This document shows, in pieces, positions 1 through 64,000 of a DNA stretch of 64,000 nucleotides. The notes under the pieces were generated by a model. That model searched no databases. It had not been told where the DNA came from and was given only the letters and a program-made list of their open reading frames with translations. The translations under genes were made by a program, and so were the position numbers. Position 1 is the first letter of the stretch. The number at the start of each line of letters is the position of its first letter. The DNA is from Bacillota bacterium (lineage in GTDB: Bacteria > Bacillota > Clostridia > Lachnospirales > Lachnospiraceae): positions 55,399-119,398 of the forward strand of contig JAEXAX010000034.1 in NCBI GenBank assembly GCA_023458035.1. The letters run 5' to 3'.

Positions 1-360
1 TTTATTGAACTGGATAAGGAAGATGTTAAGTTAGAAAGCTTTGATACCGCCAAACGCCAGATCCCGGGACGAAAGGCCGGTCCGGCCACCAGGACCTTTC
101 GGGATCTGCGGGCTACCCTGACGGCGGAGCAGGTGCAGATCGAGGCGGCCAGATGCCTTGGCTGCGGAGCCAGCATCGTGGACGAAAATCGCTGCATCGG
201 CTGTGGTCTGTGTACCACCAAGTGCGAGTTTGACGCCATTCACCTGAGTCGGGATATTCCGGAGGCCAGCCGCATGCGTACTTCCGAGGATAAGCTGAAG
301 GGCATCCTGCCCTATGCGGCGAAGCGGGCGGTGAAGATTCTGCTGAAGCGGAAGAAATAA
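1..360 (+). CDS. 3' end of an Fe-S oxidoreductase gene (C-terminal 4Fe-4S dicluster domain). The 5' end lies upstream of the window.
   Basis: Frame 1 is open from nt 1 to the stop at 358-360. Ferredoxin-type Cys motifs are present (CLGCGA..., CIGCGLCTTKC). Confidence 0.6.
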   Translation, partial: FIELDKEDVKLESFDTAKRQIPGRKAGPATRTFRDLRATLTAEQVQIEAARCLGCGASIVDENRCIGCGLCTTKCEFDAIHLSRDIPEASRMRTSEDKLKGILPYAAKRAVKILLKRKK

Positions 361-413
361 AAACCTGATATAAAAGCAGAAATAAGAGAAGGAATGAAAG
401 TAGGAAGAGCAGC

Positions 414-758
414 ATGCATGAATTGGGGATCATCGTACATATCAGCAAGACTTTGGATGAGATCGCAGTGGAAAACGGTCTGACACAGATCGGTCGAGTG
501 ACACTGGAGATCGGCGAGGTCAGCGCCATCGTACCGTCCTATCTGACGGACTGCTGGGCTTACTATCGCCGATCCAGGCCGCTGATCGCTGAGGCCATGC
601 TTGAGATCGAAACCCTGCCGGCGGTTACGACCTGCCGCAGCTGCGGACAAAATTATGCGACCGTACAGTACGGACGCCGGTGCCCGCACTGCTTAGGCTG
701 GGACACCTATTTGTTGACAGGCGATGAATGCCGGATTAAAGAAATAGAAGCATGCTAG
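414..758 (+). CDS. hypA: Hydrogenase/urease nickel-incorporation metallochaperone HypA
   Basis: N-terminal MHE motif, ~114 aa, and two CxxC pairs (CRSCG...CPHC) typical of the HypA zinc site. Confidence 0.8.
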   Translation: MHELGIIVHISKTLDEIAVENGLTQIGRVTLEIGEVSAIVPSYLTDCWAYYRRSRPLIAEAMLEIETLPAVTTCRSCGQNYATVQYGRRCPHCLGWDTYLLTGDECRIKEIEAC

Positions 759-773
759 AAGGGGGATACGACT

Positions 774-1823
774 ATGTTATTTCATGTATATGGAGAAGGA
801 GCCGCATGGCAATGGCTGGCCATGCTGGGCGTATTGGCCGGCTTGATTGTGTTGAATGAATTTGCCAGACGGACAAAGCTCGGAGGAATCATCATGTTTT
901 GCGTGCTGCCGAGTGTATTGACGATTTATTTCATCGCTATTGCGATCGGCGCCGGCAGCGGAGCCGCCTGGGCGCTTGAAAATCAGACATATCTGTATAT
1001 GAACGGCTGGTTCCATTACGCCAAGCTATACGCTGCGCTGGCCGGTTGTCTGGGCTTTATGATGATCAAATATGAATGGGGCATCGGCCGCTGTCACTGG
1101 TTTAAGGTCTTTCCGTTCGCCATCGTGGCCATCAATATCCTGATCGCCGTAGCCAGCGATTTTGAATCGGCATTTAACGGCTGGTATAGCTGGTGGTTAT
1201 CCAGTGAAGGTGTTTGGCTGTACGGCGGCTGGCACAATGTATTAAACGGCATCGCAGGACTCATCAATATTTTCTGTATGACCGGCTGGTGGGCTGTATA
1301 TTCCTCGAAGGATAAAAAGGATATGATTTGGCCGGATATGATCTGGGTCTATATTATCGTCTATGATGTATGGAACTTTGCATATACATACAATTGTCTG
1401 CCGACTCATTCCTGGTTCTGCGGTGTGGCCCTGCTTTTGGCGCCGACCGTTGCCGCTTTATTCTGGAATAAAGGCGGCTGGATCATGAACCGGGCCAACA
1501 CCCTGTGTATCTGGTGTATGTATGCTCAGATCTTTCCGTTGTTTCAGGAGATTTTCAAAGACGGCAGCAAGACCTTCCCGTGGGCGACACTGCCCGTCCT
1601 CTATGCGGACGGCACCTTAAACGGCATTGCCGTCGGCGGTTCGGCCAATGCCAACCCGACCATGATGACGGTCTGGGCGGCAGCGGCTCTTTTGGTCAAT
1701 GCAGCGGCTCTGGCCTACATCATCAAGGCGGCTGTGATCAGGAAACGCAATCCGTACAAGGGTGAAATTTTTACCGATTTCAGATATTATAAGGAGGCGG
1801 CCGAGAGGGCTGTGGTAAAGTAG
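774..1823 (+). CDS. Multi-pass integral membrane protein of unknown function (Trp-rich)
   Basis: 349-aa ORF with many hydrophobic segments. No catalytic motif recognised. Confidence 0.55.
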   Translation: MLFHVYGEGAAWQWLAMLGVLAGLIVLNEFARRTKLGGIIMFCVLPSVLTIYFIAIAIGAGSGAAWALENQTYLYMNGWFHYAKLYAALAGCLGFMMIKYEWGIGRCHWFKVFPFAIVAINILIAVASDFESAFNGWYSWWLSSEGVWLYGGWHNVLNGIAGLINIFCMTGWWAVYSSKDKKDMIWPDMIWVYIIVYDVWNFAYTYNCLPTHSWFCGVALLLAPTVAALFWNKGGWIMNRANTLCIWCMYAQIFPLFQEIFKDGSKTFPWATLPVLYADGTLNGIAVGGSANANPTMMTVWAAAALLVNAAALAYIIKAAVIRKRNPYKGEIFTDFRYYKEAAERAVVK

Positions 1824-1869
1824 GGGGAGGCAAGCCAACACAAGGGCAAACCAATGCAAGGGGAAACAG

Positions 1870-3648
1870 ATGGAAGGGGAAACCATAAAAAAAGTACCGA
1901 CGCTGAAGCGACAGTTAACCATATTGATGATGCTGGCGTCAGCCTGTAGTCTGCTGACGGCCGGCGCGGCTGTTTTTTATGTGTTCTTTTCCGTGTTTAT
2001 GCAGAAAACCAGGGCGGATATGGAATACGTTTTGCAAAATACCGGCCAGCAGTATCAGGTTCATATGCAATTCATTGAGGACAGCGTTATTTCGATCCGT
2101 CATAATCCCATCTTAGATGATTTTTTTCATAAAGAGGAGTATGACAGGGGCCTGGAAGAGGATCAGTTATCCTACAGCATGGAGTTGTTTTCCGATCGAA
2201 ATATGGTCCAGAGCAAGCGGCCCTTTGTCACCGGTATTTATCTGTTTACCGGGCGGGGGGACTGTCTTTACCGTTTATACTATGCCACCACCCTGGCGGC
2301 AGGGCAGCAGGCACAGGAGCGCTACAGCCGGATGCAGCAGCGGTTTCGGGACAGCGGACGCCAGTATGAATGGATCGCTGAGGAGGATGATCTAAATATC
2401 TGTTTTCGGATCTATGATCATCAGATGCGGGAGAAGGGTATCGGCATCGTTCAGATCAGTCAGGCGGCGGTAGCGGAGATATTCTCGCCTGTGAAGGAAT
2501 ATCAGGACAGCGGCTGGGCGGTGCTGACGGCGGCTGGACAGATCTTGGTCGGTGAGGGCAGCGAAGAACTGTTAAAAAGCTATCAGCAGACAGAAACCGT
2601 CTGGAGCGGCAGTCAAAAGCTTGGAACGAATAAGGTGATCGGTCACGGGGCAAATTGCGGTTTTGGCCTGCGATCGGTGCTGACGGCCTCGGAATCAAAC
2701 GTCTTTGCCATCCTACAGCCGACCATGTGGATTTTGGCCTTTGGCCTGATTTTGGTATTGGTCATTACCTTTATAGTGGCCTACGCGGTCAGTCACCGAT
2801 TCACGAAGCAGGTGACAGGTATCATTGATCGGATTCGGGCCTTCGGTAAGCGGGATTTAAATGCCCGTATGGACGGGGCATCCGTTCAGGAGTTTCAGGA
2901 TATCGGAACGGTTTTCAATGAGATGGCCGACCGGATGCAGTACCTGATCACCGAAGTTTATGAGAAGCAGCTGCTGGCGACCCAGTCACAGGTCAAATAT
3001 CTGCAGTCACAGATAGATCCGCATTTTCAGTTTAACATCCTGGCTATGCTCAGTCTGAAAGCCAAGCTGGCCGGCAATGAGGAGCTGTATCAAGGCTTGC
3101 GTGCCTTTTCCAAACTGATGCAAGGCAAGATTTTTCGCGAACAGGAACTGCATATCCCGGTGCGCGAAGAGCTGGAGATCGTTCGGTTTTATCTATATCT
3201 GCAGAAGAGTCGCTACCAGGAAAAGCTGAGCTATGATATCGTTGTGGAGGATGAGAGTCTGGCGGACTGTCTGATTCCGCGGTTGTTGATAGAGCCATTG
3301 GTGGAAAATGCCGTTTCGCATGGCTTGGAGCCGAAGCGGGAACAGGGGAAGATCAGCCTGCGGCTGTTTCGGGTAACCGCCGCGGACGGGCGGCAGATGC
3401 TGCACATCTGTGTGGAGGATGACGGAGTCGGTATCTCGCAGGAAAAGATGCGGGAGGCGCATCAGGAACAGGATGAATCAGATGGCAGGATCGAGCATAC
3501 TCATACGGGCTTGCAGAACACTCGCCGGATGTTGGAGATATTATACGGAACTGCGCACCGGATGGAGATATGGAGTGAAGAAGGAAGAGGAACCAGAGTA
3601 GAGATCGTGATTCCGGCAGAAATGGAGGGGAACAGATGTGGAAAGTAA
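1870..3648 (+). CDS. Sensor histidine kinase, YesM-like (two TM segments, HAMP, LytS/YehU-type His-kinase, HATPase)
   Basis: Motifs QIDPHFQFN and LIEPLVENAVSHG. An N-terminal TM and a second TM precede a HAMP-like segment. The gene overlaps the downstream response regulator. Confidence 0.85.
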   Translation: MEGETIKKVPTLKRQLTILMMLASACSLLTAGAAVFYVFFSVFMQKTRADMEYVLQNTGQQYQVHMQFIEDSVISIRHNPILDDFFHKEEYDRGLEEDQLSYSMELFSDRNMVQSKRPFVTGIYLFTGRGDCLYRLYYATTLAAGQQAQERYSRMQQRFRDSGRQYEWIAEEDDLNICFRIYDHQMREKGIGIVQISQAAVAEIFSPVKEYQDSGWAVLTAAGQILVGEGSEELLKSYQQTETVWSGSQKLGTNKVIGHGANCGFGLRSVLTASESNVFAILQPTMWILAFGLILVLVITFIVAYAVSHRFTKQVTGIIDRIRAFGKRDLNARMDGASVQEFQDIGTVFNEMADRMQYLITEVYEKQLLATQSQVKYLQSQIDPHFQFNILAMLSLKAKLAGNEELYQGLRAFSKLMQGKIFREQELHIPVREELEIVRFYLYLQKSRYQEKLSYDIVVEDESLADCLIPRLLIEPLVENAVSHGLEPKREQGKISLRLFRVTAADGRQMLHICVEDDGVGISQEKMREAHQEQDESDGRIEHTHTGLQNTRRMLEILYGTAHRMEIWSEEGRGTRVEIVIPAEMEGNRCGK

Positions 3649-4376
3649 TAGCGGCTGATGATGAGGGCTATATCCGTGAGGCCCTGCAGAAGCTGATCAA
3701 CTGGGAACGTCTGGGCTGTCAGCTGGCAGCGGTGGCCGGCGACGGCCAGGAGCTGATGGAGCGGATCAAGGAGGAACTGCCGGATATCGTGATTACCGAT
3801 ATTCAGATGCCGGGAGCGGACGGCATCGCAGTATGCAAATATTTATATGAAATCAGTCCGGAAACTCCGGTCATTATCCTGACGGCTCACTCTGATTTTG
3901 AGTATGCCAGAGCGGCCATCCGCTATGATGCCTGTGAGTATGTGCTGAAGGTATCCATCATGGAGGAGCTGGAGGTGGCGGTGGAAAAGGCTATCGCCAG
4001 ACTGACCAGACTGCACCGGGAGGTGGAGAACGGCGAGGATGGCGGCGGTGAGAGTGCTTCGCTGATCGAACGCATTGACGCCTATATTCAAGAAAACTAT
4101 CGAAATAAGATTACGTTGGATGAAATGGCCGAGGCTCTGCACGTGAACCGCAGTTATCTGAGCCGGTTTTATAAGAGCAAACGGGAGGTCAATTTGTTCG
4201 ATGCCATCCTCCAGAGGCGGATTGAGGCGGCCAAGGACTGCCTGCTGCACACGGATATGAAGACCTATGAGATCTCCGAGGCGATAGGGGTGGAGGATGC
4301 CGGTTACTTTTCCAAGATGTTTAAGCGCAGCACCGGTTGTTCACCGAAGGAATATCGAAAGCGGGGCGGCAAATGA
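3636..4376 (+). CDS. Response regulator with AraC-type HTH output (YesN-like)
   Basis: Receiver motifs (DDE..., DIVITDIQMPGADG) and a C-terminal AraC HTH (LDEMAEALHVNRSYLSRFYK). Confidence 0.9.
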   Translation: MWKVIAADDEGYIREALQKLINWERLGCQLAAVAGDGQELMERIKEELPDIVITDIQMPGADGIAVCKYLYEISPETPVIILTAHSDFEYARAAIRYDACEYVLKVSIMEELEVAVEKAIARLTRLHREVENGEDGGGESASLIERIDAYIQENYRNKITLDEMAEALHVNRSYLSRFYKSKREVNLFDAILQRRIEAAKDCLLHTDMKTYEISEAIGVEDAGYFSKMFKRSTGCSPKEYRKRGGK

Positions 4377-5632
4377 GGGCCGGGCGGCGATTTTCCGTTT
4401 TGGCGGTACTGTTGGTCTGCAGTCTGTGGCTTACCGGCTGTCGGAGTCGGCAGGAGGTGCCGGTAAGCATTACGCTGATTCATTCCTGGGGCGGCACCGA
4501 GCCGGATCATGCAGTCATGCGATCAATTTATGAAGGCTTTCAGAAAAAATATCCGAAGATCCGCCTGCAGATGATTTCCATGCCGGGAGGCGAGGAAATG
4601 TTGCGTAAGGTAGAGGATATGATCATGGTCGGTAACGTGCCGGATGTAGTGAACTTCAGCGGTATAGGCAAAAATGCAACCTATGAATTTATGATTAATA
4701 ATCACATGGCGGTCGATCTGGCTCCTTTTATCAAAGAAAACAGTTTGTTTCGGGATAGCCTGTCGCAGTCTAATCTACGTTACTGGACGACCGCGGAGGG
4801 CGAGCTGTATTCGATCGCTGATGTGCTGACCCTAAGCGGAGGCTACTGGTATAACGAGACCGTTTTTAAGGAGGCGGGGATCAGTGAGCTGCCAAAGACC
4901 TGGGATGAGTTTCTTGCTATGTGTGAACGTATCCGCAGCTGGGCGGATACACAGGGCCGCAGTGTGCGGCCGTTACAGCCATCGGCCGAGGGTTACCTTT
5001 ATTTGCTGGATCATATGCTGGGAGAGCGGACGATCGGTAAGCAGCCATTTTTTTCGGCAGACTTGAAAAAGCAGCTGACCGGCATCTTTGCCCAGGCCGC
5101 TCCGGAAAGTCAGGACTATAGCTATCGGGATGAAACCAGCCTTTTCAATGAGGGGCGGCTTGGTATTTACATTAACGGTGTCTGGGGCGCTCAGATGATC
5201 GGCAGTCATGTGCAGGCCAGGTATGCTCTGTTCCCGGCTCATGATAAAGTTGCAACCGCCTGTGAATCAACCGCCCTGGGTTATGTGGTCGGAAAAAGCG
5301 GCGACGAGCGCAAAGAAGCAGCCGCCAAATTGTTTTTGGAATATATGGTCAGTGAAGAGGTGCAGACTCGGATACTACAGGAAACCGAGCAGATACCGGC
5401 CAATCCGCATATATCGCCGGAGGTGTTCCGCAACCAGAAGCCGCGGCTGTATCAGGCGGCCACTACGGTGTTGGGGGCAAAACAGAAGCTGGAGATCCCC
5501 GATAATTACTGGTCAGCCGAGGAGAAGCTGCTGCTGATGGAGAAGCTGCTGCCAACACTGAGCGGTGAGAGCAGCTGGCAGCAGCTGGAGGATGCTCTGT
5601 CGAAAAACGGAGTGCAGCAGCCGGTGCCATAG
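4373..5632 (+). CDS. ABC transporter extracellular solute-binding lipoprotein (carbohydrate family), probably partnered with the two-component system
   Basis: The ATGA overlap with the response-regulator stop gives the start MRAGRRFSVLAVLLVCSLWLTGC (lipobox). SBP_bac_1-like length and composition. Confidence 0.75.
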   Translation: MRAGRRFSVLAVLLVCSLWLTGCRSRQEVPVSITLIHSWGGTEPDHAVMRSIYEGFQKKYPKIRLQMISMPGGEEMLRKVEDMIMVGNVPDVVNFSGIGKNATYEFMINNHMAVDLAPFIKENSLFRDSLSQSNLRYWTTAEGELYSIADVLTLSGGYWYNETVFKEAGISELPKTWDEFLAMCERIRSWADTQGRSVRPLQPSAEGYLYLLDHMLGERTIGKQPFFSADLKKQLTGIFAQAAPESQDYSYRDETSLFNEGRLGIYINGVWGAQMIGSHVQARYALFPAHDKVATACESTALGYVVGKSGDERKEAAAKLFLEYMVSEEVQTRILQETEQIPANPHISPEVFRNQKPRLYQAATTVLGAKQKLEIPDNYWSAEEKLLLMEKLLPTLSGESSWQQLEDALSKNGVQQPVP

Positions 5633-5665
5633 GCGGTTTCGGCAGTGAAACAGAACCACCGTCAA

Positions 5666-5712
5666 AAAGATGGAATTTATTGCAGTAAGAGCAATGGATT
5701 CCATCTTTTTTG
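5666..5712 (+). terminator. Rho-independent terminator
   Basis: 11-bp stem AAAGATGGAAT/ATTCCATCTTT followed by a T-run. Confidence 0.7.
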
Positions 5713-5832
5713 CATAAAAAGGTCAATAAAGTTCAAAAAGTGGTCAACAGTCCTCGTTCAAAATATATAAAAAGATGAGTAAAATATAGACATAAAAGGG
5801 AAAAGCCAACAAAGACAAGGAGGAATAACAAT

Positions 5833-7167
5833 ATGAAGAAGAGACTGGTAAGTGTACTGTTGGTAACGGCCATCGGTATGGGGCTGCTGGCAGGCTGCGG
5901 TGCTAAGCAGAGCGGCGACAAGACAAAGAGCGCAGATGTAACTAAGAGCGGTGAGGGCACTAAAAGCGGCAGCGCGGAAGCGGTGCTGGAATTTTATCAC
6001 GGTTATTTCCAGGCGGAGAGTGAGTGGCCGGCAGCCAAGGCCATGAGAGATATTTATGATGAATTTGGGAAGACTCATGCGAAGGGCAATATTAAGTTTA
6101 AACCGATCGCAGTAGAAAATCGCGACGAACTGGTGAGCGCTCAGGTAGCCGGCGGCAAATTCCCGGATATCGTGGATGTTGGCGGCGACGGTGTTCCGCA
6201 GGCAGCCATTGCTCAGGGACTGGTTTATGATCTGAAGCCGTATATCGACAAAAATAATCTGAAGGATGCCGTAGGTCTGAACTATACACAGCAGGATCAG
6301 GACGGACATATCTATTCTGTGCATGATCAAATCGAAAGCCGTGGTCTGTGGTATAATGCGAAGTTATTTGAGAAAGCCGGCCTGACCAAGGATGTCTTCG
6401 CAGACTGGAAGGCCTTTAGCGAGGGCATGGGTAAGATCAGAGATTTAAAAGATGAATCTTACGGTTATATCGCCGGCCAGGGATCCAGTTATGTGCTGAA
6501 TACCATGCTGGCAGCTACTGAAAACGGCCGCAAGATGATTAACTCCAAGCTGACGGCAGAAACCATTCAGTCAGAAGAATTTGCGGCTGCTTTTAAAGAA
6601 GTGGCAAAGATGGATCAGGAAAACGGCTCCAAGCATACCACAGATGATATCGGAAATCTGATGGCCGAATTCAATACCAACGGAAAAGTCGGTGTTTTAT
6701 TCAACGGTGTTTGGAATGCCAGCGGTATAGACGCTTCCTTAAAGGACGCCATTGAGCCGACCTTATTCCCGGGTGACATCGCCATCGCATCAGCCGGCGG
6801 CGGTATTGCAATTTCCAATAAGATGAGCGAAGAAAAGACTGCTCTGGCGCTGGAATTTGTGAAGTACATGACCAGTCCGGAGGTACAGGAGAAGATATTT
6901 ACCCAGGTACAGGCGCATCCGTGTAACGTGAAGGTGGATCTGAACGCACTGGCCGAGAAGAGCGGCGATGTAGCCACCAAGAAGCTGGCGATCGCCTGTG
7001 ATCAGGTTAATAAAGCCAAGACCATCGTAATTGATTTTAACTACACCTGGGGCGGCGATGTTGATAAAGCCATCATCAATGCGCTGATGGAATGTGCGGT
7101 ATCCGGTGCCGACATCAATGCAAGATTTGAACAGCTTCAAAAAGAGTTGCTGGCTATGATCGGATAA
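5833..7167 (+). CDS. ABC sugar transporter solute-binding lipoprotein
   Basis: Strong RBS AGGAGG. Signal peptide plus lipobox LLAGCG. SBP-like sequence. Confidence 0.85.
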   Translation: MKKRLVSVLLVTAIGMGLLAGCGAKQSGDKTKSADVTKSGEGTKSGSAEAVLEFYHGYFQAESEWPAAKAMRDIYDEFGKTHAKGNIKFKPIAVENRDELVSAQVAGGKFPDIVDVGGDGVPQAAIAQGLVYDLKPYIDKNNLKDAVGLNYTQQDQDGHIYSVHDQIESRGLWYNAKLFEKAGLTKDVFADWKAFSEGMGKIRDLKDESYGYIAGQGSSYVLNTMLAATENGRKMINSKLTAETIQSEEFAAAFKEVAKMDQENGSKHTTDDIGNLMAEFNTNGKVGVLFNGVWNASGIDASLKDAIEPTLFPGDIAIASAGGGIAISNKMSEEKTALALEFVKYMTSPEVQEKIFTQVQAHPCNVKVDLNALAEKSGDVATKKLAIACDQVNKAKTIVIDFNYTWGGDVDKAIINALMECAVSGADINARFEQLQKELLAMIG

Positions 7168-7176
7168 CAGACAATG

Positions 7177-7209
7177 ACCGGGAAGGAAGCGATTCCTTCC
7201 CGGTTTTAT
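7177..7209 (+). terminator. Intra-operon hairpin/terminator between the SBP and permease genes
   Basis: Perfect 12-bp stem ACCGGGAAGGAA/TTCCTTCCCGGT with a GCGA loop, then TTTTAT. Confidence 0.7.
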
Positions 7210-7229
7210 ATCCATTAGATAAGGAGCAG

Positions 7230-8168
7230 GTGAAAAAAGTGAAAAGAAAGAACAAAATGAAACTTCGCAGGTCTGGCTTCATCTGTGCATTCCTGGCACC
7301 GACGATGATCATGTTCTGTGTTTTTTATTTATATCCGCTGGTAACCGTTATTTATACATCATTTTGCCGTTGGGACTTTACCAACATTACAAAACCGGAG
7401 TTTTTCGGATGGAAGAATCTGTGGGAAAACTATACCTATATTTTTCGCACCTATCCGTTTTTCTGGGAGGCTCTCAGAAATTCATCGATCTGGGCGCTGC
7501 TCGGCGCTCTGGTGCAGATCCCCATTTCGACGTTTATCGCCCTGGCTCTGTCCAGAAAGATGCGTGGTGTCAAGCTGATTCGGAACATTTATATCATTCC
7601 GAATATGATCTCGACAGCTGCCATGGGTATTATTTTCCTGCAGCTGTATAATCCGTCCTACGGCATCGTAAATCCGGTCATTCGGCTGTTTAAGCCGGAT
7701 TTTACAGATAATATTTTGCTGTTAAAGGGTTCGGCCTTTATCGCCATGACCTGCGCCTATATCTTCTTTACCGGCACCACCACGCTGATGATCCTCGGCA
7801 ATGTGATGGCCATCCCGGAAGAAGTGCGTGAGGCAGCCATGCTGGACGGCGCCAGCGGTCTGAAGCAGGACTGGTATATTACCGTTCCCATGATCAAGGG
7901 AACCCTAAAGACGGTTTCTGTGTTGGCGGCCACCGCCGGTTTCCTGCTGTACAATGAGGTGTACTTCCTGACCAAGGGCGCGGCAGGTACCTACAGCATC
8001 AGCTATATCATTCGTGAGCTGGCCATCACCAGTCCGCGTACTCAGTTCGGCCGTGCCAATGCGGTAGCGGTGATCCAGATCATCGCCGGTATGGTGATCA
8101 TCCTGGTTGTCAGTCGGTTGTACCAAATGTCATTTAAGAAAAAACGAGCGGGAGGAGAAGGCTTATGA
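7230..8168 (+). CDS. ABC sugar transporter permease (MalF/LacF-like)
   Basis: Six hydrophobic segments and a BPD_transp_1-type loop (AAMLDGASGLKQDWYITVPMIKG). Confidence 0.85.
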   Translation: MKKVKRKNKMKLRRSGFICAFLAPTMIMFCVFYLYPLVTVIYTSFCRWDFTNITKPEFFGWKNLWENYTYIFRTYPFFWEALRNSSIWALLGALVQIPISTFIALALSRKMRGVKLIRNIYIIPNMISTAAMGIIFLQLYNPSYGIVNPVIRLFKPDFTDNILLLKGSAFIAMTCAYIFFTGTTTLMILGNVMAIPEEVREAAMLDGASGLKQDWYITVPMIKGTLKTVSVLAATAGFLLYNEVYFLTKGAAGTYSISYIIRELAITSPRTQFGRANAVAVIQIIAGMVIILVVSRLYQMSFKKKRAGGEGL

Positions 8169-9022
8169 AACCGATGCGAAGAAAGAAATCCTGTGTCCGC
8201 AATATGTCTACAACCACCCGTATCGTGACCTGGCTCTGCCTGGGCTGGGCTCTGCTGGTGGCGGTGGTTCCCTTTTTCTGGCTGGTCCTGTCGAGCCTGA
8301 AAAAAGATCCGTTGGCCAGACCCGGCTTTCAGCTGCCGGAGAGCATACATCTGGACGGTTATATCTCAACTTTTCGTGATCTGCATGTGCTGCGCTACTT
8401 CGGCAACAGCCTGTTTGTTTCTGGTCTGTCAGTCCTTCTCAGCGTGGTGATGATCTCCATGTCGGCTTATGTTATTGCCCGAATGGAGTTTCGCGGCCGT
8501 AACCTGATCAGCTTTTTGCTGTATTCGACCATGTTTATTCCGGCCACAGCCTTAACATATCCGGTGTATAACCTGATCAACCGCCTGCATTTGTATGATA
8601 CCAGAGGAGCCTTGATCCTGATCTATTCCTGCAGCGGGATAGCCGTCAGCTTCTTTGTTATCAAAAATTATTATGACAACATTCCGAAAGAGCTGGAGGA
8701 AGCGGCGCGCATCGATGGCTGCGGCTATGTGCAGACCTGGCTGAAGATTATTTTCCCGATCGCCAGACCCGGCATCATGACGGCAGCGGTGCTGGCCTTT
8801 TTAAACAACTGGAACGAATACTACTGGGCGTCATTAGTCCTGATTACCAGAGAAAAGCTGACGGTGCCGGCGCTGCTGTCAACCTTTACCACATCATTTA
8901 CAACCAATTACAACGGTCTGTTCTCAGCCATGGTGATCATCGTCCTGCCGCCCATTCTGTTGTACTGCATCTTCAGTAAATTCTTTATCGAAGCGCTGTC
9001 CGGCGGAGCGGTCAAGGGCTAA
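8165..9022 (+). CDS. ABC sugar transporter permease (MalG/LacG-like)
   Basis: EAA loop EEAARIDGCGYVQTWLKIIFPIARPG. Start overlaps the upstream stop. Confidence 0.85.
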   Translation: MKPMRRKKSCVRNMSTTTRIVTWLCLGWALLVAVVPFFWLVLSSLKKDPLARPGFQLPESIHLDGYISTFRDLHVLRYFGNSLFVSGLSVLLSVVMISMSAYVIARMEFRGRNLISFLLYSTMFIPATALTYPVYNLINRLHLYDTRGALILIYSCSGIAVSFFVIKNYYDNIPKELEEAARIDGCGYVQTWLKIIFPIARPGIMTAAVLAFLNNWNEYYWASLVLITREKLTVPALLSTFTTSFTTNYNGLFSAMVIIVLPPILLYCIFSKFFIEALSGGAVKG

Positions 9023-9043
9023 GCAAAAGGAGGAAATGAATTA

Positions 9044-10348
9044 ATGAATCAGGAAATTAAAGAGCGGACCCGCTGGTTTATGGATGCCAGATTCGGCATG
9101 TTCATTCACTGGGGACTGTATGCCATTCCGGCCTGCGGCGAGTGGGTGATGTCGGAACGGGAAATGACGGTGGAGCAGTATGAGGAATATTTTCACCGTT
9201 TTGATCCGGTCGATTACGATCCCCGCGCCTGGGTGCGACTGGCCAGGGAAGCGGGCATGAAATATGTCGTATTGACGGCCAAGCATCATGATGGCTTCTG
9301 TCTGTTTGACTCGAAGCTGACGGATTATAAATCAACCAATACTAAGGCCGGTCGAGATTTGGTGAGAGAGTTCACCGAGGCCTGCCGCGAGGAGGGCTTA
9401 AAGGTCGGCTTGTATTTTTCGGTGATTGACTGGCATCATCCGGATTTTCCGAAATATGGGGATCGTCAGCATCCCATGCGCAATCGGGAGGAATATAAGG
9501 ATGAGCAGATTGATTTTGACCGCTACCTGCGTTATATGCACGGACAGATCGAGGAGCTGGTCAGCGGTTATGGTAAGCTGGATATCCTCTGGTTTGACTT
9601 TTCCTATGACGATATGGCCGGTGAGAAGTGGAAGGCGACGGAATTGATCCGAATGGTTCGCCGTCATCAGCCGGATGTCATCATTGATAATCGATTGGAG
9701 GGAGCCGGCGACTGCCATGGCAGCATCGTGACTGCCCGGCCATCGGAATACTGCGGCGATTTTGTCAGTCCGGAGCAGATCATTCCGAGTGAAGGGATCA
9801 GGGATGAAAACGGTGAGCCGCTGCCGTGGGAGCTTTGCGCGACCATGAATAATCACTGGGGCTACTGTCATTTCGATCGCCTGTATAAGAGTCCGCAGAT
9901 GCTGATCCGTAAGCTGGTGGAATGCGTCAGCAAGGGCGGTAATATGATCCTTAATGTCGGACCGGATGCCAGAGGCAACATCCCGCCGGAGAGTGTTCGT
10001 ATCCTGCGTGAGGTCGGCGCCTGGATGAAACAAAATTCCGAAAGTATTTACGGCTGCGGCCCGGCCGAGCTGGACAAGCCGGAATGGGGGCGTTACACAC
10101 AGAAGGGCAATGTTATTTACGCCCATGTGTACGAAGCGCCTCTCGGAGCCCTGGCATTGCAGGGAATCGCTCCCCACAGACTGAAAGAGCTGAGTTATCT
10201 GGCTGACGGCAGTCAGGTCAGACGGGGAGAGGCCTGGAATACCGCTCTTTATCCGGATGTGGCCTTTGTTTCTTTCGGCGAGGATCCGGTTTTCACCTAT
10301 CCATTGCCGGATGATAGGGATACGGTCTTAAAGCTGTGTCTATGTTAG
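9044..10348 (+). CDS. Alpha-L-fucosidase, GH29
   Basis: GH29 hallmarks FGMFIHWGLYA and LTAKHHDGFCLFDS. ~434 aa, no signal peptide. Confidence 0.9.
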   Translation: MNQEIKERTRWFMDARFGMFIHWGLYAIPACGEWVMSEREMTVEQYEEYFHRFDPVDYDPRAWVRLAREAGMKYVVLTAKHHDGFCLFDSKLTDYKSTNTKAGRDLVREFTEACREEGLKVGLYFSVIDWHHPDFPKYGDRQHPMRNREEYKDEQIDFDRYLRYMHGQIEELVSGYGKLDILWFDFSYDDMAGEKWKATELIRMVRRHQPDVIIDNRLEGAGDCHGSIVTARPSEYCGDFVSPEQIIPSEGIRDENGEPLPWELCATMNNHWGYCHFDRLYKSPQMLIRKLVECVSKGGNMILNVGPDARGNIPPESVRILREVGAWMKQNSESIYGCGPAELDKPEWGRYTQKGNVIYAHVYEAPLGALALQGIAPHRLKELSYLADGSQVRRGEAWNTALYPDVAFVSFGEDPVFTYPLPDDRDTVLKLCLC

Positions 10349-10385
10349 TCGGAGAATGCATAATAAAGCAGCGAGGAGAAAAACT

Positions 10386-11648
10386 ATGAAGCAGGTAACA
10401 GCGATATTGATCGGCGCGGGACTGCGCGGCGGTTATGTATATGGGCAATATGCCCTTGAGCACCCGGATGAGTTTCGGGTGGTGGCGGTGGCAGAGCCGG
10501 ATCGGCAGCGCAGAGAACTGTTTGCCGGCAAGCACGGTATTCCGGAAGAACTGTGCTTTGAGAGTTATGGGGAATTGCTGGCAAAGGACAAGCTGGCTGA
10601 TTGTGCCATGGTTTGTACCCAGGATCGGATGCACCTGGAACCGGTCAGACTGGCTATGGAGCAGGGGTATCATGTGCTCTGTGAGAAGCCGATGTCGCCG
10701 GATAAGCAGGAGATTCTGGAAATGGGTCGTCTGGCGGAGCGTCACGGACGAATCCTGTCGATCTGCCATGTGCTGCGCTATTCACCGTTTTTCAGTAAAA
10801 TAAAGGAGCTATTGGAAGACGGACGGATCGGACAGCTGATGAGCGTTCAGCATATCGAAGAAGTAGGTTACTGGCATCAGGCACACAGCTTTGTGCGCGG
10901 TAACTGGCGAAATGCCGAAAAGTCCAGTCCGATGATCTTGCAGAAATGCTGTCATGATATGGACATCCTGTTATGGCTGGTCGGCGGCCATTGCCGGCGG
11001 ATCAGTTCCTTTGGCAGTCGCAGCTTTTTTAAGTTGGAGCAGGCGCCGACCGATGCGCCGGCCTATTGTCTGGACGGCTGCCCGCAGCGGGACACCTGTG
11101 CCTATTATGCGCCGCGTTTTTATCTGGAACATCCGAAAGCGGTGGCGGACGGTCTGATTTATGCCGTGACTGACAGTACAGAGCCGCAGTCAGTGCTGGA
11201 GGCTTTGAAAACCGGACCCTACGGCCGCTGTGTTTTTCGCTGCGACAATACGGTGGTTGATCATCAGAGTGTCGATCTGGAATTTGATAATCAGGTGACG
11301 GCCTCCTTTTTGATGACAGCCTTTACAGATCAGTGTGCCAGACGGATTCGCCTGATGGGTGCGAACGGCGAAATCAAGGGAGATATGGAAGCCGGTGTGA
11401 TCGAGTTGATCGACTTTGTCAGCAAGAACAGCGAGATCATCCGCCTGCACACACCGGCCACCGGCCATAACGGCAGTGATACCAGTATGATGCGGGACTT
11501 CGTCCGCATGGTGGCGACCGGGAGCGGCGGCAGGACGGCAGCGTCGGTATCGGTGGAAAGCCACCTGATGGCTCTGGCGGCTGAAGAGGCCAGGCTATCC
11601 GGCCGGGTGATCAGCATGAAGGAGTTTTGCCATGATGACGGTGCATGA
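10386..11648 (+). CDS. Gfo/Idh/MocA family NAD(P)-dependent oxidoreductase
   Basis: N-terminal Rossmann motif ILIGAGLRGG, then EKP motif (LCEKPM). RBS GAGGAG lies before the ATG at 10386. Confidence 0.85.
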   Translation: MKQVTAILIGAGLRGGYVYGQYALEHPDEFRVVAVAEPDRQRRELFAGKHGIPEELCFESYGELLAKDKLADCAMVCTQDRMHLEPVRLAMEQGYHVLCEKPMSPDKQEILEMGRLAERHGRILSICHVLRYSPFFSKIKELLEDGRIGQLMSVQHIEEVGYWHQAHSFVRGNWRNAEKSSPMILQKCCHDMDILLWLVGGHCRRISSFGSRSFFKLEQAPTDAPAYCLDGCPQRDTCAYYAPRFYLEHPKAVADGLIYAVTDSTEPQSVLEALKTGPYGRCVFRCDNTVVDHQSVDLEFDNQVTASFLMTAFTDQCARRIRLMGANGEIKGDMEAGVIELIDFVSKNSEIIRLHTPATGHNGSDTSMMRDFVRMVATGSGGRTAASVSVESHLMALAAEEARLSGRVISMKEFCHDDGA

Positions 11649-12495
11649 ATTTTGGAAGGGGATCGGCCTGATGCCGGAGGCCGTAGCGGAACAAGAGCGG
11701 CAGATTCTGGCAGATGCCGGTCGCTGTGAGCGCATTTACAGCCGATCTCGCATTTTGTTTAAGGCAGAGCCGGAGATGTTTTACCGCCTGGTGCTGGAGC
11801 TTGAACAGCCGCAGCTGTGGTTTTTATATCTGTACAGCCGGATGGCCTGTGAACGCTTTGGGCAATACCAGGCTGTGGGTTTGCCGGAGAATGTCTTCTG
11901 GGATACATTTTTGGATATTCGGCTATGGTGCGAAAACTGTTATCGACGAACCGGCATCTGGGGGATATCGGAGTACGGCTGGTTTACCCGTCATTTTGAC
12001 GGCAGTCTGTACCGTTTCGGCCGGTTGGAATTTGAATACATCTCCTCGCCATGGCAGTTTTGCCGCCGGGGAGCGGACGGTCGGACAGAGGTTCTGGTTC
12101 GAGCGGGCGATCCGGTCTTGAACATTCACATTCCGGATGGAGACCGGCTGAGCATAGAGGCGGTGGAGAACTCGCTGAGACAGGCAGAGGCATTCTGGGG
12201 AGGCGGCCTGCCGTTTGTGGCTCATTCCTGGCTGCTCTATCCGGGTTTGCGCGAGCTGTTGCCGCCGGACAGTAATATTCTGCAGTTTCAGGAGCTGTTT
12301 CTGGTAACGGAAACAGAGATCGGTCCACGGGAGCCGGTCGAGCGGATCTTTGATTTTCCGTCAGAGGAGATGGACATTCGTGACTACCCGGAACAAACGG
12401 GGTTGCAGCGGCGGGCTAAGACATATCTGTTGTCCGGCGGGAAACTGGGCTGCGGACTGGGCGTACTGCTGAGGGGCGGCAGCCACAGAAATTAA
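11632..12495 (+). CDS. Conserved hypothetical protein, possibly an acyltransferase-like two-domain protein
   Basis: 287-aa ORF overlapping the upstream stop. My resemblance to N-acyltransferase N-domain/GNAT-like C-domain proteins is only a weak recollection. Confidence 0.35.
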   Translation: MMTVHEFWKGIGLMPEAVAEQERQILADAGRCERIYSRSRILFKAEPEMFYRLVLELEQPQLWFLYLYSRMACERFGQYQAVGLPENVFWDTFLDIRLWCENCYRRTGIWGISEYGWFTRHFDGSLYRFGRLEFEYISSPWQFCRRGADGRTEVLVRAGDPVLNIHIPDGDRLSIEAVENSLRQAEAFWGGGLPFVAHSWLLYPGLRELLPPDSNILQFQELFLVTETEIGPREPVERIFDFPSEEMDIRDYPEQTGLQRRAKTYLLSGGKLGCGLGVLLRGGSHRN

Positions 12496-12556
12496 GCAGA
12501 CTACGGAGTTGCTTGGCAGTCGAAAATGAAGGCGAAGAAAAGGGGGGAAGGAAGCT

Positions 12557-15500
12557 GTGAAACAGGTCGGGAATTTACGAAAATTAAGCTGCTTAGGCAT
12601 ATTGATGCTGATCATGCTGTTGTCATGGAAGCTGACAGCAAAAGCCGAAGAGCAGTGGAAGGATGTGTCGTTTTCACATGAGGCACTGTGTTTTTCGGGG
12701 GAATGGACACAGGATGGAGAATTTGCAAAATTCAGTACCGGTGCCGGCCATCAGGCAGAACTGAGCTTTTTCGGTACGGCCGTGAGGTGGTGGGGTCAAA
12801 AGGACATAAACTTCGGCAAGGCCAAAGTAGAGATCGACGGTCAGGAAGCGGCAGTGATTGATACGTATGGGGCAGCAGCCAGAGGCCAGTTGTTATTTGA
12901 AAAGACCGGCTTGCCGGAAGAAACCCACAGTATTCGAATCACTAATCTGGGTGAGCATCGGGACGGCGCAGCTGCCGACGCTTCCGCTGTCATCGATATC
13001 GAGAAGCTGCAGGTGCGGTATGATCCGGCTCATGCCAAGGTTTCTTCCGTGATGTTAAGCGGAGTGCCGGAGCGTATGCTGGTGGGAGATCGGGCGAAGG
13101 CGATCGCCGTACCGATACCCTTTAACGGAAGTGAGCAGCCCTTGTCTGTACAGTGGCAGAGCAGTCAGGCTGAGATCGTGACGGTGGACCGGCAGGGGCA
13201 TCTGGAAGCCAAGGCTCCGGGCAGTGCGGTGATCACCGTCGAAGCGGCCGGGCAGAAGCGTGAGGCGACCATTCAGGTGGCGGCTGTCGGTGAACTGCGT
13301 AAAGTCGTTGACAATGCGCATCCGCTGCTGATGCTGCCGGTTTACGGCAAAGAATACTCACCCTCCGGTTCCGAATTAGACTGGGGAGATACGCTGGTCG
13401 GCCGTTGGCGGCAGGTGCCGGATGATCTGAAACCGTTTGCTGCCATCGAGCTGCACGCCGGCGGAAGGATCGGTGTCGGCGAGTATGACAGCCGGACTGT
13501 AAAGCTGTTTTATCAACAGCAGCTGGAAATCGCCAAGGCTAATCAGATCCCGATCATCCTGGTGGTTGCGACTGCAGGACAGCAGACGCAGTACACCGGC
13601 GTGGCCGGTTTGGATCGGGATTGGCTGGAAGAGATGTATAGCACTTATCCGAATATGATCGGTATCATGTCAACCGAGAATTACTGGACTTCCTGGCAGC
13701 GGGTGGCTGAGCGCGGCTCAGAGTTTCTGGAGATCTCGGCTCGTTACGGCGGTTATTTTATCTGGAGTGAACACCAGGCGCCGGTGATCGAGGGCATCTT
13801 AGAAACAGCGCCCTTGCGTCAGGCCCTGGAACAGCATTCAAAGCACTTTATTTTCACATGGAAAAATACGCCGGCGCAGGCTTATCAGAATGCCAATACC
13901 ACCAGCTACATGCAGGGATTATGGCTGTCTGATATGTGCGCCCAGTGGGGCGGACTGATTGATACATGGAAATGGTTTGAGAAGGACTATTGGAAGTTGT
14001 TTGAACAGACGGACAGAAGACGGCTGTGGGGCGTTGAAGGCGGTGAAGAGGCCCGTAGTGTTGTGACGGAACCGGAAGCCCTGCTTGGTATCGAGATGAT
14101 GAACATCTACCTGGGTGGCGGCTGTGTCTATAATTTCGAGCATCCGGCCTATGTTTATGGCGCTTATGATCTAAGATCACCGGCCTTTGACCATGTGGTT
14201 GCGCAGTTTTTGCGGTATGCCATTGCCAATCCGGCTCCAAGCAAAGAAGATGTCGGAGCCGGTACCAAGACTATGCTGCGCGGTAATCTCAGCCGATTCG
14301 GTACCGGCTTCCATAGCTTTATGATGGCAGATCCGTCGAATCCGACCTATCTGACCGGGCGCTATGGCTGGCTGCCGGCAGTACCGGAAACGATTTCGGC
14401 CGAGCGTGCCGGCCGCTATCTGACCGAGGGCACCATCACCCCGATGTCCGAACAGGATTTACGGAATCCGGAAAGCAGAAAGACCTTTTTTGACAAACTG
14501 TATCCAGAACTATATCAGGGAGATGCTTTTGGGGCTTTCTTAAACGGCCGCTGGTATTTGTATAACAGTATGGTGAATCAAAATGTAAAGCAGCAGGCCG
14601 AAATTAGTCTTGCGGCCGGCAGAGCATTAAATGTTGTACTGGAGCCGCACACCTACGCCATATTGGAACAGCGATCGGGCAACGAAGTCGATCAGTCGGG
14701 CGCTATCCGTATCGAGCTGAACAACTACAGAACAAACAAGGACGGAGTATGGGATGGCTATCCGAATCGGAGCCCGAATGACAAACGCTGGGATACCGAT
14801 CATAATACCCTGATGCAGGATTGGATTCGGGATCACTACATTCCGTCCCCGCAGCATCAGGAGCGTCGCGAAACTGTCCTGACCATGACCGGCCTTTCGG
14901 ATAAGCCGCAGGTATCGGTACTGGAGGGGATGGCCGGTCAATACGAGCCGCCGGTTGTGACCTTCCAAAAGGAGAGCGGTACAGCCGAGATCAAGGTGAA
15001 ATCAAACGGTTGGGTAAAGCTGGAAATCCGGGAAGCCGGAAATGAAGAACCGCAGCCTCGGCCGGAACCGGAAAAGCCGATCAGACAGCTGACCTTTGAT
15101 TTGAACGGAGGCAGCTTGAACGGGGAAACAGGTATAGTGGTGATCAATGCCAAAGAGGGGGAAAGTATCACCCTGCCGCAGGCACCGACCAGAGAGGGTT
15201 ATCGGTTCACTTATTGGAAAGGCTCGAAATATATGGCGGGCGACAGCTACCTGGTTCAAGGTGATCATGGCTTTACCGCCCAGTGGGAACAGACCGAAAG
15301 CAACGAGAAACCAAGACCCGATCAGCAGCAAAATGAACAGCCAAGATCGGATCAGCAGGGCAATGAGCAGACGCAGTTGATCCGGCAGTCGGATCGTAAG
15401 AAGGAGCAGAAAAAACAGCCGATCCGGCAGCCGGCAGGCCGATCCGGCCAGATGAAGAAGCCGCCGAAGACCGGAGAACAGCCGGCAGCAGGGGTGTTGC

Positions 15501-15559
15501 TGCTGTTTGGCGGAGTGGTTGTTATCACACTGGGTCTGCGCAGAAAAATAAGGAGGTAG
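12557..15559 (+). CDS. Secreted, sortase-anchored glycoside hydrolase (signal peptide, N-terminal CBM-like domain, Big_2, TIM-barrel-like catalytic module possibly GH98-like, Listeria-Bacteroides repeat, PPKTG anchor)
   Basis: Signal peptide. Big_2-like segment (VSSVMLSG...ITVEAAG). C-terminal LTFDLNGGSLNGETG...GYRFTYWKG repeat. Pro/Gln-rich stalk. PPKTGE followed by a TM and RRKIRR. The catalytic module is paralogous to the next gene. Confidence 0.6.
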   Translation: MKQVGNLRKLSCLGILMLIMLLSWKLTAKAEEQWKDVSFSHEALCFSGEWTQDGEFAKFSTGAGHQAELSFFGTAVRWWGQKDINFGKAKVEIDGQEAAVIDTYGAAARGQLLFEKTGLPEETHSIRITNLGEHRDGAAADASAVIDIEKLQVRYDPAHAKVSSVMLSGVPERMLVGDRAKAIAVPIPFNGSEQPLSVQWQSSQAEIVTVDRQGHLEAKAPGSAVITVEAAGQKREATIQVAAVGELRKVVDNAHPLLMLPVYGKEYSPSGSELDWGDTLVGRWRQVPDDLKPFAAIELHAGGRIGVGEYDSRTVKLFYQQQLEIAKANQIPIILVVATAGQQTQYTGVAGLDRDWLEEMYSTYPNMIGIMSTENYWTSWQRVAERGSEFLEISARYGGYFIWSEHQAPVIEGILETAPLRQALEQHSKHFIFTWKNTPAQAYQNANTTSYMQGLWLSDMCAQWGGLIDTWKWFEKDYWKLFEQTDRRRLWGVEGGEEARSVVTEPEALLGIEMMNIYLGGGCVYNFEHPAYVYGAYDLRSPAFDHVVAQFLRYAIANPAPSKEDVGAGTKTMLRGNLSRFGTGFHSFMMADPSNPTYLTGRYGWLPAVPETISAERAGRYLTEGTITPMSEQDLRNPESRKTFFDKLYPELYQGDAFGAFLNGRWYLYNSMVNQNVKQQAEISLAAGRALNVVLEPHTYAILEQRSGNEVDQSGAIRIELNNYRTNKDGVWDGYPNRSPNDKRWDTDHNTLMQDWIRDHYIPSPQHQERRETVLTMTGLSDKPQVSVLEGMAGQYEPPVVTFQKESGTAEIKVKSNGWVKLEIREAGNEEPQPRPEPEKPIRQLTFDLNGGSLNGETGIVVINAKEGESITLPQAPTREGYRFTYWKGSKYMAGDSYLVQGDHGFTAQWEQTESNEKPRPDQQQNEQPRSDQQGNEQTQLIRQSDRKKEQKKQPIRQPAGRSGQMKKPPKTGEQPAAGVLLLFGGVVVITLGLRRKIRR

Positions 15560-15562
15560 GAT

Positions 15563-18500
15563 ATGCGACAGCACAAGAGTATCAGAAAAATCTTCTCCGG
15601 CCTGGTCGGTATATTGATACTGACACTGGTCATGACACAGGCGGCAGTTCTGCCGGCTGTACCGTTTGCCGGTCTGCGGGCCGCCGCCAGGGAACGGACT
15701 GTACAAAATCTGGCTAAGAATAAGCCGGTTACCGCCGCGATCACAAAAAGCGGAAATGAAGCCGTAGTCAGTCAGGACAAGCCGTTGACCAATATTGTCA
15801 ATGGTGTATGCACCACAAATGACTATGGTGAATTCGGTCAGGACAGCATTGCCGATGAAAATCTGCGTTCTATGTATGTGCAGGTGGACCTTGAAAAGAC
15901 CGCCGATATTCAAAGCGTCAAGCTGTGGCGTTATTTTGAGGATCAACGCACCTATGAGGCAACCGTCGTGGCGGTATCGAATAACGAAAGCTTTTCCGAG
16001 CCGACCATCCTGTACAATTCGGATCAGGCAAATGTTCACGGTTTCGGGGCAGGACAGGATCAGACTTATCAGGAAACTGCGGCCGGCAAGACGCTGACTT
16101 TGCAGACCGCTGTTACCGGTCGTTATGTTCGTGTGTACGGCTATGGTCTGACCAGTCAGGAACATCGGAAGTTTACCAACCACATCGTGGAACTGGAGGT
16201 TAACGGAACCGAAATCACACAGCCGTCTGAAGCGGAAACGGCTGATGACGAGGCTGAGGCGAATGACGGCGGAAACCCGCAAAGTCCGGGATCGGACAAA
16301 AAGGAATTGTATCTGTCCGATCTGAGATGGAAGTCTGCTGTGGCCGGTGATCAGAATATTATCAGATTAAATCGTTCCTATGATCAGGCTGAGCTGAAGC
16401 TGAAGGTCGCCGGTCAGATCCGAACCTTTGCCAAAGGCATCGGTACGCACGCCGGCTCTCAGATCGTCTATAATGTGGAGGGAAAAGGCTATGAGAGATT
16501 TCAGGCTTATGTCGGACTGGATCAGGAAACACTGGCTTCTTATCAGCAGAATAATCAGGAAGGTATCGTTCGGAACATCCGCGTCAGCTTTGACCGGGGT
16601 GAGGGCTACACGCATGAAGCTGAAATCAACCCGACCATGGATGCCCTGCGCATCGATATTGCGGTGCCGGCCGATGCCAAGCTGATGACCCTGTCAGTGG
16701 ATGCCGGAGAGGTGGAATGGTCCGATCATGTGGACTGGGCAGACGCGAAATTTGTCCTGTCCTATCCGCAGGCTGTCAACCAGGCTCTGGAAAAACCGGT
16801 CAGCTTAAAGAAAAAAGACGGCAGCGCCGCTCCGGGGAATCCTGACCGTCCGGCTGTGATGGCCACCGACGGCAATAAAGATACTTTAAATTATGCAGAG
16901 CTGGGAGCTGACGGCAGCAGAGAATCCTTATACGCTGAGGTGGATTTGAAGGCTACGGCAGAGATCGAATCCGTTGCGCTGTTTCGCTATTTTGCAGATA
17001 AGCGAACCTATGCGGCTACAGTGGTGGCTGTATCCGAGAATGCGGACTTCTCCAATCCGACCATTTTGTATAATTCGGATACCAATGATGTCCATGGCTT
17101 GGGTAAGGGGACGGAAGAAGTGTATCAGGAAACCGCGGAAGGTCGTACCTTTACACCGAAGAATCACGTTTACGGCCGTTATATCAGGGTATATGTATAC
17201 GGAAACTCAAATGCTTCGACGACTAACCACATTGTAGAAATCGAGGTCAATGGCTGGCAGTGGCAGGAGGAGGAGCCGGATGAAGCCGCCGCTTCACCGT
17301 TTAAAAATGCTAAAAGTCATATTGATGTACCGGTGGTTTATCCAAATCCGAAAAATCCGGGCATGAAGAATTATGCTACACATCCGGACGTGGTGGATAT
17401 GGGACAGGACTGGAACGGTTATCGCTACTGGATGGGGTATACCCCGAATATGCATGGTACCAGCTGGTATGAGAATCCATGTATTCTGGCTTCCCATGAC
17501 GGCGAAAGCTGGGAAACTCCGCAAGGACTGACAAATCCCGTTCAGCCGCGTTTTGATCCGGCCGGCGAGACCAATGAGAGCGAACATAACTGTGATACCG
17601 ATTTATTATATGACGCAAAGAACGATCGTTTCATCCTGTACTGGCAGTGGGCCAAGGATACACCGGATTCAAACGGCAAGGTGTTTGCCGAGATCAGAGC
17701 CCGTGTATCCTACGATGGTATTCATTGGGGCACCCAGATCGAAGGCCGCCGCGAGGTTCAGTACGGAGAGCGCGACTATTATGTAACCCTGAGAACCGAT
17801 GACGAGCGGTATTCCGACCTGTCGCCGACCTATGTCTATGATGCGGCCAGCGAAAGCTATCTGATGTGGGCCAATGATACCGGTGACACCGGATACCCGA
17901 ATAAGACCAACCGTGTCTGGATGATGAGCTCGAAAGACCCATTGTCGTTTTCCAAAGAAACAGTCAAGGCAAACCAGCCGAGAGTCTATACCGAAAACTT
18001 CCTCGGGGCGGATGAAAACGGCACTCAGCTACTGCCGTGGCACCAGGATATTCAGTGGATCAAGGAACTGCATTGCTACCTGGCTTTATCACAGGCCTTC
18101 CCGAATGATCAATCTCCGGACGCCACCAGCCTGCGCTTTACCAAGTCGATCGACGGTGTGCACTGGACCCCGATGACTGAAAAACCGATCGTATCCGTGA
18201 CCAAGAATAAGCCGGGTGAAAACAAATGGGATTCCGGACAGATCTATCGCTCTACCTATTGGTTTGAGCGGGCAACTGCCGAGAACGGGTATCAGGCCAA
18301 GCTTCATATCATTTACGCGGGGTTGAATAAAGGTCAGATCGACTGGTATATCGGTAAGACAGAGGCTGCTGTGGCAGATACAGAAGCTTACCTCGGTCAG
18401 CCGCTTGGCATGACCGCGGCCAGGAAGGCTCTGCGTCGGGTGATCGACCGCGACCATCCGCTGTATCTGGAAAATTATTATTGGTCGGATGACCTGCGAG

Positions 18501-20638
18501 ACAAACATAACCAAGGGGGAAGCTTTCAGTCTTTAAATGAGACCGATGAAGACCGGGTTGACTCTCCGCTGAAGCTGTGGGAGACCGTGCCGGAGTCACT
18601 GAAGGAGAATACCGTGATCCTGCTGATCCCGGAGCGCAGCCTGAATAATACTGTCCAGGGGCAAAATCCGCAGGCTGTCCGCCAATGGGTGAAGCATAAC
18701 GTGGAGCTCTGTAATCAAAATAAGATTCCGGTGGCGGTACAGTGCGTCAACGGTGAGACCAGATCGGACGACACCATTCCATTAGCCTTTTGGGAAGAAC
18801 TGGCCGAGGCCAATCCGTATTTGATCGGCTTCAATGCGGCCGAGATGTATAACCGCTTCAACGGAGATAACAGAGACTATGTGATGCAGCTGATCAGAAG
18901 CTGCGCAGCCAATGGGTTGACCATGTTGTGGACTGATACCAATATCTTTGGCGATGGTGAATTCAAAGATAAGGGAGTGCTGTATGAATGGCTGGAGAAG
19001 GACGACCGGCTGTCCTCTCTGATGCGTGAAAACAAAGAATATATCGCCATGATATATAAGGAATCCTATGGCCGGCCGGATACCGAAGCCCTGTACCTGG
19101 GCATGTGGCTGGCAGGTTATTGTGCCAACTGGGGCATTGCCTCCGACTGGTGGCACTGGCAGCTTGACGGTAACGGCTCCCTGTTCGGACAGCGCACCGC
19201 CGGTGACGCCTGGAAGCAATGCTTTACCTGGCCGGAAAACCTGTACAGTCAGGATATTATCCGATCCGTCAGCATGGGAGCGACCTGCTTTAAATCCGAA
19301 GCCCAGTGGTACTCGAACGGCAGCAAGGGCAAACGTCTGCCGGCGTATCAGTACTCATTGATCCCGACTCTGCAGGGGATCGTGGATGGGTCGATCGCCA
19401 TTCCGAGTATGGATGAGGTCAAGCAGTCCGTGAAGTATGTGGCCATCGGGCGTGATAACTGGAACGATTTTTATTATAACAAAGAGAAATCGCAGCTATA
19501 TCCGGCAACCGGCCGTTATGGCATCATTCCGTATGTACCGGCATTGGCGCCGCAGGAAGCGTTGGCCGACCTGCCGACCGGTTCTGCACCGATCAGCAAG
19601 GAAGCGATGGATGCTCTGTATTCGCAGCAGTACGACGGAAACGGCTGGCTTGTCAGACAGGGAAAAACCAGTTACTTTATGAATTCCAGTGAAGATGTAG
19701 ATGAGGAGCAGACAGCATCCTTTGCAGTCGAAAGCTTTGGCGGCAGTCAGCTGACCATTAAAGCTGCACCGCATGCTTATGCCGTATTGACCGAAAAAAC
19801 AGATCGCCTGAATGTGAAACTGAGCAACTACCGCATCGACAAGAGCGAGCTGTGGGATGGCACGATTGCGAACGGATTCAATGACAGCCAGGCCTATGAG
19901 TACACCTGGCAGCTGATTGATCGGATGGAAAAGGGAACTCAGAAGGATACCGAAAAACGTGAAACTGTGCTGACGCTGTGGTCAGAAACAAAACCGGAGC
20001 TGACCGAACGGACAGAAGGTACACCGGTCGAATTTCGGGCCGATCACTACAGTCGTCCGTACAGCATCAATATCGCTGAAACCGGCGAGGTGCAGACGGA
20101 CGGCAAAAAGCAGTGGCAGATCATCGTCGCCCATAACGGTTATGTGGAATTTGATCTGCTGACCAAGCAGGAAGAACCGCAGCCGCAGCCAAATCCGGAA
20201 AAGGCAACTTACCATATGTCATACGACCTAAACGGAGGCACTTTAAACGGTCGGACCGGTGTGGTCGTGATCGATGCCAAGGAAGGTGACACTATTATCC
20301 TGCCGGACGCACCGACCAGAGCCGGATATAGATTTACCTACTGGAAGGGCTCCAGATACATGCCGGGTGACAAATATGTTGTCCGCGGCCATCATACCTT
20401 TACAGCACAGTGGGAAAAAAGCGAAGAGAACAAAAAGCCGGATGATTCGGATGCTAATAAGAAACAGGCCGACCATAAAAAGCCGGATGGAAATCAGACC
20501 AAGGCGGATCATAATCGGGGAAAAACAGTTCCGGGCACCGGCGACGGCAACCGATCGTATTTGTGGCTTGGCCTGTCGGGCATTTGTGCGGCAGTTATTT
20601 GTGTACTGCTGTTTATCAGAGTTCGCAAGAAGAAATAG
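15563..20638 (+). CDS. Giant multidomain wall-anchored glycosidase (2x F5/8-type-C/CBM32-like, NPCBM/CBM51-like, beta-propeller-like module with S-x-DG-x-x-W repeats, GH98-like module, Listeria-Bacteroides repeat, VPGTG anchor)
   Basis: Two near-duplicate discoidin-like blocks (...VKLWRYFEDQRTYEATVVAVSNN... and ...VALFRYFADKRTYAATVVAVSEN...). NPCBM-like LYLSDLRWKSA...GIGTHA. Repeats SHDGESW, SYDGIHW and SIDGVHW. C-terminal VPGTGD followed by a TM and RKKK. Confidence 0.65.
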   Translation: MRQHKSIRKIFSGLVGILILTLVMTQAAVLPAVPFAGLRAAARERTVQNLAKNKPVTAAITKSGNEAVVSQDKPLTNIVNGVCTTNDYGEFGQDSIADENLRSMYVQVDLEKTADIQSVKLWRYFEDQRTYEATVVAVSNNESFSEPTILYNSDQANVHGFGAGQDQTYQETAAGKTLTLQTAVTGRYVRVYGYGLTSQEHRKFTNHIVELEVNGTEITQPSEAETADDEAEANDGGNPQSPGSDKKELYLSDLRWKSAVAGDQNIIRLNRSYDQAELKLKVAGQIRTFAKGIGTHAGSQIVYNVEGKGYERFQAYVGLDQETLASYQQNNQEGIVRNIRVSFDRGEGYTHEAEINPTMDALRIDIAVPADAKLMTLSVDAGEVEWSDHVDWADAKFVLSYPQAVNQALEKPVSLKKKDGSAAPGNPDRPAVMATDGNKDTLNYAELGADGSRESLYAEVDLKATAEIESVALFRYFADKRTYAATVVAVSENADFSNPTILYNSDTNDVHGLGKGTEEVYQETAEGRTFTPKNHVYGRYIRVYVYGNSNASTTNHIVEIEVNGWQWQEEEPDEAAASPFKNAKSHIDVPVVYPNPKNPGMKNYATHPDVVDMGQDWNGYRYWMGYTPNMHGTSWYENPCILASHDGESWETPQGLTNPVQPRFDPAGETNESEHNCDTDLLYDAKNDRFILYWQWAKDTPDSNGKVFAEIRARVSYDGIHWGTQIEGRREVQYGERDYYVTLRTDDERYSDLSPTYVYDAASESYLMWANDTGDTGYPNKTNRVWMMSSKDPLSFSKETVKANQPRVYTENFLGADENGTQLLPWHQDIQWIKELHCYLALSQAFPNDQSPDATSLRFTKSIDGVHWTPMTEKPIVSVTKNKPGENKWDSGQIYRSTYWFERATAENGYQAKLHIIYAGLNKGQIDWYIGKTEAAVADTEAYLGQPLGMTAARKALRRVIDRDHPLYLENYYWSDDLRDKHNQGGSFQSLNETDEDRVDSPLKLWETVPESLKENTVILLIPERSLNNTVQGQNPQAVRQWVKHNVELCNQNKIPVAVQCVNGETRSDDTIPLAFWEELAEANPYLIGFNAAEMYNRFNGDNRDYVMQLIRSCAANGLTMLWTDTNIFGDGEFKDKGVLYEWLEKDDRLSSLMRENKEYIAMIYKESYGRPDTEALYLGMWLAGYCANWGIASDWWHWQLDGNGSLFGQRTAGDAWKQCFTWPENLYSQDIIRSVSMGATCFKSEAQWYSNGSKGKRLPAYQYSLIPTLQGIVDGSIAIPSMDEVKQSVKYVAIGRDNWNDFYYNKEKSQLYPATGRYGIIPYVPALAPQEALADLPTGSAPISKEAMDALYSQQYDGNGWLVRQGKTSYFMNSSEDVDEEQTASFAVESFGGSQLTIKAAPHAYAVLTEKTDRLNVKLSNYRIDKSELWDGTIANGFNDSQAYEYTWQLIDRMEKGTQKDTEKRETVLTLWSETKPELTERTEGTPVEFRADHYSRPYSINIAETGEVQTDGKKQWQIIVAHNGYVEFDLLTKQEEPQPQPNPEKATYHMSYDLNGGTLNGRTGVVVIDAKEGDTIILPDAPTRAGYRFTYWKGSRYMPGDKYVVRGHHTFTAQWEKSEENKKPDDSDANKKQADHKKPDGNQTKADHNRGKTVPGTGDGNRSYLWLGLSGICAAVICVLLFIRVRKKK

Positions 20639-20682
20639 GTGAGCCGAAATGGTGGCAGGAAGACAATAAAATAAATAGATAC

Positions 20683-20733
20683 TTGACACATACTCCCCCC
20701 TAGTATATCATTACTGATAGTAGGGGGGAGTAT
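20683..20733 (+). promoter_or_regulatory. csoR-copA promoter with a putative CsoR operator
   Basis: TTGACA at 20683-20688. Inverted repeat ATACTCCCCCCTAGTAT (20690-20706) / ATAGTAGGGGGGAGTAT (20717-20733), a G/C-tract palindrome of the kind bound by CsoR repressors. Confidence 0.55.
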
Positions 20734-20770
20734 TATTATCCCGAAAGGCTTGTATAAAGGAGTGGAGGAT

Positions 20771-21064
20771 ATGGAGCAAAGCCCGCAGAAAACGACCAAG
20801 CGGACGGTGGATCAGAAGGCGGTTTTATTGAACCGATTGAAGCGAATCGAGGGGCAGATTCGCGGCCTGGCCAGACTGGTCGAAACAGATACCTATTGCA
20901 ATGACATCCTGCAGCAGTCCATTTCGGCGCGCTCGGCATTGGACGGCTTTAACCGGGAATTACTCGGCCTTCATATCCGCAGCTGCGTGTCCGAGGGCAT
21001 CAAGCGGGATGATGACGAGGTGATCGACGAGCTGCTGGACACGCTGAGAAAACTGATGAAGTAG
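20771..21064 (+). CDS. csoR: Copper-sensing transcriptional repressor, CsoR/RcnR family
   Basis: LNRLKRIEGQIRGL...YCNDILQQ...H..SC: family helix pattern and Cys/His/Cys ligands. RBS GGAGTGGAGGA lies before the ATG at 20771. Confidence 0.85.
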   Translation: MEQSPQKTTKRTVDQKAVLLNRLKRIEGQIRGLARLVETDTYCNDILQQSISARSALDGFNRELLGLHIRSCVSEGIKRDDDEVIDELLDTLRKLMK

Positions 21065-21116
21065 GGTTCCGATCGGGAGCCGGCTGTTTCCGATACGGAT
21101 TAGAAAGCAGGTAGAG

Positions 21117-23681
21117 ATGAAACAATATATCGTAACCGGTATGACCTGTGCCGCCTGTCAGTCCCGGGTGGAAAAGGCAGTCGAAAAGCTGCCGGGGGTT
21201 CAGGCGGTCAGCGTTTCGTTGCTGACAAATTCTATGGGGGTGGAAGGTGAGGCGACGGATGCCGAGGTGTTGGCAGCGGTAAAAGCGGCCGGCTACGAAG
21301 CCTTGGTGAAGGGCGCCGATATCGACAGTGAAAACAAAAGAGGCGGCTCGGCGGCAGCCGGATGGGCGGCCGAAGAGGAGGCTTTGAAAGATCATGAAAC
21401 CCCCAGATTGGTGCGCAGACTGAGGTGGTCGATCGGGTTTCTGATCATCCTGATGTATATCACCATGGGTCACAATATGCTGAACTGGCCATTGCCGGTA
21501 TTTTTATCGCATAATCATCTCGGTTTGGCATTGACCCAGATGCTGCTTAGCATTATTGTCCTGTATATCAATAAGGACTTTTTTATCTCAGGTTTTCGTG
21601 CCCTGTTTCATGGCAGTCCGAATATGGACTCCCTGGTGGCCCTGGGCTCATCGGTCTCCTTTGGCTGGTCCCTCTATGTGTTTTATCGGCTGACGGTGAT
21701 GATTACCAATGGTGCGGTGAATACTGAGCTGATGGGTCTTTATCATATGCAGCTGTATTTTGAGTCGGCAGCCATGATTCCGGCCCTGATCACAGTCGGA
21801 AAAACTATGGAGGCATTATCGAAGGGGAGAACCACGGATGCCTTGAAGAGTCTGATGAAGCTGGCGCCGAAGACGGCGGTCATCGAGCGGGAAGGGCAAC
21901 TGATCACGGTGGAGATCGATGAGGTGCAAAAGGGCGATGTGTTCATCGTTAAGCCGGGTGAGGCCATACCGGTAGACGGTGTGATCCTGGAAGGTGAGAC
22001 GGCTGTGGATGAAGCGGCCCTGACCGGAGAGTCGATTCCGGTTGATAAGACCATCGGAGATTTTGTCAGTGCGGCCACTATGAATCAATCCGGCTTTATT
22101 CGGGCCAGAGCCGGCAGGGTCGGCCGGGATACGACTTTCGCGCAGATTATTCAGATGGTCAGTGATGCGGCTGCCACCAAGGCGCCGATCGCCCGCATCG
22201 CCGATCTGGTTTCCGGTATCTTCGTACCGGCAGTCATCCTGATTGCGGGGGCGGTCTTTGCAGTCTGGATGTTTATCGGCGCGGGAACGGCCTTTTCCTT
22301 GGAACGGGGTATTAGCGTATTGGTGATCAGCTGTCCCTGCGCGCTGGGGCTGGCGACACCGGTGGCGATTATGGTCGGAAACGGCATGGGAGCAAAGAAC
22401 GGCATTCTGTTTAAGACCAGCGAGTCGTTGGAGATTACCGGAAAGGTGCAGATCGTCGCCCTGGATAAGACCGGTACCATCACTGCCGGAAGGCCGGAGG
22501 TGACGGATGTTCTGCCGGCGGCCGGGGTGACAACCGAAGAGCTGCTGCAAACGGCGTTTCTGCTGGAGGAGCGCAGCGAGCATCCGCTGGCCAGAGCGGT
22601 GATCGCCGCTGTGCCGGAGCGGCCGCCTGCGTCTGCGCCGATCGAAAACTGGAGGGCTTTGGCCGGCAGCGGTATCTCGGCCGAGCAAAATGGTGAGAAG
22701 CTGTATGCCGGTTCAGGCGCCTTTATCCGAACCGTGGGAACGGTGGATGCAGCCATGGCGGCTGAGGAGCTTCGCCTGGCAGAAGCCGGAAAAACCCCGC
22801 TGTATTTTGCCAAAGGCAGTCAGATCCTCGGTATCATTGCCGTGGCCGATGTCATCAAGCCGGAATCGGCAGCGGCTGTACGGGAGCTTAGAAATATGGG
22901 TATCGAGGTCGTCATGCTGACCGGTGACAATGAGCACACGGCTCAGGCCATCGGCCGGCAGGCGGGTGTTAACCATGTCATCGCCGGTGTGCTGCCGGAC
23001 GGCAAGGAGGCGGTCATTCGCAAGCTGCAGACCTACGGTCGGGTAGCCATGGTCGGTGACGGTATCAACGATGCCCCGGCCTTGACAGGGGCGGACATCG
23101 GTATTGCCATCGGCGCCGGTGCGGATGTGGCCGTGGACTCGGCCGATGTGGTGCTGATGAATTCGAAACTGACAGATGTTTCGGCCGCAATTCGCCTCAG
23201 TCGGGCAACCTTAAGAAATATTCATGAGAACCTGTTCTGGGCGTTTATCTATAATATATTGCTCATTCCGGTGGCGGCCGGTATTGTTCCGGGTCTTCGG
23301 CTGGATCCCATGTGGGGAGCGGCAGCCATGTCATTGTCCAGCTTCACAGTCTGCATGAATGCCCTGCGCCTAAACCTGTTTAAGGTGCATAATACGAAAC
23401 ATGATCACACAATCAAACGGCCGGTCAGAATCCCGGCGGAAAGGATCAATATGGAAATGAACCGAAAAGAAAATAAGCTGATCGTCGAAGTGGAAGGCAT
23501 GATGTGCGGCCACTGCGAAGCAATTGTTAAGAAGGCGCTGGAAGCAGTCGACGGTGTGGCAGCAGCGCTGCCGTCCCATGAGGCGGGCACTGTTGAACTG
23601 ACGCTCAGTAAAGAGGTATCGGCAGAAACGATCAAGGAAGTAATCGAGAGCAAGGATTATACGTTTAAGGGTATGAGATAG
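21117..23681 (+). CDS. copA: Copper-translocating P1B-type ATPase with N-terminal and additional C-terminal heavy-metal-binding domains
   Basis: GMTCAAC (N-terminal HMA), CPC motif (SCPCALGLATP), DKTGT, GDGINDAP, and a C-terminal HMA with GMMCGHC. Confidence 0.95.
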   Translation: MKQYIVTGMTCAACQSRVEKAVEKLPGVQAVSVSLLTNSMGVEGEATDAEVLAAVKAAGYEALVKGADIDSENKRGGSAAAGWAAEEEALKDHETPRLVRRLRWSIGFLIILMYITMGHNMLNWPLPVFLSHNHLGLALTQMLLSIIVLYINKDFFISGFRALFHGSPNMDSLVALGSSVSFGWSLYVFYRLTVMITNGAVNTELMGLYHMQLYFESAAMIPALITVGKTMEALSKGRTTDALKSLMKLAPKTAVIEREGQLITVEIDEVQKGDVFIVKPGEAIPVDGVILEGETAVDEAALTGESIPVDKTIGDFVSAATMNQSGFIRARAGRVGRDTTFAQIIQMVSDAAATKAPIARIADLVSGIFVPAVILIAGAVFAVWMFIGAGTAFSLERGISVLVISCPCALGLATPVAIMVGNGMGAKNGILFKTSESLEITGKVQIVALDKTGTITAGRPEVTDVLPAAGVTTEELLQTAFLLEERSEHPLARAVIAAVPERPPASAPIENWRALAGSGISAEQNGEKLYAGSGAFIRTVGTVDAAMAAEELRLAEAGKTPLYFAKGSQILGIIAVADVIKPESAAAVRELRNMGIEVVMLTGDNEHTAQAIGRQAGVNHVIAGVLPDGKEAVIRKLQTYGRVAMVGDGINDAPALTGADIGIAIGAGADVAVDSADVVLMNSKLTDVSAAIRLSRATLRNIHENLFWAFIYNILLIPVAAGIVPGLRLDPMWGAAAMSLSSFTVCMNALRLNLFKVHNTKHDHTIKRPVRIPAERINMEMNRKENKLIVEVEGMMCGHCEAIVKKALEAVDGVAAALPSHEAGTVELTLSKEVSAETIKEVIESKDYTFKGMR

Positions 23682-23726
23682 GTTTTGAGAGTGAAAAAAT
23701 GAATCAAGCGGATAGGTAAGCTTAAA

Positions 23727-23765
23727 AGCGGGGGATGGCGCAGAACCATCTCCTGCTTCTTTTAT
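23727..23765 (+). terminator. Rho-independent terminator of copA; last backbone element before the AT-rich island
   Basis: 12-bp stem (AGCGGGGGATGG/CCATCTCCTGCT with two G-U pairs) followed by TCTTTTAT. Confidence 0.65.
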
Positions 23766-23912
23766 ATGTATCATTTTAAAAGTGAAAACGGGTTTTATTG
23801 AAGTGAAATAAGACGTTACATATCGGCTAAAAATAGCTGCGAACAGAGATGATGAATGATATTTTTGCCGAGATATACTAAATAATCACTTGGTGTGGTT
23901 TTGGACTTGCTT

Positions 23913-24146
23913 CATGACAGATGTGGCGATACAGAACACAGGGGGCGACAGCAGAATAATAAAGGATTTTATGTGAGCGTCTTACTTTCATTGAAAAGCT
24001 GGGAGAAAGCTTCAACATCAGAGAAATTGCCTTTGATAGATGGGGAGCAGTTCAGATGATGCAGAACTTAGAGAATATGGGTTTTACCGTAGTTCCTTTT
24101 GGACAAGGCTTTAAAGCTATGAGCCCATCAACGAAAAAACTGATTT
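23913..24146 (+). repeat. Degenerate copy of a GNAT-gene fragment fused to a phage terminase-large-subunit fragment. It forms a direct repeat with 27375-27446 plus 28068-28227.
   Basis: By eye the two copies are near-identical in nucleotide sequence (catgacagatgtggcgatacagaacacagggg...atgtgagcgtcttact, then ttcattgaaaagc...gcctttgatagatggggagca...ggacaaggctttaa). Confidence 0.65.
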
Positions 24147-24377
24147 GATAGTCACAGCAGGTGTAAGTTCATAGATAACAATAGTGGCCATTTGCTCCGG
24201 TTATGGCCTTTTTGACTTGTGAAAAATCAAAGAATATATTATTTTTATTGTAACGAAAGGGCTGAAAAAATAAAAAATGCGAAACGCAGAAAAAATGTCG
24301 CGTTTACCATTGACAAATACGTTTTAGGAAGATAACTCCCGGTTTGTATGGATATGTAAATTGGAATTATAATAGGA

Positions 24378-25073
24378 GTGTTGCAAGTGAGAGATAAAAG
24401 CAATAAAAAATTTTGGAATAAATTTGCCAAGCTGTATGCTCCTTTTATGAAGAAGGATAAAGGAGTTTATGAGAAAGTTTGCAGATATATTTGTCCTTAT
24501 TTGAATAAAAATATGAATGTACTAGAACTTGCTTGTGGTTCAGGGCAACTGTCGTTTAGTCTTTCAAAGCATACTAAAAGTTGGATTGGAACAGATTTTT
24601 CCGAACAAATGTTTTTCCTTTTTCCCAGCTGACAATAGTCACATTGTTGGATTGGAACAGATTTTTCCGAACAAATGATTCTGGAAGCAAGGAAGCGTGG
24701 AGAATATGAAAACCTTATATTTGAAATAGCCGATGCAACATCATTATCTTTTGCAGATGGAAAATTTGATTGTGTGGTAATTGCTAATGCGCTTCATATT
24801 ATGCCTAAACCATATAAGGCAATGAAAGAAATATATAGAGTATTAAAATCCGATGGTATTTTGGTTGCTCCTACTTTTCTCTGGAAAGAGGGAAGGAGAA
24901 GAAAAATTATAAAAAAGATGATGTCCATTTTGGGATTTAGGATGTATCACGAATGGGATAAAAAGCAATTTGAAGATTTTATTGAGGAATATGGATTTTC
25001 AGTAGTTGACATGAAATTGGTACATGGGGGGCTTGCACCGGTTGGTGTGATGATTGCCAAAAGAGTAGCATAA
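24378..25073 (+). pseudogene. Class I SAM-dependent methyltransferase interrupted by a 66-bp in-frame insertion/duplication that carries a stop
   Basis: ORFs 24378..24632 and 24675..25073 are in the same frame. Motif VLELACGSGQ (SAM motif I). A 31-nt sequence is duplicated at 24581-24611 and 24647-24677 with 35 nt of filler containing TGA. Confidence 0.75.
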
Positions 25074-25292
25074 CAGATTTTATTCTTGTGAATAAAAATT
25101 TCATACAAATGGTTATCAAAGGCGATAGAGAAAAACGATCGTCTTTTTGCAAATTATATAGAGAAATTGCAACAAGAAAACAGAGGACGAACACCACAGG
25201 TAAAGAAGAACGAGTTAGACCTATAAAACTATTTGAAAAATGATATAATAAAATAATAAATAAGTATTTGATTTTTGGAGGTGCTTAAATTT

Positions 25293-25712
25293 ATGAATGA
25301 AAGAGAGAAAATCGTTCGTTTATGGTTTGATATGTGGCTTGCACAACAAGATTTAGGAATTGATGATATTTTTTCGGATGATGTAATTTATATTGAGAGT
25401 TGGTGTCCTAAGTATGAAAATCGTAAAATAGTAAAGCACTGGTTTAATGAATGGAATACAAGAGGAAAAGTTCTTGCGTGGGATATAAAGCAATTTTTTC
25501 ATAAGGATAATCAAACTATTGTAGAATGGCACTTCAAAAATAAAATGAATGAGGGGAAAGTTGAAGAATTTGACGGTATTTCTTTGATTGTTTGGACAGC
25601 TGATAATAAGATAAAGGCATTAAAAGAGTTTGGCTGTAATTGTAATCACTACAATCCTTACAAAGAGAGTGAAACTCCCTTATTTAGAGAAGAAAAAGTA
25701 AATTGGTTTTGA
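25293..25712 (+). CDS. SnoaL/NTF2-like small protein
   Basis: ~140 aa with a Trp/acidic-rich pattern (LWFDMW...VIYIESW) typical of the SnoaL-like fold. RBS GGAGG lies before the ATG at 25293. Confidence 0.55.
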   Translation: MNEREKIVRLWFDMWLAQQDLGIDDIFSDDVIYIESWCPKYENRKIVKHWFNEWNTRGKVLAWDIKQFFHKDNQTIVEWHFKNKMNEGKVEEFDGISLIVWTADNKIKALKEFGCNCNHYNPYKESETPLFREEKVNWF

Positions 25713-25722
25713 GGTAATTACT

Positions 25723-26091
25723 ATGGATATAAATAGATTTTTCAAAACGGTTTTATCACAAAATGCAGAAGAACTTAGGAAATTTTTTCAAAAGAATGCC
25801 GTTATAAAATGGCATTGCACAAATGAGTTATTTACCTTGGATGAGTATATAAGGGCAAATTGTGAATATCCGGGGAATTGGAACGGAGAAATAGAGAGAA
25901 TTGAAGAAAATATAGATACTGTTATTTTAGCTTGTCGAGTTTTTCCGACAGATAATAGTGAATCTTTTCACGTAGTAAGTTTTATTCATTTTGAGGATAA
26001 TTTGATTATTGAAATGGATGAATATTGGTCTGATGATGGATTGGCACCGGAGTGGCGTAAGAAAATGAAAATCGGAAAACGCATTAGGTAA
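25723..26091 (+). CDS. NTF2-like small protein (second paralogue-like gene)
   Basis: 122-aa ORF with size and composition similar to the preceding gene. Confidence 0.45.
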   Translation: MDINRFFKTVLSQNAEELRKFFQKNAVIKWHCTNELFTLDEYIRANCEYPGNWNGEIERIEENIDTVILACRVFPTDNSESFHVVSFIHFEDNLIIEMDEYWSDDGLAPEWRKKMKIGKRIR

Positions 26092-26114
26092 ATAATAATT
26101 TGAATGGAAATAAT

Positions 26115-26330
26115 ATGGATGATATAACAAAAAAATTAAACATGAGGAGCAGAGAAGAAGTGGTTATGTTCTTAAAAAGTATGTGGTCAGATGCTCCGAA
26201 GCCTTGCCCTTTATGTGGTGGAAAGTTAGATTATTTTCATAAGAAAGCTAAAAGGAGTAATTCGGATTGGATTTGTATAGATTGTAAAACTCATTTTGAC
26301 GCAATAAAAATCTTAAAAGAGCTTGATTGA
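26115..26330 (+). CDS. Small zinc-ribbon protein, unknown function
   Basis: CPLCGG...CIDCK double CxxC motif. No clear RBS, so the start is uncertain. Confidence 0.35.
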   Translation: MDDITKKLNMRSREEVVMFLKSMWSDAPKPCPLCGGKLDYFHKKAKRSNSDWICIDCKTHFDAIKILKELD

Positions 26331-26476
26331 AATAATCAATTTTATATTACAAACGCTACAAAAAATCCCGACGGCACAGGGCAGCCGGGAGCGGATATGA
26401 AAGTTTTACTTTTACAGATAGGGCATAACAGCCATTCCGTTAGTATCCATCTTCACCACGTCCTTTTAATCATAAT

Positions 26477-26615
26477 CAGCGTATCTTAACCAAGCTATTG
26501 TTAATCAATCCTAAAGTACTTATCCCCAATAAACTGATTACGCCCCCTAAATTGAATATCACTTTTCCTGTAATACCACTTGCAAGTGCAGGAACAGACC
26601 ACGGAATATATTCAT
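26477..26615 (-). pseudogene. 3'-terminal fragment of a membrane (permease-like) gene
   Basis: The minus-strand frame reads ...YEYIPWSVPALASGITGKVIFNLGGVISLLGISTLGLINNSLVKIR*, with no upstream continuation. Confidence 0.25.
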
Positions 26616-26619
26616 AAAG

Positions 26620-26757
26620 GAATTAGAAAAGCAAGAGCTTATAACAGAGTTTGATAAAAATGTATGGCTTAGCATGGTAGACTACCTTACAGTTCATCGT
26701 GATGGAAAGATTGAATTTACATTTTTTGATGGCAGCCAGGTAAAATTAAATAGATAG
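26620..26757 (+). pseudogene. C-terminal tail fragment of a large serine recombinase
   Basis: Reads ELEKQELITEFDKNVWLSMVDYLTVHRDGKIEFTFFDGSQVKLNR*. This is the characteristic extreme C-terminus of Tn4451/TndX-type large serine recombinases. There is no upstream catalytic part. Confidence 0.5.
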
Positions 26758-26836
26758 AAAACCAAACAGGCACTTCACTCAAATTTGAGATAAACTAATT
26801 ATAAATATATTTTCTATAGTAAAAACGTATTTAATG

Positions 26837-26972
26837 TGCTATAATCAAAGCAATCAAAATATATTAGTGAGGATAAAAAGTGGCTAATGGCACTTGGTAC
26901 TTGACGATTTGGAATATATAATTTGATCATAAGATTAGGTCAGGAAGCATACGATGCCCTGGCCATTTTTTT
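26837..26972 (+). other. Orphan cassette: extended -10 promoter, 13-codon mini-ORF, intrinsic terminator (candidate small RNA/peptide)
   Basis: TGcTATAAT at 26837-26845. GAGGA followed by GTG at 26880, encoding MANGTWYLTIWNI* (to 26921). Hairpin GGTCAGG/CCTGGCC at 26938-26964 followed by T7. Confidence 0.35.
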
Positions 26973-27080
26973 GTGGAGAGCAACAATGAAAGAATATAGC
27001 ACTCCAAGCCGATCGCCAAGGTATCAAATTGATATTTTGGGAAAACTAAAAAACATTGGATTATAAACGGAGAAAAGTAT

Positions 27081-27593
27081 ATGAGTGATAAAATGGATGT
27101 TTCATCATTATCAGATCGATACCTTGTTCAAATGATGGGGGAGTCTGATGTTGAGAGAATATATGAATTGTGTCGAAAAAATGCCCTATACTATCAATAT
27201 TGCCCTCCGTATGTATCTGAAGAGAGTATTATTTGCGATATGAATGCACTGACGCCGAACAAAGACATGCGGGACAAATATTATATTGGATATTACGATG
27301 AGGAAAGATTGATTGCAGTAATGGATTTAATCATGAATTTCCCGGATGAAGCAACGGCCTTTATAGGGTTCTTTATGACAGATGTGGCGATACAGAACAC
27401 AGGGGTCGGCAGCGGAATAATAGAGGATTTATGTGAGCGTCTTACTAAGATAGGAATTTCCAAGGTACGTCTTGGATGGGTAAAAGATAACCCTCAGGCA
27501 GAGCACTTCTGGCATAAGAATAAATTTGCAGAAACAGGGGATTTTTGTGATACAGATAAATATACAGTAATTGTTGCTCAAAGATATTTGTAA
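27081..27593 (+). CDS. GNAT family N-acetyltransferase
   Basis: 170 aa with the acetyl-CoA-binding motif VAIQNTGVGSGII. Confidence 0.8.
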   Translation: MSDKMDVSSLSDRYLVQMMGESDVERIYELCRKNALYYQYCPPYVSEESIICDMNALTPNKDMRDKYYIGYYDEERLIAVMDLIMNFPDEATAFIGFFMTDVAIQNTGVGSGIIEDLCERLTKIGISKVRLGWVKDNPQAEHFWHKNKFAETGDFCDTDKYTVIVAQRYL

Positions 27594-27618
27594 ATCAGAT
27601 TTTCTGGAGGTGCGAGGT

Positions 27619-27838
27619 ATGGCTTCAAGTAAACAATATTTAGATTTCATTTTAGGACAACTATCCCAAGTTGGAAGAAATAACATATAGATCAATGATG
27701 GGCGAATATATTGTTTATTATCATGGGAAAATTATTGGTGGAATTTATGATGATAGGTTTTTAGTTAAGTCTGTTAAATCTGCAATAGCATATATGTCAA
27801 ACAAAATCCGAGTGAGGAGAATTCCTTTAGATAATTAA
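27619..27838 (+). pseudogene. TfoX N-terminal-domain gene, frameshifted
   Basis: MASSKQYLDFILGQLSQ... stops after 23 codons. The family sequence continues in another frame (MMGEYIVYYHGKIIGGIYDDRFLVKS...). Confidence 0.55.
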
Positions 27839-27849
27839 AACTTAATCAG

Positions 27850-28355
27850 TGGGTAGAACAAGCAATCCGTTGGATGCCAATGGAGAAATGAGATGCTTGC
27901 TCATTTGCAGTAAATGAAGATGAACTTGAAGGAAGAGTCTGTTATGGAGGACTTAACCTATCATCCACAACAGAATCACCGCCTTTGTTTTAGTCTTTCT
28001 ATGGCAAAGGCAAGGCTTTATTCAAACCACTGAAGGGAATGTGGTTCACTATGGATATATAGAAACTTTCATTGAAAAGCCAGGAGAAAGATTCAACATC
28101 AGAGAAATTGCCTTTGATAGATGGGGAGCAGCTCAGATGGTGCAGAACTTAGAGAATATGGGCTTTATCGGAGTTCCTTTTGGACAAGGCTTTAAGGATA
28201 TGAGACCACCAACGAAAGAACTGATGAAACTAATTCTGGAGCAAAAATTAGCACATGGTGGAAATCCAGTACTTCACTGGATGATGGATAACATCTTTAT
28301 AAGGATGGATCCTGCCGGAAATATCAAAGCAGATAAGGAAAAATCAACAGGGTAG
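27850..28355 (+). pseudogene. Phage terminase large subunit, C-terminal remnants (multiple frame breaks)
   Basis: Fragments ...VCYGGLNLSSTTE... and ORF 28041..28355 with IAFDRWGAAQMVQNLENMGF...HGGNPVLHWMMDN, typical of the Terminase_1 C-terminal nuclease domain. The N-terminal ATPase part is absent. Confidence 0.6.
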
Positions 28356-28482
28356 TGTCAAGATTCTTTCGCAAATTCATTTCTTGGCCGCCGGCATACT
28401 TTTGAGCCATACGGGACGGGGCATGATTCCGAAGCATAATGGTTGTGGCAGCGTAAAGGTTTGTTAAGAGCAAGTATCGACC

Positions 28483-28830
28483 ATGGTTGAAAGTATTCGC
28501 TCAATAGAATACAATAAAGGAGATCTTCTAATGTGTGAAGGTGGAGCGTATTTTGGAAGAACAGCGATTTGGAATTTTAATTATGATATTTGCTTTCAAA
28601 ATCATGTGCATAGGGTACGGCCATATTTAAATGTTGATTTAATGTATTTTTACTATGTTTTCTATTTTTATCAAAATACGGGTATGATACAATCAAAAGG
28701 AATAGCTATGCCTAGATTATCTTCTATATTGCATGAAATGGTAATTCCATTGCCAACACTAGAAGAACGGCATCGTATAGTCGCCAAAATAGAAGAGATG
28801 ATTCCATATTGCGATAAATTGATAAAGTGA
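28483..28830 (+). pseudogene. Type I restriction-modification specificity subunit (HsdS), C-terminal fragment only
   Basis: Target-recognition-domain/conserved-helix pattern (GDLLMCEGGAYFGRTAIW...FQNHVHRVRP...LPTLEERHRIVAKIEEMIPYCDKL). No hsdM or hsdR nearby. Confidence 0.6.
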
Positions 28831-28859
28831 CCAATAAAGCTATAGGAGACTATAAATAA

Positions 28860-29570
28860 ATGGAGACATTTAATGATTTTTTGTCTACAGCGCGCACTGA
28901 TCGTTTTAGACAATTAAATGTATATAAAGATAAGGATTATCTAGTAGATGATAAATATCGCATGACTGAAAATGTTACGATGTCATATTATGGTGAATAT
29001 GGATGTCAAGTATCATTGAGGGATTTCTATTTTTATATTACTGAAAGCAAAGGAAATGCATACTATTCTGTAATAGAATTATATCAGCTGTTAGATCGGA
29101 TTGTTCAAAAAGAGGGATATGATTTCGTGATAAACCTCTTACGAGAAATTGAAAAAGCAGGAGTAGCAAGAAAGCACGAAGATTATATTATATATAGAGG
29201 AATTCGATATAGTGTTAGAACTCATGTTGAACCTATTGTTGATGGTGAAATAGAAATACTTGATGGCTCGATATCATTAAATTATAAGAAGCTTACAGGA
29301 TTATTGATTTTAATACAAGAAAAAAGCAACTATTTTTGGAATAGTAAAAAAGCAAACAAGAAATATAAAGATGGGCTGTTAAGATTATTTATAGCGCTTA
29401 TCACCTTACATCAGGATCATCCAGTATTAGAGAACAAGGGATGGAAATATTCTATTGAAGAGGATAAGTTTAAGTACGTCGGTAAATTTTCATCTGATGA
29501 AAAAAAAGCCAAGCGAGTTTATTATTTGACGAAAGGAGAACTTGATGATATTATGTCATCAGAATCCTAG
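28860..29570 (+). CDS. Hypothetical protein (236 aa), no recognisable domain; directly upstream of the reverse-transcriptase locus
   Basis: Intact AT-rich ORF with RBS AGGAGA. Its last ~45 nt contain the predicted ncRNA promoter and the a1 repeat. Confidence 0.55.
   Translation: METFNDFLSTARTDRFRQLNVYKDKDYLVDDKYRMTENVTMSYYGEYGCQVSLRDFYFYITESKGNAYYSVIELYQLLDRIVQKEGYDFVINLLREIEKAGVARKHEDYIIYRGIRYSVRTHVEPIVDGEIEILDGSISLNYKKLTGLLILIQEKSNYFWNSKKANKKYKDGLLRLFIALITLHQDHPVLENKGWKYSIEEDKFKYVGKFSSDEKKAKRVYYLTKGELDDIMSSES
29526..29554 (+). promoter_or_regulatory. Sigma-70-type promoter predicted to drive the ncRNA and RT transcript
   Basis: TTGACG (29526-29531), 17-nt spacer, TATTAT (29549-29554). The predicted +1 at about 29561 coincides with the first base of the a1 repeat. 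Confidence 0.45.
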
Positions 29571-29717
29571 TATTCGTCGATGACGAAGTGATGATAAGGA
29601 GTTTTAATCGAGTGTCGGATAAGTCAAGTGTTTGATCCGTTCGCTTTTCCCGCTCGCGGCGTATGCTCGCGGGGCTCACTCTTCAACCCCTTGCCTCATT
29701 CTACACTGTAGGATTCT
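29561..29717 (+). ncRNA. Candidate retron msr-msd non-coding RNA
   Basis: 9-bp inverted repeat AGAATCCTA (29561-29569) / TAGGATTCT (29709-29717). A G at 29570 follows a1 directly (candidate branching G). Hairpin TTCGTC-gat-GACGAA at 29573-29587. A ~60-nt core (29636-29695) is about 65% G+C in an otherwise AT-rich island. T-tract at 29717-29722. The RT ATG is at 29728. Confidence 0.45.
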
Positions 29718-29727
29718 TTTTTATACC

Positions 29728-31704
29728 ATGAAAAAATATAGATTACTTAATAAGATAACAATTAAACGACCGATAGTTTTTTTGTGTGGACCATATTATA
29801 GGAAATCAGACGATGACCGACGAAAAATCTTAAAAGATTATCTAATAAATACAGAGAAAGATACAAAGAAACGATGCTTGCCGTTGATTATTGATGATTT
29901 TATGTCAGAAGACAAAATTCAAGATTCGACGATTAACGTTCAACTTATGGAAGAGATATTTGCTGCAGTTTCATATCGAACATATATCTTTCTTGATACT
30001 ATTTCGACAGCTGCCGAGTTGGGTATTTTTGCTAACAGCGCATACAGTAATTCCTTAAAAATTTATCTGCCCAAATATGATGATATTTATAATAAAAGTA
30101 ATGTTGGGTATTTCGTACGTAGTGGAGTGCTAAGGGAAGATTCATCACTAATAGATGTTCTTGAATATCGACCAAAGATACAGAGAAAAGCAATTGCTAC
30201 TGATTATATAGTTGAATACTATGGCTTTGTAAATGATGAATTACCTGAAAACATAAAAATTGATATTGATGATGATAAAGGGATAGGAAGCCAATCTTAT
30301 TCTATTGATATTAAAAATCTGAATTCTAGACCTACAACTTTTAATCAGATTTGCTATTTTGATGATGGCTCCTCATTAAATATAAAAACTTCGTTAAAGC
30401 TTTTGTTTTATACGACGTTGGCAATTGTTTATCCTGAATATCATGATTTTTTTGTGAGGAAGGATAACGACTTTTCAAAGATTGATATATCAATTGTTAC
30501 TAAGAAGGTTAAGGAAGCATATGTCAGTCTTATAGCAACAAACCATATTATTGGTGCATATAAAGATACTGATATAAAAATAGAAACAGCATTAAATGTT
30601 GAGCATAATGAAGAATTAATTAGGCATATTGTTAAGTTTCTTCATTTATTTAATACAGAGTCAGATTACACGAATACATATCTATTTACTAATCCAGAAG
30701 GTATGTTAATAGAAACTCTTGATGATAAAAAGTTTTTACACGATATTATTTCATTTTCAGGAGAACAAATAAATCTTTTGAATTCAATAATAACTGAGCC
30801 TGGGAAGTATTATGAAAAGATTATAGTAACCAAGGGCAAGAAAAAACGTGAAATAGTTAAATATAAAGAAACTCGAGATGGTGAAGATGCTAGAAGGTTT
30901 CACGAGTACATTGTAGATACGCTTTCTCAGAAATATATGCCCCATAATGCTTCATATGCGTATCATAAGAATGTGGGGATTAAAAATTGTGTGTTGGCAC
31001 ATATTTCTAGCAATAGTTTTATTAAATTCGATATAAGAAAATTTTTTAACAGCATTACAATTAAGGTTGCAGAAAATGCGTTAATGAGGGAGTTTAATAT
31101 AACAGAAAAAAATAGCAAATTAGTAAAGACAATATTGTCAATGTGCTTCTTTGAGAATAAAATGCCACTTGGTTTAGTTGGGTCTCCACTAATTTCAGAT
31201 ATCGTGATGAAATCATTCGATGAAAATATAGCTTTTTTTGCTCATGAAAACAATTTGCTGTATACTCGCTACGCGGACGATATGATGTTTTCTTCTTCTC
31301 AAGACATTTCAGATGAAATTTATTTGGCAGTTGGATCTATTGTTAAGGCGGAACTACAAGAACTTGGTCTTAAGCTCAATGAGGATAAAACACAGGTTGT
31401 TTCTTTTGATGATAAGCATTCTTTTGTAAAATATATAGGTGTTGCTATTGTAAAGGGTTCCAAGGGGAATTTTCTTTCTGTTGGAAAGGAATATATTTTT
31501 GAGACAGCCAAAGAATATCTTGAGTATCAGAGAAAATATTCTGAATCAGAATTGGACTCAGAAGATAAATTTTATGCGCAGAAGAGATTGATAGGCAGAA
31601 TTGGGTATATCAAACATATAGAAGGTAATCGTGGAATAAACAGATTAAAACAACGGTTGTCTAAATATGTTGATCTGCAAGCTAACCCGGATTTAGTGAT
31701 ATAG
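29728..31704 (+). CDS. Retron-type reverse transcriptase with an N-terminal nucleoside 2-deoxyribosyltransferase-like (NDT-like) domain and an uncharacterised middle region (658 aa)
   Basis: RT motifs: YYEKIIVTKGKKKREI, FIKFDIRKFFNSI (nt 31027-31047), LGLVGSPLISDIV, RYADDMMFS (YADD at nt 31270-31281), LKLNEDKTQVV. The C-terminal GRIGYIKHIEG...L..LSKY resembles retron RT tails. N-terminus: IVFLCGPYY ... IFLDTISTAAELGIFA, an NDT-like G-rich start plus a D...T..ELG motif. Confidence 0.8.
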   Translation: MKKYRLLNKITIKRPIVFLCGPYYRKSDDDRRKILKDYLINTEKDTKKRCLPLIIDDFMSEDKIQDSTINVQLMEEIFAAVSYRTYIFLDTISTAAELGIFANSAYSNSLKIYLPKYDDIYNKSNVGYFVRSGVLREDSSLIDVLEYRPKIQRKAIATDYIVEYYGFVNDELPENIKIDIDDDKGIGSQSYSIDIKNLNSRPTTFNQICYFDDGSSLNIKTSLKLLFYTTLAIVYPEYHDFFVRKDNDFSKIDISIVTKKVKEAYVSLIATNHIIGAYKDTDIKIETALNVEHNEELIRHIVKFLHLFNTESDYTNTYLFTNPEGMLIETLDDKKFLHDIISFSGEQINLLNSIITEPGKYYEKIIVTKGKKKREIVKYKETRDGEDARRFHEYIVDTLSQKYMPHNASYAYHKNVGIKNCVLAHISSNSFIKFDIRKFFNSITIKVAENALMREFNITEKNSKLVKTILSMCFFENKMPLGLVGSPLISDIVMKSFDENIAFFAHENNLLYTRYADDMMFSSSQDISDEIYLAVGSIVKAELQELGLKLNEDKTQVVSFDDKHSFVKYIGVAIVKGSKGNFLSVGKEYIFETAKEYLEYQRKYSESELDSEDKFYAQKRLIGRIGYIKHIEGNRGINRLKQRLSKYVDLQANPDLVI

Positions 31705-31908
31705 TCTGATAATTGAATGTTCACATTCTATGGCGTTGTCAAGATTTTGTGCACTGGTAATGTTTGGCTGATGTTTGGTCGTTTGATTGAAAACTTTGAA
31801 TTTGTAGAAGTAACACTTCTGGTCCCGGGGACCAAAAGTAAAAAGTAAAAATCCAGCAAACCAAGTAAAATCAATGGTTTGAGACGATTTGAAAGGAAAA
31901 GAAATTTT

Positions 31909-32385
31909 ATGCTAAACAAGATAAAAGTCCTCATGGTTTGCCACGGCAATATCTGCCGCTCAGTGGCCGCACAGTATATTTTCACAGACATGATCAGAAA
32001 AGCCGGACGTCAGGCCGAGTTTCTGATCGAATCAGCGGCCACCACCCGTGAGGAAATCGGTGCGCCGATCTATCCACTCATGCGGGCGACCCTGGAAAGA
32101 CACGGGGTGCCGATCGGCGATCACCGGGCTGTTCAGGTAACCAAAACAGATTATCAGAACTATGATCTGATTATCGGTATGGATCGGGAGAACCGTTGTG
32201 ACCTGAACCGCATTCTGGGTGCGGATCCGGATGGTAAGATCCAAAACCTGCTGGCTTATGCCGGCCGAGGGGAGGACGAGGTGTTTGATCCCTGGTATAG
32301 TCGGGATTTTGAGCAGGCCTATCGGGATATTAAAGAAGGCTGTGAAGGCCTGCTGAAAGCTATTGACGAAGGCCTGTCCGCCTGA
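31909..32385 (+). CDS. Low-molecular-weight protein-tyrosine phosphatase
   Basis: Active-site loop VCHGNICRS (CX5R-S) near the N-terminus. DP motif (VFDPWY). First high-GC gene after the island. Confidence 0.85.
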   Translation: MLNKIKVLMVCHGNICRSVAAQYIFTDMIRKAGRQAEFLIESAATTREEIGAPIYPLMRATLERHGVPIGDHRAVQVTKTDYQNYDLIIGMDRENRCDLNRILGADPDGKIQNLLAYAGRGEDEVFDPWYSRDFEQAYRDIKEGCEGLLKAIDEGLSA

Positions 32386-32506
32386 CTATAATTTTATTAA
32401 GCCGGATTCCCAAAAAGTCATTGCCAGTAGATATATAATTATATTATAATATCATAATATAATGACGAAATATTTTTTATGTCATATATTTAAGGAGGAA
32501 ATGACG

Positions 32507-32827
32507 ATGGGTTTATTTGAATTTTTTATGGGCGCAGCGGATATCAATGCCGGTGTAGAGGAGTTCAAGCGGACACAGGACGCCGTTTTGCTGGACGTCA
32601 GAACGGCAGAGGAGTACCGGGGCGGCCATGTGCCGCAGAGTGTGAATATTCCGCTGCAGAACCTGCAAATGGTAACAAGCAAGGTCAGAAACAAGCAGAC
32701 CCCGCTGTATATCTATTGCCATAGTGGCAGTCGCAGCTCGCAGGCCTGCGCCGGCTTAAAGCGCCTGGGTTATACAAACGTACATAATATTGGTGGAATC
32801 ATGAATTACCGTGGAGCGGTCGAGTAA
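32507..32827 (+). CDS. Rhodanese-domain sulfurtransferase
   Basis: LLDVRTAEEYRGGHVPQSVNIP and active-site loop YCHSGSRS. Confidence 0.8.
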   Translation: MGLFEFFMGAADINAGVEEFKRTQDAVLLDVRTAEEYRGGHVPQSVNIPLQNLQMVTSKVRNKQTPLYIYCHSGSRSSQACAGLKRLGYTNVHNIGGIMNYRGAVE

Positions 32828-32886
32828 GTAGCACGAACAGCATAACAGCCGCACGCCCCTTCATGTAACACCGGAAAGAGGTGACT

Positions 32887-34563
32887 ATGTTTACACAGAA
32901 TATTGCATGGATCGGCAGTACAGCAGAGGGAAAACGTGTTTCGATTTTACCGAGAATGGCGAACCGCCATGGCTTGATCGCCGGCGCCACCGGTACCGGT
33001 AAGACCATTACTTTAAAGGTGCTGGCTGAGGCGTTCAGTGATATGGGAGTGCCGGTGTTTCTGGCGGATGTCAAGGGAGATGTTTCCGGTCTGATGCAGC
33101 CGGGTGAGGACAGTCCGAAGCTGCAGGAACGTATCAGCCGTTTCGGTCTGGCGGAAGCCGGTTTTGCCTACCGCGGTTATCCGGTGACAGTGTGGGATAT
33201 CTACGGGCAGAACGGTGTGCCGCTCAGAACCACCATTTCGGAGATGGGGCCTTTATTACTGGCGCGCATTCTGCAATTAAATGATCTCCAAAGCGATATC
33301 CTCGGCATCGTTTTTAAGATCGCCGATGATGAAGGTTTATTGCTGTTGGATACCAAGGATCTGAAGGCCATGCTGAACTGGGTGGATGAGCATCAGAAGG
33401 AGCTGGCGCCGACCTATGGCAAGATGTCGACAGCCTCATTGGGCTCTATCACAAGAGCGGTGGTAGCGTTGGAAATGCTCGGCGGAGATATCTTCTTCGG
33501 TGAACCCGCCCTGAACATTCGTGACTGGTTTACCACTTCTACGGATGGTCGAGGCATGATGCAATTATTAAATTCCGAGAGTCTGATCAATAATCCGGCT
33601 CTTTATGCTACCTTCTTATTATGGCTGATGTCGGAATTATTTGAAACCCTGCCGGAGGTCGGAGATATGGAGAAGCCGAAGATGGTCTTTTTCTTTGACG
33701 AAGCCCACTTGCTTTTCGCCAATGCGCCGAAGCCGTTGTTGGATAAGATAGAGCAGGTGGTGAAGCTGATTCGCTCTAAGGGTGTGGGCATCTATTTCTG
33801 TACACAGAATCCGCGTGATATTCCGGATGGTGTGCTGGCTCAGCTGGGCAATCGGATCGAGCATGCCCTGCGGGCCTATACACCGGCTGATCAGAAGGCG
33901 GTACGGGCGGCGGCTGATTCCTTTAGAGTCAATCCGGCCTTTGATACCTATGAGACCATCATGGCCCTCGGAACCGGTGAGGCGGTCGTTTCCTTTTTGC
34001 AGGAAGACGGTACGCCGGGCATGGCCGAGAAGGTGGCGATCTTACCGCCGCAGAGTGCCATGAAGGCAGCCGATCCGGCATTGCGCACGCAGGCCGTTCA
34101 GGGAACGCTGGCATATACCAGATATGCGACCGCTGTCGATTCGGATTCGGCTTATGAGATATTACAGCGTCTGGGAATAGAGGAAGAGGCTGCCGCCGAG
34201 CAGCAGCGTCAGGCCGAAGCTCAACAGAAAGAACAGGCAAAGGCAGAGGCATTACAGGCCAAGCAGGCGGAAAAGTATGCAGTACTGCAGGCCAAGCTGC
34301 AGGCTCAGCAGGAGGCCGCACAGCAAAAGCTGCTGCTAAAGCAACAGGAAATGGCTGCCAAGCAGGCGGAAAAAGAAGCTGCCGCCGCTGCCCGGGTTCG
34401 TGAGCGGGCGGTGAAGTCGGTCGGCAACAGTGTGGTCGGCACCGTCGGTCGTGAGATGGGCAAGCAGTTGGGTAAGGGCTTTGGTTCCTTTGGCAAGACC
34501 CTGGGTGGAAATGTCGGCGCCAGCCTTGGCCGCGGCTTATTCAGCACCCTGTTTAAACGATGA
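32887..34563 (+). CDS. HerA/DUF853-family P-loop ATPase with a Gln/Ala/Glu/Lys-rich C-terminal tail
   Basis: Walker A GATGTGKT and Walker B-like VFFFDEAH. C-terminal low-complexity coiled-coil-like region. Confidence 0.7.
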   Translation: MFTQNIAWIGSTAEGKRVSILPRMANRHGLIAGATGTGKTITLKVLAEAFSDMGVPVFLADVKGDVSGLMQPGEDSPKLQERISRFGLAEAGFAYRGYPVTVWDIYGQNGVPLRTTISEMGPLLLARILQLNDLQSDILGIVFKIADDEGLLLLDTKDLKAMLNWVDEHQKELAPTYGKMSTASLGSITRAVVALEMLGGDIFFGEPALNIRDWFTTSTDGRGMMQLLNSESLINNPALYATFLLWLMSELFETLPEVGDMEKPKMVFFFDEAHLLFANAPKPLLDKIEQVVKLIRSKGVGIYFCTQNPRDIPDGVLAQLGNRIEHALRAYTPADQKAVRAAADSFRVNPAFDTYETIMALGTGEAVVSFLQEDGTPGMAEKVAILPPQSAMKAADPALRTQAVQGTLAYTRYATAVDSDSAYEILQRLGIEEEAAAEQQRQAEAQQKEQAKAEALQAKQAEKYAVLQAKLQAQQEAAQQKLLLKQQEMAAKQAEKEAAAAARVRERAVKSVGNSVVGTVGREMGKQLGKGFGSFGKTLGGNVGASLGRGLFSTLFKR

Positions 34564-35360
34564 GCCGGCAGCAGTTGTCCGTGATCTGGCTGAGTACGTT
34601 GCCGGTGCCGGCCGCCCTGACCGAAGAAGCGGAGCTGTCAGTGACAGCGGCCGCTGCGGTTCGATTGGTCGGACGGGACTTTGACAGTCCGGTCGTGGTC
34701 GTGACAGATCGTCAGGCGATGGTGGCAGAGGCATGTGCGGCCGGTCTGCCTTGTATTGGCATAGAAAGGGGAGTAGAGAGGTTATCTGCTCCCTATATTT
34801 ATGAGTCGGAAACGGATATCGATCGTGAGGCGATCGAGCGGGCATACAGGCGCTTTCATCAGCTGCCGCTGACCATCGCCAAAACAAAACGTCTGACCAT
34901 TCGCGAGCTTTCCGAAGCGGACTTTGAGTTTGTGCTGACCTTAGCGGACAGTGATCCGGCGGCTGCCGATGAGCGATTGACCGGGGAAAAGCTAAGCAGT
35001 CAGATCAGGGTAGCCTATCCATTCTACGGCTTTGGTATTTGGCTGATCGAGTCGGCCCCGGGGCAGAGGGACGATAAGCTTCGGCCGATCGGAATCTTAA
35101 GCTTTTCGCCGGATGCTATGCCGGCCATTGGCTATCAGCTGCTCCCCGAGGAGCGCGGACAGGGACTGGCTGCCGAGGCGGCGGCGGCCGGCCTGGCCTA
35201 TATGCGGGAGCTCGGCTATGAGGCATTCGTCTGTCGTATCGCAGCCGATAACAAGGCTTCGCAGCGGGTAGCCGAAAAGCTTGGCTTTGTTCGTTGCGCG
35301 GACGGTAATTGGAACTGGACAAGCAAATCTCAGTCCATCTATAATAAAGGCGATACATGA
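34560..35360 (+). CDS. Protein with a C-terminal GNAT (RimJ/RimL-like) acetyltransferase domain
   Basis: TKRLTIRELSEADFEF... and QGLAAEAAAAGLAYM motifs. The N-terminal ~110 aa are unassigned. Confidence 0.55.
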   Translation: MSRQQLSVIWLSTLPVPAALTEEAELSVTAAAAVRLVGRDFDSPVVVVTDRQAMVAEACAAGLPCIGIERGVERLSAPYIYESETDIDREAIERAYRRFHQLPLTIAKTKRLTIRELSEADFEFVLTLADSDPAAADERLTGEKLSSQIRVAYPFYGFGIWLIESAPGQRDDKLRPIGILSFSPDAMPAIGYQLLPEERGQGLAAEAAAAGLAYMRELGYEAFVCRIAADNKASQRVAEKLGFVRCADGNWNWTSKSQSIYNKGDT

Positions 35361-35391
35361 TTGACGACCTGTACAAGAATCAGGAGGAAAG

Positions 35392-36756
35392 ATGGAATTT
35401 CGATTAGAGCATGACACCATGGGCGAGATAGCGGTTCCGGCCGAACGGGCCTGGGGAGCCCAGACACAGCGCAGCCTGCAGAACTTTGCCATTGGCAATG
35501 AGCTGATGCCGACAGAGATCATTCGGGCCTTTGCGGTTTTAAAATCAGCGGCTGCCGCCACCAACGGAGTTCTTGGTAAGCTGGCGGCTGACAAACAGTC
35601 AGCCATAGAAACGGCCTGTCGTGAAGTGTTGGACGGCCTGCATGCGGCAGAGTTTCCGCTGAAGGTTTGGCAGACAGGCAGCGGCACGCAGAGCAATATG
35701 AATGTCAATGAGGTCATTGCCCATCTGGGGAACCGGGCGAATCCGCGGTTACGCCTGCATCCGAACGATGACGTCAATATGTCGCAGAGCTCAAATGACA
35801 CCTTTCCGACTGCTATGCATATCGCCGCGGTGACGGCGATCCATGAGCGGCTGCTGCCTGCCCTGGATCGGCTCCGAGACACCCTGACGCGTCTGGAAGC
35901 GGAGAATGCGAAGATCATTAAAATCGGACGAACACATCTGCAGGATGCGGTACCGCTTCGTTTTTCTCAGGAAATCAGCGGCTGGCGCGGTATGATGGAG
36001 GCGAGTCGAAGGATGCTTATGGAGGCCATAAAAGAATTAACCGAGCTGGCCATTGGTGGAACGGCGGTCGGTACCGGGCTGAACTGTCCGGTCGGGTTTG
36101 ATGATCGCTGTGCTGAGGAGATCTCGGCTCTGACCGGCCTGAACTTTACGGCTTCAAAAAATAAGTTTCATGCGCTGACCGCCAAAGATGGTTATGTTTT
36201 TGTACACGGAGCCCTAAAGGCTCTGGCCGCTAATCTGATGAAGATCGCCAATGACATTCGCTGGCTGGCCAGCGGTCCGCGCTGCGGCATCGGCGAAATC
36301 AGCATTCCGGAAAATGAGCCGGGCAGTTCGATCATGCCGGGTAAGGTGAATCCGACCCAGTGCGAGGCTATTACCATGATTGCCGTGCAGGTGATGGGCA
36401 ATGACGCCGCCATTGGCATCGGTGCATCGCAGGGAAATTTTGAATTGAATGTTTTCATGCCGGTGCTGGCCTATAACATGCTGCAGTCGATTCGCCTGTT
36501 GGCCGACGGGATGAATTCCTTTGACGAGCATTGCCTGAGCGGCCTGAAAGCCGAGCCGCAGCGGATGCGCGAAAACCTCGATCGGTCGTTGATGCTGGTA
36601 ACCTGCCTGGCGCCGCAGATCGGCTACGAGAAGGCGGCTGCAGCCGCCAAGAAGGCTTTTGCCGAGGGAACGACCCTAAAAGAGGCTGTGGTGGCATTGG
36701 GATACCTGGATGAAGCTGCTTATGATGCACAGGTAAAACCTGAGCGGATGGTTTAG
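35392..36756 (+). CDS. fumC: Class II fumarate hydratase
   Basis: GSSIMPGKVNP signature and TGSGTQSNMN. 454 aa. Confidence 0.9.
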   Translation: MEFRLEHDTMGEIAVPAERAWGAQTQRSLQNFAIGNELMPTEIIRAFAVLKSAAAATNGVLGKLAADKQSAIETACREVLDGLHAAEFPLKVWQTGSGTQSNMNVNEVIAHLGNRANPRLRLHPNDDVNMSQSSNDTFPTAMHIAAVTAIHERLLPALDRLRDTLTRLEAENAKIIKIGRTHLQDAVPLRFSQEISGWRGMMEASRRMLMEAIKELTELAIGGTAVGTGLNCPVGFDDRCAEEISALTGLNFTASKNKFHALTAKDGYVFVHGALKALAANLMKIANDIRWLASGPRCGIGEISIPENEPGSSIMPGKVNPTQCEAITMIAVQVMGNDAAIGIGASQGNFELNVFMPVLAYNMLQSIRLLADGMNSFDEHCLSGLKAEPQRMRENLDRSLMLVTCLAPQIGYEKAAAAAKKAFAEGTTLKEAVVALGYLDEAAYDAQVKPERMV

Positions 36757-36786
36757 GTAAGCTATGTTTTGATGAGGAGGAAGAAA

Positions 36787-37959
36787 ATGGATTACGCAGC
36801 AGAATCATTGAAGATGCATTATGAATTAAAGGGCAAGCTGGAGGTGGCGCCGCGGGCGGCGGTGGATTCTAAGGAAGCATTAAGCTTAGCCTATACACCG
36901 GGCGTGGCTCAGCCTTGCCTGGAGATCCGGAAGGATATAAATAAAAGCTACGAGCTGACCAGGCGCTGGAATACGGTGGCGGTGGTGACGGATGGGACCG
37001 CTGTGCTGGGTCTCGGAAACATCGGGCCGGAGGCCGGTATGCCGGTGATGGAGGGAAAATGCGTTCTGTTCAAGGCATTCGGAGATGTGGATGCGATTCC
37101 GCTTTGTATACGCAGTCAGGACGTCGATGAGATCGTGCGCACGGTAGAATTGTTGGCGGGCAGCTTCGGTGGCGTGAATCTGGAGGATATCGCTGCTCCG
37201 CGCTGTTTTGAGATTGAGCGACGTTTAAAAGAAGTGTGTGATATTCCGATCTTCCATGATGATCAGCACGGTACCGCCGTGGTGACCATGGCCGGTTTGA
37301 TCAATGCGTTGAAGCTGGTTGGAAAGAAGCTGGAGAACATCAAGGTGGTGACCTCCGGCGCCGGCGCGGCCGGTATCGCTATCACGCGCTTGCTGCTGTC
37401 CATGGGCGCTCAGCAGGTTATTTTGACAGATCGAAACGGTGCCATCTACGAGGGACGCGCAGACCTAAATCCGATCAAGCGGGAGATGGCAAGGATCACG
37501 AATCGCGAGCGTCAGCAGGGAGACCTGGCGGCCGTGATCAAGGGGGCGGATGTTTTTATCGGCGTTTCGGCGCCGGGGGCGCTGACCCGGGATATGGTGC
37601 GCAGTATGGCCGATGACGCGATCATCTTCGCCTGTGCCAACCCGATTCCGGAGATCTATCCGGAGGAGGCGAAGGCCGCCGGAGCCAGAGTGGTAGCGAC
37701 CGGTCGTTCAGATTTTCCGAATCAGATCAATAATGTGCTCTGCTTTCCAGGTATCTTCCGCGGGGCGTTGGATGTGCGGGCGTCGGATATCAATGACGAG
37801 ATGAAGATTGCGGCGGCGTATGCCATTGCCGGCCTGGTCAGCGATGAGGAACTGAGCGAGGAATATATCATACCGGCGGCCTTTGATGAACGTGTGAAGG
37901 ATGCTGTGGCCGAGGCGGCCGGACAGGCGGCCGTCAGAAGCGGCATAGCCAGAAGCTGA
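36787..37959 (+). CDS. NAD(P)-dependent malic enzyme (short form)
   Basis: [33 protein letters not shown] and GAGAAG motifs. Confidence 0.9.
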
Positions 37960-38115
37960 ATCGTCATGCCTCCTCTATCTTTGTGTAAAATCATTAAATA
38001 TTTCATTATGGCATTGAATTATTTGTGAAATAGTGCTATGATAAAAACATAAATAAGTTGTGTCCGTCGAAGGAGGCTGCTTACTAAAAAGATTACTTTA
38101 GAGGAGGAATTTGCC

Positions 38116-38871
38116 ATGAAACTGGAGAAAAAGAATCTCATCGTTGCCCGCTCCTACAAGGAAGTATATAAGACGGACGAAGGGCTGGTAAAGGTATTTA
38201 ATGCAGAGCATCCGAAGGCCAATGTGTTCAATGAAGCATTGATCACAGCCCGTGTTGAGGCGACCGGTTTAGCGGTTCCGAAGATTCTGGAAGTGAAGCA
38301 GATCGATAGTCGCTGGGCTTTGGTGCTGGAGTATAAAGAGGGCAAGACCTTGGAACAGCTGATGACCGAGCATCCGGAAAAGAGAGAGGAATACATGGAC
38401 CTTTTCGTGGAACTGCAGCTTGGTATGCATGAGAAGCGTTCTCCGCTGTTAAATAAATTAAAGGATAAGATGGCCCGGAAGATCAACACTTTGTCTGAGT
38501 TGCTGGACGCCACTACTCGGTATGAACTGCTGACCAGACTGGAGTCCATGCCGAAGCATGATAAGCTTTGTCACGGTGATTTTAATCCGAGCAATATCAT
38601 CATCGGCGAGGATGGAACTGCAACCATCATCGACTGGTCCCATGCCTCTCAGGGGAATGCCAGTGCCGATGCAGCCATGACCTACATCCTGTTCTATCTG
38701 CAGGATCAGGCTTTGGCAGAGCTATATCTGAAGACCTTCTGCAGGAAGAGCGATACCGCTATGCAGTATGTGCAGCAGTGGCTGCCGATTGCGGCAGCCT
38801 ACCGTTTGACAAAATCGACGGAAGAGAAAGAAACCCTGATGCGTTGGATCGACTTCTTTGATTTCCAATAA
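38116..38871 (+). CDS. Aminoglycoside/choline-kinase-like phosphotransferase family protein
   Basis: Catalytic loop CHGDFNPSNIII and IDWSHA (Mg-binding D). Confidence 0.65.
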   Translation: MKLEKKNLIVARSYKEVYKTDEGLVKVFNAEHPKANVFNEALITARVEATGLAVPKILEVKQIDSRWALVLEYKEGKTLEQLMTEHPEKREEYMDLFVELQLGMHEKRSPLLNKLKDKMARKINTLSELLDATTRYELLTRLESMPKHDKLCHGDFNPSNIIIGEDGTATIIDWSHASQGNASADAAMTYILFYLQDQALAELYLKTFCRKSDTAMQYVQQWLPIAAAYRLTKSTEEKETLMRWIDFFDFQ

Positions 38872-38891
38872 GGTGGTTCATCCTTTTCCTG

Positions 38892-38933
38892 CGATCCCCC
38901 GGGTGGCGTCTGTCTCCCCGGGGGATCGTTTGG
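38892..38933 (+). terminator. Rho-independent terminator
   Basis: 12-bp GC-rich stem CGATCCCCCGGG/CCCGGGGGATCG followed by a short, weak T-tract (TT..T). Confidence 0.65.
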
Positions 38934-39008
38934 TATGGAGAACAAAGCGTTTATTCGACATGCCGACAGCATAAGGAACATAGGTTCAGAAAGGAACATA
39001 ATAACAAT

Positions 39009-39953
39009 ATGGAAATAGCGATACTGGAATCATTGGGTATATCCGAGCAGGAGCTGGCCGGGCGAACGGCGCCGTTTGAGGCCGAGGGACATCGGTTCCG
39101 ACTGTACGAACGAACTACTGAAATAGCGGCTTTGCAGGAGCGGCTGCGAACGGCGGACGTAGCCATTCTCGCCAATATGCCTCTGCCGGCCGCCGCATTT
39201 GAAACAGCCGCCAACCTGAAGTATATCAATATCGCTTTTACCGGTGTGGATCATGTGGCAGTATCGTCAGCGAAGGAGCGTGGTATCGTTTTAAGTAATG
39301 CCTCCGGTTATTCGAATCAGGCGGTGGCTGAGATGACCATCGCCATGGTGCTGTCATTATACCGGAGATTGCCGCAGGCAGAGCGCCGGGCGAGGGCGGG
39401 AAAAACCAAGGACGGCCTGATTGGGTGTGAGATCCGCGGAAAGACAGTCGGTATCATCGGTTACGGTAAGATTGGCCGTTGCAGCGCTGCCCTTTTTTTG
39501 GCCTTTGGCGCCTCTGTCTTGGCAAATAATCGCCGCAGACTGACGGATTTGCCGGCCGGGGTTCGCCAGGTAGAGCTGGATGAGCTGCTGGCCGAGTCGG
39601 ATATCGTGGTGCTGCATTGTCCGCTGACCGAGCAAACAGAAGGGATGATCGACAGTTGCCGGCTGGCGCAGATGAAGCCATCGGCCATTCTGATCAATGT
39701 GGCCAGAGGACCGGTGGTGGTGGCGGCCGATCTGGCGAAGGCATTGGACGAGGGGGTGATCGCCGGGGCCGGGATCGACGTCTTTGATATGGAGCCGCCG
39801 TTGCCGCTTGATGAGCCGCTGCTGTATCCGTATCATAGCATCATCACGCCGCATGTGGCTTTTGCCACGCAGGAGTCCATGCTGCTGCGGGCCGATATCG
39901 TATTCGCGAACCTGGCTGCATGGCTGAGCGGTGCGCCGCAGAATCTTATTTAA
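39009..39953 (+). CDS. D-isomer-specific 2-hydroxyacid dehydrogenase (PGDH/GhrB-like)
   Basis: NAD motif GIIGYGKIGR. Catalytic R/E/H pattern (NVARG..., TPHVAF). Confidence 0.85.
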   Translation: MEIAILESLGISEQELAGRTAPFEAEGHRFRLYERTTEIAALQERLRTADVAILANMPLPAAAFETAANLKYINIAFTGVDHVAVSSAKERGIVLSNASGYSNQAVAEMTIAMVLSLYRRLPQAERRARAGKTKDGLIGCEIRGKTVGIIGYGKIGRCSAALFLAFGASVLANNRRRLTDLPAGVRQVELDELLAESDIVVLHCPLTEQTEGMIDSCRLAQMKPSAILINVARGPVVVAADLAKALDEGVIAGAGIDVFDMEPPLPLDEPLLYPYHSIITPHVAFATQESMLLRADIVFANLAAWLSGAPQNLI

Positions 39954-39970
39954 TCATTTAAAAATTTTAG

Positions 39971-40024
39971 CAAGGCTGTCCGGGAAAGGAGATCATGTTC
40001 TTTTTCGGGCAGCCTTGTTCTTTG
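39971..40024 (+). terminator. Rho-independent terminator
   Basis: Arms CAAGGCTGTCCG / CGGGCAGCCTTG (one mismatch) followed by TTCTTT. Confidence 0.55.
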
Positions 40025-40127
40025 TGGGCTAAGGGTATTGTAATTTTTAAAACTACATACTATGATATAGATATAACGAGATGCGGTATCAGCAGGCAAA
40101 GTCGGGAAATTAAGAGGGAGGCAGAGC

Positions 40128-40829
40128 ATGTCTTATATAGAACTCAAGCATGTGTACAAGCGCTATCAGATCGGAGAACAGGAGATCACGGCCAATCGGG
40201 ATATTTGCTTTTCCATAGAACAAGGAGAGCTGGTGATGATTCTCGGAGCATCCGGTGCGGGCAAGTCAACCCTTTTGAATATTTTGGGAGGTATGGATAC
40301 CTGCGATGAGGGTGAGGTCTGGATCGACGGCACCGATATAGCCGGGTTTGATCGCAGGAAGCTGACCGGATATCGGCGAGCGGATGTCGGCTTTGTATTT
40401 CAGTTTTATAATCTGGTGCCGAATCTGACAGCCAGGGAAAATGTTGAATTGGCCTCGGAGATCGTCAGTGATGCCGGGGATGCCGTGCAGGTACTGCGGA
40501 CTGTCGGGCTGGGAGAACGGCTGGATCACTTTCCGGCGCAGTTGTCGGGCGGTGAACAGCAGCGGGTATCGATCGCCCGGGCGGTGGCCAAAAATCCGAA
40601 GCTGCTGCTTTGTGATGAACCGACCGGTGCACTGGATTATCAAACCGGTAAGCAGATTTTGCATACTCTACAGCAGATGGCCGGCGAGCATGGCGCTACG
40701 GTAATCATCGTGACCCACAATACTGCGCTGGCGCCATTGGCCGATCGGGTGATTCATATGCATGATGGCGGAATACGCCTGATCGAGATCAATGAGGCGC
40801 CGCAGAGTATAGATGAGCTGGAGTATTGA
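40128..40829 (+). CDS. ABC transporter ATP-binding protein (MacB/LolD-like)
   Basis: Walker [10 protein letters not shown], signature LSGGEQQR, Walker B LLLCDEPT. Confidence 0.9.
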
Positions 40830-40870
40830 TGTAACCAGAATCGGGAAGCTAGGGAAAATGAGGCCGGATC

Positions 40871-43690
40871 ATGAAGAAAAAAACGTTATGGAGGGAGCAG
40901 CTGAGATCTTTGGGGAAATCGCGCGGACGGTTTTTATCAATCATGGCGCTCCTGTTTTTGGGTTCCTTTGCGCTGGTCGGCTTAAAGGTGTCGGGGCCGC
41001 TCTTGCAGGAGAATATGGATCGTTTTCAACGGGATCTGAATGTCATGGATCTGACGGTACTGGCGGATTATGGGCTGTCGGAGAAAGACAGACGGGAGCT
41101 GGACGGTTGGAAAGATATCGCGGATATTGAATATGGTTATCTGACGGATGTAGTGAAAAAAGATACGAATACTGCGCTGCGAATCTTTTCGGCCGGAGAG
41201 CGGATCTCTGCTTATATGGTGACGGAAGGGCGGCTTCCGCAGACGGAGAATGAAATCGCGGTGGCAGATTTTCTGGATGAAGCCTATGATGTCGGTCGGA
41301 CACTCGAGGTGACGGAAAAGGATGAAGAGCATCAGATTTTGAGGCACCATCGTTTTACCGTCACCGGACGGGTAAATTCCGGTGAGCTGGTTTCAAAGGA
41401 TTTTTTGGGCAGCAGCTCGGCAGGCTCCGGCAGCCTGAGTGGATATGCAGTGGTGACCGAGGGAGCCTTTGACAGTAAGTACGCCGTCATTGCCAGATTG
41501 CGGCTGCATGAATTGACGAATATCTCTGCTTTTTCGACGGCTTATGAGGAGAAGGTGGAGAAACACCGCCTGCGGCTGGAGGATGAATTGGCGGACAATG
41601 CCGGCCAAAGAAGAAACGAGCTTGAGCGCGATGCCGGGGAGGAGCTGGATCGGCATTTTGAAGAAGAAAAAAACAAGGCTTTGCAGGAGGCATATGTGAA
41701 AGCTGAGGCAGAAGCGAACAAACGGGTGGATGAAGAAGCGGCGGCCGCTGAAAAGAAGTCGGAGGAACAGCTCGCCGCCGCGCTGGCCAAACTGGCAGAT
41801 TCCGGTTTGCCGGCCGAGTTCATCGAGATGCAAAAGCAGACCATGCTGGCCGAGGCCGAGAGCCGGAAAACTGCGGCCAAAGAGAAGATCCGGGAAGTCA
41901 GACAGACTGCCATCCGAAAGGCGAAGGAAGAAGCCCGGAAGAAGGTCGATGAGGGGGCGAAGAAGCCGGATCTGCCGGTCATCCCGAAGCCGGCCTATTC
42001 AGTTTATACCAGGCGAACCATACCCGGCGGAGAGGGCTTCTTAAGTGTGGCTGTGAATACAGAGGGTACGACCAGGGTCGGAGACCTCTTTCCGGTGGTA
42101 TTGTATTTGGTGGCGGCCTTGGTGACCATGACCACCATGACCAGATTTGTCAATGAGGAGCGGATCAATGCCGGAGTGCTGGCAGCTCTCGGCTTCTCCA
42201 AGGGAGATATTATTCGGAAGTTTACCCGTTACGGCTTAGCTGCCGGCCTGACCGGTTCAGTCATTGGTATTGTAGCCGGCACCTTCTTCCTGCCATTGAT
42301 GATTCGGGACACCTTATTGGCCGGAGCGGGTCTGCCATCGCTGCGGATGCATCTGTTTCCGACTGTCAGCGTCACAGCCCTGGTCTGTGCATGGATCTGC
42401 AGTGTGCTGCCGGCCTGGGTGATTGCCCGCAGGGAGCTGCATGAGGTGCCGGCAGCCCTGCTGCTGCCAAAACCGCCGATGCACGGCGCCCGTATATTTT
42501 TAGAACGAGTGAAACCGATCTGGAGTCGGATGACATTTACGGCCAAGGTGACGGCGCGGAATCTGTTCCGTTATAAGCAACGGATGCTGATGACGCTGTT
42601 CGGAGTCGGCGGTTCGGTGGCGCTGCTGTTTGCCGGACTTGGCATCGCCGCTTCGGTGGAGGCGGTATCGCGCGGTCAGTTTGGGGACATACTGCATTAT
42701 GATCTGCTGGTGCAGGAGAAACAGCCGGTGACCGAAACGAATGATGAAAAGCGTGAGGCTGCCGAGAAGCTGAATCACCTGCTGGCAGACCGGGCGGTGA
42801 CGGCCGCCCTGCCGATCTACAGCGAGCAGCTGACTAAGAAGATTCCTTCTGTGATCGATGCACAGAAAATCAACCTGCTGGTGACCGGAAACAAAAATCT
42901 GGAGCCGATGATCAGCCTGTTTTCAGGCGACAAAAAATGGGAAGAGCTGCCGCAAAGCGGCGTTTTGCTCAGCCAGAAATTGGCTGATATCCTGAAGGTC
43001 AGAGAGGGTGATCAGATCAAGTTTCGCCGATCTGATGGTACGGACTGGAGTCTGCCGGTGGCCGGAGTGGTGCGCATGTATGCCGGACACTATGCCTTGA
43101 TGAGCCGTTCGGCTTATGAGGCGGTTTTTAATGAAGACTGGAAACCGAATGCCCATCTGTTGACCTCGCAGGGGACAGATGAAGACAGTGTACGCTCATT
43201 GGCGGCACGCTTTATGGAACTGCGGGCAGTTAAGACGGTGGTGCAGAACACCGGAATCAAGAAACAGATCGCTACGGTGTCGGCCTCATTGCATCGGGTC
43301 ATGATCATTCTTGTCGTGGTATCGATCTTGCTGGCAGCGGTTATCCTGTATAACCTGACCGCCATCAACGTGGCGGAGCGCATCCGAGAGCTGTCAACCA
43401 TCAAAGTGCTGGGCTTTTATGACGGTGAGGTGACCCGCTATATCTATCGTGAGACCATGATCCTGTCATCCATCGGCATCGGACTGGGGTGGCTGGGCGG
43501 TCATATTCTGCACAGCTTTATTCTGCGTATGGTGGCGCCGGATCACATTCTCTTTCCGACCGAGGTGGCGCTCTCGGTTTACCTGATTCCGGTTGGGATC
43601 ATCGGACTGATTTTGGCGGCCATGGGGCTGATGGTTCATGCGCTGTTGAAGCGGGTGGATATGCTGGAAGCATTGAAATCAGTAGATTAA
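40871..43690 (+). CDS. FtsX/MacB-family ABC permease, duplicated 4-TM modules with a large extracytoplasmic domain containing a charged coiled-coil insert
   Basis: 939 aa with two FtsX-like TM bundles. A Glu/Lys/Ala-rich helix-forming segment of ~130 aa lies in the first loop. Confidence 0.8.
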   Translation: MKKKTLWREQLRSLGKSRGRFLSIMALLFLGSFALVGLKVSGPLLQENMDRFQRDLNVMDLTVLADYGLSEKDRRELDGWKDIADIEYGYLTDVVKKDTNTALRIFSAGERISAYMVTEGRLPQTENEIAVADFLDEAYDVGRTLEVTEKDEEHQILRHHRFTVTGRVNSGELVSKDFLGSSSAGSGSLSGYAVVTEGAFDSKYAVIARLRLHELTNISAFSTAYEEKVEKHRLRLEDELADNAGQRRNELERDAGEELDRHFEEEKNKALQEAYVKAEAEANKRVDEEAAAAEKKSEEQLAAALAKLADSGLPAEFIEMQKQTMLAEAESRKTAAKEKIREVRQTAIRKAKEEARKKVDEGAKKPDLPVIPKPAYSVYTRRTIPGGEGFLSVAVNTEGTTRVGDLFPVVLYLVAALVTMTTMTRFVNEERINAGVLAALGFSKGDIIRKFTRYGLAAGLTGSVIGIVAGTFFLPLMIRDTLLAGAGLPSLRMHLFPTVSVTALVCAWICSVLPAWVIARRELHEVPAALLLPKPPMHGARIFLERVKPIWSRMTFTAKVTARNLFRYKQRMLMTLFGVGGSVALLFAGLGIAASVEAVSRGQFGDILHYDLLVQEKQPVTETNDEKREAAEKLNHLLADRAVTAALPIYSEQLTKKIPSVIDAQKINLLVTGNKNLEPMISLFSGDKKWEELPQSGVLLSQKLADILKVREGDQIKFRRSDGTDWSLPVAGVVRMYAGHYALMSRSAYEAVFNEDWKPNAHLLTSQGTDEDSVRSLAARFMELRAVKTVVQNTGIKKQIATVSASLHRVMIILVVVSILLAAVILYNLTAINVAERIRELSTIKVLGFYDGEVTRYIYRETMILSSIGIGLGWLGGHILHSFILRMVAPDHILFPTEVALSVYLIPVGIIGLILAAMGLMVHALLKRVDMLEALKSVD

Positions 43691-43744
43691 GTCGGTTTCT
43701 TCCTGTATAATAAAAAAATAGTATGATGAACGGGGAGAAACAAG

Positions 43745-44422
43745 TTGAACGAAAAAATGATGCTCAGGCTGCCCGAAGGAAGCGGGCAGGCCATGTTGTT
43801 AACGGCCGTCGGCGGCAGTATGGATGCCTATTCCTATGCGGTACGAGGCGGTGTATTTGCCACCGGCCAGACCGGAAATCTGGTGTTGGCCGGTCTGGGA
43901 CTGGTCGGCGGAGAACAAAGTCTGTTTTGGCGGGCACTGGTACCGATCACGGCATTTGTGTGCGGCGCCGTTTTGGCTCAGTACTTGAAGCATTCGGTCT
44001 TTGACCACCACCGTCATTGGAGGCTGGGCGTATTACTGCTGGAGATCATTCTGCTTGCGGTGGTGTCACTGATTCCGATAACCGGGCCGCCCATTTGGGC
44101 AAACAGCCTGTTATCCCTATCTGCAGCCCTGCAGTTTTGCTGCTTTAAGACTCTTGGCAGCGGGTCCGGTTATGCCACCGTCTTTTGTACCGGAAATCTG
44201 CGTTCGGCAGTGGAACAGCTGTATCTGGGCTTTATGAAGCATGACCGGGAAGCCGGGCGGCTGGGACTGACCTATGCCTTGATCATCCTGTCCTTTGTTT
44301 TCGGCGCGGCACTGACCTATTTCTGTGTTGATAAATTGGGCGCAAAGGCCATTCTGCCTGCCGTTTGTCTATTGGTTGTGGCTATTGTACAGATATGCGT
44401 CGGAACAAAAGAGAAAATATAG
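43745..44422 (+). CDS. YoaK/DUF1275-family membrane protein
   Basis: ~225 aa with six hydrophobic segments and an N-terminal GG..D.YSY motif. TTG start is uncertain. Confidence 0.55.
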   Translation: MNEKMMLRLPEGSGQAMLLTAVGGSMDAYSYAVRGGVFATGQTGNLVLAGLGLVGGEQSLFWRALVPITAFVCGAVLAQYLKHSVFDHHRHWRLGVLLLEIILLAVVSLIPITGPPIWANSLLSLSAALQFCCFKTLGSGSGYATVFCTGNLRSAVEQLYLGFMKHDREAGRLGLTYALIILSFVFGAALTYFCVDKLGAKAILPAVCLLVVAIVQICVGTKEKI

Positions 44423-44452
44423 GGAAAACAACCAACTAAAAAATAAAATTTT

Positions 44453-44491
44453 GGCGACTGTGAATATATACAATTTACAGTCGCCATTTTT
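44453..44491 (+). terminator. Rho-independent terminator
   Basis: GGCGACTGT/ACAGTCGCC stem followed by ATTTTT. Confidence 0.65.
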
Positions 44492-44637
44492 ATGAAATAA
44501 ATATATATTATTTTTGTGGATTTCTTACTAAATACAGGATAAAATTAGACTAACCATTGTATATTGGGGATGAGTTTTCAAGTGATATGGAATGGTCGAT
44601 TTGCGGTCAGGAGATTGCGAACGGAAGGGAGGATAGT

Positions 44638-45126
44638 ATGTGTGTGGCAAACAAAGGTTTTGATGAGGCCGTATTGATGGAGATCATCGAACGGATCGGT
44701 GGTACTGAATCGTCACTCATTCAGATCCTGCATCAGACACAGGAGCGATTTGGCTACATTCCGCGCGACGCGCAGGGCTTCATTGCAAAGCAGCTGGGAA
44801 TACCGGCGGCAAAGGTGTACGGTGTAGTGTCATTTTATTCCTATTTTGTGGACAAACCGAAGGGCAAATACCAAATCAGTGTCTGCCTCGGAACAGCCTG
44901 CTATGTAAAGGGCGCTGCCGAAGTGTTAAAAAGATTGGAGGAAGAACTGGGCATTCATTTCGGAGAAACTACTCCGGATCTGCGCTTTTCGATCGCCCAG
45001 ACCCGGTGTTTGGGAGATTGCAGTAATGCGCCGGTTTTAATGATCAATGATACACTTTATGGGAAGGTAACTCCGGATGAGGTGCCACTGATTCTGTCAA
45101 AGTATAAGGAGGAAGAAGCATGTTAA
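44638..45126 (+). CDS. NuoE-like [2Fe-2S] subunit of a bifurcating [FeFe]-hydrogenase (HydC)
   Basis: Thioredoxin-like 2Fe-2S pattern C..G..AC...C..CLGDC. RBS GGGAGGA lies before the ATG at 44638. Confidence 0.8.
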   Translation: MCVANKGFDEAVLMEIIERIGGTESSLIQILHQTQERFGYIPRDAQGFIAKQLGIPAAKVYGVVSFYSYFVDKPKGKYQISVCLGTACYVKGAAEVLKRLEEELGIHFGETTPDLRFSIAQTRCLGDCSNAPVLMINDTLYGKVTPDEVPLILSKYKEEEAC

Positions 45127-46709
45127 ACAGAGAAAGCCTCCTGGCATTAAAAGAAACCGCTCATGCCGCATTGGCGGAGCGGATCAAGAATGATCCTGCC
45201 GTCGGCATGAAAGAGGATGGCAGTTTTTATCTGACCGGCCCATATTTTGAAAAGCAGACCCGTGTGGCTCTGCGCAATTGCGGCATCATCCGGCCGGAAG
45301 TGATCGAAGAAGCCATCGCCACCGGAGCTTATGAGGCGTTGGCAAATCTGCTGACCGATCGGGTTTCGCCGGCCGCCATTGTAGACGATATGAAGCGGGC
45401 AAATCTGCGCGGCCGCGGCGGCGCAGGTTTTTCGGCCGGCCGCAAATGGGCGGAGGCACTCAGCCATGACGCTGCGCAGAAGTATGTGATCTGTAATGCA
45501 GATGAAGGTGATCCGGGTGCTTTTATGGATCGCAGTATCTTGGAGCAGGATCCGCACAGCGTACTCGAAGGTATGGCTATCTGCGGTTATGCCATCGGTG
45601 CTTCCAAGGGATTTATTTATGTACGAGCCGAGTATCCGTTGGCCGTTAAGAATCTGCGGGTAGCCATCGATCAGGCCAAAGAACGGGGCTTGCTGGGCAA
45701 GAACATCATGGGATCGGATTTCAGCTTTGATATCGAGCTGCGGCTCGGCGCCGGCGCCTTTGTTTGCGGTGAAGCGACCGCTTTGATCGAATCCATCGAG
45801 GGGCATCGCGGTATGCCGAGAAATAAGATCTTCAGAACGGCCCATAAGGGTCTGTTCCAGATGCCGACCGTCCTGAATAATGTAGAAACTCTGGCCAATG
45901 TGCATATGATTATGTTAAACGGCGTGGACTGGTTCCGCAGCATCGGCACCAATGATTCACCGGGTACCAAGGTGTTTTCGGTAGTTGGAAAGGTGCGTGA
46001 GGCCGGCTTAGTTGAGGTGCCGATGGGTACCCCGCTGCCGTATATCATTTACGACATCTCCGGTGGGATCAGGGATGATAAGAAGCTGAAGGCCGTTCAG
46101 ACCGGAGGACCGTCCGGCGGTTGTATCCCGGCCGAACTGATTGACACCACCACGGTGGACTTCGAGTGCCTGGAAGGCATCGGATCCATTATGGGCTCCG
46201 GCGGTATGGTTATTATGGATGAGGACGATTGCATGGTCGATATCGCCAGATTCTTTATGGATTTTACGGTAGAGGAATCCTGCGGCAAGTGTACACCCTG
46301 CCGTATCGGTAACCAGCGTGTGCTGGAGATTTTGGAACGCATCACCAAGGGCGAGGGGCGCAAGCGTGATTTAACAGATTTGAAGGAGCTGGGAGAACTG
46401 ATCCGTGACACCTCCCTGTGCGGCCTGGGTCAGGCGGCGCCGAATCCGGTATTGTCGACGCTGCGCTATTTTGAGCATGAGTACCGCGCTCATATCGAGG
46501 AGCACAGATGTGATGCGAAGGTATGTAAGAGCCTTCTGACCTATGTGGTGGAAGATCATTGTATCGGTTGCGGTTTGTGTAAGCTGAACTGTCCGGTCAA
46601 CTGTATCACCGGCAGTCGTAAGGAGAAGCATTACATCGACCCGGCAGCCTGCATCAAGTGCGGCACCTGCTTTGAAAAATGTCCGAAGCATGCCATTGTC
46701 ATGGGATAG
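45120..46709 (+). CDS. NuoF-like FMN/NAD(H)-binding Fe-S subunit (HydB) with a C-terminal 2x[4Fe-4S] domain
   Basis: GRGGAGFSAGRKW, ESCGKCTPCR and CIGCGLCKLNCP...CIKCGTCFEKCP. Confidence 0.9.
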   Translation: MLNRESLLALKETAHAALAERIKNDPAVGMKEDGSFYLTGPYFEKQTRVALRNCGIIRPEVIEEAIATGAYEALANLLTDRVSPAAIVDDMKRANLRGRGGAGFSAGRKWAEALSHDAAQKYVICNADEGDPGAFMDRSILEQDPHSVLEGMAICGYAIGASKGFIYVRAEYPLAVKNLRVAIDQAKERGLLGKNIMGSDFSFDIELRLGAGAFVCGEATALIESIEGHRGMPRNKIFRTAHKGLFQMPTVLNNVETLANVHMIMLNGVDWFRSIGTNDSPGTKVFSVVGKVREAGLVEVPMGTPLPYIIYDISGGIRDDKKLKAVQTGGPSGGCIPAELIDTTTVDFECLEGIGSIMGSGGMVIMDEDDCMVDIARFFMDFTVEESCGKCTPCRIGNQRVLEILERITKGEGRKRDLTDLKELGELIRDTSLCGLGQAAPNPVLSTLRYFEHEYRAHIEEHRCDAKVCKSLLTYVVEDHCIGCGLCKLNCPVNCITGSRKEKHYIDPAACIKCGTCFEKCPKHAIVMG

Positions 46710-46720
46710 GGGGTAGGAAG

Positions 46721-48475
46721 ATGATTCAATTAACGATCAATGATAAGCCGGTAACGGTAGAAGAGGGAACGACCATTCTGGAAGCGGCGAAGAAGCTGAA
46801 TATCCTGATCCCAACTCTCTGTCACTTGAACCTGCATGGACTAAATGTCAACAATGAAACAGCTTCCTGCCGTGTATGCATGGTGGAACAGGTGCCATCC
46901 GGCAAGCTGCTGGCAGCCTGCTCGACCCGTGTCAGAAACGGAATGAACATCCGGACGGACACCCTGCGCGTGATTAAAAATCGTCGTATGATGATCGAAC
47001 TGTTATTATCCGATCACCCGAAGGATTGTCTGGTCTGCAGCAAGAGCGGTCACTGTGAATTACAGACCCTGGCCAATGAAGCCAACATCCGTTCGGTACG
47101 CTACAAAGGGAAACAGCATCAGTGCAAGGTGGATGACACCTCATTGTCACTGGTGCGTGATATGAATAAATGTATCCTGTGCAAACGTTGCGAGACTATG
47201 TGTAATGAGGTTCAGACTGTCGGCGTATTAACCGATGTCGGCCGTGGTTTTGAAACCGTGGTCGGCACTGCCTTCGATCTGCCCATGCATGAAACAGTCT
47301 GCACCTTCTGCGGACAATGTGTTTCTGTCTGTCCGACCGGTGCATTGACCGAGGTGGATAATACCATGCAGGTCTGGGATGCCCTGGCCGGTAATAAGAC
47401 AGTGGTAGTTCAGGTGGCTCCGGCCGTTCGGGTTGCCCTCGGCGAGGCCTTTCATTTGGAGCCGGGTGTAGATGTCACCGGTAAGATGGTATCAGCCTTA
47501 AAGGGGCTGGGCTTTGATTATGTCTATGACACAAACTTCGCGGCCGATGTGACCGTTATGGAAGAGGCACATGAATTTATCGACCGCGTAAAGACCGGCG
47601 GTCGGCTGCCGATCCTGACCAGCTGCTGCCCGTCATGGATCAAATTTGTAGAGCATAACTTCGGTGATCTGGTGGATATTCCGTCCAGCTGCAAATCACC
47701 GCACGAGATGTTCGGCGCGCTGGCTAAAACTTATCTGGCCGAGCGTTTGGGGATCAAGCCGGAGGATATGGTCGTCGTATCCGTGATGCCTTGTGTGGCG
47801 AAAAAATATGAATCTGCCAGACCGGAATTATCAAATGAGAGCGGTGTGTCGGATGTGGATATTGTTATATCGACCAGAGAGCTGGCGCGTATGATCTCCG
47901 AGGCAACGTTGGATTTCCAGAGTCTGCCGGAGGGTGACTTTGACAGCTTTATGGGACAGTCGACCGGCGCCGGCACCATCTTCGGCTCGACCGGTGGTGT
48001 GGCCGAGGCGACCCTGCGAACCGCCTACGAACTTCTGACAGGAGAAACCCTGCAGGAGGTAAACTTTACTGCCCTGCGCGGCTTGGAGAACCTGAAGGAA
48101 GCAACAGTTATGGTCGGCGACAGGCAGATCCGTGTAGCGGTAGCCAGCGGTTTGGGAAGCGCCAGACGCCTGCTTGACCGTGTTCGCCATGGCGAGGCGG
48201 AATATCACCTGATCGAGATCATGGCCTGTCCGGGCGGGTGTATAGATGGCGGCGGTCAGCCATATATTGCCGGAGATACCGGTATTTTGGAAAAACGTAT
48301 GGCATCCATCTACCAGATCGACAGCGATAAAAAAATCCGTAAAGCTCATGAAAATCCGGAGGTTCAGCTCCTCTACAAAGAATATCTGGGAGAGCCGTAT
48401 CATGGGGAAAAGGCTCACGAGCTTTTGCATACCCACTTCGTGGTACGGAAGAAGCACACCATGCCGAATATGTGA
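46721..48475 (+). CDS. hydA: [FeFe]-hydrogenase catalytic subunit
   Basis: H-cluster motifs TSCCPSW, MPCVAKKYE and EIMACPGGCIDGGGQP. N-terminal 2Fe-2S and 4Fe-4S domains. Confidence 0.9.
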   Translation: MIQLTINDKPVTVEEGTTILEAAKKLNILIPTLCHLNLHGLNVNNETASCRVCMVEQVPSGKLLAACSTRVRNGMNIRTDTLRVIKNRRMMIELLLSDHPKDCLVCSKSGHCELQTLANEANIRSVRYKGKQHQCKVDDTSLSLVRDMNKCILCKRCETMCNEVQTVGVLTDVGRGFETVVGTAFDLPMHETVCTFCGQCVSVCPTGALTEVDNTMQVWDALAGNKTVVVQVAPAVRVALGEAFHLEPGVDVTGKMVSALKGLGFDYVYDTNFAADVTVMEEAHEFIDRVKTGGRLPILTSCCPSWIKFVEHNFGDLVDIPSSCKSPHEMFGALAKTYLAERLGIKPEDMVVVSVMPCVAKKYESARPELSNESGVSDVDIVISTRELARMISEATLDFQSLPEGDFDSFMGQSTGAGTIFGSTGGVAEATLRTAYELLTGETLQEVNFTALRGLENLKEATVMVGDRQIRVAVASGLGSARRLLDRVRHGEAEYHLIEIMACPGGCIDGGGQPYIAGDTGILEKRMASIYQIDSDKKIRKAHENPEVQLLYKEYLGEPYHGEKAHELLHTHFVVRKKHTMPNM

Positions 48476-48494
48476 TTGCACCATACAAACAAAT

Positions 48495-48524
48495 ATGGAG
48501 AGCTACAGATCTCCATGTTTTCTT
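48495..48524 (+). terminator. Rho-independent terminator of the hyd operon
   Basis: ATGGAGA/TCTCCAT stem followed by GTTTTCTT. Confidence 0.55.
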
Positions 48525-48554
48525 GTTGGGCAGGGGTTTTTGTTTTTATTTTCA

Positions 48555-48583
48555 TTGACACCCATTCGATTTCATAGTATAAA
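48555..48583 (+). promoter_or_regulatory. Near-consensus sigma-70 promoter
   Basis: TTGACA (48555-48560), 17 nt, TATAAA (48578-48583). Confidence 0.6.
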
Positions 48584-48589
48584 TAATGT

Positions 48590-48936
48590 AATTCCGCATA
48601 GAGTTTTCTAGCGAATACGAGGACCACTCCGTCAGGGGTAAAGGCCATACGGACAGCCGGGTCCACTGCCGAGCGAGGGGGATATTCCGCCTCTTATTGA
48701 TTGAGTTAAAAGCTCAAATTTTATAAGTTGGTTACTTCATAACCAGAGTGCCGCCAGGCGCAGACTTGTGAAACGGTCAATAACGTGTAGTCAAGTATTA
48801 TCTGCTATGTAGACTCTGCCTCATATTGATGAGAAGAAAGCCGTAGGTGCTTGTCGCACCGCACGGGTCAGGGATCATGAGCAAATGTATATGACGACAG
48901 ACAGGACACAGGCCTTGCAGCCGGTGTCCTTTTTAT
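48590..48936 (+). promoter_or_regulatory. Long untranslated leader ending in an intrinsic terminator (attenuator/riboswitch-like, class not recognised)
   Basis: No plausible ORF lies between the promoter and the GTG at 48961. Terminator AGGACAC...GTGTCCT followed by TTTTTAT at 48903-48936, about 25 nt before the start codon. Confidence 0.4.
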
Positions 48937-48960
48937 ATTGCACGCGGAAAGGGGATTAGT

Positions 48961-49167
48961 GTGAACAGCAGTTATCGGTTAAATCAGGATCGGGCTCCCA
49001 TATATGAGGCTCTGCAAAGCTTTCGCAATATGCGGGTGGTGCCCTTTGACGTGCCGGGCCATAAACGGGGGCGGGGGAATCCGGAGCTGACGAAGTTCCT
49101 TGGGGAAAGATGCATCAGTATTGATGTGAACAGTATGAAGCCTTTGGATAATCTTTGCCATCCGACC
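48961..49167 (+). pseudogene. N-terminal ~69 codons of an Orn/Lys/Arg decarboxylase (SpeA-like), fused in frame to an nspC fragment
   Basis: VVPFDVPGHKRGRGNPEL...NSMKPLDNLCHPT matches the family N-terminus. The rest of the family sequence is absent. Confidence 0.5.
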
Positions 49168-49483
49168 TTGGCACCGTTTCTGGCCGGTACTGAGGCCAGC
49201 GGCCTGTTTGAGGCCAGACTTGGTCGGGAGGAGTTTTCGGACGGTGAGGTTCATGTTTTCTGCGGGGCATACCGCGAGTCGGAGTTTGCCGAGGTGCTGA
49301 CATATGCCGATCACATCGTTTTCAACAGTCCGACCCAGCTGAAGCGGTTTGGGGCCAAAGCGAAGGCGGACGGCAAAAGCATTGGCCTGCGCATCAACCC
49401 GCAGCATTCCACCCAGGACGGACATGATATTTATGATCCATGTGCCCCGGGCAGTCGTCTGGGGACCACCAGGGAACGTTTTG
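49168..49483 (+). pseudogene. nspC: Carboxynorspermidine decarboxylase, 5' internal part (lacks its own N-terminus; truncated on the 3' side by the element insertion)
   Basis: ...GTEASGLFEARLGREEF...ADHIVFNSPTQL...GLRINPQHS...YDPCAPGSRLGTT RERF. Confidence 0.6.
49469..49483. repeat. Left copy of the 15-bp direct repeat CCAGGGAACGTTTTG flanking the inserted element
   Basis: Identical 15-mer at 53057-53071. Removing one copy plus the element (3588 bp) restores the nspC reading frame. Confidence 0.85.
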
Positions 49484-49611
49484 TCAAGTACCTTTTGATG
49501 TTTATGGACGATTTTTTGAAAATCGAGCAACAAAAAACAGCAAACCCATTTTGATTTACTGTTTCTCAAATTGTTATATTCAATTAAACAAACCGGGATT
49601 TAGCATCTGTT

Positions 49612-50316
49612 TCAGCTAAAATTTTTGATTTTTGTCTCAATCTCTTGTGCCAATAACTTTGCAGTGGTTGAACTAAAATGTGCTCCGTCCACAGTCTGAT
49701 TCAACCCTCTCATGCTTGCAAACCATTCTTTACTCTTGGGAAATAAAGTCATTACCATAGCATCGGTTATCCTCGTTAAAAAACTCCACTTCCAGCTATA
49801 CGCTTTCCTTTCTTTTGGTAAGGTATCCATCTGTAATTTGTAAATATCAATAAAATCAAATCCATACTTCTCGCATAGAAGCATTATTTTTTGGTTTCTT
49901 CTAATTATAATATCATTAGGAAACTCATTTAAATTTATATATGGCATTCCGATTATAATAGCTTTTTTACCGTTTGAAATTATCACATTCATTAAAGTTT
50001 CGAACCTACTTAAAAACTCTAAATCATCCTCTATACATTTTTTGATTTTACATCGAATAGACATTTGGAGTTTCCAATAAAAATCAACCTTTTTAAGATA
50101 GGGAAGCAATGTATCATTTGTTCCAATGCCAAGAATAACAAAATCAAAATCATTACCATGATTCTTGAAAATCTTTTCCAGACGATTACTTACTCCCCAC
50201 AAAGTATCCCCATTTAACCCTTTATTGATTGTTACTATATTTTTAGATAAAAATGAAACATAAGAATATCCCACGTTTCCATATGTTAAACTATCTCCAA
50301 TACATAAAATTTTCAC
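49612..50316 (-). CDS. SGNH/GDSL-family hydrolase
   Basis: N-terminal block ILCIGDSLTYGN, then GxND (LGIGTNDT). C-terminal DGAHFS resembles the DxxH catalytic block. Confidence 0.75.
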   Translation of the reverse strand: MKILCIGDSLTYGNVGYSYVSFLSKNIVTINKGLNGDTLWGVSNRLEKIFKNHGNDFDFVILGIGTNDTLLPYLKKVDFYWKLQMSIRCKIKKCIEDDLEFLSRFETLMNVIISNGKKAIIIGMPYINLNEFPNDIIIRRNQKIMLLCEKYGFDFIDIYKLQMDTLPKERKAYSWKWSFLTRITDAMVMTLFPKSKEWFASMRGLNQTVDGAHFSSTTAKLLAQEIETKIKNFS

Positions 50317-50388
50317 TACTATCTCCTATATAAATTCTAATTTGTTTTACTCGCTGTTTGTAATATTATACAATATTTTCAATTAGTT

Positions 50389-51849
50389 TTACAGGTCTAA
50401 TTCTTGTTTCTTTGCCTGTGTTATTTCTCTGTTTTCTTGTTGTAATTTCTCTATACAGCTTCTTACACTTTCAGCTTGTTCAACCTCTTTTCGTATATCT
50501 ATAATTTGAGAATACAGACTGTCTTTTTCTTTCTTAAAGGCTGTTACTTCCGATTTCCATTTGGATATATTTAAGGACTTGCTTTCTCCTAAATGTTCTT
50601 TCAAATATTTCTTCGCACTTTCAAATAAAATAATCTCTGCGGTATGCTCGTTGTAAAAATCTTCCTGTTTGCGTTTCTTTAATTTAGCATAGGCTTTGTA
50701 GGTATCTTTATGTTTCAAATACTTTTCTGCTTGGTCAACAAGTTTAATTTTATCATCAATGCTCTTCTCGGTGTTTTTGATAGTTCTTGTAGTCGTATAG
50801 GTCTTATCTCGTAATGTCGATATGCTTTCTTTCAGTTCTGATAGGGAGGTGGTATTTTTCTCTTTTAGGTACTCATAGCTTTCAATATACTCTTCTAAGT
50901 CTGCGTTATTCTTATCTGCATTTTTACGGATAAGATTTTCAAAGACGGATAGCAGATTTTCTTTAGGTGGGAGGGTGGATTTGAGATTATCAGTTTCTAC
51001 TTTTTCCTCTTTTCCAGTTTCCCCTATCCAATTTAGCAAGGCTTTTATTCTTCTTGCTATTTCTCTTAATATCTTGTTTTGATGTTTGATTTCTCGGTTG
51101 ATGTTTCCTCTGTCGGTGGTTATGCCTTTCTTTTCCATTTGACTTGCCGATACTCCTAAATGAATGGTCGGTATTTGCTTTATGCCTTGCCTTTGAAAAG
51201 AACGGTGATCCACTTTTTCCTGTATATTGTTTTCTTCCAAATATTTGTTGGTAATATCTGCCCATGCTTTTCGCCACTCTTCTGCTTTTTCTTGCTCATT
51301 CCAATCGACTGTATTGATTTTTTTGGTTTTGTAATTTCCGTTTTTGAGTTTTACTTTTTCTCCGTTTTCATCAAGGATATATTCTTTTTTTGATTTTGCT
51401 CCCCATGTTGTATCTTCGTTGAACGGTCGCATGGTAAGTAAGATATGAGCGTGTGGGTTTTCGTCATTTTTATCGTGTAGGGCAATATCGGCACACATAC
51501 CGACATTTACAAAATTTTCTTTTACATATTCCCTAACAAGTTCTATCTGTTTTTCTCGGTCTAATTCTTGGGGTAGGGCAATTTCTATTTCTCTTGCAAG
51601 CTGTGAGTTTTTACTTTTTTCGATTTTCTCCACGCTATTCCATAATGTTCCCCTGTCCGAAAACTCCTGTGGTGCGTTTTGAGGTAATAGAATTTCGGTA
51701 TGGGATATTCCTCCTTTTCTTGTAAAGTCATGGACTATGCCGTCATATTCGTTTTTTATCTTCTCGCCACTTCGATAGGCGGAAGCTGCAACTGCACTTT
51801 TGCCTTTGCCTCTTGAGATAATTTTGATACTGAGATGATATATTGCCAT
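50389..51849 (-). CDS. MobA/MobL (MOBQ-type) relaxase
   Basis: MAIYHLSIKIISRGKGKSAVAASAYRSGEK (catalytic Tyr region) and the HDKNDENPHAHILL histidine triad. Coiled-coil C-terminus. Confidence 0.85.
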   Translation of the reverse strand: MAIYHLSIKIISRGKGKSAVAASAYRSGEKIKNEYDGIVHDFTRKGGISHTEILLPQNAPQEFSDRGTLWNSVEKIEKSKNSQLAREIEIALPQELDREKQIELVREYVKENFVNVGMCADIALHDKNDENPHAHILLTMRPFNEDTTWGAKSKKEYILDENGEKVKLKNGNYKTKKINTVDWNEQEKAEEWRKAWADITNKYLEENNIQEKVDHRSFQRQGIKQIPTIHLGVSASQMEKKGITTDRGNINREIKHQNKILREIARRIKALLNWIGETGKEEKVETDNLKSTLPPKENLLSVFENLIRKNADKNNADLEEYIESYEYLKEKNTTSLSELKESISTLRDKTYTTTRTIKNTEKSIDDKIKLVDQAEKYLKHKDTYKAYAKLKKRKQEDFYNEHTAEIILFESAKKYLKEHLGESKSLNISKWKSEVTAFKKEKDSLYSQIIDIRKEVEQAESVRSCIEKLQQENREITQAKKQELDL

Positions 51850-51926
51850 AAGAGAACACCTCCTCTCTTTTTCTGATACTTTGATGTGGCGATGGATAAG
51901 ACTTCCTAAAAAAATCGGATTGCTTT

Positions 51927-52997
51927 TTATCCGATTTCTTTTGGGAAGTACACAAGGGGTACCTTATTGTTCTTGTGTATGGTGCGTATGTGCATTTTTG
52001 TACCGCAATCTTTACAGTACATCAGTCCCGATAATGGGTGGATTTCTCCATCTCCGTTCGGTCTTTTTACCGGTGCATTTTTTAATATCCGTTGTACATT
52101 TTCATAGGTACTTCTATCTATGATTGGCTCGTGTACATCAGGGATTATTTGCCACTTGTCTTTATCTACATAATGGTTTCGCTTATCTTTATAATGCTTT
52201 TCAGTTTTGAAGTTGACTACATCGCCACAATACTCCTGTCTTTTCAGTATGCGTGTTAAGGTTGCTTTGTTCCAGTTATAGCGATTTTCTTCATTCAGCT
52301 TTCTGTTTTTCGCCGTTCCTCTGTCTTGCTGTTTCATATAAAAGGTTGGGGTTAGTATTTCTTTATCTTTCAAGTAAACAGCTATCTGATTGCGATTTTT
52401 CCCCACCATAAAGAGTGTAAAAATGAGTTTTACGACTTCGGCAGCTTCTTTATCGATGATCCAATAATCTTTGTTGCTTGGGTCTTTGATATAGCCGTAT
52501 GGGGCTTCTGTTGCGACAGGCTTTCCGCTTGCTCCTTTGGTCTTAATGCCTGTTGTTACTTTCTTGCTGATGTCCCTTGCATACCACTCGGACATAATAT
52601 TGATAAAGGGAGCAAATTCCAATGTATTTTGGTCTTGGCTGTCGATACCGTTATTGATAGCAATAAAGCGTACATTGTTTCTTCTGAATATCTCCATAGC
52701 GTTCCCAACTTGAAGATAATCTCGTCCCCATCTTGTCATATCTTTCATAATGACTATGCCGATTTTTCCGCTCTCCACATCGCTTATCATCTGTGTGTAA
52801 GCACTACGGTCAAAGAAGCGACCGCTTTCATCATCGTCGATATAGTGGCGAATGTTCATCAGCTTATGCTGTTTTGCATACCGTTCTAAGAATGCCTTTT
52901 GATTTACGATACTGTTGCTCTCGCCACCGTCCCTATCCTCATCACCAACTGAAAGGCGGGAGTATAGCGCAGTGATTTTGGTTGCATATTCCATCAT
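51927..52997 (-). CDS. Large serine recombinase, apparently truncated at the C-terminus (356 aa; ends inside the zinc-ribbon region)
   Basis: Resolvase catalytic domain (ALYSRLSVGDEDRD..ESNSI..Q), recombinase domain, and the first half of the zinc ribbon (YCKDCGTKMH). No coiled-coil or C-terminal region. Confidence 0.75.
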   Translation of the reverse strand: MMEYATKITALYSRLSVGDEDRDGGESNSIVNQKAFLERYAKQHKLMNIRHYIDDDESGRFFDRSAYTQMISDVESGKIGIVIMKDMTRWGRDYLQVGNAMEIFRRNNVRFIAINNGIDSQDQNTLEFAPFINIMSEWYARDISKKVTTGIKTKGASGKPVATEAPYGYIKDPSNKDYWIIDKEAAEVVKLIFTLFMVGKNRNQIAVYLKDKEILTPTFYMKQQDRGTAKNRKLNEENRYNWNKATLTRILKRQEYCGDVVNFKTEKHYKDKRNHYVDKDKWQIIPDVHEPIIDRSTYENVQRILKNAPVKRPNGDGEIHPLSGLMYCKDCGTKMHIRTIHKNNKVPLVYFPKEIG

Positions 52998-53056
52998 GGC
53001 GTTATCCTCCTTTTTTGTGTCTATATATCACTCCTGTTCAGTTAATATTATGCAAC

Positions 53057-53793
53057 CCAGGGAACGTTTTGATGCCTGCATGACAGAGGAGCTGATCGAC
53101 CTGTTGGACGGCCTGCATTTTCATACTCTGTGCGAGCAAAATACAGATGCGCTGCTGACCACATGGGCGGCAGTTGAGAGGCGATTTGGTGATATACTGC
53201 CTAAGCTTCGTTGGATCAATATGGGTGGCGGTCATCATATCACCAGAGCGGATTATGACAAAGAAAGTCTGATCGGCTTGATCCGCCGGGTGCGTGAACG
53301 CTGGAACGTAGAGGTCTATCTGGAGCCTGGCGAGGCCGTGGCCTTAAACGCCGGCTATTTTCTGACCAGGGTGCTGGACGTGGTGTATAATGAGGACGCG
53401 GCTATCGCCGTGTTGGATGCTTCGGCGGCTTGTCATATGCCGGATGTGTTGGAGATGCCGTATCAGCCACCGCTATTGGATGCAGTGAAGGCCGGTTTTG
53501 CACCGCTGCCCGGGAAGGGAGCGGAGGGCTATACCTATATCCTTGGCGGGCCGACCTGCTTGTCCGGTGATGTGATGGGAGCATATACCTTCCCACGGGT
53601 ATTGAATGAGGGTGATCTGTTGATTTTCGGGGATATGGCCATCTATACAACCTGTAAAAACAATACCTTTAACGGCATGCCGCTGCCGTCTATTTATCAA
53701 CTGACACAGACCGGAGACTGCCGTTTGCTGAAGGCATTCGGTTATGAGGATTTTCGCGCGCGCCTCGGCACTAACAGGACTGCAGCCAGATAA
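53057..53793 (+). pseudogene. nspC: Carboxynorspermidine decarboxylase, 3' part
   Basis: RERFDACMTEELIDLLDGLHFHTLCEQ...INMGGGHHIT...LEPGEAVA...GGPTCLSGDV. The frame is continuous with 49168-49483 once the element is removed. Confidence 0.7.
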
Positions 53794-53913
53794 AGCCCGA
53801 TAAAGACTGACTTGCCGTTGCAAAACGGATGCGGATGCGGTATCATCATAATGTTAAGGATAAATACCATAGTCTGTATACAGGGTGCAGGCGGTACTGT
53901 CAAGGAGGAGAAA

Positions 53914-55914
53914 ATGAGCTCTGAGTTCAAGGAGAGAATGGAACAGACTTTATCGGAGTCGGCTCAGGATCACAGAAGGATCGATCATTGGAAAATCATT
54001 TCAATCTTACTGATGGTCTATGATTTTATTGCTATATTTCTGGCCTACTTTTTGGCCTTGTGGATTCGCTTTGATGCGCAGTTTCAAAAGATACCGTATT
54101 ATTATATCGAAAAGAATATGGTTTGGCTGCCGCTGTTTGCGCTGATTTGCATCTTCATTTTCTGGCGGATGCGTCTGTATAACAGTATGTGGCGCTTTGC
54201 CAGCTACTCTGAATTGATTCGTATGGGCATCTCGACGATTATCGCCCTGGTGGTCAATGTATCGGTCACCATGCTTTGGATTCGGCGTATGCCCATCACC
54301 TACTATGTGCTGGGAATCATTCTACAGTTCGGTGCGACAATGGGTATTCGTTTTTCCTACCGCTTTTTGTTATTGATCAAGGGGCGGGTAACCACGGATG
54401 AGCGTGAATACCACAAACGTGTGATGCTGGTCGGTGCCGGCGCGGCCGGTCAGATGGTGATCCGAAATATTCTCGGCACTCCGGAAAACAATGAGAAGCT
54501 GTGCTGTATCATTGACGACAATCGTAATAAATGGGGGCGTTATATTGATGGTGTGCCGATCGTCGGAGGCCGAAATTCAATCATCGAAAGCTGTAAGAAG
54601 TATGGCATCGAAAAGATTTATATTGCCATTCCGAGCGCCAGCCTGCCAAATAAAAAAGAGGTTTTAAACATCTGTAAGGAAACCGGCTGTAAGCTGAAGA
54701 ATATGCCGGATATGTCCCAGGTGTTGACCGGAAATGTAACGGCATCCATGAAGGATGTCGGCGTTGAGGATCTGCTCGGCCGTGATCCGATCGTTGTGAA
54801 TATGGAAGAGATCGGGGGTCAGATCAAGGATAAGGTTATCCTGGTAACGGGCGGCGGAGGTTCCATCGGTTCAGAGCTATGTCGTCAGATTGCCAAATTG
54901 AAGCCGAAGCAGTTGATTATTTTTGATATTTACGAAAACAATGCTTATGATATTCAGCTGGAATTAAAGCGCAAATATCCGCAGCTTGACCTGGTTACAC
55001 TGATCGGTTCGGTGCGTGACAGCCGTCGTATCATGTCGGTATTTAGCACATATCATCCGGACATTGTTTATCATGCGGCGGCCCATAAGCATGTGCCGCT
55101 GATGGAGGATAGCCCCTGCGAGTCGATCAAGAATAATGTCATCGGTACCTATAAGACAGCGTATGCGGCTGTAGCCAACGGCTGTTCAAAATTTGTCCTG
55201 ATCAGTACCGATAAGGCGGTTAATCCGACCAATATCATGGGGGCATCAAAGCGACTTTGCGAAATGATTATTCAGTCGTTTGACAGTAAGGTGAAGAAAG
55301 GTGAGGAGGAGCAGATCCCCTTCCTGTTCACCCATATGAGTCGGGAAGATACCGAACTTAAACCGGAGTGGCGGAAGCAGCCGAAGTGCAAGACCGAGTT
55401 TGTGGCTGTGCGTTTCGGTAATGTATTGGGCAGTAACGGTTCCGTTATCCCGTTATTTAAGAAACAGATCCTGGCCGGCGGCCCGGTGACCGTTACCCAT
55501 AAGGATATCATCCGCTACTTTATGACCATTCCGGAGGCGGTCAGTCTGGTGCTGCAGGCCGGCTGTTTTGCCGGAGGCGGAGAAATCTTCGTATTGGATA
55601 TGGGTGAACCGGTTCCCATCGATATGCTGGCTCGAAACCTGATCAAGCTGTCCGGTTATAAGCCGGATGTGGATATCAAGATCGAATATACCGGTCTTCG
55701 GCCGGGTGAAAAGCTGTATGAGGAGAAGCTGATGGCTGAGGAGGGTATCCGCAAGACTGACAATAATCTGATCCACATCGGCATGCCGATCGAATTTGAT
55801 ACAGAGGAATTCCTGTTAGGGTTAAGAGGGCTGCTTGAAGTGGCCAATGCTAACGGAGATATCATTCCATGCGTAGAAAAGATGGTCAGCACCTATCACC
55901 CGATACGCGGCTGA
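53914..55914 (+). CDS. Membrane-anchored polysaccharide biosynthesis protein, CapD/PglF-like NDP-sugar 4,6-dehydratase
   Basis: Four N-terminal TM segments. Rossmann motifs VGAGAAG and VTGGGGSIGSEL. YxxxK region (AAAHKHV). Confidence 0.85.
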   Translation: MSSEFKERMEQTLSESAQDHRRIDHWKIISILLMVYDFIAIFLAYFLALWIRFDAQFQKIPYYYIEKNMVWLPLFALICIFIFWRMRLYNSMWRFASYSELIRMGISTIIALVVNVSVTMLWIRRMPITYYVLGIILQFGATMGIRFSYRFLLLIKGRVTTDEREYHKRVMLVGAGAAGQMVIRNILGTPENNEKLCCIIDDNRNKWGRYIDGVPIVGGRNSIIESCKKYGIEKIYIAIPSASLPNKKEVLNICKETGCKLKNMPDMSQVLTGNVTASMKDVGVEDLLGRDPIVVNMEEIGGQIKDKVILVTGGGGSIGSELCRQIAKLKPKQLIIFDIYENNAYDIQLELKRKYPQLDLVTLIGSVRDSRRIMSVFSTYHPDIVYHAAAHKHVPLMEDSPCESIKNNVIGTYKTAYAAVANGCSKFVLISTDKAVNPTNIMGASKRLCEMIIQSFDSKVKKGEEEQIPFLFTHMSREDTELKPEWRKQPKCKTEFVAVRFGNVLGSNGSVIPLFKKQILAGGPVTVTHKDIIRYFMTIPEAVSLVLQAGCFAGGGEIFVLDMGEPVPIDMLARNLIKLSGYKPDVDIKIEYTGLRPGEKLYEEKLMAEEGIRKTDNNLIHIGMPIEFDTEEFLLGLRGLLEVANANGDIIPCVEKMVSTYHPIRG

Positions 55915-55961
55915 TCGGCAGTCGGATAAGACGGATGTGTTTAAGAAAGAAGGTATAAAGT

Positions 55962-57173
55962 ATGAAGGTAGCATTTTCACCGCCGGACATCACCGAGAGT
56001 GAGATCGCGGAAGTGGCGGATGCCCTTCGATCCGGTTGGATCACCACCGGACCGAAGGTAAAGGAGTTGGAGCGTCAGGTAGCGGCTTACTGCGGTACCG
56101 AAATGGCTGTTTGTTTAAATTCGCAGACCGCCTGTGCCGAAATGGCCCTGCGTCTTTTGGAGATCGGCGAGGGCGATGAGGTTCTGGTGCCGGCCTATAC
56201 ATATACGGCTTCGGCCTCAGTGATCTGCCACGTCGGTGCGACTCCGATTATGATTGACTGCCAGGAGCATTCGTTGGAAATGGATTATGATCAGGCGGCA
56301 GCGGCCATCAATGAGAGGACCAAAGCCATTATCCCGGTCGATCTGGCCGGTATCCCCTGCGATTATGAGCGCATTATGGCCATCGTGGAAGAAAAGAAGG
56401 AATTGTTTCGTCCGCAGGGCAAATTGCAGCAGGCGATCGGACGAATCGCGATCTGCGCGGATGCGGCTCATTCCTTTGGGGCCTCGGTGGGGGCAAAAAA
56501 AACCGGCAGTCAGGCTGATTTTTCAAGCTTCAGTTTCCATGCGGTAAAGAATTTTACCACTGCCGAAGGCGGCGCGCTGACATGGAAGCCGATTGCCGGA
56601 ATAGAAGATGCCGACCTATATAGGCAGCTGCAGTTATTTTCACTGCACGGACAGTCAAAGGATGCTCTGGCCAAGACCCAACTCGGCGCCTGGGAATATG
56701 ATATCGTCGGACCCTGGTACAAATGTAATCTGACAGATGTGGCGGCCGGGATCGGTCTGGCCCAGATGAAACGATACGAAGGACTGCTGGCCAGACGTAA
56801 GGAAATAATCGGGCGTTATGATGCTGCCTTCAGAGCTGCCGGAATGGAAACCCTGGAGCATTATACAGACGCTTATCAGTCCTCCGGCCACCTGTATATC
56901 GTGCGCGTGCCGGGCATCTCTGTGGAGCAGAGAAATGACATAATCATTCGTATGGCCGAAGCCGGTATTGCCTGCAACGTACACTATAAGCCTCTGCCGA
57001 TGATGACTGCGTATCAGAAGTTGGGCTTTACGATCGGCAATTATCCGAATGCCTATGCCCATTATGCCAATGCGGTCAGTCTGCCGCTTCATACAAAGCT
57101 GACAGACGAAGAGATTGTTTATGTGATCGAGAATTTTCTGCGCATCACAGAGGCCTATCGTCAGGCGGAATAG
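55962..57173 (+). CDS. DegT/DnrJ/EryC1/StrS-family PLP-dependent sugar aminotransferase
   Basis: Family pattern with the PLP-lysine motif SFSFHAVKNFTTAEGG. Confidence 0.85.
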   Translation: MKVAFSPPDITESEIAEVADALRSGWITTGPKVKELERQVAAYCGTEMAVCLNSQTACAEMALRLLEIGEGDEVLVPAYTYTASASVICHVGATPIMIDCQEHSLEMDYDQAAAAINERTKAIIPVDLAGIPCDYERIMAIVEEKKELFRPQGKLQQAIGRIAICADAAHSFGASVGAKKTGSQADFSSFSFHAVKNFTTAEGGALTWKPIAGIEDADLYRQLQLFSLHGQSKDALAKTQLGAWEYDIVGPWYKCNLTDVAAGIGLAQMKRYEGLLARRKEIIGRYDAAFRAAGMETLEHYTDAYQSSGHLYIVRVPGISVEQRNDIIIRMAEAGIACNVHYKPLPMMTAYQKLGFTIGNYPNAYAHYANAVSLPLHTKLTDEEIVYVIENFLRITEAYRQAE

Positions 57174-57181
57174 GGGGAGCC

Positions 57182-57865
57182 ATGTTACGAAAATGGAAGG
57201 ATCTGCCGCCTGAAATGCAAACTGAGGCGGTCAGACCGTATTATGAGATCCTGAAAAGAAAGAGTGTCAGCCTGCAGTTGAAACGTCTCTTTGATGTGGT
57301 CTTCGGTTGTTTACTGTTGGCTGTGGTTTCGCCGATCCTGCTGATTATTTCTATACTCATCGTCACTGATTCGAGAGGCGGCGTTTTTTACCGTCAAGAG
57401 CGGGTGACCAGTTATAATAGGGTGTTCCGGATCTTTAAATTTCGCACTATGGTGGCCAATGCCGATCGTATCGGCAGTCAGGTCACAGTGAATCATGACA
57501 GCCGTATCACCAAGGTCGGTCATGTGTTGCGCAAGTACCGATTGGATGAACTGCCACAGCTGTTAAATATCATTGCCGGCGATATGAGCTTTGTCGGAAC
57601 CAGACCGGAAAGTGTATACTATGTAAAGGCCTATACGCCTCAGATGTATGCCACACTGCTGTTGCCGGCCGGCGTTACCAGCCTGGCCAGCATCACCTAT
57701 AAGGACGAGGCCAAACTATTGGAGCAGGCGGATGATGTAGACGAGGTTTATATCAAGACCATCCTGCCGGCCAAGATGGCTTATAATCTAAAGAGCATCC
57801 GCCGGTTCAGTTTGTTATCGGAGTTCGGCGTGATGATCAAAACCGTGTTTGCGGTATTACACTAA
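57182..57865 (+). CDS. Undecaprenyl-phosphate sugar phosphotransferase (small PglC/WbaP C-terminal type)
   Basis: One TM, then KFRTM...DELPQLLNIIAGDMSFVGTRPE (bacterial sugar transferase motif). Confidence 0.85.
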   Translation: MLRKWKDLPPEMQTEAVRPYYEILKRKSVSLQLKRLFDVVFGCLLLAVVSPILLIISILIVTDSRGGVFYRQERVTSYNRVFRIFKFRTMVANADRIGSQVTVNHDSRITKVGHVLRKYRLDELPQLLNIIAGDMSFVGTRPESVYYVKAYTPQMYATLLLPAGVTSLASITYKDEAKLLEQADDVDEVYIKTILPAKMAYNLKSIRRFSLLSEFGVMIKTVFAVLH

Positions 57866-58062
57866 GTTTCAAGTCGCTGTGTTTTCATCATGCAGCGGTC
57901 ATAAGAGAGAGTCGGGAGAGCTCGGACGGGCTTTTCCGACATCAGACTCTCGCTATCTTATTTATCTATACAAGCTTATACGTTCTATCTTTAAAGAATC
58001 ATCATTCGTGTTTCCGCGAAGTATATCCGATTGAAATTGTATGAATTTCATAGCAGCTGTCA

Positions 58063-58090
58063 GGATCGCTGTAACAGCGACCGTTTTTTG
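58063..58090 (+). terminator. Rho-independent terminator
   Basis: TCGCTG-taa-CAGCGA hairpin followed by CCGTTTTTTG. Confidence 0.5.
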
Positions 58091-58131
58091 CGTACAAAGG
58101 GGCTTATTTGTGTACCCGGAAAGGAAGAAAT

Positions 58132-59502
58132 ATGAAACAAAAAAATATGGGAGAGTCGATGACAGACAGATTGTCATTTGAAACAGAGCAACAGGAGACC
58201 TTTATTGTCTGCCGCTTATATTCGGAAGAGAAGACGGAGCCCGGTCTGGTCGAGCTTTTGAGGCGACAGGAGCTGGCCGGGATCGCCGGGCTGGCAGCCT
58301 GTCAGACCGGAGTGGAGCCGATCCTGCGGTTTCGGCTGCACGGCCGTGTGCCGTTATCAGCCCGGCTGCGTGACAGCCTAAGCCGGCAGCAGCTACAGCA
58401 GATCATCGGCGCTCTGGCGACCATCTGCAGCAGTCTGGAGGATTATCTGTTGGATCCGCAATGGCTGATCTTGGATGAAAATTATCTGTTTGTGGTCGAT
58501 CGGAACGAAAACAGAGGATTGGAGATAGGCGGACAAAGCGGGGAAAACATAGGTATAGAACTGGAAGCTGTTTATCTGCCGCTGGTGAAGCGGTCGGAAA
58601 AAGAAATGCAGGCGCAGGCCGGCGGCTCGACTGCTGTCATCGGTAAAACATTTGATCCGTTGGGGGAATTTCTGCGCCGACTATTGCCGGGCCTGCGGTT
58701 AGCAGATCAGGAAGGTCTGATGCTATGGGCCGGGTTGATGCAGTTCGTACACAGTCGGGCGGTAATTGCTCCGGCAGAGCTGCTTGACTTGATAGTAGAC
58801 TGCGAAAAGATTGCTGATATGACAGTTCGGACATCCCCGAATGTATCCGAAATCCCGCAGCGGCAGGAGCGCAGGGAGGACATTCAGCGTCAATGTCGGG
58901 ACTTTTACCGGGCCGAACAGACTCCGGCGGTGCCGACGCCCGAGAAGAGCGGAGGGAGTCTGAGAGGGCAGCGGCTGAGAGGGCGGTGGCCGGGACTGAA
59001 AACAATATGGTCGAAACTAAGTGCCCTTCGGCCGGGACGAAAGCGGACGGAAATCCAAAAAACGGCTTCTATATCAGATTGGTTGGAGACAGGGGCAGTT
59101 GGCAGTACTGAAACTATGCTGCTGCATGACAGTTATCTGATTGGAGGTTCGGCAGCCCGGCTGGTGCGGGAGAGGACCCATGAATGTTTTTTACTGGACA
59201 AGCCGAAGCAGCGGTTGGGCAAAGGGAGTCGCGGGGTGGATATCCTGATCGAAAATAATGCTTCCATCAGTCGTTGCCATGCAGAGGTCAGGCTGGAAGC
59301 AGGCGGCTATACACTGACCGATTTGGCCTCTACCAATCATACTTATGTGAACGGTCGGCGACTGTCGCCGCACAAATCGGAGCCGATCCGGCCGGGGGAC
59401 GTGATTCGGCTGGCCGATGAGGATTTTTATTTTCGGGAAGGGGTTGGGAAATTCACTGATTCTTCACAAGGAATGCAAACATTGAACACAAAGCCCTGTT
59501 AA
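58132..59502 (+). CDS. FHA-domain protein (C-terminal FHA; N-terminal ~330 aa unassigned)
   Basis: C-terminal LGKGSRGVDILIENNASISRCHAEV...LTDLASTNHTYVNGRRL is a canonical FHA core. Confidence 0.7.
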   Translation: MKQKNMGESMTDRLSFETEQQETFIVCRLYSEEKTEPGLVELLRRQELAGIAGLAACQTGVEPILRFRLHGRVPLSARLRDSLSRQQLQQIIGALATICSSLEDYLLDPQWLILDENYLFVVDRNENRGLEIGGQSGENIGIELEAVYLPLVKRSEKEMQAQAGGSTAVIGKTFDPLGEFLRRLLPGLRLADQEGLMLWAGLMQFVHSRAVIAPAELLDLIVDCEKIADMTVRTSPNVSEIPQRQERREDIQRQCRDFYRAEQTPAVPTPEKSGGSLRGQRLRGRWPGLKTIWSKLSALRPGRKRTEIQKTASISDWLETGAVGSTETMLLHDSYLIGGSAARLVRERTHECFLLDKPKQRLGKGSRGVDILIENNASISRCHAEVRLEAGGYTLTDLASTNHTYVNGRRLSPHKSEPIRPGDVIRLADEDFYFREGVGKFTDSSQGMQTLNTKPC

Positions 59503-59601
59503 TATATAACCATAAACAGAACAGCCAAATCTGTTTAGACATTTCTTTTCATTACGATCCCAGTTTTCCCCTAAATCTGGGATTCTCCTTCGAAAATTGA
59601 C
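59481..59601 (+). repeat. Structured intergenic repeat, copy 1 (two hairpins plus a CUCCUU tail)
   Basis: Aligns along its length with 59704-59821. Hairpins AAACAGA/TCTGTTT and ATCCCAG/CTGGGAT. Confidence 0.7.
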
Positions 59602-59602
59602 G

Positions 59603-59646
59603 AGGAAGCCGCTTAGAGAACCGCAACCATCTCTAAGCGGCTTCCT
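59603..59646. repeat. Perfect 17-bp inverted repeat (hairpin) between the two repeat copies
   Basis: AGGAAGCCGCTTAGAGA (59603-59619) / TCTCTAAGCGGCTTCCT (59630-59646), 10-nt loop. No T-tract follows on the + strand. Confidence 0.8.
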
Positions 59647-59703
59647 GTGTGGCGGGAAATAAAAAAACAAAGTGTTCACGAAATCTTCATAGAGATAGCA
59701 AGA

Positions 59704-59821
59704 TTTGTACACATTTACTTGCTAATATAGCATCATAAACAGTAAGCCAAACTGTTTATAATTTCTTTTTCATTACGATCCTAGGTTTCCCCTAAATCTA
59801 GGATCCTCCTTCGAACATGAC
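59704..59821 (+). repeat. Structured intergenic repeat, copy 2
   Basis: Hairpins ATAAACAG/CTGTTTAT and GATCCTAG/CTAGGATC. Relative to copy 1, C->T and G->A changes preserve the pairing. Confidence 0.7.
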
Positions 59822-59857
59822 ATGAGCAGATCAGTAAGCTGAACTGCTCATTTTTTA
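59822..59857 (+). terminator. Rho-independent terminator following repeat copy 2
   Basis: ATGAGCAG/CTGCTCAT stem followed by TTTTTT. Confidence 0.7.
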
Positions 59858-59947
59858 TACAGTAAATTTTGGACTGTGCTGTTGAAGTGCCGGGAGGTAG
59901 CGGCTTGACATTGCATAAAAATGTATGTTATTCTATAACATAATAGG

Positions 59948-60199
59948 ATAAAGATAGAGGTGCATTATCTCATCAGTAAGGATACATTGACAGGCTTTCA
60001 CAAAGCTATGATGATTCGGAAAGGGGGAGATGCCGAAGCGGACCCAGGTGCACGGTCCTGCTGGGCAAACAAATAAGATTTGTTTGCTTGTCGCATAGAG
60101 TTGTATGCGGAGCGCTATCGTATTCAAACTGTAACAGCGGGGCAGCAAACTGTCCCGGATGAAGGATATGAATAGCCGGTGCATAGCATCGGTTTTTTT
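59948..60199 (+). promoter_or_regulatory. Lysine riboswitch (L-box) with expression-platform terminator, upstream of dapA
   Basis: L-box blocks ATAGAGGTGC, CAGTAAGG, GGAAAGGGGGAGATGCCGAAGC, GGAGCGCTAT and AACTGTCCCGG. Terminator CCGGTGC-ata-GCATCGG followed by T7 at 60176-60199. Promoter TTGACA at 59905-59910. Confidence 0.8.
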
Positions 60200-60258
60200 G
60201 TTATTTTTTATGCATTTTGGTTTGGAATGGTCGGCCGTTCGACCGGAAAGGAGTTACC

Positions 60259-61149
60259 ATGAAAAAGGAGAGTATTTTTACCGGGGCTGCCACCGCATTG
60301 ATCACACCGTTGACAAAAGAGGGGGTGGACTATGGGGCGCTGGGACGACTGATCGACTGGCAGATCGAACAGGGGATCAATGCCCTGGTCATCTGTGGGA
60401 CAACCGGGGAAAGCTCCACCCTGACCGATGAGGAGCATCGGGAGGTGCTGCGCTACTCGGTGGAGCGGATTGCCGGCCGGGTACCGGTGATCGCCGGCAC
60501 CGGCTCCAATGATACGGCTTATGCCATTGATCTGACTCGTTTTGCCTGTGCGGCCGGCTGTGATGCAATGCTGGTGGTAACCCCGTATTATAATAAGGCG
60601 ACCCAGAAGGGACTGATCGCCATGTATGAGGCGGTTGCCGATGTTTCCGCCAAACCGGTGATCCTGTATAATGTACCGTCCAGAACGGGCTGTTCGATCG
60701 AACCGGCTACCTACTTAGAATTGGCTAAGCATCCGATGATCGCAGCAATCAAAGAAGCCAGTGGAAATATTTCCAAGATTATGGAAACTGCGGCGCTTGT
60801 CGGAGATCAGTTGGATCTGTACTCGGGCAATGATGATCAGATCGTTCCGCTGATGGCCTGCGGCGGCAAGGGGGTTATTTCGGTATTATCAAATATATTG
60901 CCAAAGGAAACGGCTGCCATTTGCGACGCCTTTCTGGACGGAGATACAAAGCGGGCGCTGCAGCTGCAAACAGCCTATCTGCCGCTGATCAACGCTTTGT
61001 TTAGCGAAGTAAATCCGATTCCGGTAAAGGCGGCTATGGCAGCCATGGGGTATTGCGAGGACTATTTGAGATTGCCGCTGACACCCATGGAGGATGAGCA
61101 TCGGGCAAAGCTGCTGGAGCAGATGCGTCTGGTCGGGCTGGCGGTGTAA
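60259..61149 (+). CDS. dapA: 4-hydroxy-tetrahydrodipicolinate synthase
   Basis: Family pattern (GAATALITP..., CGTTGES, YNVPSRTG, active-site K in AIKEASG). Confidence 0.9.
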   Translation: MKKESIFTGAATALITPLTKEGVDYGALGRLIDWQIEQGINALVICGTTGESSTLTDEEHREVLRYSVERIAGRVPVIAGTGSNDTAYAIDLTRFACAAGCDAMLVVTPYYNKATQKGLIAMYEAVADVSAKPVILYNVPSRTGCSIEPATYLELAKHPMIAAIKEASGNISKIMETAALVGDQLDLYSGNDDQIVPLMACGGKGVISVLSNILPKETAAICDAFLDGDTKRALQLQTAYLPLINALFSEVNPIPVKAAMAAMGYCEDYLRLPLTPMEDEHRAKLLEQMRLVGLAV

Positions 61150-61169
61150 GACAGACGGAGGAGAATGGT

Positions 61170-61907
61170 ATGAGGATTATTGTTAACGGAGCGGCCGGCC
61201 ATATGGGACAGCTGGTCTGTAAAAAAATAGAAGGCAGCAGGGAGGCGGGCGGTATTGCAGTCCGGGTTGACACCAAGGGCGGCGACGGCTGTATTACTGA
61301 CATTCGACAAAGCGGGCCGGCAGACTGCATCATTGATTTTTCGCATCATGAGGGGACCCGGGAGCTTTTGACCTATGCCATGGATCAAGGCCTGCCGCTG
61401 GTGCTGGCAACCACCGGTCATACCGATGAGGAACGGGCACAGATTCAGGCGGCCGCCAAACGGATTCCGCTGTTTTTCAGTGCCAATATGTCGCTCGGGG
61501 TGGCGGTGCTGGCAGATCTGGTGAAGCAGGCTGTGGCCATGTTTCCGGAGGCTGATATCGAGATCATCGAGCAGCACCATAGCAGAAAGCTCGATGTACC
61601 GAGCGGCACTGCTTTATTGCTGGCGAGGGCGGTCCGGGAGAGTCGGCCGCAGGCAACCCTTACCATTGGCCGCCATCGGCAGGGCAGAAGGGAGCCGGAC
61701 GAGATCGGTATTCACTCCCTGCGACTGGGCTCTGTGGTCGGCATTCACGAGGTGTTGATTCATACCGGCAGTCAAGTGTTGACTCTAAAGCATGAAGCGA
61801 CCGACCGCGGTTTGTTCGCTGACGGAGCGCTGGCGGCCGCGGCTTTTCTGGTGCAGCAGCCGGCCGGTCTGTATCAAATGGACGACTTGATTCAAGTAGG
61901 AGGATAA
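61170..61907 (+). CDS. dapB: 4-hydroxy-tetrahydrodipicolinate reductase
   Basis: Signature EQHHSRKLDVPSGTA. N-terminal NGAAGHMG. Confidence 0.9.
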   Translation: MRIIVNGAAGHMGQLVCKKIEGSREAGGIAVRVDTKGGDGCITDIRQSGPADCIIDFSHHEGTRELLTYAMDQGLPLVLATTGHTDEERAQIQAAAKRIPLFFSANMSLGVAVLADLVKQAVAMFPEADIEIIEQHHSRKLDVPSGTALLLARAVRESRPQATLTIGRHRQGRREPDEIGIHSLRLGSVVGIHEVLIHTGSQVLTLKHEATDRGLFADGALAAAAFLVQQPAGLYQMDDLIQVGG

Positions 61908-61912
61908 AACAG

Positions 61913-62896
61913 ATGATTAAAATAGGTATCGTGGGGTACGGCAACCTGGCCAGAGGAGTCGAAGCAGCCATTAGGCAGAATGCGGATATGGAATTGACCG
62001 CTGTCTTTACCAGACGGCGGCCGGAGCAGCTGATGCTGCAGACAGACGGGGTGCCGGTGGTTTCTCTGGATCGGGTGAGGGAATATAAAGATCGGATCGA
62101 TGTGCTGTTGGTGTGCGGAGGCAGTGCTTCTGATCTGCCGCAGATGACACCGGCGCTGGCGGAGGACTTTCATGTCATAGACAGCTTTGACACCCATGCC
62201 GATATCCCGCGCCATTTTGCGGCGGTTGATGAGGCTGCGTCAAAGAATGCTCATCTGGCATTGATTTCGGCTGGTTGGGATCCCGGACTGTTTTCCTTAA
62301 ACCGCTTATATGCCTCGGCCATCCTGCCGCAGGGTGTGACCTATACCTTCTGGGGAAAGGGTGTCAGCCAGGGGCATTCGGACGCTGTCAGACGAATACC
62401 GGGCGTGCTGGATGCCAGACAGTATACCATTCCGGCGGAAGAAGCCATGAGGCGGGTAAGAAACGGTGAACAGCCGGAGCTGACAACCCGTCAGAAACAT
62501 AGTCGTCTTTGCTATGTGGTAGCGGAGGAGGGGGCGGACAGGGCAGTCATCGAGCAGGCCATTGTGACCATGCCGAATTACTTTGCCGAGTATGATACGA
62601 CAGTATGTTTTGTATCGCAGCAGGAGCTGCTGCGCGACCATGCCGGCCTGCCGCATGGCGGCAGTGTGATCCACAGCGGCCGTACCGGTGTTGCACTCGA
62701 GCATAACCAGACCATCGAATACCGGCTGGAGCTGGATTCAAATCCCGAGTTTACCGCCTCTGTGCTGATCGCTTCAGCCAGAGCCTTGATGCGGATGACA
62801 CAGCGCGGCCGGAGCGGCTGTGTGACGATGTTTGATATCGCACCGGCTGATTTAAGCCCGTTGGATAGAAAGGAACTGTTGGCCCACATGTTATAG
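61913..62896 (+). CDS. ddh: meso-diaminopimelate D-dehydrogenase
   Basis: IGIVGYGNLARGV N-terminus, ~327 aa, DAPDH-like internal blocks (WDPGLFS, WGKGVSQGHSDA). Confidence 0.8.
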   Translation: MIKIGIVGYGNLARGVEAAIRQNADMELTAVFTRRRPEQLMLQTDGVPVVSLDRVREYKDRIDVLLVCGGSASDLPQMTPALAEDFHVIDSFDTHADIPRHFAAVDEAASKNAHLALISAGWDPGLFSLNRLYASAILPQGVTYTFWGKGVSQGHSDAVRRIPGVLDARQYTIPAEEAMRRVRNGEQPELTTRQKHSRLCYVVAEEGADRAVIEQAIVTMPNYFAEYDTTVCFVSQQELLRDHAGLPHGGSVIHSGRTGVALEHNQTIEYRLELDSNPEFTASVLIASARALMRMTQRGRSGCVTMFDIAPADLSPLDRKELLAHML

Positions 62897-62907
62897 GAGG
62901 AATGACT

Positions 62908-64000
62908 ATGATCTATGATAATCTTTCGATCGGTGCAAACGGTCATCTGCGGATTGCGGATTATGATGCAGCCATCCTGGCCAAGACCTTTAAAACACCT
63001 CTGATGGTGCTGGATGAGGAACGCGTTCGTGAGCGCTGCCGCCTGTACAGGCAAGCCATGGCAGAGGCTTTCCCGGCCGGCTCTTTTCCCCTTTATGCCA
63101 GTAAGGCCTTAAGCTTTATCCGCCTGTATGAGGTGATGGAGGAGGAACAAATGGGTGTCGATGTGGTCTCGGTCGGTGAACTCTATACTGCTATGCGGGC
63201 CGGTTTTCCGATGGATCGAGTCTTCTTTCACGGCAATAATAAAACTGATGAGGATATCGCCTACGGGCTGCAATACGGTATCGGCTACTTCGTTTGTGAT
63301 TCGCTGACAGAGCTGGCGGCGATCGAGGCTCAGATGAGCGGAGCGCGTCGTCAGAAGGTTTTGCTTAGATTGACACCGGGGATAGATCCGCATACGCATG
63401 AGAAAATTAATACAGGCCGTATCGATTCCAAATTCGGAGCAGCCATTGACACCGGCCAGGCCGAGGAATTATTGGCGGCAGCTTTGAAACTGACACATAT
63501 CGAGGTTTGCGGGTTTCATTGTCATATCGGATCTCAGATCTTTGACCATGAGCCGTTTTGTGAGGCGGTCATATTGATGCTGCGGTTTATGCGGCAGATG
63601 AAGGAGCGCTATGACTATATGGCAGAGTATCTGAACTTGGGCGGCGGTATGGCGGTTCCGTATACAAAGGATGATGCGAATATTGACTATGCTGCCAATA
63701 TCGCAGTCATCGGCAGCCTGTTGCGTGATGAATGCGCCCGGCTTGAGATGGAGATACCGAAGATCCTGATGGAGCCGGGACGGAGCATCGTGGCAGATGC
63801 CGGAACGACTATTTATACGGTCGGAACGACTAAAGAGATTCCGGGCTATAAGTCTTATGTGTCGGTAGATGGAGGTATGACGGATAATCCGCGCTATGCT
63901 CTTTATCAGTCTTCTTATACGATTTTACCGGCAACCCGCATGCTGGAGGAAAGAAGTATGACCTACACCGTGGCGGGGCGCTGCTGCGAGAGCGGGGATC
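62908..64000 (+). CDS. lysA: Diaminopimelate decarboxylase (3' end beyond the window)
   Basis: Not in the ORF track because it has no stop in the window. RBS AGGAGG and ATG at 62908. Translation MIYDNLSIGANGHL...LYASKAL (PLP Lys)...GFHCHIGSQI...EPGRSIVA...GRCCESGD. Confidence 0.85.
   Translation, partial: MIYDNLSIGANGHLRIADYDAAILAKTFKTPLMVLDEERVRERCRLYRQAMAEAFPAGSFPLYASKALSFIRLYEVMEEEQMGVDVVSVGELYTAMRAGFPMDRVFFHGNNKTDEDIAYGLQYGIGYFVCDSLTELAAIEAQMSGARRQKVLLRLTPGIDPHTHEKINTGRIDSKFGAAIDTGQAEELLAAALKLTHIEVCGFHCHIGSQIFDHEPFCEAVILMLRFMRQMKERYDYMAEYLNLGGGMAVPYTKDDANIDYAANIAVIGSLLRDECARLEMEIPKILMEPGRSIVADAGTTIYTVGTTKEIPGYKSYVSVDGGMTDNPRYALYQSSYTILPATRMLEERSMTYTVAGRCCESGD

Follow-up and report, generated by a model that had tools for sequence, protein, structure and literature searches.

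In the 64,000-nucleotide stretch of DNA analysed here (the window), the locus at positions 28860-31704 of the forward strand is probably a complete retron, in which a partner protein gene (ORF-A), an msr-msd non-coding RNA (ncRNA) and a fusion gene follow one another in that order; the fusion gene encodes a retron reverse transcriptase (RT) preceded by an NDT-like N-glycosidase domain and a middle domain. We infer that the locus represents a type II-like retron whose effector is fused to the N-terminus of the RT and which has an orphan protein as a third component; its mechanism would be analogous to that of Retron-Eco1. No modelled subtype with a full effector-RT fusion was found, and literature searches (type XIV, NDT-RT fusion, new metagenomic retron clades) returned no description of the architecture, membership in the RT dataset of Mestre et al. 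being outside their scope. This agrees with the initial annotation of the DNA, in which the architecture had not been recognised as a described system. Purifying selection was detected on every part of the locus (dN/dS 0.05-0.15).

Layout of the locus

The features of the locus are collected in Table 1. The 658-aa ORF and all the motifs quoted in the initial annotation were found in place. Its start at 29526 was not upheld: the gene starts elsewhere, and 29526 coincides with the -35 element of what resembles a promoter. The proposal of a single-polypeptide system was likewise abandoned, as a retron ncRNA lies directly upstream and ORF-A is a conserved partner.

The locus is held by an AT-rich island (~24.0-31.9 kb) with a GC content of 0.30-0.36, compared with 0.50-0.60 in the flanks. 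The fusion had been described as the only intact large gene of a decayed island. For genes of >300 aa this is roughly right, because the neighbours TerL, HsdS, TfoX and a split methyltransferase are fragments, but the adjacent 236-aa ORF is also intact and is part of the system. A tRNA scan for an integration site found none within the window.

Table 1. Coordinates of the features of the locus and the basis on which each was placed.
Feature	Position	Strand	Basis
ORF-A, 236-aa partner protein	28860..29570	+	intact ORF; conserved beside the fusion
Promoter-like site	29526..29554	+	-35 TTGACG 29526-29531, 17-nt spacer, TG-extended -10 TATTAT 29549-29554
Predicted retron ncRNA (msr-msd), whole element	29559..29722	+	covariance model R1
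a2 inverted repeat AGAATCCTA	29561..29569	+	reverse complement of a1
Guanosine next to a2 on its 3' side, candidate branching (priming) site	29570..29570	+	invariant G
msr stem-loop TTCGTC-GAT-GACGAA	29573..29587	+	100% paired in 10 loci
msd long hairpin, predicted msDNA template	29613..29705	+	covarying stem
msd arms	29613-29636 and 29682-29705	+	conserved apex 29637-29681
a1 inverted repeat TAGGATTCT, then T-run	29709..29717	+	reverse complement of a2
Fusion gene, NDT-like effector domain + middle domain + retron RT, 658 aa	29728..31704	+	ORF, profile matches, homologues
NDT/N-glycosidase-like domain, residues 1-140	29728..30147	+	profile and fold matches
E97 codon, catalytic candidate	30016-30018	+	aligned with Eco1 E106
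Middle domain, residues 141-344	30148..30759	+	confident model; beta-rich, then helical
Retron-type RT domain, residues 345-658	30760..31704	+	RVT_1 match; retron RT matches
YADD of the RT	31270-31281	+	motif

The last codons of ORF-A carry both the promoter-like site, which ends 6 nt before a2, and a2 itself, and the TAG stop codon ends on the candidate branching G. The spacer between ORF-A and the fusion gene is 157 nt long and houses most of the ncRNA. A consensus scan of the promoter-like site gave 10/12, and the comparison of 13 loci showed an invariant -35 TTGAC(A/G) and a TAnnnT -10 at the same spacing in all of them. From these sequence features we infer that the site drives the ncRNA, and it probably also drives the fusion gene.

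Covariance model R1 gave one match alone in the window (139.6 bits, E=7e-24) and also found loci left out of its building (L081-83, L006 and L012). Scanning 22-34 kb against Rfam at E<=1 detected no family, msr included. Analysis with RNAalifold across loci yielded 37 pairs, 24 of which showed compensatory changes; paired cells amounted to 89% as observed and to 39-51% with the partner slid, and the observed score was reached by none of 500 shuffles. Since the window ncRNA folded alone was not significant (z=-1.5), the support for the structure rests on the cross-locus comparison. The 9-bp a1/a2 pair covaries (GAATCC/GGATTC versus AAATCC/GGATTT in L007-L009), and G29570, invariant in 10/10 aligned loci, stands at the same position as the G after a2 in Ec86. 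In the msr stem a single pair is compensated (C-G to U-A) and G-U variants occur, and in the msd stem both partners differ among loci at 21/22 pairs. By its a1/a2, G, msr and msd layout and this covariation, the upstream RNA is a predicted retron ncRNA. Compared with the perfect stem of L082, the msd stem of the window has about three uncompensated mismatches, some of which are common to close relatives.

The fusion protein and ORF-A

The fusion ORF is open from a TTG (29632-31704, +), and translation from the ATG at 29728 (MKKYRLL...) yields a protein of exactly 658 aa. The motifs FLCGP (18-22), AAE97LG, FDIRKFFNSI, GSPLIS, RYADD (514-518), LNEDKTQ and YIG (569-571) and the C-terminal GRIGYIKHIEGNRG were placed along the protein, in which all family-invariant residues are kept. 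The full-length architecture is common to >120 homologue clusters from many genera, all of ~655 aa with 97-100% coverage, and independent contigs carry the identical fusion. These full-length clusters and the RVT_1 match (E=6.5e-22) put the fusion ORF far beyond chance. No Shine-Dalgarno sequence was found directly before the ATG, an arrangement also seen in close relatives. An SD-like AGGA is present inside a1, upstream of the fusion gene.

In profile HMM searches with the RT, retron RT models were best, as expected from the initial reading of a retron-type enzyme. The best 25 PADLOC matches were all retron RT models, and the best 15 matches of a PDB sequence search were all retron RTs. The NCBIfam model retron_St85_RT was matched with 138 bits (2.9e-40; cut-off 235), with group II intron maturase (2.5e-15) and Drt2 (1.8e-11) far behind. 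The nearest modelled retron type was II-A, with 131 bits on RT_II-A compared with 376-402 bits for true members, and with none of the modelled retron types did the RT come near the scores of members (350-400 bits); PADLOC PDLC02940 (II-A2-like) was matched through the RT part alone (108 bits). The RT was placed by calibrated HMM bit scores, and by these scores it is assigned to the retron clade and not to the group II intron, DGR or Abi/UG RTs. Alignment with the Ec86 RT (E=1e-14) paired NATPH with CVLAH (region X, residues 421-425), in which His alone is kept, and VTG with YIG (region Y), in which Gly alone is kept, confirming the replacement of VTG proposed earlier. The canonical retron residues NAxxH and VTG are not kept, though their positions are present.

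The N-terminal domain was matched by PADLOC NDT_II-A (E=1.3e-8) and by NCBIfam STM3845_fam (E=1.1e-9), the latter with 38 bits against a curated cut-off of 100; none of the Pfam NDT families was significant. Foldseek analysis of the AF2 model (pLDDT 84.8) returned 7xjg_J and 8qbl_E, the Ec86/Eco1 effector, as best matches, the agreement being modest (E-values 7.5e-3, ~150 columns covered), followed by DNPH1, MilB, BcmB and NDTs (probabilities 0.9-0.99, TMt 0.5-0.6). The hhalign comparison with the Eco1 effector (E=8.4e-5) aligned E97 with the catalytic E106. Neither E97 nor the FLCGP/DRR/EE motifs vary across the family, and no other part of the fusion is as strongly conserved as the NDT-like domain (dN/dS 0.05-0.08). 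The profile and structural matches agree with the NDT-like module and the Glu at the NDT catalytic place that had been read from the sequence, and residues 1-140 are predicted to be an enzyme with a Rossmann-like NDT fold, as in type II retron effectors, in which the candidate catalytic Glu lies on the loop that follows the central strand. DotB, the sole match of the N-terminal 150 aa in a PDB sequence search, was regarded as spurious (E=1.1).

The middle domain had been taken for an unassigned linker of ~220 aa. The region is instead folded, with a confident AF2 model, conserved and under purifying selection (dN/dS 0.08-0.13), and in unfused relatives, in which effector and RT are separate (L017, L018, L025 and L026, the split relatives), it sits in the separate effector gene. 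It is acidic (pI 4.9). Searches of Pfam, PADLOC, NCBIfam and PHROGs with residues 150-360 gave nothing credible, and comparison with the C-terminal half of the Eco1 effector by profile, hhalign and Foldseek gave no match; the two could have diverged past detection.

ORF-A keeps every family-invariant residue at full length, has a dN/dS of 0.08-0.10 and was modelled by AF2 with a pLDDT of 90.8. Homologues occupy the same position in 15/15 Clostridia-clade loci with upstream DNA and in the Bacillales locus L012. None was found in ~60 other retron loci, and examination of the remaining Bacilli fusions (L011, L013 and L014) and of the split loci detected no ORF-A. Because the NDT-like module occurs in these fusions and split loci without detectable ORF-A, the protein is considered dispensable for the basic design. 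Its relatives numbered 96 among 1.84 billion representatives. Profile searches (Pfam, PADLOC, NCBIfam, PHROGs) identified no credible family for ORF-A, and Foldseek against PDB and BFVD no match (best probability 0.16). With hhalign, no match was obtained to the Eco1 effector or to the upstream ORFs of L013 and L025, and the upstream ORF of L017 was matched at a suggestive level (E=0.005, probability 7%). Weak matches of ORF-A or residues 150-360 to LmuB/DUF4297 (E=0.004), VipD_C, CLU_N and Pneumo_M2 were dismissed as chance. ORF-A would be an obligate accessory of its clade, most likely a sensor, adaptor or nucleic-acid-binding subunit.

Proposed mechanism and alternative explanations

In the proposed mechanism, the promoter embedded in ORF-A would transcribe the ncRNA together with the downstream fusion gene, a1 and a2 would pair, and the RT domain would prime from the 2'-OH of the invariant guanosine that follows a2 and copy the msd hairpin into an msDNA of ~90-100 nt. 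By analogy with Retron-Eco1 and Retron-Sen2, the RT-msDNA would hold the N-glycosidase-like effector inactive, here with the effector tethered in cis. Phage interference with the msDNA, by modification, degradation or binding, would release the effector domain, and the freed domain would hydrolyse NAD(P)+ or nucleotides through E97, resulting in arrest of the infected cell (abortive infection). The Eco1 mechanism was taken from PMC12673091 and bioRxiv 10.1101/2023.08.16.553469.

Counting against the explanation of the locus as a complete retron with this mechanism are the acidic nature of the middle domain, which shows no resemblance to the C-terminal domain with which the Eco1 effector binds msDNA, the altered retron hallmarks, the modest fold match and sub-cut-off profile matches of the NDT-like domain, and the msd mismatches. 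A more far-reaching reading, somewhat less likely than not, is an as yet unclassified retron type of Gram-positive anaerobes, with the N-glycosidase toxin cis-tethered to the N-terminus of the RT that makes its msDNA antitoxin and with ORF-A, an orphan fold whose gene houses the promoter and a2, as a new sensor or adaptor; expression of ORF-A, folding of the ncRNA and translation of the fusion may be coupled.

Alternatively, ORF-A could be the true toxic effector or a co-effector of what would still be a retron, with the NDT-like domain as a non-catalytic module for nucleotide or ligand sensing or for scaffolding. NDT/SLOG-type folds often bind nucleotides without cleaving them, and ORF-A is strictly linked to its clade, strongly constrained and found at the place of the Ec86/Eco1 effector gene, upstream of the ncRNA and with its stop overlapping a2. 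This was nevertheless considered unlikely, given the invariance of E97 and of the FLCGP/DRR/EE motifs in the most constrained domain of the fusion and the presence of an NDT-like module in L011, L013, L014 and the split relatives, where ORF-A is not detectable.

Less probable still is that the element, like its neighbours in the degraded island, is decaying or has lost its function. The fragmentary neighbours, the uncompensated msd mismatches relative to L082 and the missing Shine-Dalgarno sequence directly before the ATG would fit such decay; both ORFs, however, are full length with all family-invariant residues and low dN/dS, the promoter is intact, as are a1/a2, the G and the msr hairpin of the ncRNA, and the SD-less layout and some of the stem mismatches are common to close relatives.

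An RT of a non-retron defence group (Abi/UG/DRT), a DGR or a group II intron, preceded by an unrelated structure such as a terminator or riboswitch, could account for the weak Drt2 and maturase matches and for the non-canonical NAxxH and VTG positions. It is highly improbable, with retron models and PDB chains ahead of group II and DRT ones by >10 orders of magnitude, a covarying a1/a2, G, msr and msd layout in the upstream RNA, no intron RNA domains, DGR template or variable repeats, and nothing from Rfam. An ordinary type II-A retron fused through a local frameshift or a sequencing or assembly error, to which RT_II-A and NDT_II-A as best models and the existence of split relatives might point, is refuted by the >120 independent ~655-aa clusters, the identical fusion in independent contigs and the RT_II-A score of 131 bits versus 376-402 for members, besides RT scores under the NCBIfam cut-offs, its own ncRNA family and extra conserved gene, and is scarcely credible.

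Relation to known retrons and proposed origin of the fusion

Like Retron-Eco1/Ec86 (II-A3) and Retron-Sen2/St85 (II-A1), the window locus has a retron-clade RT with RT_II-A and retron_St85_RT as best models. Type II-A retrons share with it an msr-msd ncRNA that has a1/a2 repeats, the second of them followed by a G in that a2 precedes msr, and their effectors share the NDT/N-glycosidase-like N-terminus with FLCG(P/G) and E-L-G-x-F catalytic-loop motifs; the gene order ncRNA, effector, RT is that of Sen2. Types II-A1 and II-A3 have a separate effector protein, whereas here a single polypeptide comprises effector and RT. The RT reaches ~1/3 of the bits of II-A members, and is not scored as a member, and has CVxxH and YIG in place of NAxxH and VTG. 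Further differences from type II-A are the conserved extra protein ORF-A and the ncRNA, which constitutes a distinct family because the covariance model had no match at the Ec86 locus. The hosts of the window family are Gram-positive anaerobes, unlike those of Eco1/Sen2-type retrons.

In type II-A2, part of the effector (the DNA-binding domain) is fused to the RT N-terminus (Mestre et al. 2020, PMC7736814), whereas the window protein contains the whole effector including the NDT domain. RT-effector fusions also occur in types I-C (Eco2, RT-Toprim), VII-A1 (RT-DUF3800), XI (RT-protease) and XII (RT-TIR), which resemble the window in having toxin and antitoxin-maker in cis, because the effector is covalently joined to the RT. 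Their effectors are C-terminal, of another enzyme class and need no extra protein gene, whereas that of the window is N-terminal, NDT-like and accompanied by ORF-A.

The toxin-antitoxin logic of retrons was established on systems with separate effectors (Eco1, Sen2, Eco7) or with a C-terminal fusion (Eco2). The fused family and its two-gene relatives offer a natural experiment on the restraint and release of a covalently linked toxin by msDNA and on the evolution of fusions, and ORF-A brings a confidently modelled protein without known relatives into retron biology. Lachnospiraceae of the gut and rumen commonly carry the family, as do other Bacillota, and these groups have contributed too few of the retrons characterised so far. 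Its sub-threshold scores, and the joining of RT and effector where separate genes are expected, probably cause current HMM-based defence finders to overlook or mislabel it. A compact retron native to Gram-positive bacteria and with a defined ncRNA could also serve retron-based genome editing.

Effector and RT are encoded by two adjacent genes, and not by one as in the window, in four distant relatives from Anaerovoracaceae (L017, L026), Erysipelotrichaceae (L018) and Saccharibacteria (L025). As in the window, an a1/a2-closed structured RNA lies directly upstream, and a homologous effector with NDT-like and middle domains (351-422 aa) precedes an RT (~310-320 aa) that is likewise homologous; unlike in the window, ORF-A is not detectable and the ncRNA is unmatched by model R1. 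The fusion may have arisen from a two-gene type II-like ancestor with the order ncRNA, effector, RT, whose genes are still kept separate in these relatives. The effector and RT genes of the split relatives abut or overlap, and their RTs were best matched by RT_II-A, by a margin of 20-25 bits.

Domains and relatives of the fusion protein

An AT-rich island (~24.0-31.9 kb of the window; GC 0.30-0.36 vs 0.50-0.60 outside) has the fusion gene at its right edge. The listed ORF (29632-31704, plus strand) starts with TTG, and the 658-aa protein of the initial annotation was obtained from an ATG at 29728 (MKKYRLL...), with all the motifs quoted for it, C-terminal tail included. Position 29526, the start coordinate given previously, is not the gene start and coincides with a -35 hexamer in a promoter-like site.

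The proposed retron-type RT was borne out by PADLOC, NCBIfam and PDB profile searches. Pfam RVT_1 matched residues 406-574 (E=6.5e-22), the best 25 PADLOC matches were all retron RT models (RT_II-A, 131 bits; RT_III-A, 125; Ec107-like, 119.5; I-B, 119), and the top NCBIfam model was retron_St85_RT (2.9e-40; 138 bits, under its cut-off of 235), followed by group II maturase (2.5e-15) and Drt2 (1.8e-11). The first 15 matches of the family profile among PDB sequences were retron RTs (E 1e-26 to 1e-18; Kva2, Ec78, Ec83, Ec67, Eco8 and Ec86 in the top matches), ahead of any group II or DRT enzyme; a non-retron RT is disfavored by this lead and by the RT model scores. For calibration, bona fide members reach 350-400 bits against the model for their type (comparison locus L046 on II-A, 376; Ec86 on II-A, 402; comparison locus L020 on I-B, 351). 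Because of these HMM rankings and calibrated bit scores, the fusion RT is, judged from its sequence, of the retron clade and nearest to II-A, while belonging to no modeled type. Alignment to the Ec86 RT (E=1e-14) paired NATPH with CVLAH in region X and VTG with YIG in region Y, confirming the reported YIG in place of the canonical VTG; YTRYADD was common to both. An RT-domain HMM gave 150-435 bits for the fusion and split group vs ≤123 bits for all other fetched retron loci. The stand-alone RT closest to the family (L015, 3968-6917; 176 bits on the family RT HMM) was without an NDT-like neighbor. The next gene encodes a 679-aa protein that PADLOC 'mad2' recognizes (E=1.6e-21) and that may be another effector, paired with a related RT.

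The NDT-like fold suggested for the N-terminus was supported by profile and structure matches. PADLOC NDT_II-A matched residues 9-107 (E=1.3e-8), and the NCBIfam 'retron St85 family effector' model matched the same module below threshold (E=1.1e-9). An AlphaFold2 model of residues 1-350 from a 34-sequence alignment (pLDDT 84.8, pTM 0.86) had the Ec86/Eco1 effector chains 7xjg_J (probability 1.00) and 8qbl_E (0.99) as top PDB structure matches, followed by DNPH1/Rcl, the CMP N-glycosidases MilB and BcmB, and nucleoside 2'-deoxyribosyltransferases, with modest E-values (from 7.5e-3) and only ~150 aligned columns. When the family profile was aligned with the effector from the Ec86 locus of E. coli (E=8.4e-5), VFLCGP paired with IFLCGG and the invariant E97 with E106, the residue changed in structure 8qbl, 'inactive effector (E106A)', in agreement with the proposed NDT catalytic position of the Glu in AAELG. 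Within the protein, this domain was the most strongly conserved and had the lowest dN/dS (0.05-0.08). Residues 141-344, formerly described as a ~220-aa unassigned linker, received a high-confidence model in which a beta-rich region leads into a helical one; this acidic middle domain (pI 4.9) was kept across the family in HMM matches with a dN/dS of 0.08-0.13, and is under purifying selection and no mere linker.

Among 5.8 billion clusters, 137 matched the fusion protein, ~120 of them 636-706 aa long with query coverage of 97-100% and identity of 34-100%. The named homologues (Butyrivibrio, Hungatella, Fusibacter) were labeled only 'reverse transcriptase domain-containing protein'. An artefactual fusion is disfavored by the ~120 full-length clusters, by identical copies on two metagenome contigs (the window itself is from a Lachnospiraceae MAG), and by an RT scoring far under II-A members. 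In species-representative genomes, full-length fusions (L001-L014) were found in Lachnospiraceae, other Clostridia and Bacilli, and the modules were encoded separately in L017 and L026 (Anaerovoracaceae), L025 (Saccharibacteria) and L018 (Erysipelotrichaceae). In these split loci, an effector of ~350-420 aa with NDT-like and middle domains lies upstream of an RT of ~310-320 aa, the two genes abutting or overlapping; RT_II-A was the best RT model by 20-25 bits and NDT_II-A reached E=2e-19. Most simply read, these loci point to a type II-like ancestor with the order ncRNA-effector-RT, of which the two ORFs later merged.

The msr-msd element

The 157-nt spacer 29571-29727 had a GC content above its surroundings and was visibly structured.

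Features of the retron locus and of other elements in the window
Feature	Position	Strand	Details
SAM-methyltransferase remnant, split	24378-24632 and 24675-25073
Small intact island genes	27081-27593 (GNAT)		two SnoaL_2; Zn-ribbon; GNAT
TfoX_N fragment	27671-27838
TerL nuclease-domain fragment	28041-28355
HsdS, half	28483-28830
a2, 5' repeat	29561-29569	+	AGAATCCTA; overlaps the ORF-A stop codon
Candidate branching G	29570	+	invariant, directly after a2
msr hairpin	29573-29587	+	6 bp, TTCGTC-GAT-GACGAA
msd long hairpin	29613-29705	+	covarying arms
a1, 3' repeat	29709-29717	+	TAGGATTCT; reverse complement of a2
Fusion-protein motifs	residues		FLCGP 18-22; AAE97LG; FDIRKFFNSI; GSPLIS; RYADD 514-518; LNEDKTQ; YIG 569-571
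Genes of the second AT-rich patch	49612-52997	-	GDSL lipase; MobA/MobL relaxase, E=1e-101; 356-aa serine recombinase

The G after the 5' repeat is placed as in known retrons. The two arms of the long hairpin remained complementary across ten loci without having any sequence in common. RNAalifold of these loci gave 37 pairs, 24 of them with compensatory double changes, and 21 of the 22 long-stem pairs varied on both sides. In a counting test, 89.4% of cells were paired vs 39-51% with the partner slid by 1-3 columns, and the covariation score was matched by none of 500 shuffles. The closing a1/a2 helix covaried as well (GAATCC/GGATTC in most loci, AAATCC/GGATTT in L007-L009). A covariance model trained on the ten sequences gave a single match in the window (139.6 bits) and recovered the untrained loci L081-L083, the three closest relatives (127-136 bits), L006 (76) and L012 (36.5), with no match in the Ec86 locus, the split loci or ~55 other retron loci; the element had no Rfam match. 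Folded alone, the window ncRNA was not significantly stable (z=-1.5), and its long stem carries ~3 uncompensated mismatches vs the perfect stem of the 76%-identical L082, some common to L083.

The GC-rich msd apex (29637-29681, and its equivalents in relatives) holds the sole conserved block within the msd, TCGC...GC.T..GCTC. The effector or ORF-A could bind at this apex, or a phage trigger could target it, in analogy to the Dcm site of the stem-loop in Ec86 msDNA.

No Shine-Dalgarno sequence directly precedes the fusion ATG (29710-29727), as in the other members of its sub-clade (L001, L002, L081-L083), and the nearest AGGA lies 14 nt upstream within a1, so translation of the fusion might hang on the a1/a2 pairing state or on reverse transcription. 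GGAG or GGAGG precedes the start in L004-L007 and L010. For some homologues (678-706 aa), gene callers place the start upstream, inside the ncRNA (P0002 / L081 5001-5066, e.g. MLAGLTPQILASFSTVGFFFYAMKKY...); the added N-terminal residues, which overlap the msd and a1, are almost certainly artefacts of annotation.

ORF-A and the predicted promoter

ORF-A (236 aa, 28860-29570) had no match in Pfam, PADLOC, NCBIfam or PHROGs. Homologues occupied the same position and strand in every Clostridia-clade locus with upstream DNA and in L012. The gap between them and the fusion gene was ~130-170 nt in most loci and 288 nt in L003. Pairwise blastp gave E-values of 1e-4 to 1e-101, the weakest pairs involving L012, and an ORF-A HMM matched 16 ORFs and nothing else among 84 loci. 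What the three closest relatives had in common with the window was limited to ORF-A, the spacer and the fusion gene; their other neighbors differed. HMMER, run exhaustively over 1.84 billion representatives, returned just 96 relatives, in length classes of ~230 and ~350 aa. The dN/dS of ORF-A was 0.08-0.10, and pseudogenization is disfavored by the values of 0.05-0.15 across the fusion domains and ORF-A. The very confident AlphaFold2 model (pLDDT 90.8, pTM 0.88) had no meaningful match in PDB (best probability 0.15) or BFVD (0.16).

A predicted promoter was present in all 13 loci compared (-35 TTGAC(A/G), 17-nt spacer, TAnnnT -10), ending 6-8 nt before a2, and the codons for the invariant Leu-Thr in the ORF-A 'YYLT' motif supply its -35 box. 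In the window (29520-29570), YYLT gives the -35 (TTGACG), the D-I-M/I codons the -10, and the final E-S-stop codons (GAATCCTAG) a2 and the candidate branching G. Since these codons double as promoter and a2, part of the C-terminal protein conservation may come from DNA- or RNA-level constraint.

The Ec86 effector gene also lies upstream of its ncRNA with its stop inside a2, the place taken by ORF-A, but ORF-A has no similarity to that effector. ORF-A was absent or undetectable beside the Bacilli fusions L011, L013 and L014 and the split relatives; an hhalign match to the upstream ORF of L017 was suggestive only (E=0.005).

Proposed working, classification and surroundings

The retron parts, their conservation, covariation and homologies are established at the sequence level, and the working of the system can be proposed from them. 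The conserved promoter would yield a transcript with the msr-msd and the fusion gene, and the RT domain would prime at G29570 and copy the msd hairpin into msDNA. In Retron-Eco1, an N-glycosidase effector that hydrolyses NAD(P)+ is bound and restrained by RT-msDNA, and phage Dcm methylation of the msdDNA is the trigger (PMC12673091; bioRxiv 10.1101/2023.08.16.553469). By analogy, msDNA would keep the cis-linked NDT-like domain inactive, and phage interference with the msDNA would free it, leading to NAD(P)+ or nucleotide depletion via E97, and ORF-A would serve as an accessory subunit specific to the clade. In the main alternative, considered unlikely, the roles are swapped, with ORF-A as the toxin and the NDT-like domain as sensor.

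In the 13-type retron classification, RT fusions are only C-terminal (I-C, VII-A1, XI, XII), apart from II-A2, in which only the DNA-binding domain of the effector is joined to the RT N-terminus (PMC7736814). A complete NDT-RT fusion or an ORF-A-like partner was undescribed in the later surveys and structural papers within search reach. The system resembles type II retrons in its proposed way of working but differs from type II-A in RT model score and in having neither a separate effector nor a recognizable C-terminal DNA-binding domain, and departs from both the NAxxH and VTG signatures. It is arguably a new retron subtype or type, and not categorically new.

Upstream of the retron, the AT-rich island (24378-28830) mixes gene remnants with small intact genes, and no integrase or tRNA was seen in it. 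The second AT-rich patch has a GC of 0.31-0.41 and inverted skews, and probably represents a small integrative mobilizable element. A HerA-like NTPase gene (DUF87/HerA_C, 32881-34563) of host GC flanks the retron island, and a HerA-like gene (1339-3003) flanks the L082 system on the opposite side; this flank may be a common island insertion hotspot. The L082 retron neighbors include SLFN_AlbA_2/HATPase_c_4 and AAA_13 genes, and its surroundings look like a defense island.

Follow-up and report, generated by a model that had tools for sequence, protein, structure and literature searches.

A probable retron of gut Lachnospiraceae with an NDT-like effector domain fused to its reverse transcriptase

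Retrons are bacterial anti-phage reverse-transcriptase systems whose template RNA is known as msr-msd. The window analysed here, a 64,000-nt stretch of DNA from a gut Lachnospiraceae lineage, contains a 157-nt intergenic gap directly ahead of a reverse transcriptase (RT) gene, which raises the question of whether this gap encodes the template RNA of a retron and, if so, of what kind. A preliminary description had proposed a retron-like non-coding RNA (ncRNA) at this position. Comparison with homologous loci supports that proposal, as does the downstream RT, which is closest to solved retron RTs, and we consider it highly probable from the sequence comparisons that positions 29561-29717 (to about 29723) are the msr-msd of a retron with a putative msDNA. 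The family to which the locus belongs appears to be a real retron family: a known kind of system, probably new in its effector-RT fusion and in a partner gene, here called ORF236. These elements follow one another on the + strand as ORF236 (28860-29570; 236 aa), the ncRNA and the 658-aa fusion gene (29728-31704), an order that is constant in loci with an RT identity of at least 35% and intact upstream sequence.

Structure and conservation of the intergenic RNA

We collected 37 distinct homologous loci, whose downstream proteins are 24-77% identical, by exact-protein look-ups and a metagenome scan with the N-terminal domain only. A contig scan with the YTRYADD pattern drew overwhelmingly on generic retron RTs. 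The non-coding region is 88-93% identical to that of the closest relatives, compared with 69-80% for the flanking genes. A covariance model of the ncRNA has a single match in the window (29557-29724, 151 bits), and an Rfam 15 scan of 28800-30200 at E up to 10 returned only noise and no relevant family.

Transcription of this RNA is predicted to start at about 29561. The promoter that had been placed in the 3' end of the upstream ORF lies where it was described, as a sigma-70-type element (29526-29554) with a -35 TTGACG (29526-29531), a 17-nt spacer and a -10 TATTAT (29549-29554) that a TGn at 29546-29548 makes an extended -10. Although this is the top promoter-like site in 28700-31900, with 10 of 12 matches, a match of this kind is not by itself above chance in AT-rich DNA (15 sites found, 18 expected), and its weight as evidence therefore comes from conservation: TTGAC[AG], exactly 17 nt and TAnnnT recur at a fixed distance in 35 of the 37 distinct loci, where 10-13 nt separate the end of the -10 from TCCTAG, the spacer and the encoded amino acids being variable.

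The ends of the RNA can pair. As had been noted, the 5' arm, a1 (AGAATCCTA, 29561-29569), is the exact reverse complement of the 3' arm, a2 (TAGGATTCT, 29709-29717), so that the two bracket the intergenic region. The chance of such a 9-bp repeat had been put at 0.1-0.2, which proves an overestimate: when 29555-29727 was shuffled 20,000 times with dinucleotides preserved, 0.4% of the shuffles contained a perfect 9-bp inverted repeat whose arms were separated by 100 nt or more, and 0.1% contained one that bracketed the region. A terminal inverted repeat of 9-12 bp is kept in all 37 distinct loci, and 36 of the 37 ncRNAs, folded independently, form a closing stem of at least 8 bp. Across 35 aligned sequences 99.7% of cells in the arms are paired, two of the pairs covarying. 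Arms of the form AGAAUCCUA/UAGGAUUCU are replaced by AAGAAAUCCUA/UAGGAUUUCUU in other clades, the complementary arms read AGGAAUCUA/UAGAUUCCU in the distant locus L140 and GGGAUUCUA/UAGAAUCCC in L075, and in loci L011 and L012 the sequence differs again with complementarity kept.

Directly 3' of the 5' arm stands the candidate branching (priming) guanosine, G29570, which the preliminary description had singled out and which proves invariant in all aligned ncRNAs as well as in L140, L075, L011 and L012. The same base closes the TAG stop codon with which the ORF at 28860-29570 ends, a codon that overlaps the 5' arm. As the ORF236 stop supplies this G in some clades only, coding alone does not explain its invariance. 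At the other end, G29708, just 5' of the 3' arm, is likewise an invariant column (G152, window row) and is the predicted first template position. The T-tract described after the 3' arm (29718-29723) has T162-T164 invariant and T165-T166 nearly so; it could be a terminator-like U-tract or, in clades with an A-rich 5' flank, could lengthen the pairing of the arms. The ATG of the fusion gene (29728) follows 10 nt past the 3' arm, again as described, on the same strand as the ncRNA, a layout common to all homologous loci. In the clade of the window, no Shine-Dalgarno sequence precedes this ATG.

Between the arms lie two hairpins. The first, the msr hairpin TTCGTC-GAT-GACGAA (29573-29587; 6 bp, 3-nt loop), is present immediately after the G as the preliminary description had it. 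All of its cells (100%) are paired in the 35 sequences, one pair undergoes a compensatory change from C-G to U-A in seven of them, and 36 of the 37 independent folds contain it with 6-7 bp (at least 5 bp being the criterion). It is the one supported hairpin in the msr of the window, within the 1-3 of retrons. Downstream, a block whose sequence is kept across clades (AUAAGGAGUUUU, 29594-29605) separates it from the second hairpin. We rejected a further small msr hairpin around this block: 48% of cells are paired in its helix 3, and covariation is absent from helix 4.

The second hairpin had escaped the preliminary description, in which no long msd hairpin could be folded, because the window copy is unusually mismatched and the weakest in the family. 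It extends over 29611-29707, with a 5' arm at 29611-29635 and a 3' arm at 29683-29707 that are paired at 20 of 25 positions, and an apical part (29636-29682) formed by the GC-rich core; it is a long stem-loop within the 10-50 bp expected of a retron msd. At least 18 pairs of it form in 33 of the 37 independent folds, and homologs have 18-39 long-range pairs. The stem sequences are unrelated between clades, and 18 of its 20 model pairs covary, with changes on both sides. The comparison of homologous loci that had been proposed as a check on the RNA therefore supports the arms, the G and both hairpins.

These pair counts come from 35 sequences in an alignment fitted to the covariance model, in which 90.6% of cells pair, compared with 40-52% when the partners are slid by 1-3 columns; over the whole model, 25 of 46 pairs covary. 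With a plain MAFFT alignment as input, RNAalifold found the terminal stem and msr hairpin and missed the long stem, which is misaligned there; the stem was recovered by the covariance model with realignment, and by the independent folds.

At the tip of the long hairpin (29649-29673), a CCCGC/GCGGG stem (29649-29653 with 29669-29673) carries bases that are invariant in a 29-sequence alignment, namely C29651, G29652, G29659, C29660, T29662 and GCTC at 29665-29668, and that stay fixed though the surrounding stems are unrelated between clades. The GC-rich patch around it had been counted correctly (39 of 60 positions G or C in 29636-29695, with GCTCGCGG at 29652-29659 and again at 29665-29672). 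The suggestion that it might be a fragment of a foreign gene or mobile element is ruled out, since the patch is conserved in place, as a hairpin tip, in all relatives.

The weakness of the window copy does raise the question of whether this particular locus works. Fold z-scores in the family are mostly -3 to -10, and the window ncRNA has the weakest (-1.41). In its minimum-energy structure, at -44.9 kcal/mol, positions 29588-29601 take the place of the 5' arm as partner of the long stem's 3' arm; the fold typical of the family lies 0.9 kcal/mol higher, with an ensemble probability of about 4%. As DNA, the reverse complement of the long hairpin itself forms a hairpin at -16.6 kcal/mol (z -2.4). 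The locus could then be a decaying copy of a genuine retron family that makes no msDNA and provides no defence, as would fit the weak fold, the five mismatches in 25 stem positions where the related locus L084 has two (all differences between them falling in the 5' arm), and a setting in a low-GC island next to remnants of genes, namely fragments of a TerL nuclease and of HsdS. We regard such decay as unlikely. Neither ORF236 nor the fusion gene is disrupted or truncated, and both keep all family-invariant residues; an identical protein sequence is present on four contigs; and the promoter, arms, G, msr hairpin and apical motif are all intact. Moreover, imperfect msDNA stems occur in working retrons.

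The effector-RT fusion protein

The gene downstream of the RNA encodes an NDT-like domain (aa 9-107; nt 29752-30048), a middle region (aa 108-344) and a retron-type RT (aa 345-645; nt 30760-31662), all on the + strand. The RT domain matches Pfam RVT_1 (6.5e-22, aa 406-574), PADLOC RT_II-A (1.3e-38) and NCBIfam retron_St85_RT (2.9e-40), and the PADLOC RT matches among those listed (25 of 46) are all to retron RT models. Its catalytic YxDD motif is present as a YADD that is invariant in the family (R514-D518). The two retron signature regions are more divergent. In region X, CVLAH aligns to the NAKIH of Ec83 (NAXXH), with the H kept and the N and A replaced, and C421 and H425 are invariant; in region Y, YIG aligns to the VTG of Ec83 with only the G kept, and G571 is invariant in the family. 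The H of NAXXH and the G of VTG are the most conserved residues of these motifs.

This divergence leaves room for another reading of the RNA, in which it would be a template or scaffold for an RT that primes without a branch, from protein or a 3' end, as in DRT2- or DRT9-type defence RTs, rather than a classical msr-msd; the G and the terminal stem would in that case have a structural role alone. Besides the altered signatures (CVLAH for NAXXH, YIG for VTG), the protein falls short of the curated NCBIfam cut-offs of NF038233 and NF038232 (138.4 against 235 bits for the RT, 40 against 100 bits for the effector), and weak similarity to the Drt2 and Drt3a RTs is detectable. Other comparisons make this reading quite improbable. 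A profile search against the PDB finds retron RTs at E values of 1e-25 to 1e-18 and group II and DRT RTs at no better than 1e-13, the contrast with DRT RTs being about 1e-25 against 1e-9 to 1e-10. The top 18 Foldseek matches are all retron RTs, with TM scores of 0.72-0.77 normalised to the target, against about 0.4 for DRT RTs, and by sequence and structure together the closest solved RTs are Ec83, Kva2, Ec78 and Ec86. The RNA itself has the full retron layout of terminal repeat, invariant G, msr hairpin and long hairpin, and the effector domain is of the type II-A retron kind.

That last assignment comes from family models. Residues 9-107 match PADLOC NDT_II-A (2.8e-8) and NCBIfam STM3845_fam (3e-10), both of which are matched by the same 21 of 22 family members, and Pfam STM3845 (PF28093) matches the relatives P0059 and L140. 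On these matches, the domain probably corresponds to the NDT-like effector found in the St85 family of type II-A retrons, with a predicted toxin-like role. Conserved residues of the domain include D56, E75/E76, D90 and E97. For aa 108-344 there was no winged-helix, family or PDB sequence match, and a profile of the N-terminal 345 aa had no meaningful match among PDB sequences, the Ec86 effector included. Foldseek with the model of the whole fusion returned only RT matches and is therefore silent on the N-terminal fold.

Least probable is that the gap is an ordinary control element that is never reverse transcribed, a terminator or attenuator for ORF236 and a leader of the RT mRNA: the conserved, terminator-like T-tract and the RT start codon just 10 nt downstream would suit it, but a conserved promoter fires into the element, which is thus not merely the end of the ORF236 transcript, a leader needs no invariant G, covarying hairpin of 25-35 bp or apical motif, and a simple terminator scan of the + strand found nothing at the element.

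ORF236, known retrons and a proposed mechanism

If the RNA is the msr-msd of a retron, as we favour, the nearest counterpart is Retron-Sen2 (St85), type II-A1, with which the window shares the order ncRNA, NDT-like effector, RT (PMC7736814; bioRxiv 10.1101/2020.06.22.160168). St85 models are also the best NCBIfam models of both the RT and the N-terminal domain, and the parts of a St85-like ncRNA (terminal repeats, G, msr hairpin and long msd hairpin) are all found in the window. The differences are equally clear. Effector and RT form one 658-aa polypeptide in the window, and in its family they are separate genes only in the distant L011 and L012, whose order of ncRNA, effector and RT is like that of St85-type retrons. 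Unlike St85, the window lineage has an additional upstream gene, ORF236, that holds the ncRNA promoter, and its hosts are Clostridia of the Lachnospiraceae, whereas those of St85-type retrons are Proteobacteria.

Other known types share single features. In type II-A2 (Mestre et al. 2020), the RT likewise carries effector sequence at its N terminus, but only the DNA-binding half, the NDT being separate, whereas here the NDT-like domain itself is at the RT N terminus; PDLC02940, the PADLOC RT_II-A profile that includes an N-terminal extension, aligns to the window protein in its RT part only. Retron-Eco1 (Ec86), of type II-A3, also combines a retron RT with an NDT-like effector, and its RT (7v9x_A) matches at a target-normalised TM of 0.72, but its effector is encoded separately. 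In the classification of Mestre et al. (PMC7736814), the RT of Ec86 falls in clade 9 and that of St85 in clade 1; the RT of the window is nearer to the St85 RT by best NCBIfam model rather than by tree placement. Single-polypeptide RT-effector proteins with the ncRNA directly upstream are known from Retron-Eco2 (Ec67), type I-C, and from types VII-A1, XI and XII. These carry a Toprim, DUF3800, protease or TIR domain at the RT C terminus (PMC7736814, Table 1), whereas the extra domain here is N-terminal and NDT-like. The lineage was not found in the 13-type retron classification or in the later retron literature searched.

ORF236 is the least familiar part of the locus. It lies directly upstream of the ncRNA in every locus with an RT identity of at least 35% and intact upstream sequence, and this linkage spans unrelated genomic contexts. 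It belongs to no Pfam, PADLOC or NCBIfam family, and its longer relatives had no Pfam match. Its AlphaFold2 (AF2) model (pLDDT 90.5) had no fold match in PDB or BFVD at E<0.1 by Foldseek. The protein is rare: 1.84 billion proteins include no more than 96 representatives at 50% identity. In L011 and L012 the upstream ORFs, of 229 aa, compare weakly with it or not at all (hhalign probability 29% and 0.2%). Its strict linkage, together with a confident model lacking PDB or BFVD matches, makes ORF236 a candidate new retron component.

The steps by which such a locus might work can be proposed from the general retron mechanism and type II description (PMC7736814) and from the toxin/antitoxin logic of Retron-Sen2 (bioRxiv 10.1101/2020.06.22.160168). 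The conserved promoter within the 3' end of ORF236 would drive transcription of the ncRNA, whose ends (29561-29569 with 29709-29717) would pair so as to place G29570 at the foot of the stem, next to the hairpin at 29573-29587 that the RT domain of the fusion protein would recognise. The RT would prime from the 2'-OH of G29570, copy from G29708 backwards through the long hairpin and stop near 29600-29612, giving a branched msDNA of about 95-105 nt, a long imperfect DNA hairpin with the conserved GC-rich tip. As in type II-A (Retron-Sen2/St85), the NDT-like toxin, here part of the same polypeptide as the RT, would be held inactive by the RT-msDNA complex, and phage interference with the msDNA would release the toxin domain and lead to abortive infection, with ORF236 as an obligatory partner in the retron. 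Branch priming, the msDNA boundaries, the toxin/antitoxin logic and the role in defence are what we infer by analogy with these systems.

Taken jointly, these features suggest a tentative reading, to which we give somewhat less than even odds, of an unclassified retron type in which a single polypeptide, under the cis control of its own msDNA, comprises the NDT-like toxin and the RT antitoxin scaffold, with ORF236 as an obligatory fourth component. Under this reading of an unclassified type, ORF236 could be a sensor or regulator of the invariant GC-rich msDNA tip, and its gene would be interlocked with the ncRNA, which has its promoter inside the coding sequence and takes its branching G from the stop codon.

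The locus adds one retron lineage from gut Clostridia for which every component is listed and the ncRNA model is well supported. Having toxin and antitoxin in one chain, in an N-terminal effector-RT fusion, raises the question of how msDNA could gate a domain in cis. Retron editing tools for Bacillota could also be developed from the compact, single-promoter ncRNA with its hypervariable stem, which is native to Gram-positive anaerobes.

The element had no match, as DNA or as protein, in the phage and plasmid collections searched. Several loci have defence systems as neighbours, such as Thoeris ThsA/ThsB in L087 and a Schlafen/AlbA protein in L084. In some records, gene callers run the RT ORF into the ncRNA, and the ncRNA model would correct annotations of this kind.

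Sequence elements of the non-coding region

The retron interpretation of positions 29526-29727 is supported, and the observation behind it, first read as an msr-msd-like ncRNA, is confirmed: a conserved promoter, a terminal repeat with covarying arms, a G, an msr hairpin and a long hairpin lie beside a retron-type reverse transcriptase (RT) fused to a type II-A-like effector domain. All the elements listed in the preliminary description were found in place on the forward strand. These are a −35 box (TTGACG, 29526-29531) and, after a 17-nt spacer, a −10 box (TATTAT, 29549-29554) extended by a preceding TGn; a 5′ arm AGAATCCTA (29561-29569) and a 3′ arm TAGGATTCT (29709-29717), each the exact reverse complement of the other; G29570, on which the TAG stop codon of the upstream 236-aa gene ORF236 (28860-29570) ends; the hairpin TTCGTC-GAT-GACGAA (29573-29587); a GC-rich core (29636-29695; G+C = 39/60) with GCTCGCGG at 29652 and 29665; a T-tract (29718-29723); and the ATG of the RT gene at 29728. 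In classical nomenclature the arm beside the branching G is a2 and the 3′ arm a1, the opposite of the labels first applied here.

The promoter match by itself is not significant in this AT-rich DNA (15 sites observed versus 18 expected). The repeat proved rarer by chance than first estimated: among 20,000 dinucleotide-preserving shuffles, 0.4% contained a mismatch-free 9-bp inverted repeat whose arms were separated by 100 nt or more, and 0.1% contained one bracketing the region. Sequence comparison indicates that the non-coding region is under selection. From arm to arm the window shares 88-93% identity with its four closest relatives, compared with 69-80% DNA identity in the flanking ORF236 and RT genes. 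TTGAC[AG], exactly 17 nt and TAnnnT recur in 35 of the 37 distinct versions of the region that we counted, and the end of the −10 box lies 10-13 nt ahead of TCCTAG despite varying spacer and encoded amino acids. The arm (A)AGAA(A)UCCUA, the next G, G29708, the 3′ arm that G29708 precedes and the T-tract either do not vary or vary with compensation. As the TAG is the ORF236 stop in some clades only, coding constraint does not explain this conservation. The arms of distant relatives are complementary though different: AGGAAUCUA followed by G, with UAGAUUCCU, at locus L140; GGGAUUCUA followed by G, with UAGAAUCCC, at L075; and likewise different, complementary arms, then G, at L011 and L012.

The stretch from the 3′ arm to the RT ATG (29718-29730) lacks a Shine-Dalgarno sequence in the window's clade (the window and loci L083-L086), unlike more distant clades, which carry GGAG 6-10 nt ahead of the RT start.

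RNA structure across the family

Folding the region and its homologues and looking for covariation, as first suggested, revealed a common layout in independent folds together with covarying arms and a covarying long stem. When each of the 37 sequences was folded separately to its minimum energy, 36 closed with a stem of 8 bp or more, 36 formed a 5-9 bp hairpin directly after the G and 33 formed a long hairpin of 18 or more pairs, with z-scores mostly from −3 to −10. A covariance model derived from the alignment has a single match in the window (29557-29724, 151 bits) and matches all family loci (104-167 bits). Across 35 sequences realigned to fit this model, standard pairs fill 90.6% of cells versus 40-52% with partners slid by 1-3 columns, and at 25/46 pairs both partners change. 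Covariation is seen at 18 of 20 pairs of the long stem and at two of the terminal stem, where 99.7% of cells are paired; in the msr hairpin 100% of cells are paired, and seven sequences replace a C-G by a U-A. The independent folds are the fairer evidence because the realigned set is fitted to the model; the two agree on the structure. The realigned 35-sequence set gave no support for a small hairpin at the conserved AUAAGGAGUUUU block.

The preliminary description saw only short stems in the GC-rich core and no long hairpin. A short stem (CCCGC/GCGGG) is indeed present, but a long msd-type hairpin exists (29611-29707), and the core is its tip, not its stem. The stem pairs 29611-29635 with 29683-29707 at 20 of 25 positions; the corresponding stem of the homologous locus L084 pairs 23 of 25, 17 of them consecutive, and all differences between the two fall in the 5′ arm. 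The window's ncRNA is the weakest folder in the family (z −1.41): in its minimum-energy structure (−44.9 kcal/mol) the 3′ arm of the long stem pairs with 29588-29601 instead, and the family fold reaches −44.0 kcal/mol. This alternative partner, GUGAUGAUAAGGAG (29588-29601), is similar to the long stem's own 5′ arm, and its pairing with 29690-29706 may represent another conformer or only a product of stem decay. Folded as DNA, the reverse complement of 29606-29708 forms a hairpin of −16.6 kcal/mol (z −2.4).

Within the tip, C29651, G29652, G29659, C29660, T29662 and GCTC (29665-29668) are invariant. This pattern (29651-29668, CG...GC.T..GCTC) persists although the stems are unrelated between clades, and may be a site for protein recognition on the msDNA or RNA.

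The effector-RT fusion and ORF236

The gene downstream (29728-31704, forward strand) encodes 658 aa, of which the C-terminal 300 are a reverse transcriptase (RVT_1, 6.5e-22). The best 25 of 46 PADLOC matches are all retron RT models, led by RT_II-A (1.3e-38), and the top NCBIfam model is retron_St85_RT (2.9e-40), at 138 bits below its curated cut-off of 235. In a search of PDB sequences with the family profile, the retron RTs of Kva2, Ec78, Ec83 and Ec86 lead (E 1e-25 to 1e-18), with group II intron and DRT RTs far behind; the top 18 Foldseek matches of a confident AF2 model (pLDDT 88.6) are likewise retron RTs (TM 0.72-0.77, normalised to target). In an alignment with the Ec83 RT, CVLAH stands at the retron signature NAXXH and YIG at VTG; only H and G are kept, the most conserved residues of the two signatures (Mestre et al., PMC7736814). 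Residues 9-107 match the type II-A NDT-like effector (PADLOC NDT_II-A, 2.8e-8) and, under its cut-off, NCBIfam STM3845_fam ('retron St85 family effector protein', 3e-10); 21/22 family members match both models. This makes the protein a fusion of effector and RT. Residues 108-344 matched neither a family model nor a PDB sequence.

We collected loci by exact-protein look-up, a genome scan and a scan of metagenomes that used just the N-terminal domain. Full-length homologues (~655 aa) number more than 130, the majority from Lachnospiraceae and further Clostridia of gut metagenomes, and the window is part of a Lachnospiraceae MAG. An ORF236 homologue (~230-240 aa) lies directly upstream, 132-188 nt from the RT gene, at every locus with RT identity of at least 35% and intact upstream sequence, and ORF236 is strictly linked to this retron lineage. 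The one longer version looked up (P0200, ~350 aa, locus L140) precedes a fused STM3845-RVT gene with a matching ncRNA. ORF236 is modelled confidently (pLDDT 90.5), with no fold match in PDB or BFVD and no family match, and has only 96 representatives at 50% identity among 1.84 billion proteins. Its invariant residues YYLT are encoded by TAT TAT TTG ACG, which includes the −35 box TTGACG, so protein and promoter constraints overlap.

This architecture differs from the known types of the 13-type scheme (Mestre et al., PMC7736814). Type II retrons carry the NDT-like effector, with a C-terminal DNA-binding domain, as a separate gene, and in II-A2 only the DNA-binding half appears fused to the RT, whereas here the complete NDT-like domain is fused and a conserved gene lies upstream. 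The whole-domain fusions of I-C, VII-A1, XI and XII are all at the RT C-terminus, in contrast to the N-terminal fusion of the window's lineage. A complete N-terminal NDT-RT fusion with an extra conserved upstream gene is absent from that scheme, and we did not find it in the later retron literature searched. The unfused relatives L011 and L012 encode a 229-aa ORF, a 220-nt ncRNA, a 363-aa effector and a separate RT (322 and 304 aa, respectively), so the fusion is apparently derived within a type II-A-like lineage of Firmicutes. Effector and RT genes are separate at L011 (2074-5068), L012 (2046-4960) and L075 (1667-1832). The longer ncRNAs of L011 and L012 (~220 nt) have two extra hairpins after the G, and any relationship of their 229-aa ORF to ORF236 is remote at most.

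Proposed mechanism and genomic neighbours

By analogy with the general retron mechanism (PMC7736814) and Retron-Sen2 (bioRxiv 10.1101/2020.06.22.160168), the ncRNA transcript would start near 29561 and its arms would pair; the RT would then prime at the 2′-OH of G29570 and copy from G29708 back through the long hairpin, yielding an msDNA of ~100 nt. The NDT-like toxin domain would be held in check by RT and msDNA until phage interference. A defence role fits the neighbours at other loci, with Thoeris upstream at L087 and a Schlafen/AlbA-type gene downstream at L084, and the low-GC island that holds the window's copy.

Genes around the retron are unrelated between loci. At L087, ThsB (TIR) and ThsA (Macro) of Thoeris (114-2336) directly precede the ORF236 homologue and an ISL3 transposase follows the RT, which is a defence-island context. 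The window's retron is at the island's edge: GC is 0.29-0.37 over 24000-31800 and 0.48-0.60 over 31800-36000, with the rise immediately past the RT gene. Short ORFs close to the upstream side of the retron (28041-28355 and 28483-28830) look like gene remnants: their matches cover no more than the C-terminal portion of a terminase large-subunit nuclease domain and a portion of a type I restriction specificity subunit. L118 (2492-3526) has three in-frame stop codons in the N-terminal part of its RT gene, with an ncRNA that folds well, and may be a pseudogenised copy. The RT frame is open upstream into the ncRNA (window 29632-29727; L083 3001-3066; L091 2501-2629), and gene callers lengthened some RT homologues by 20-43 aa (P0002, 678 aa; P0062, 700 aa), extensions that are probably artefacts of annotation and hide the ncRNA.
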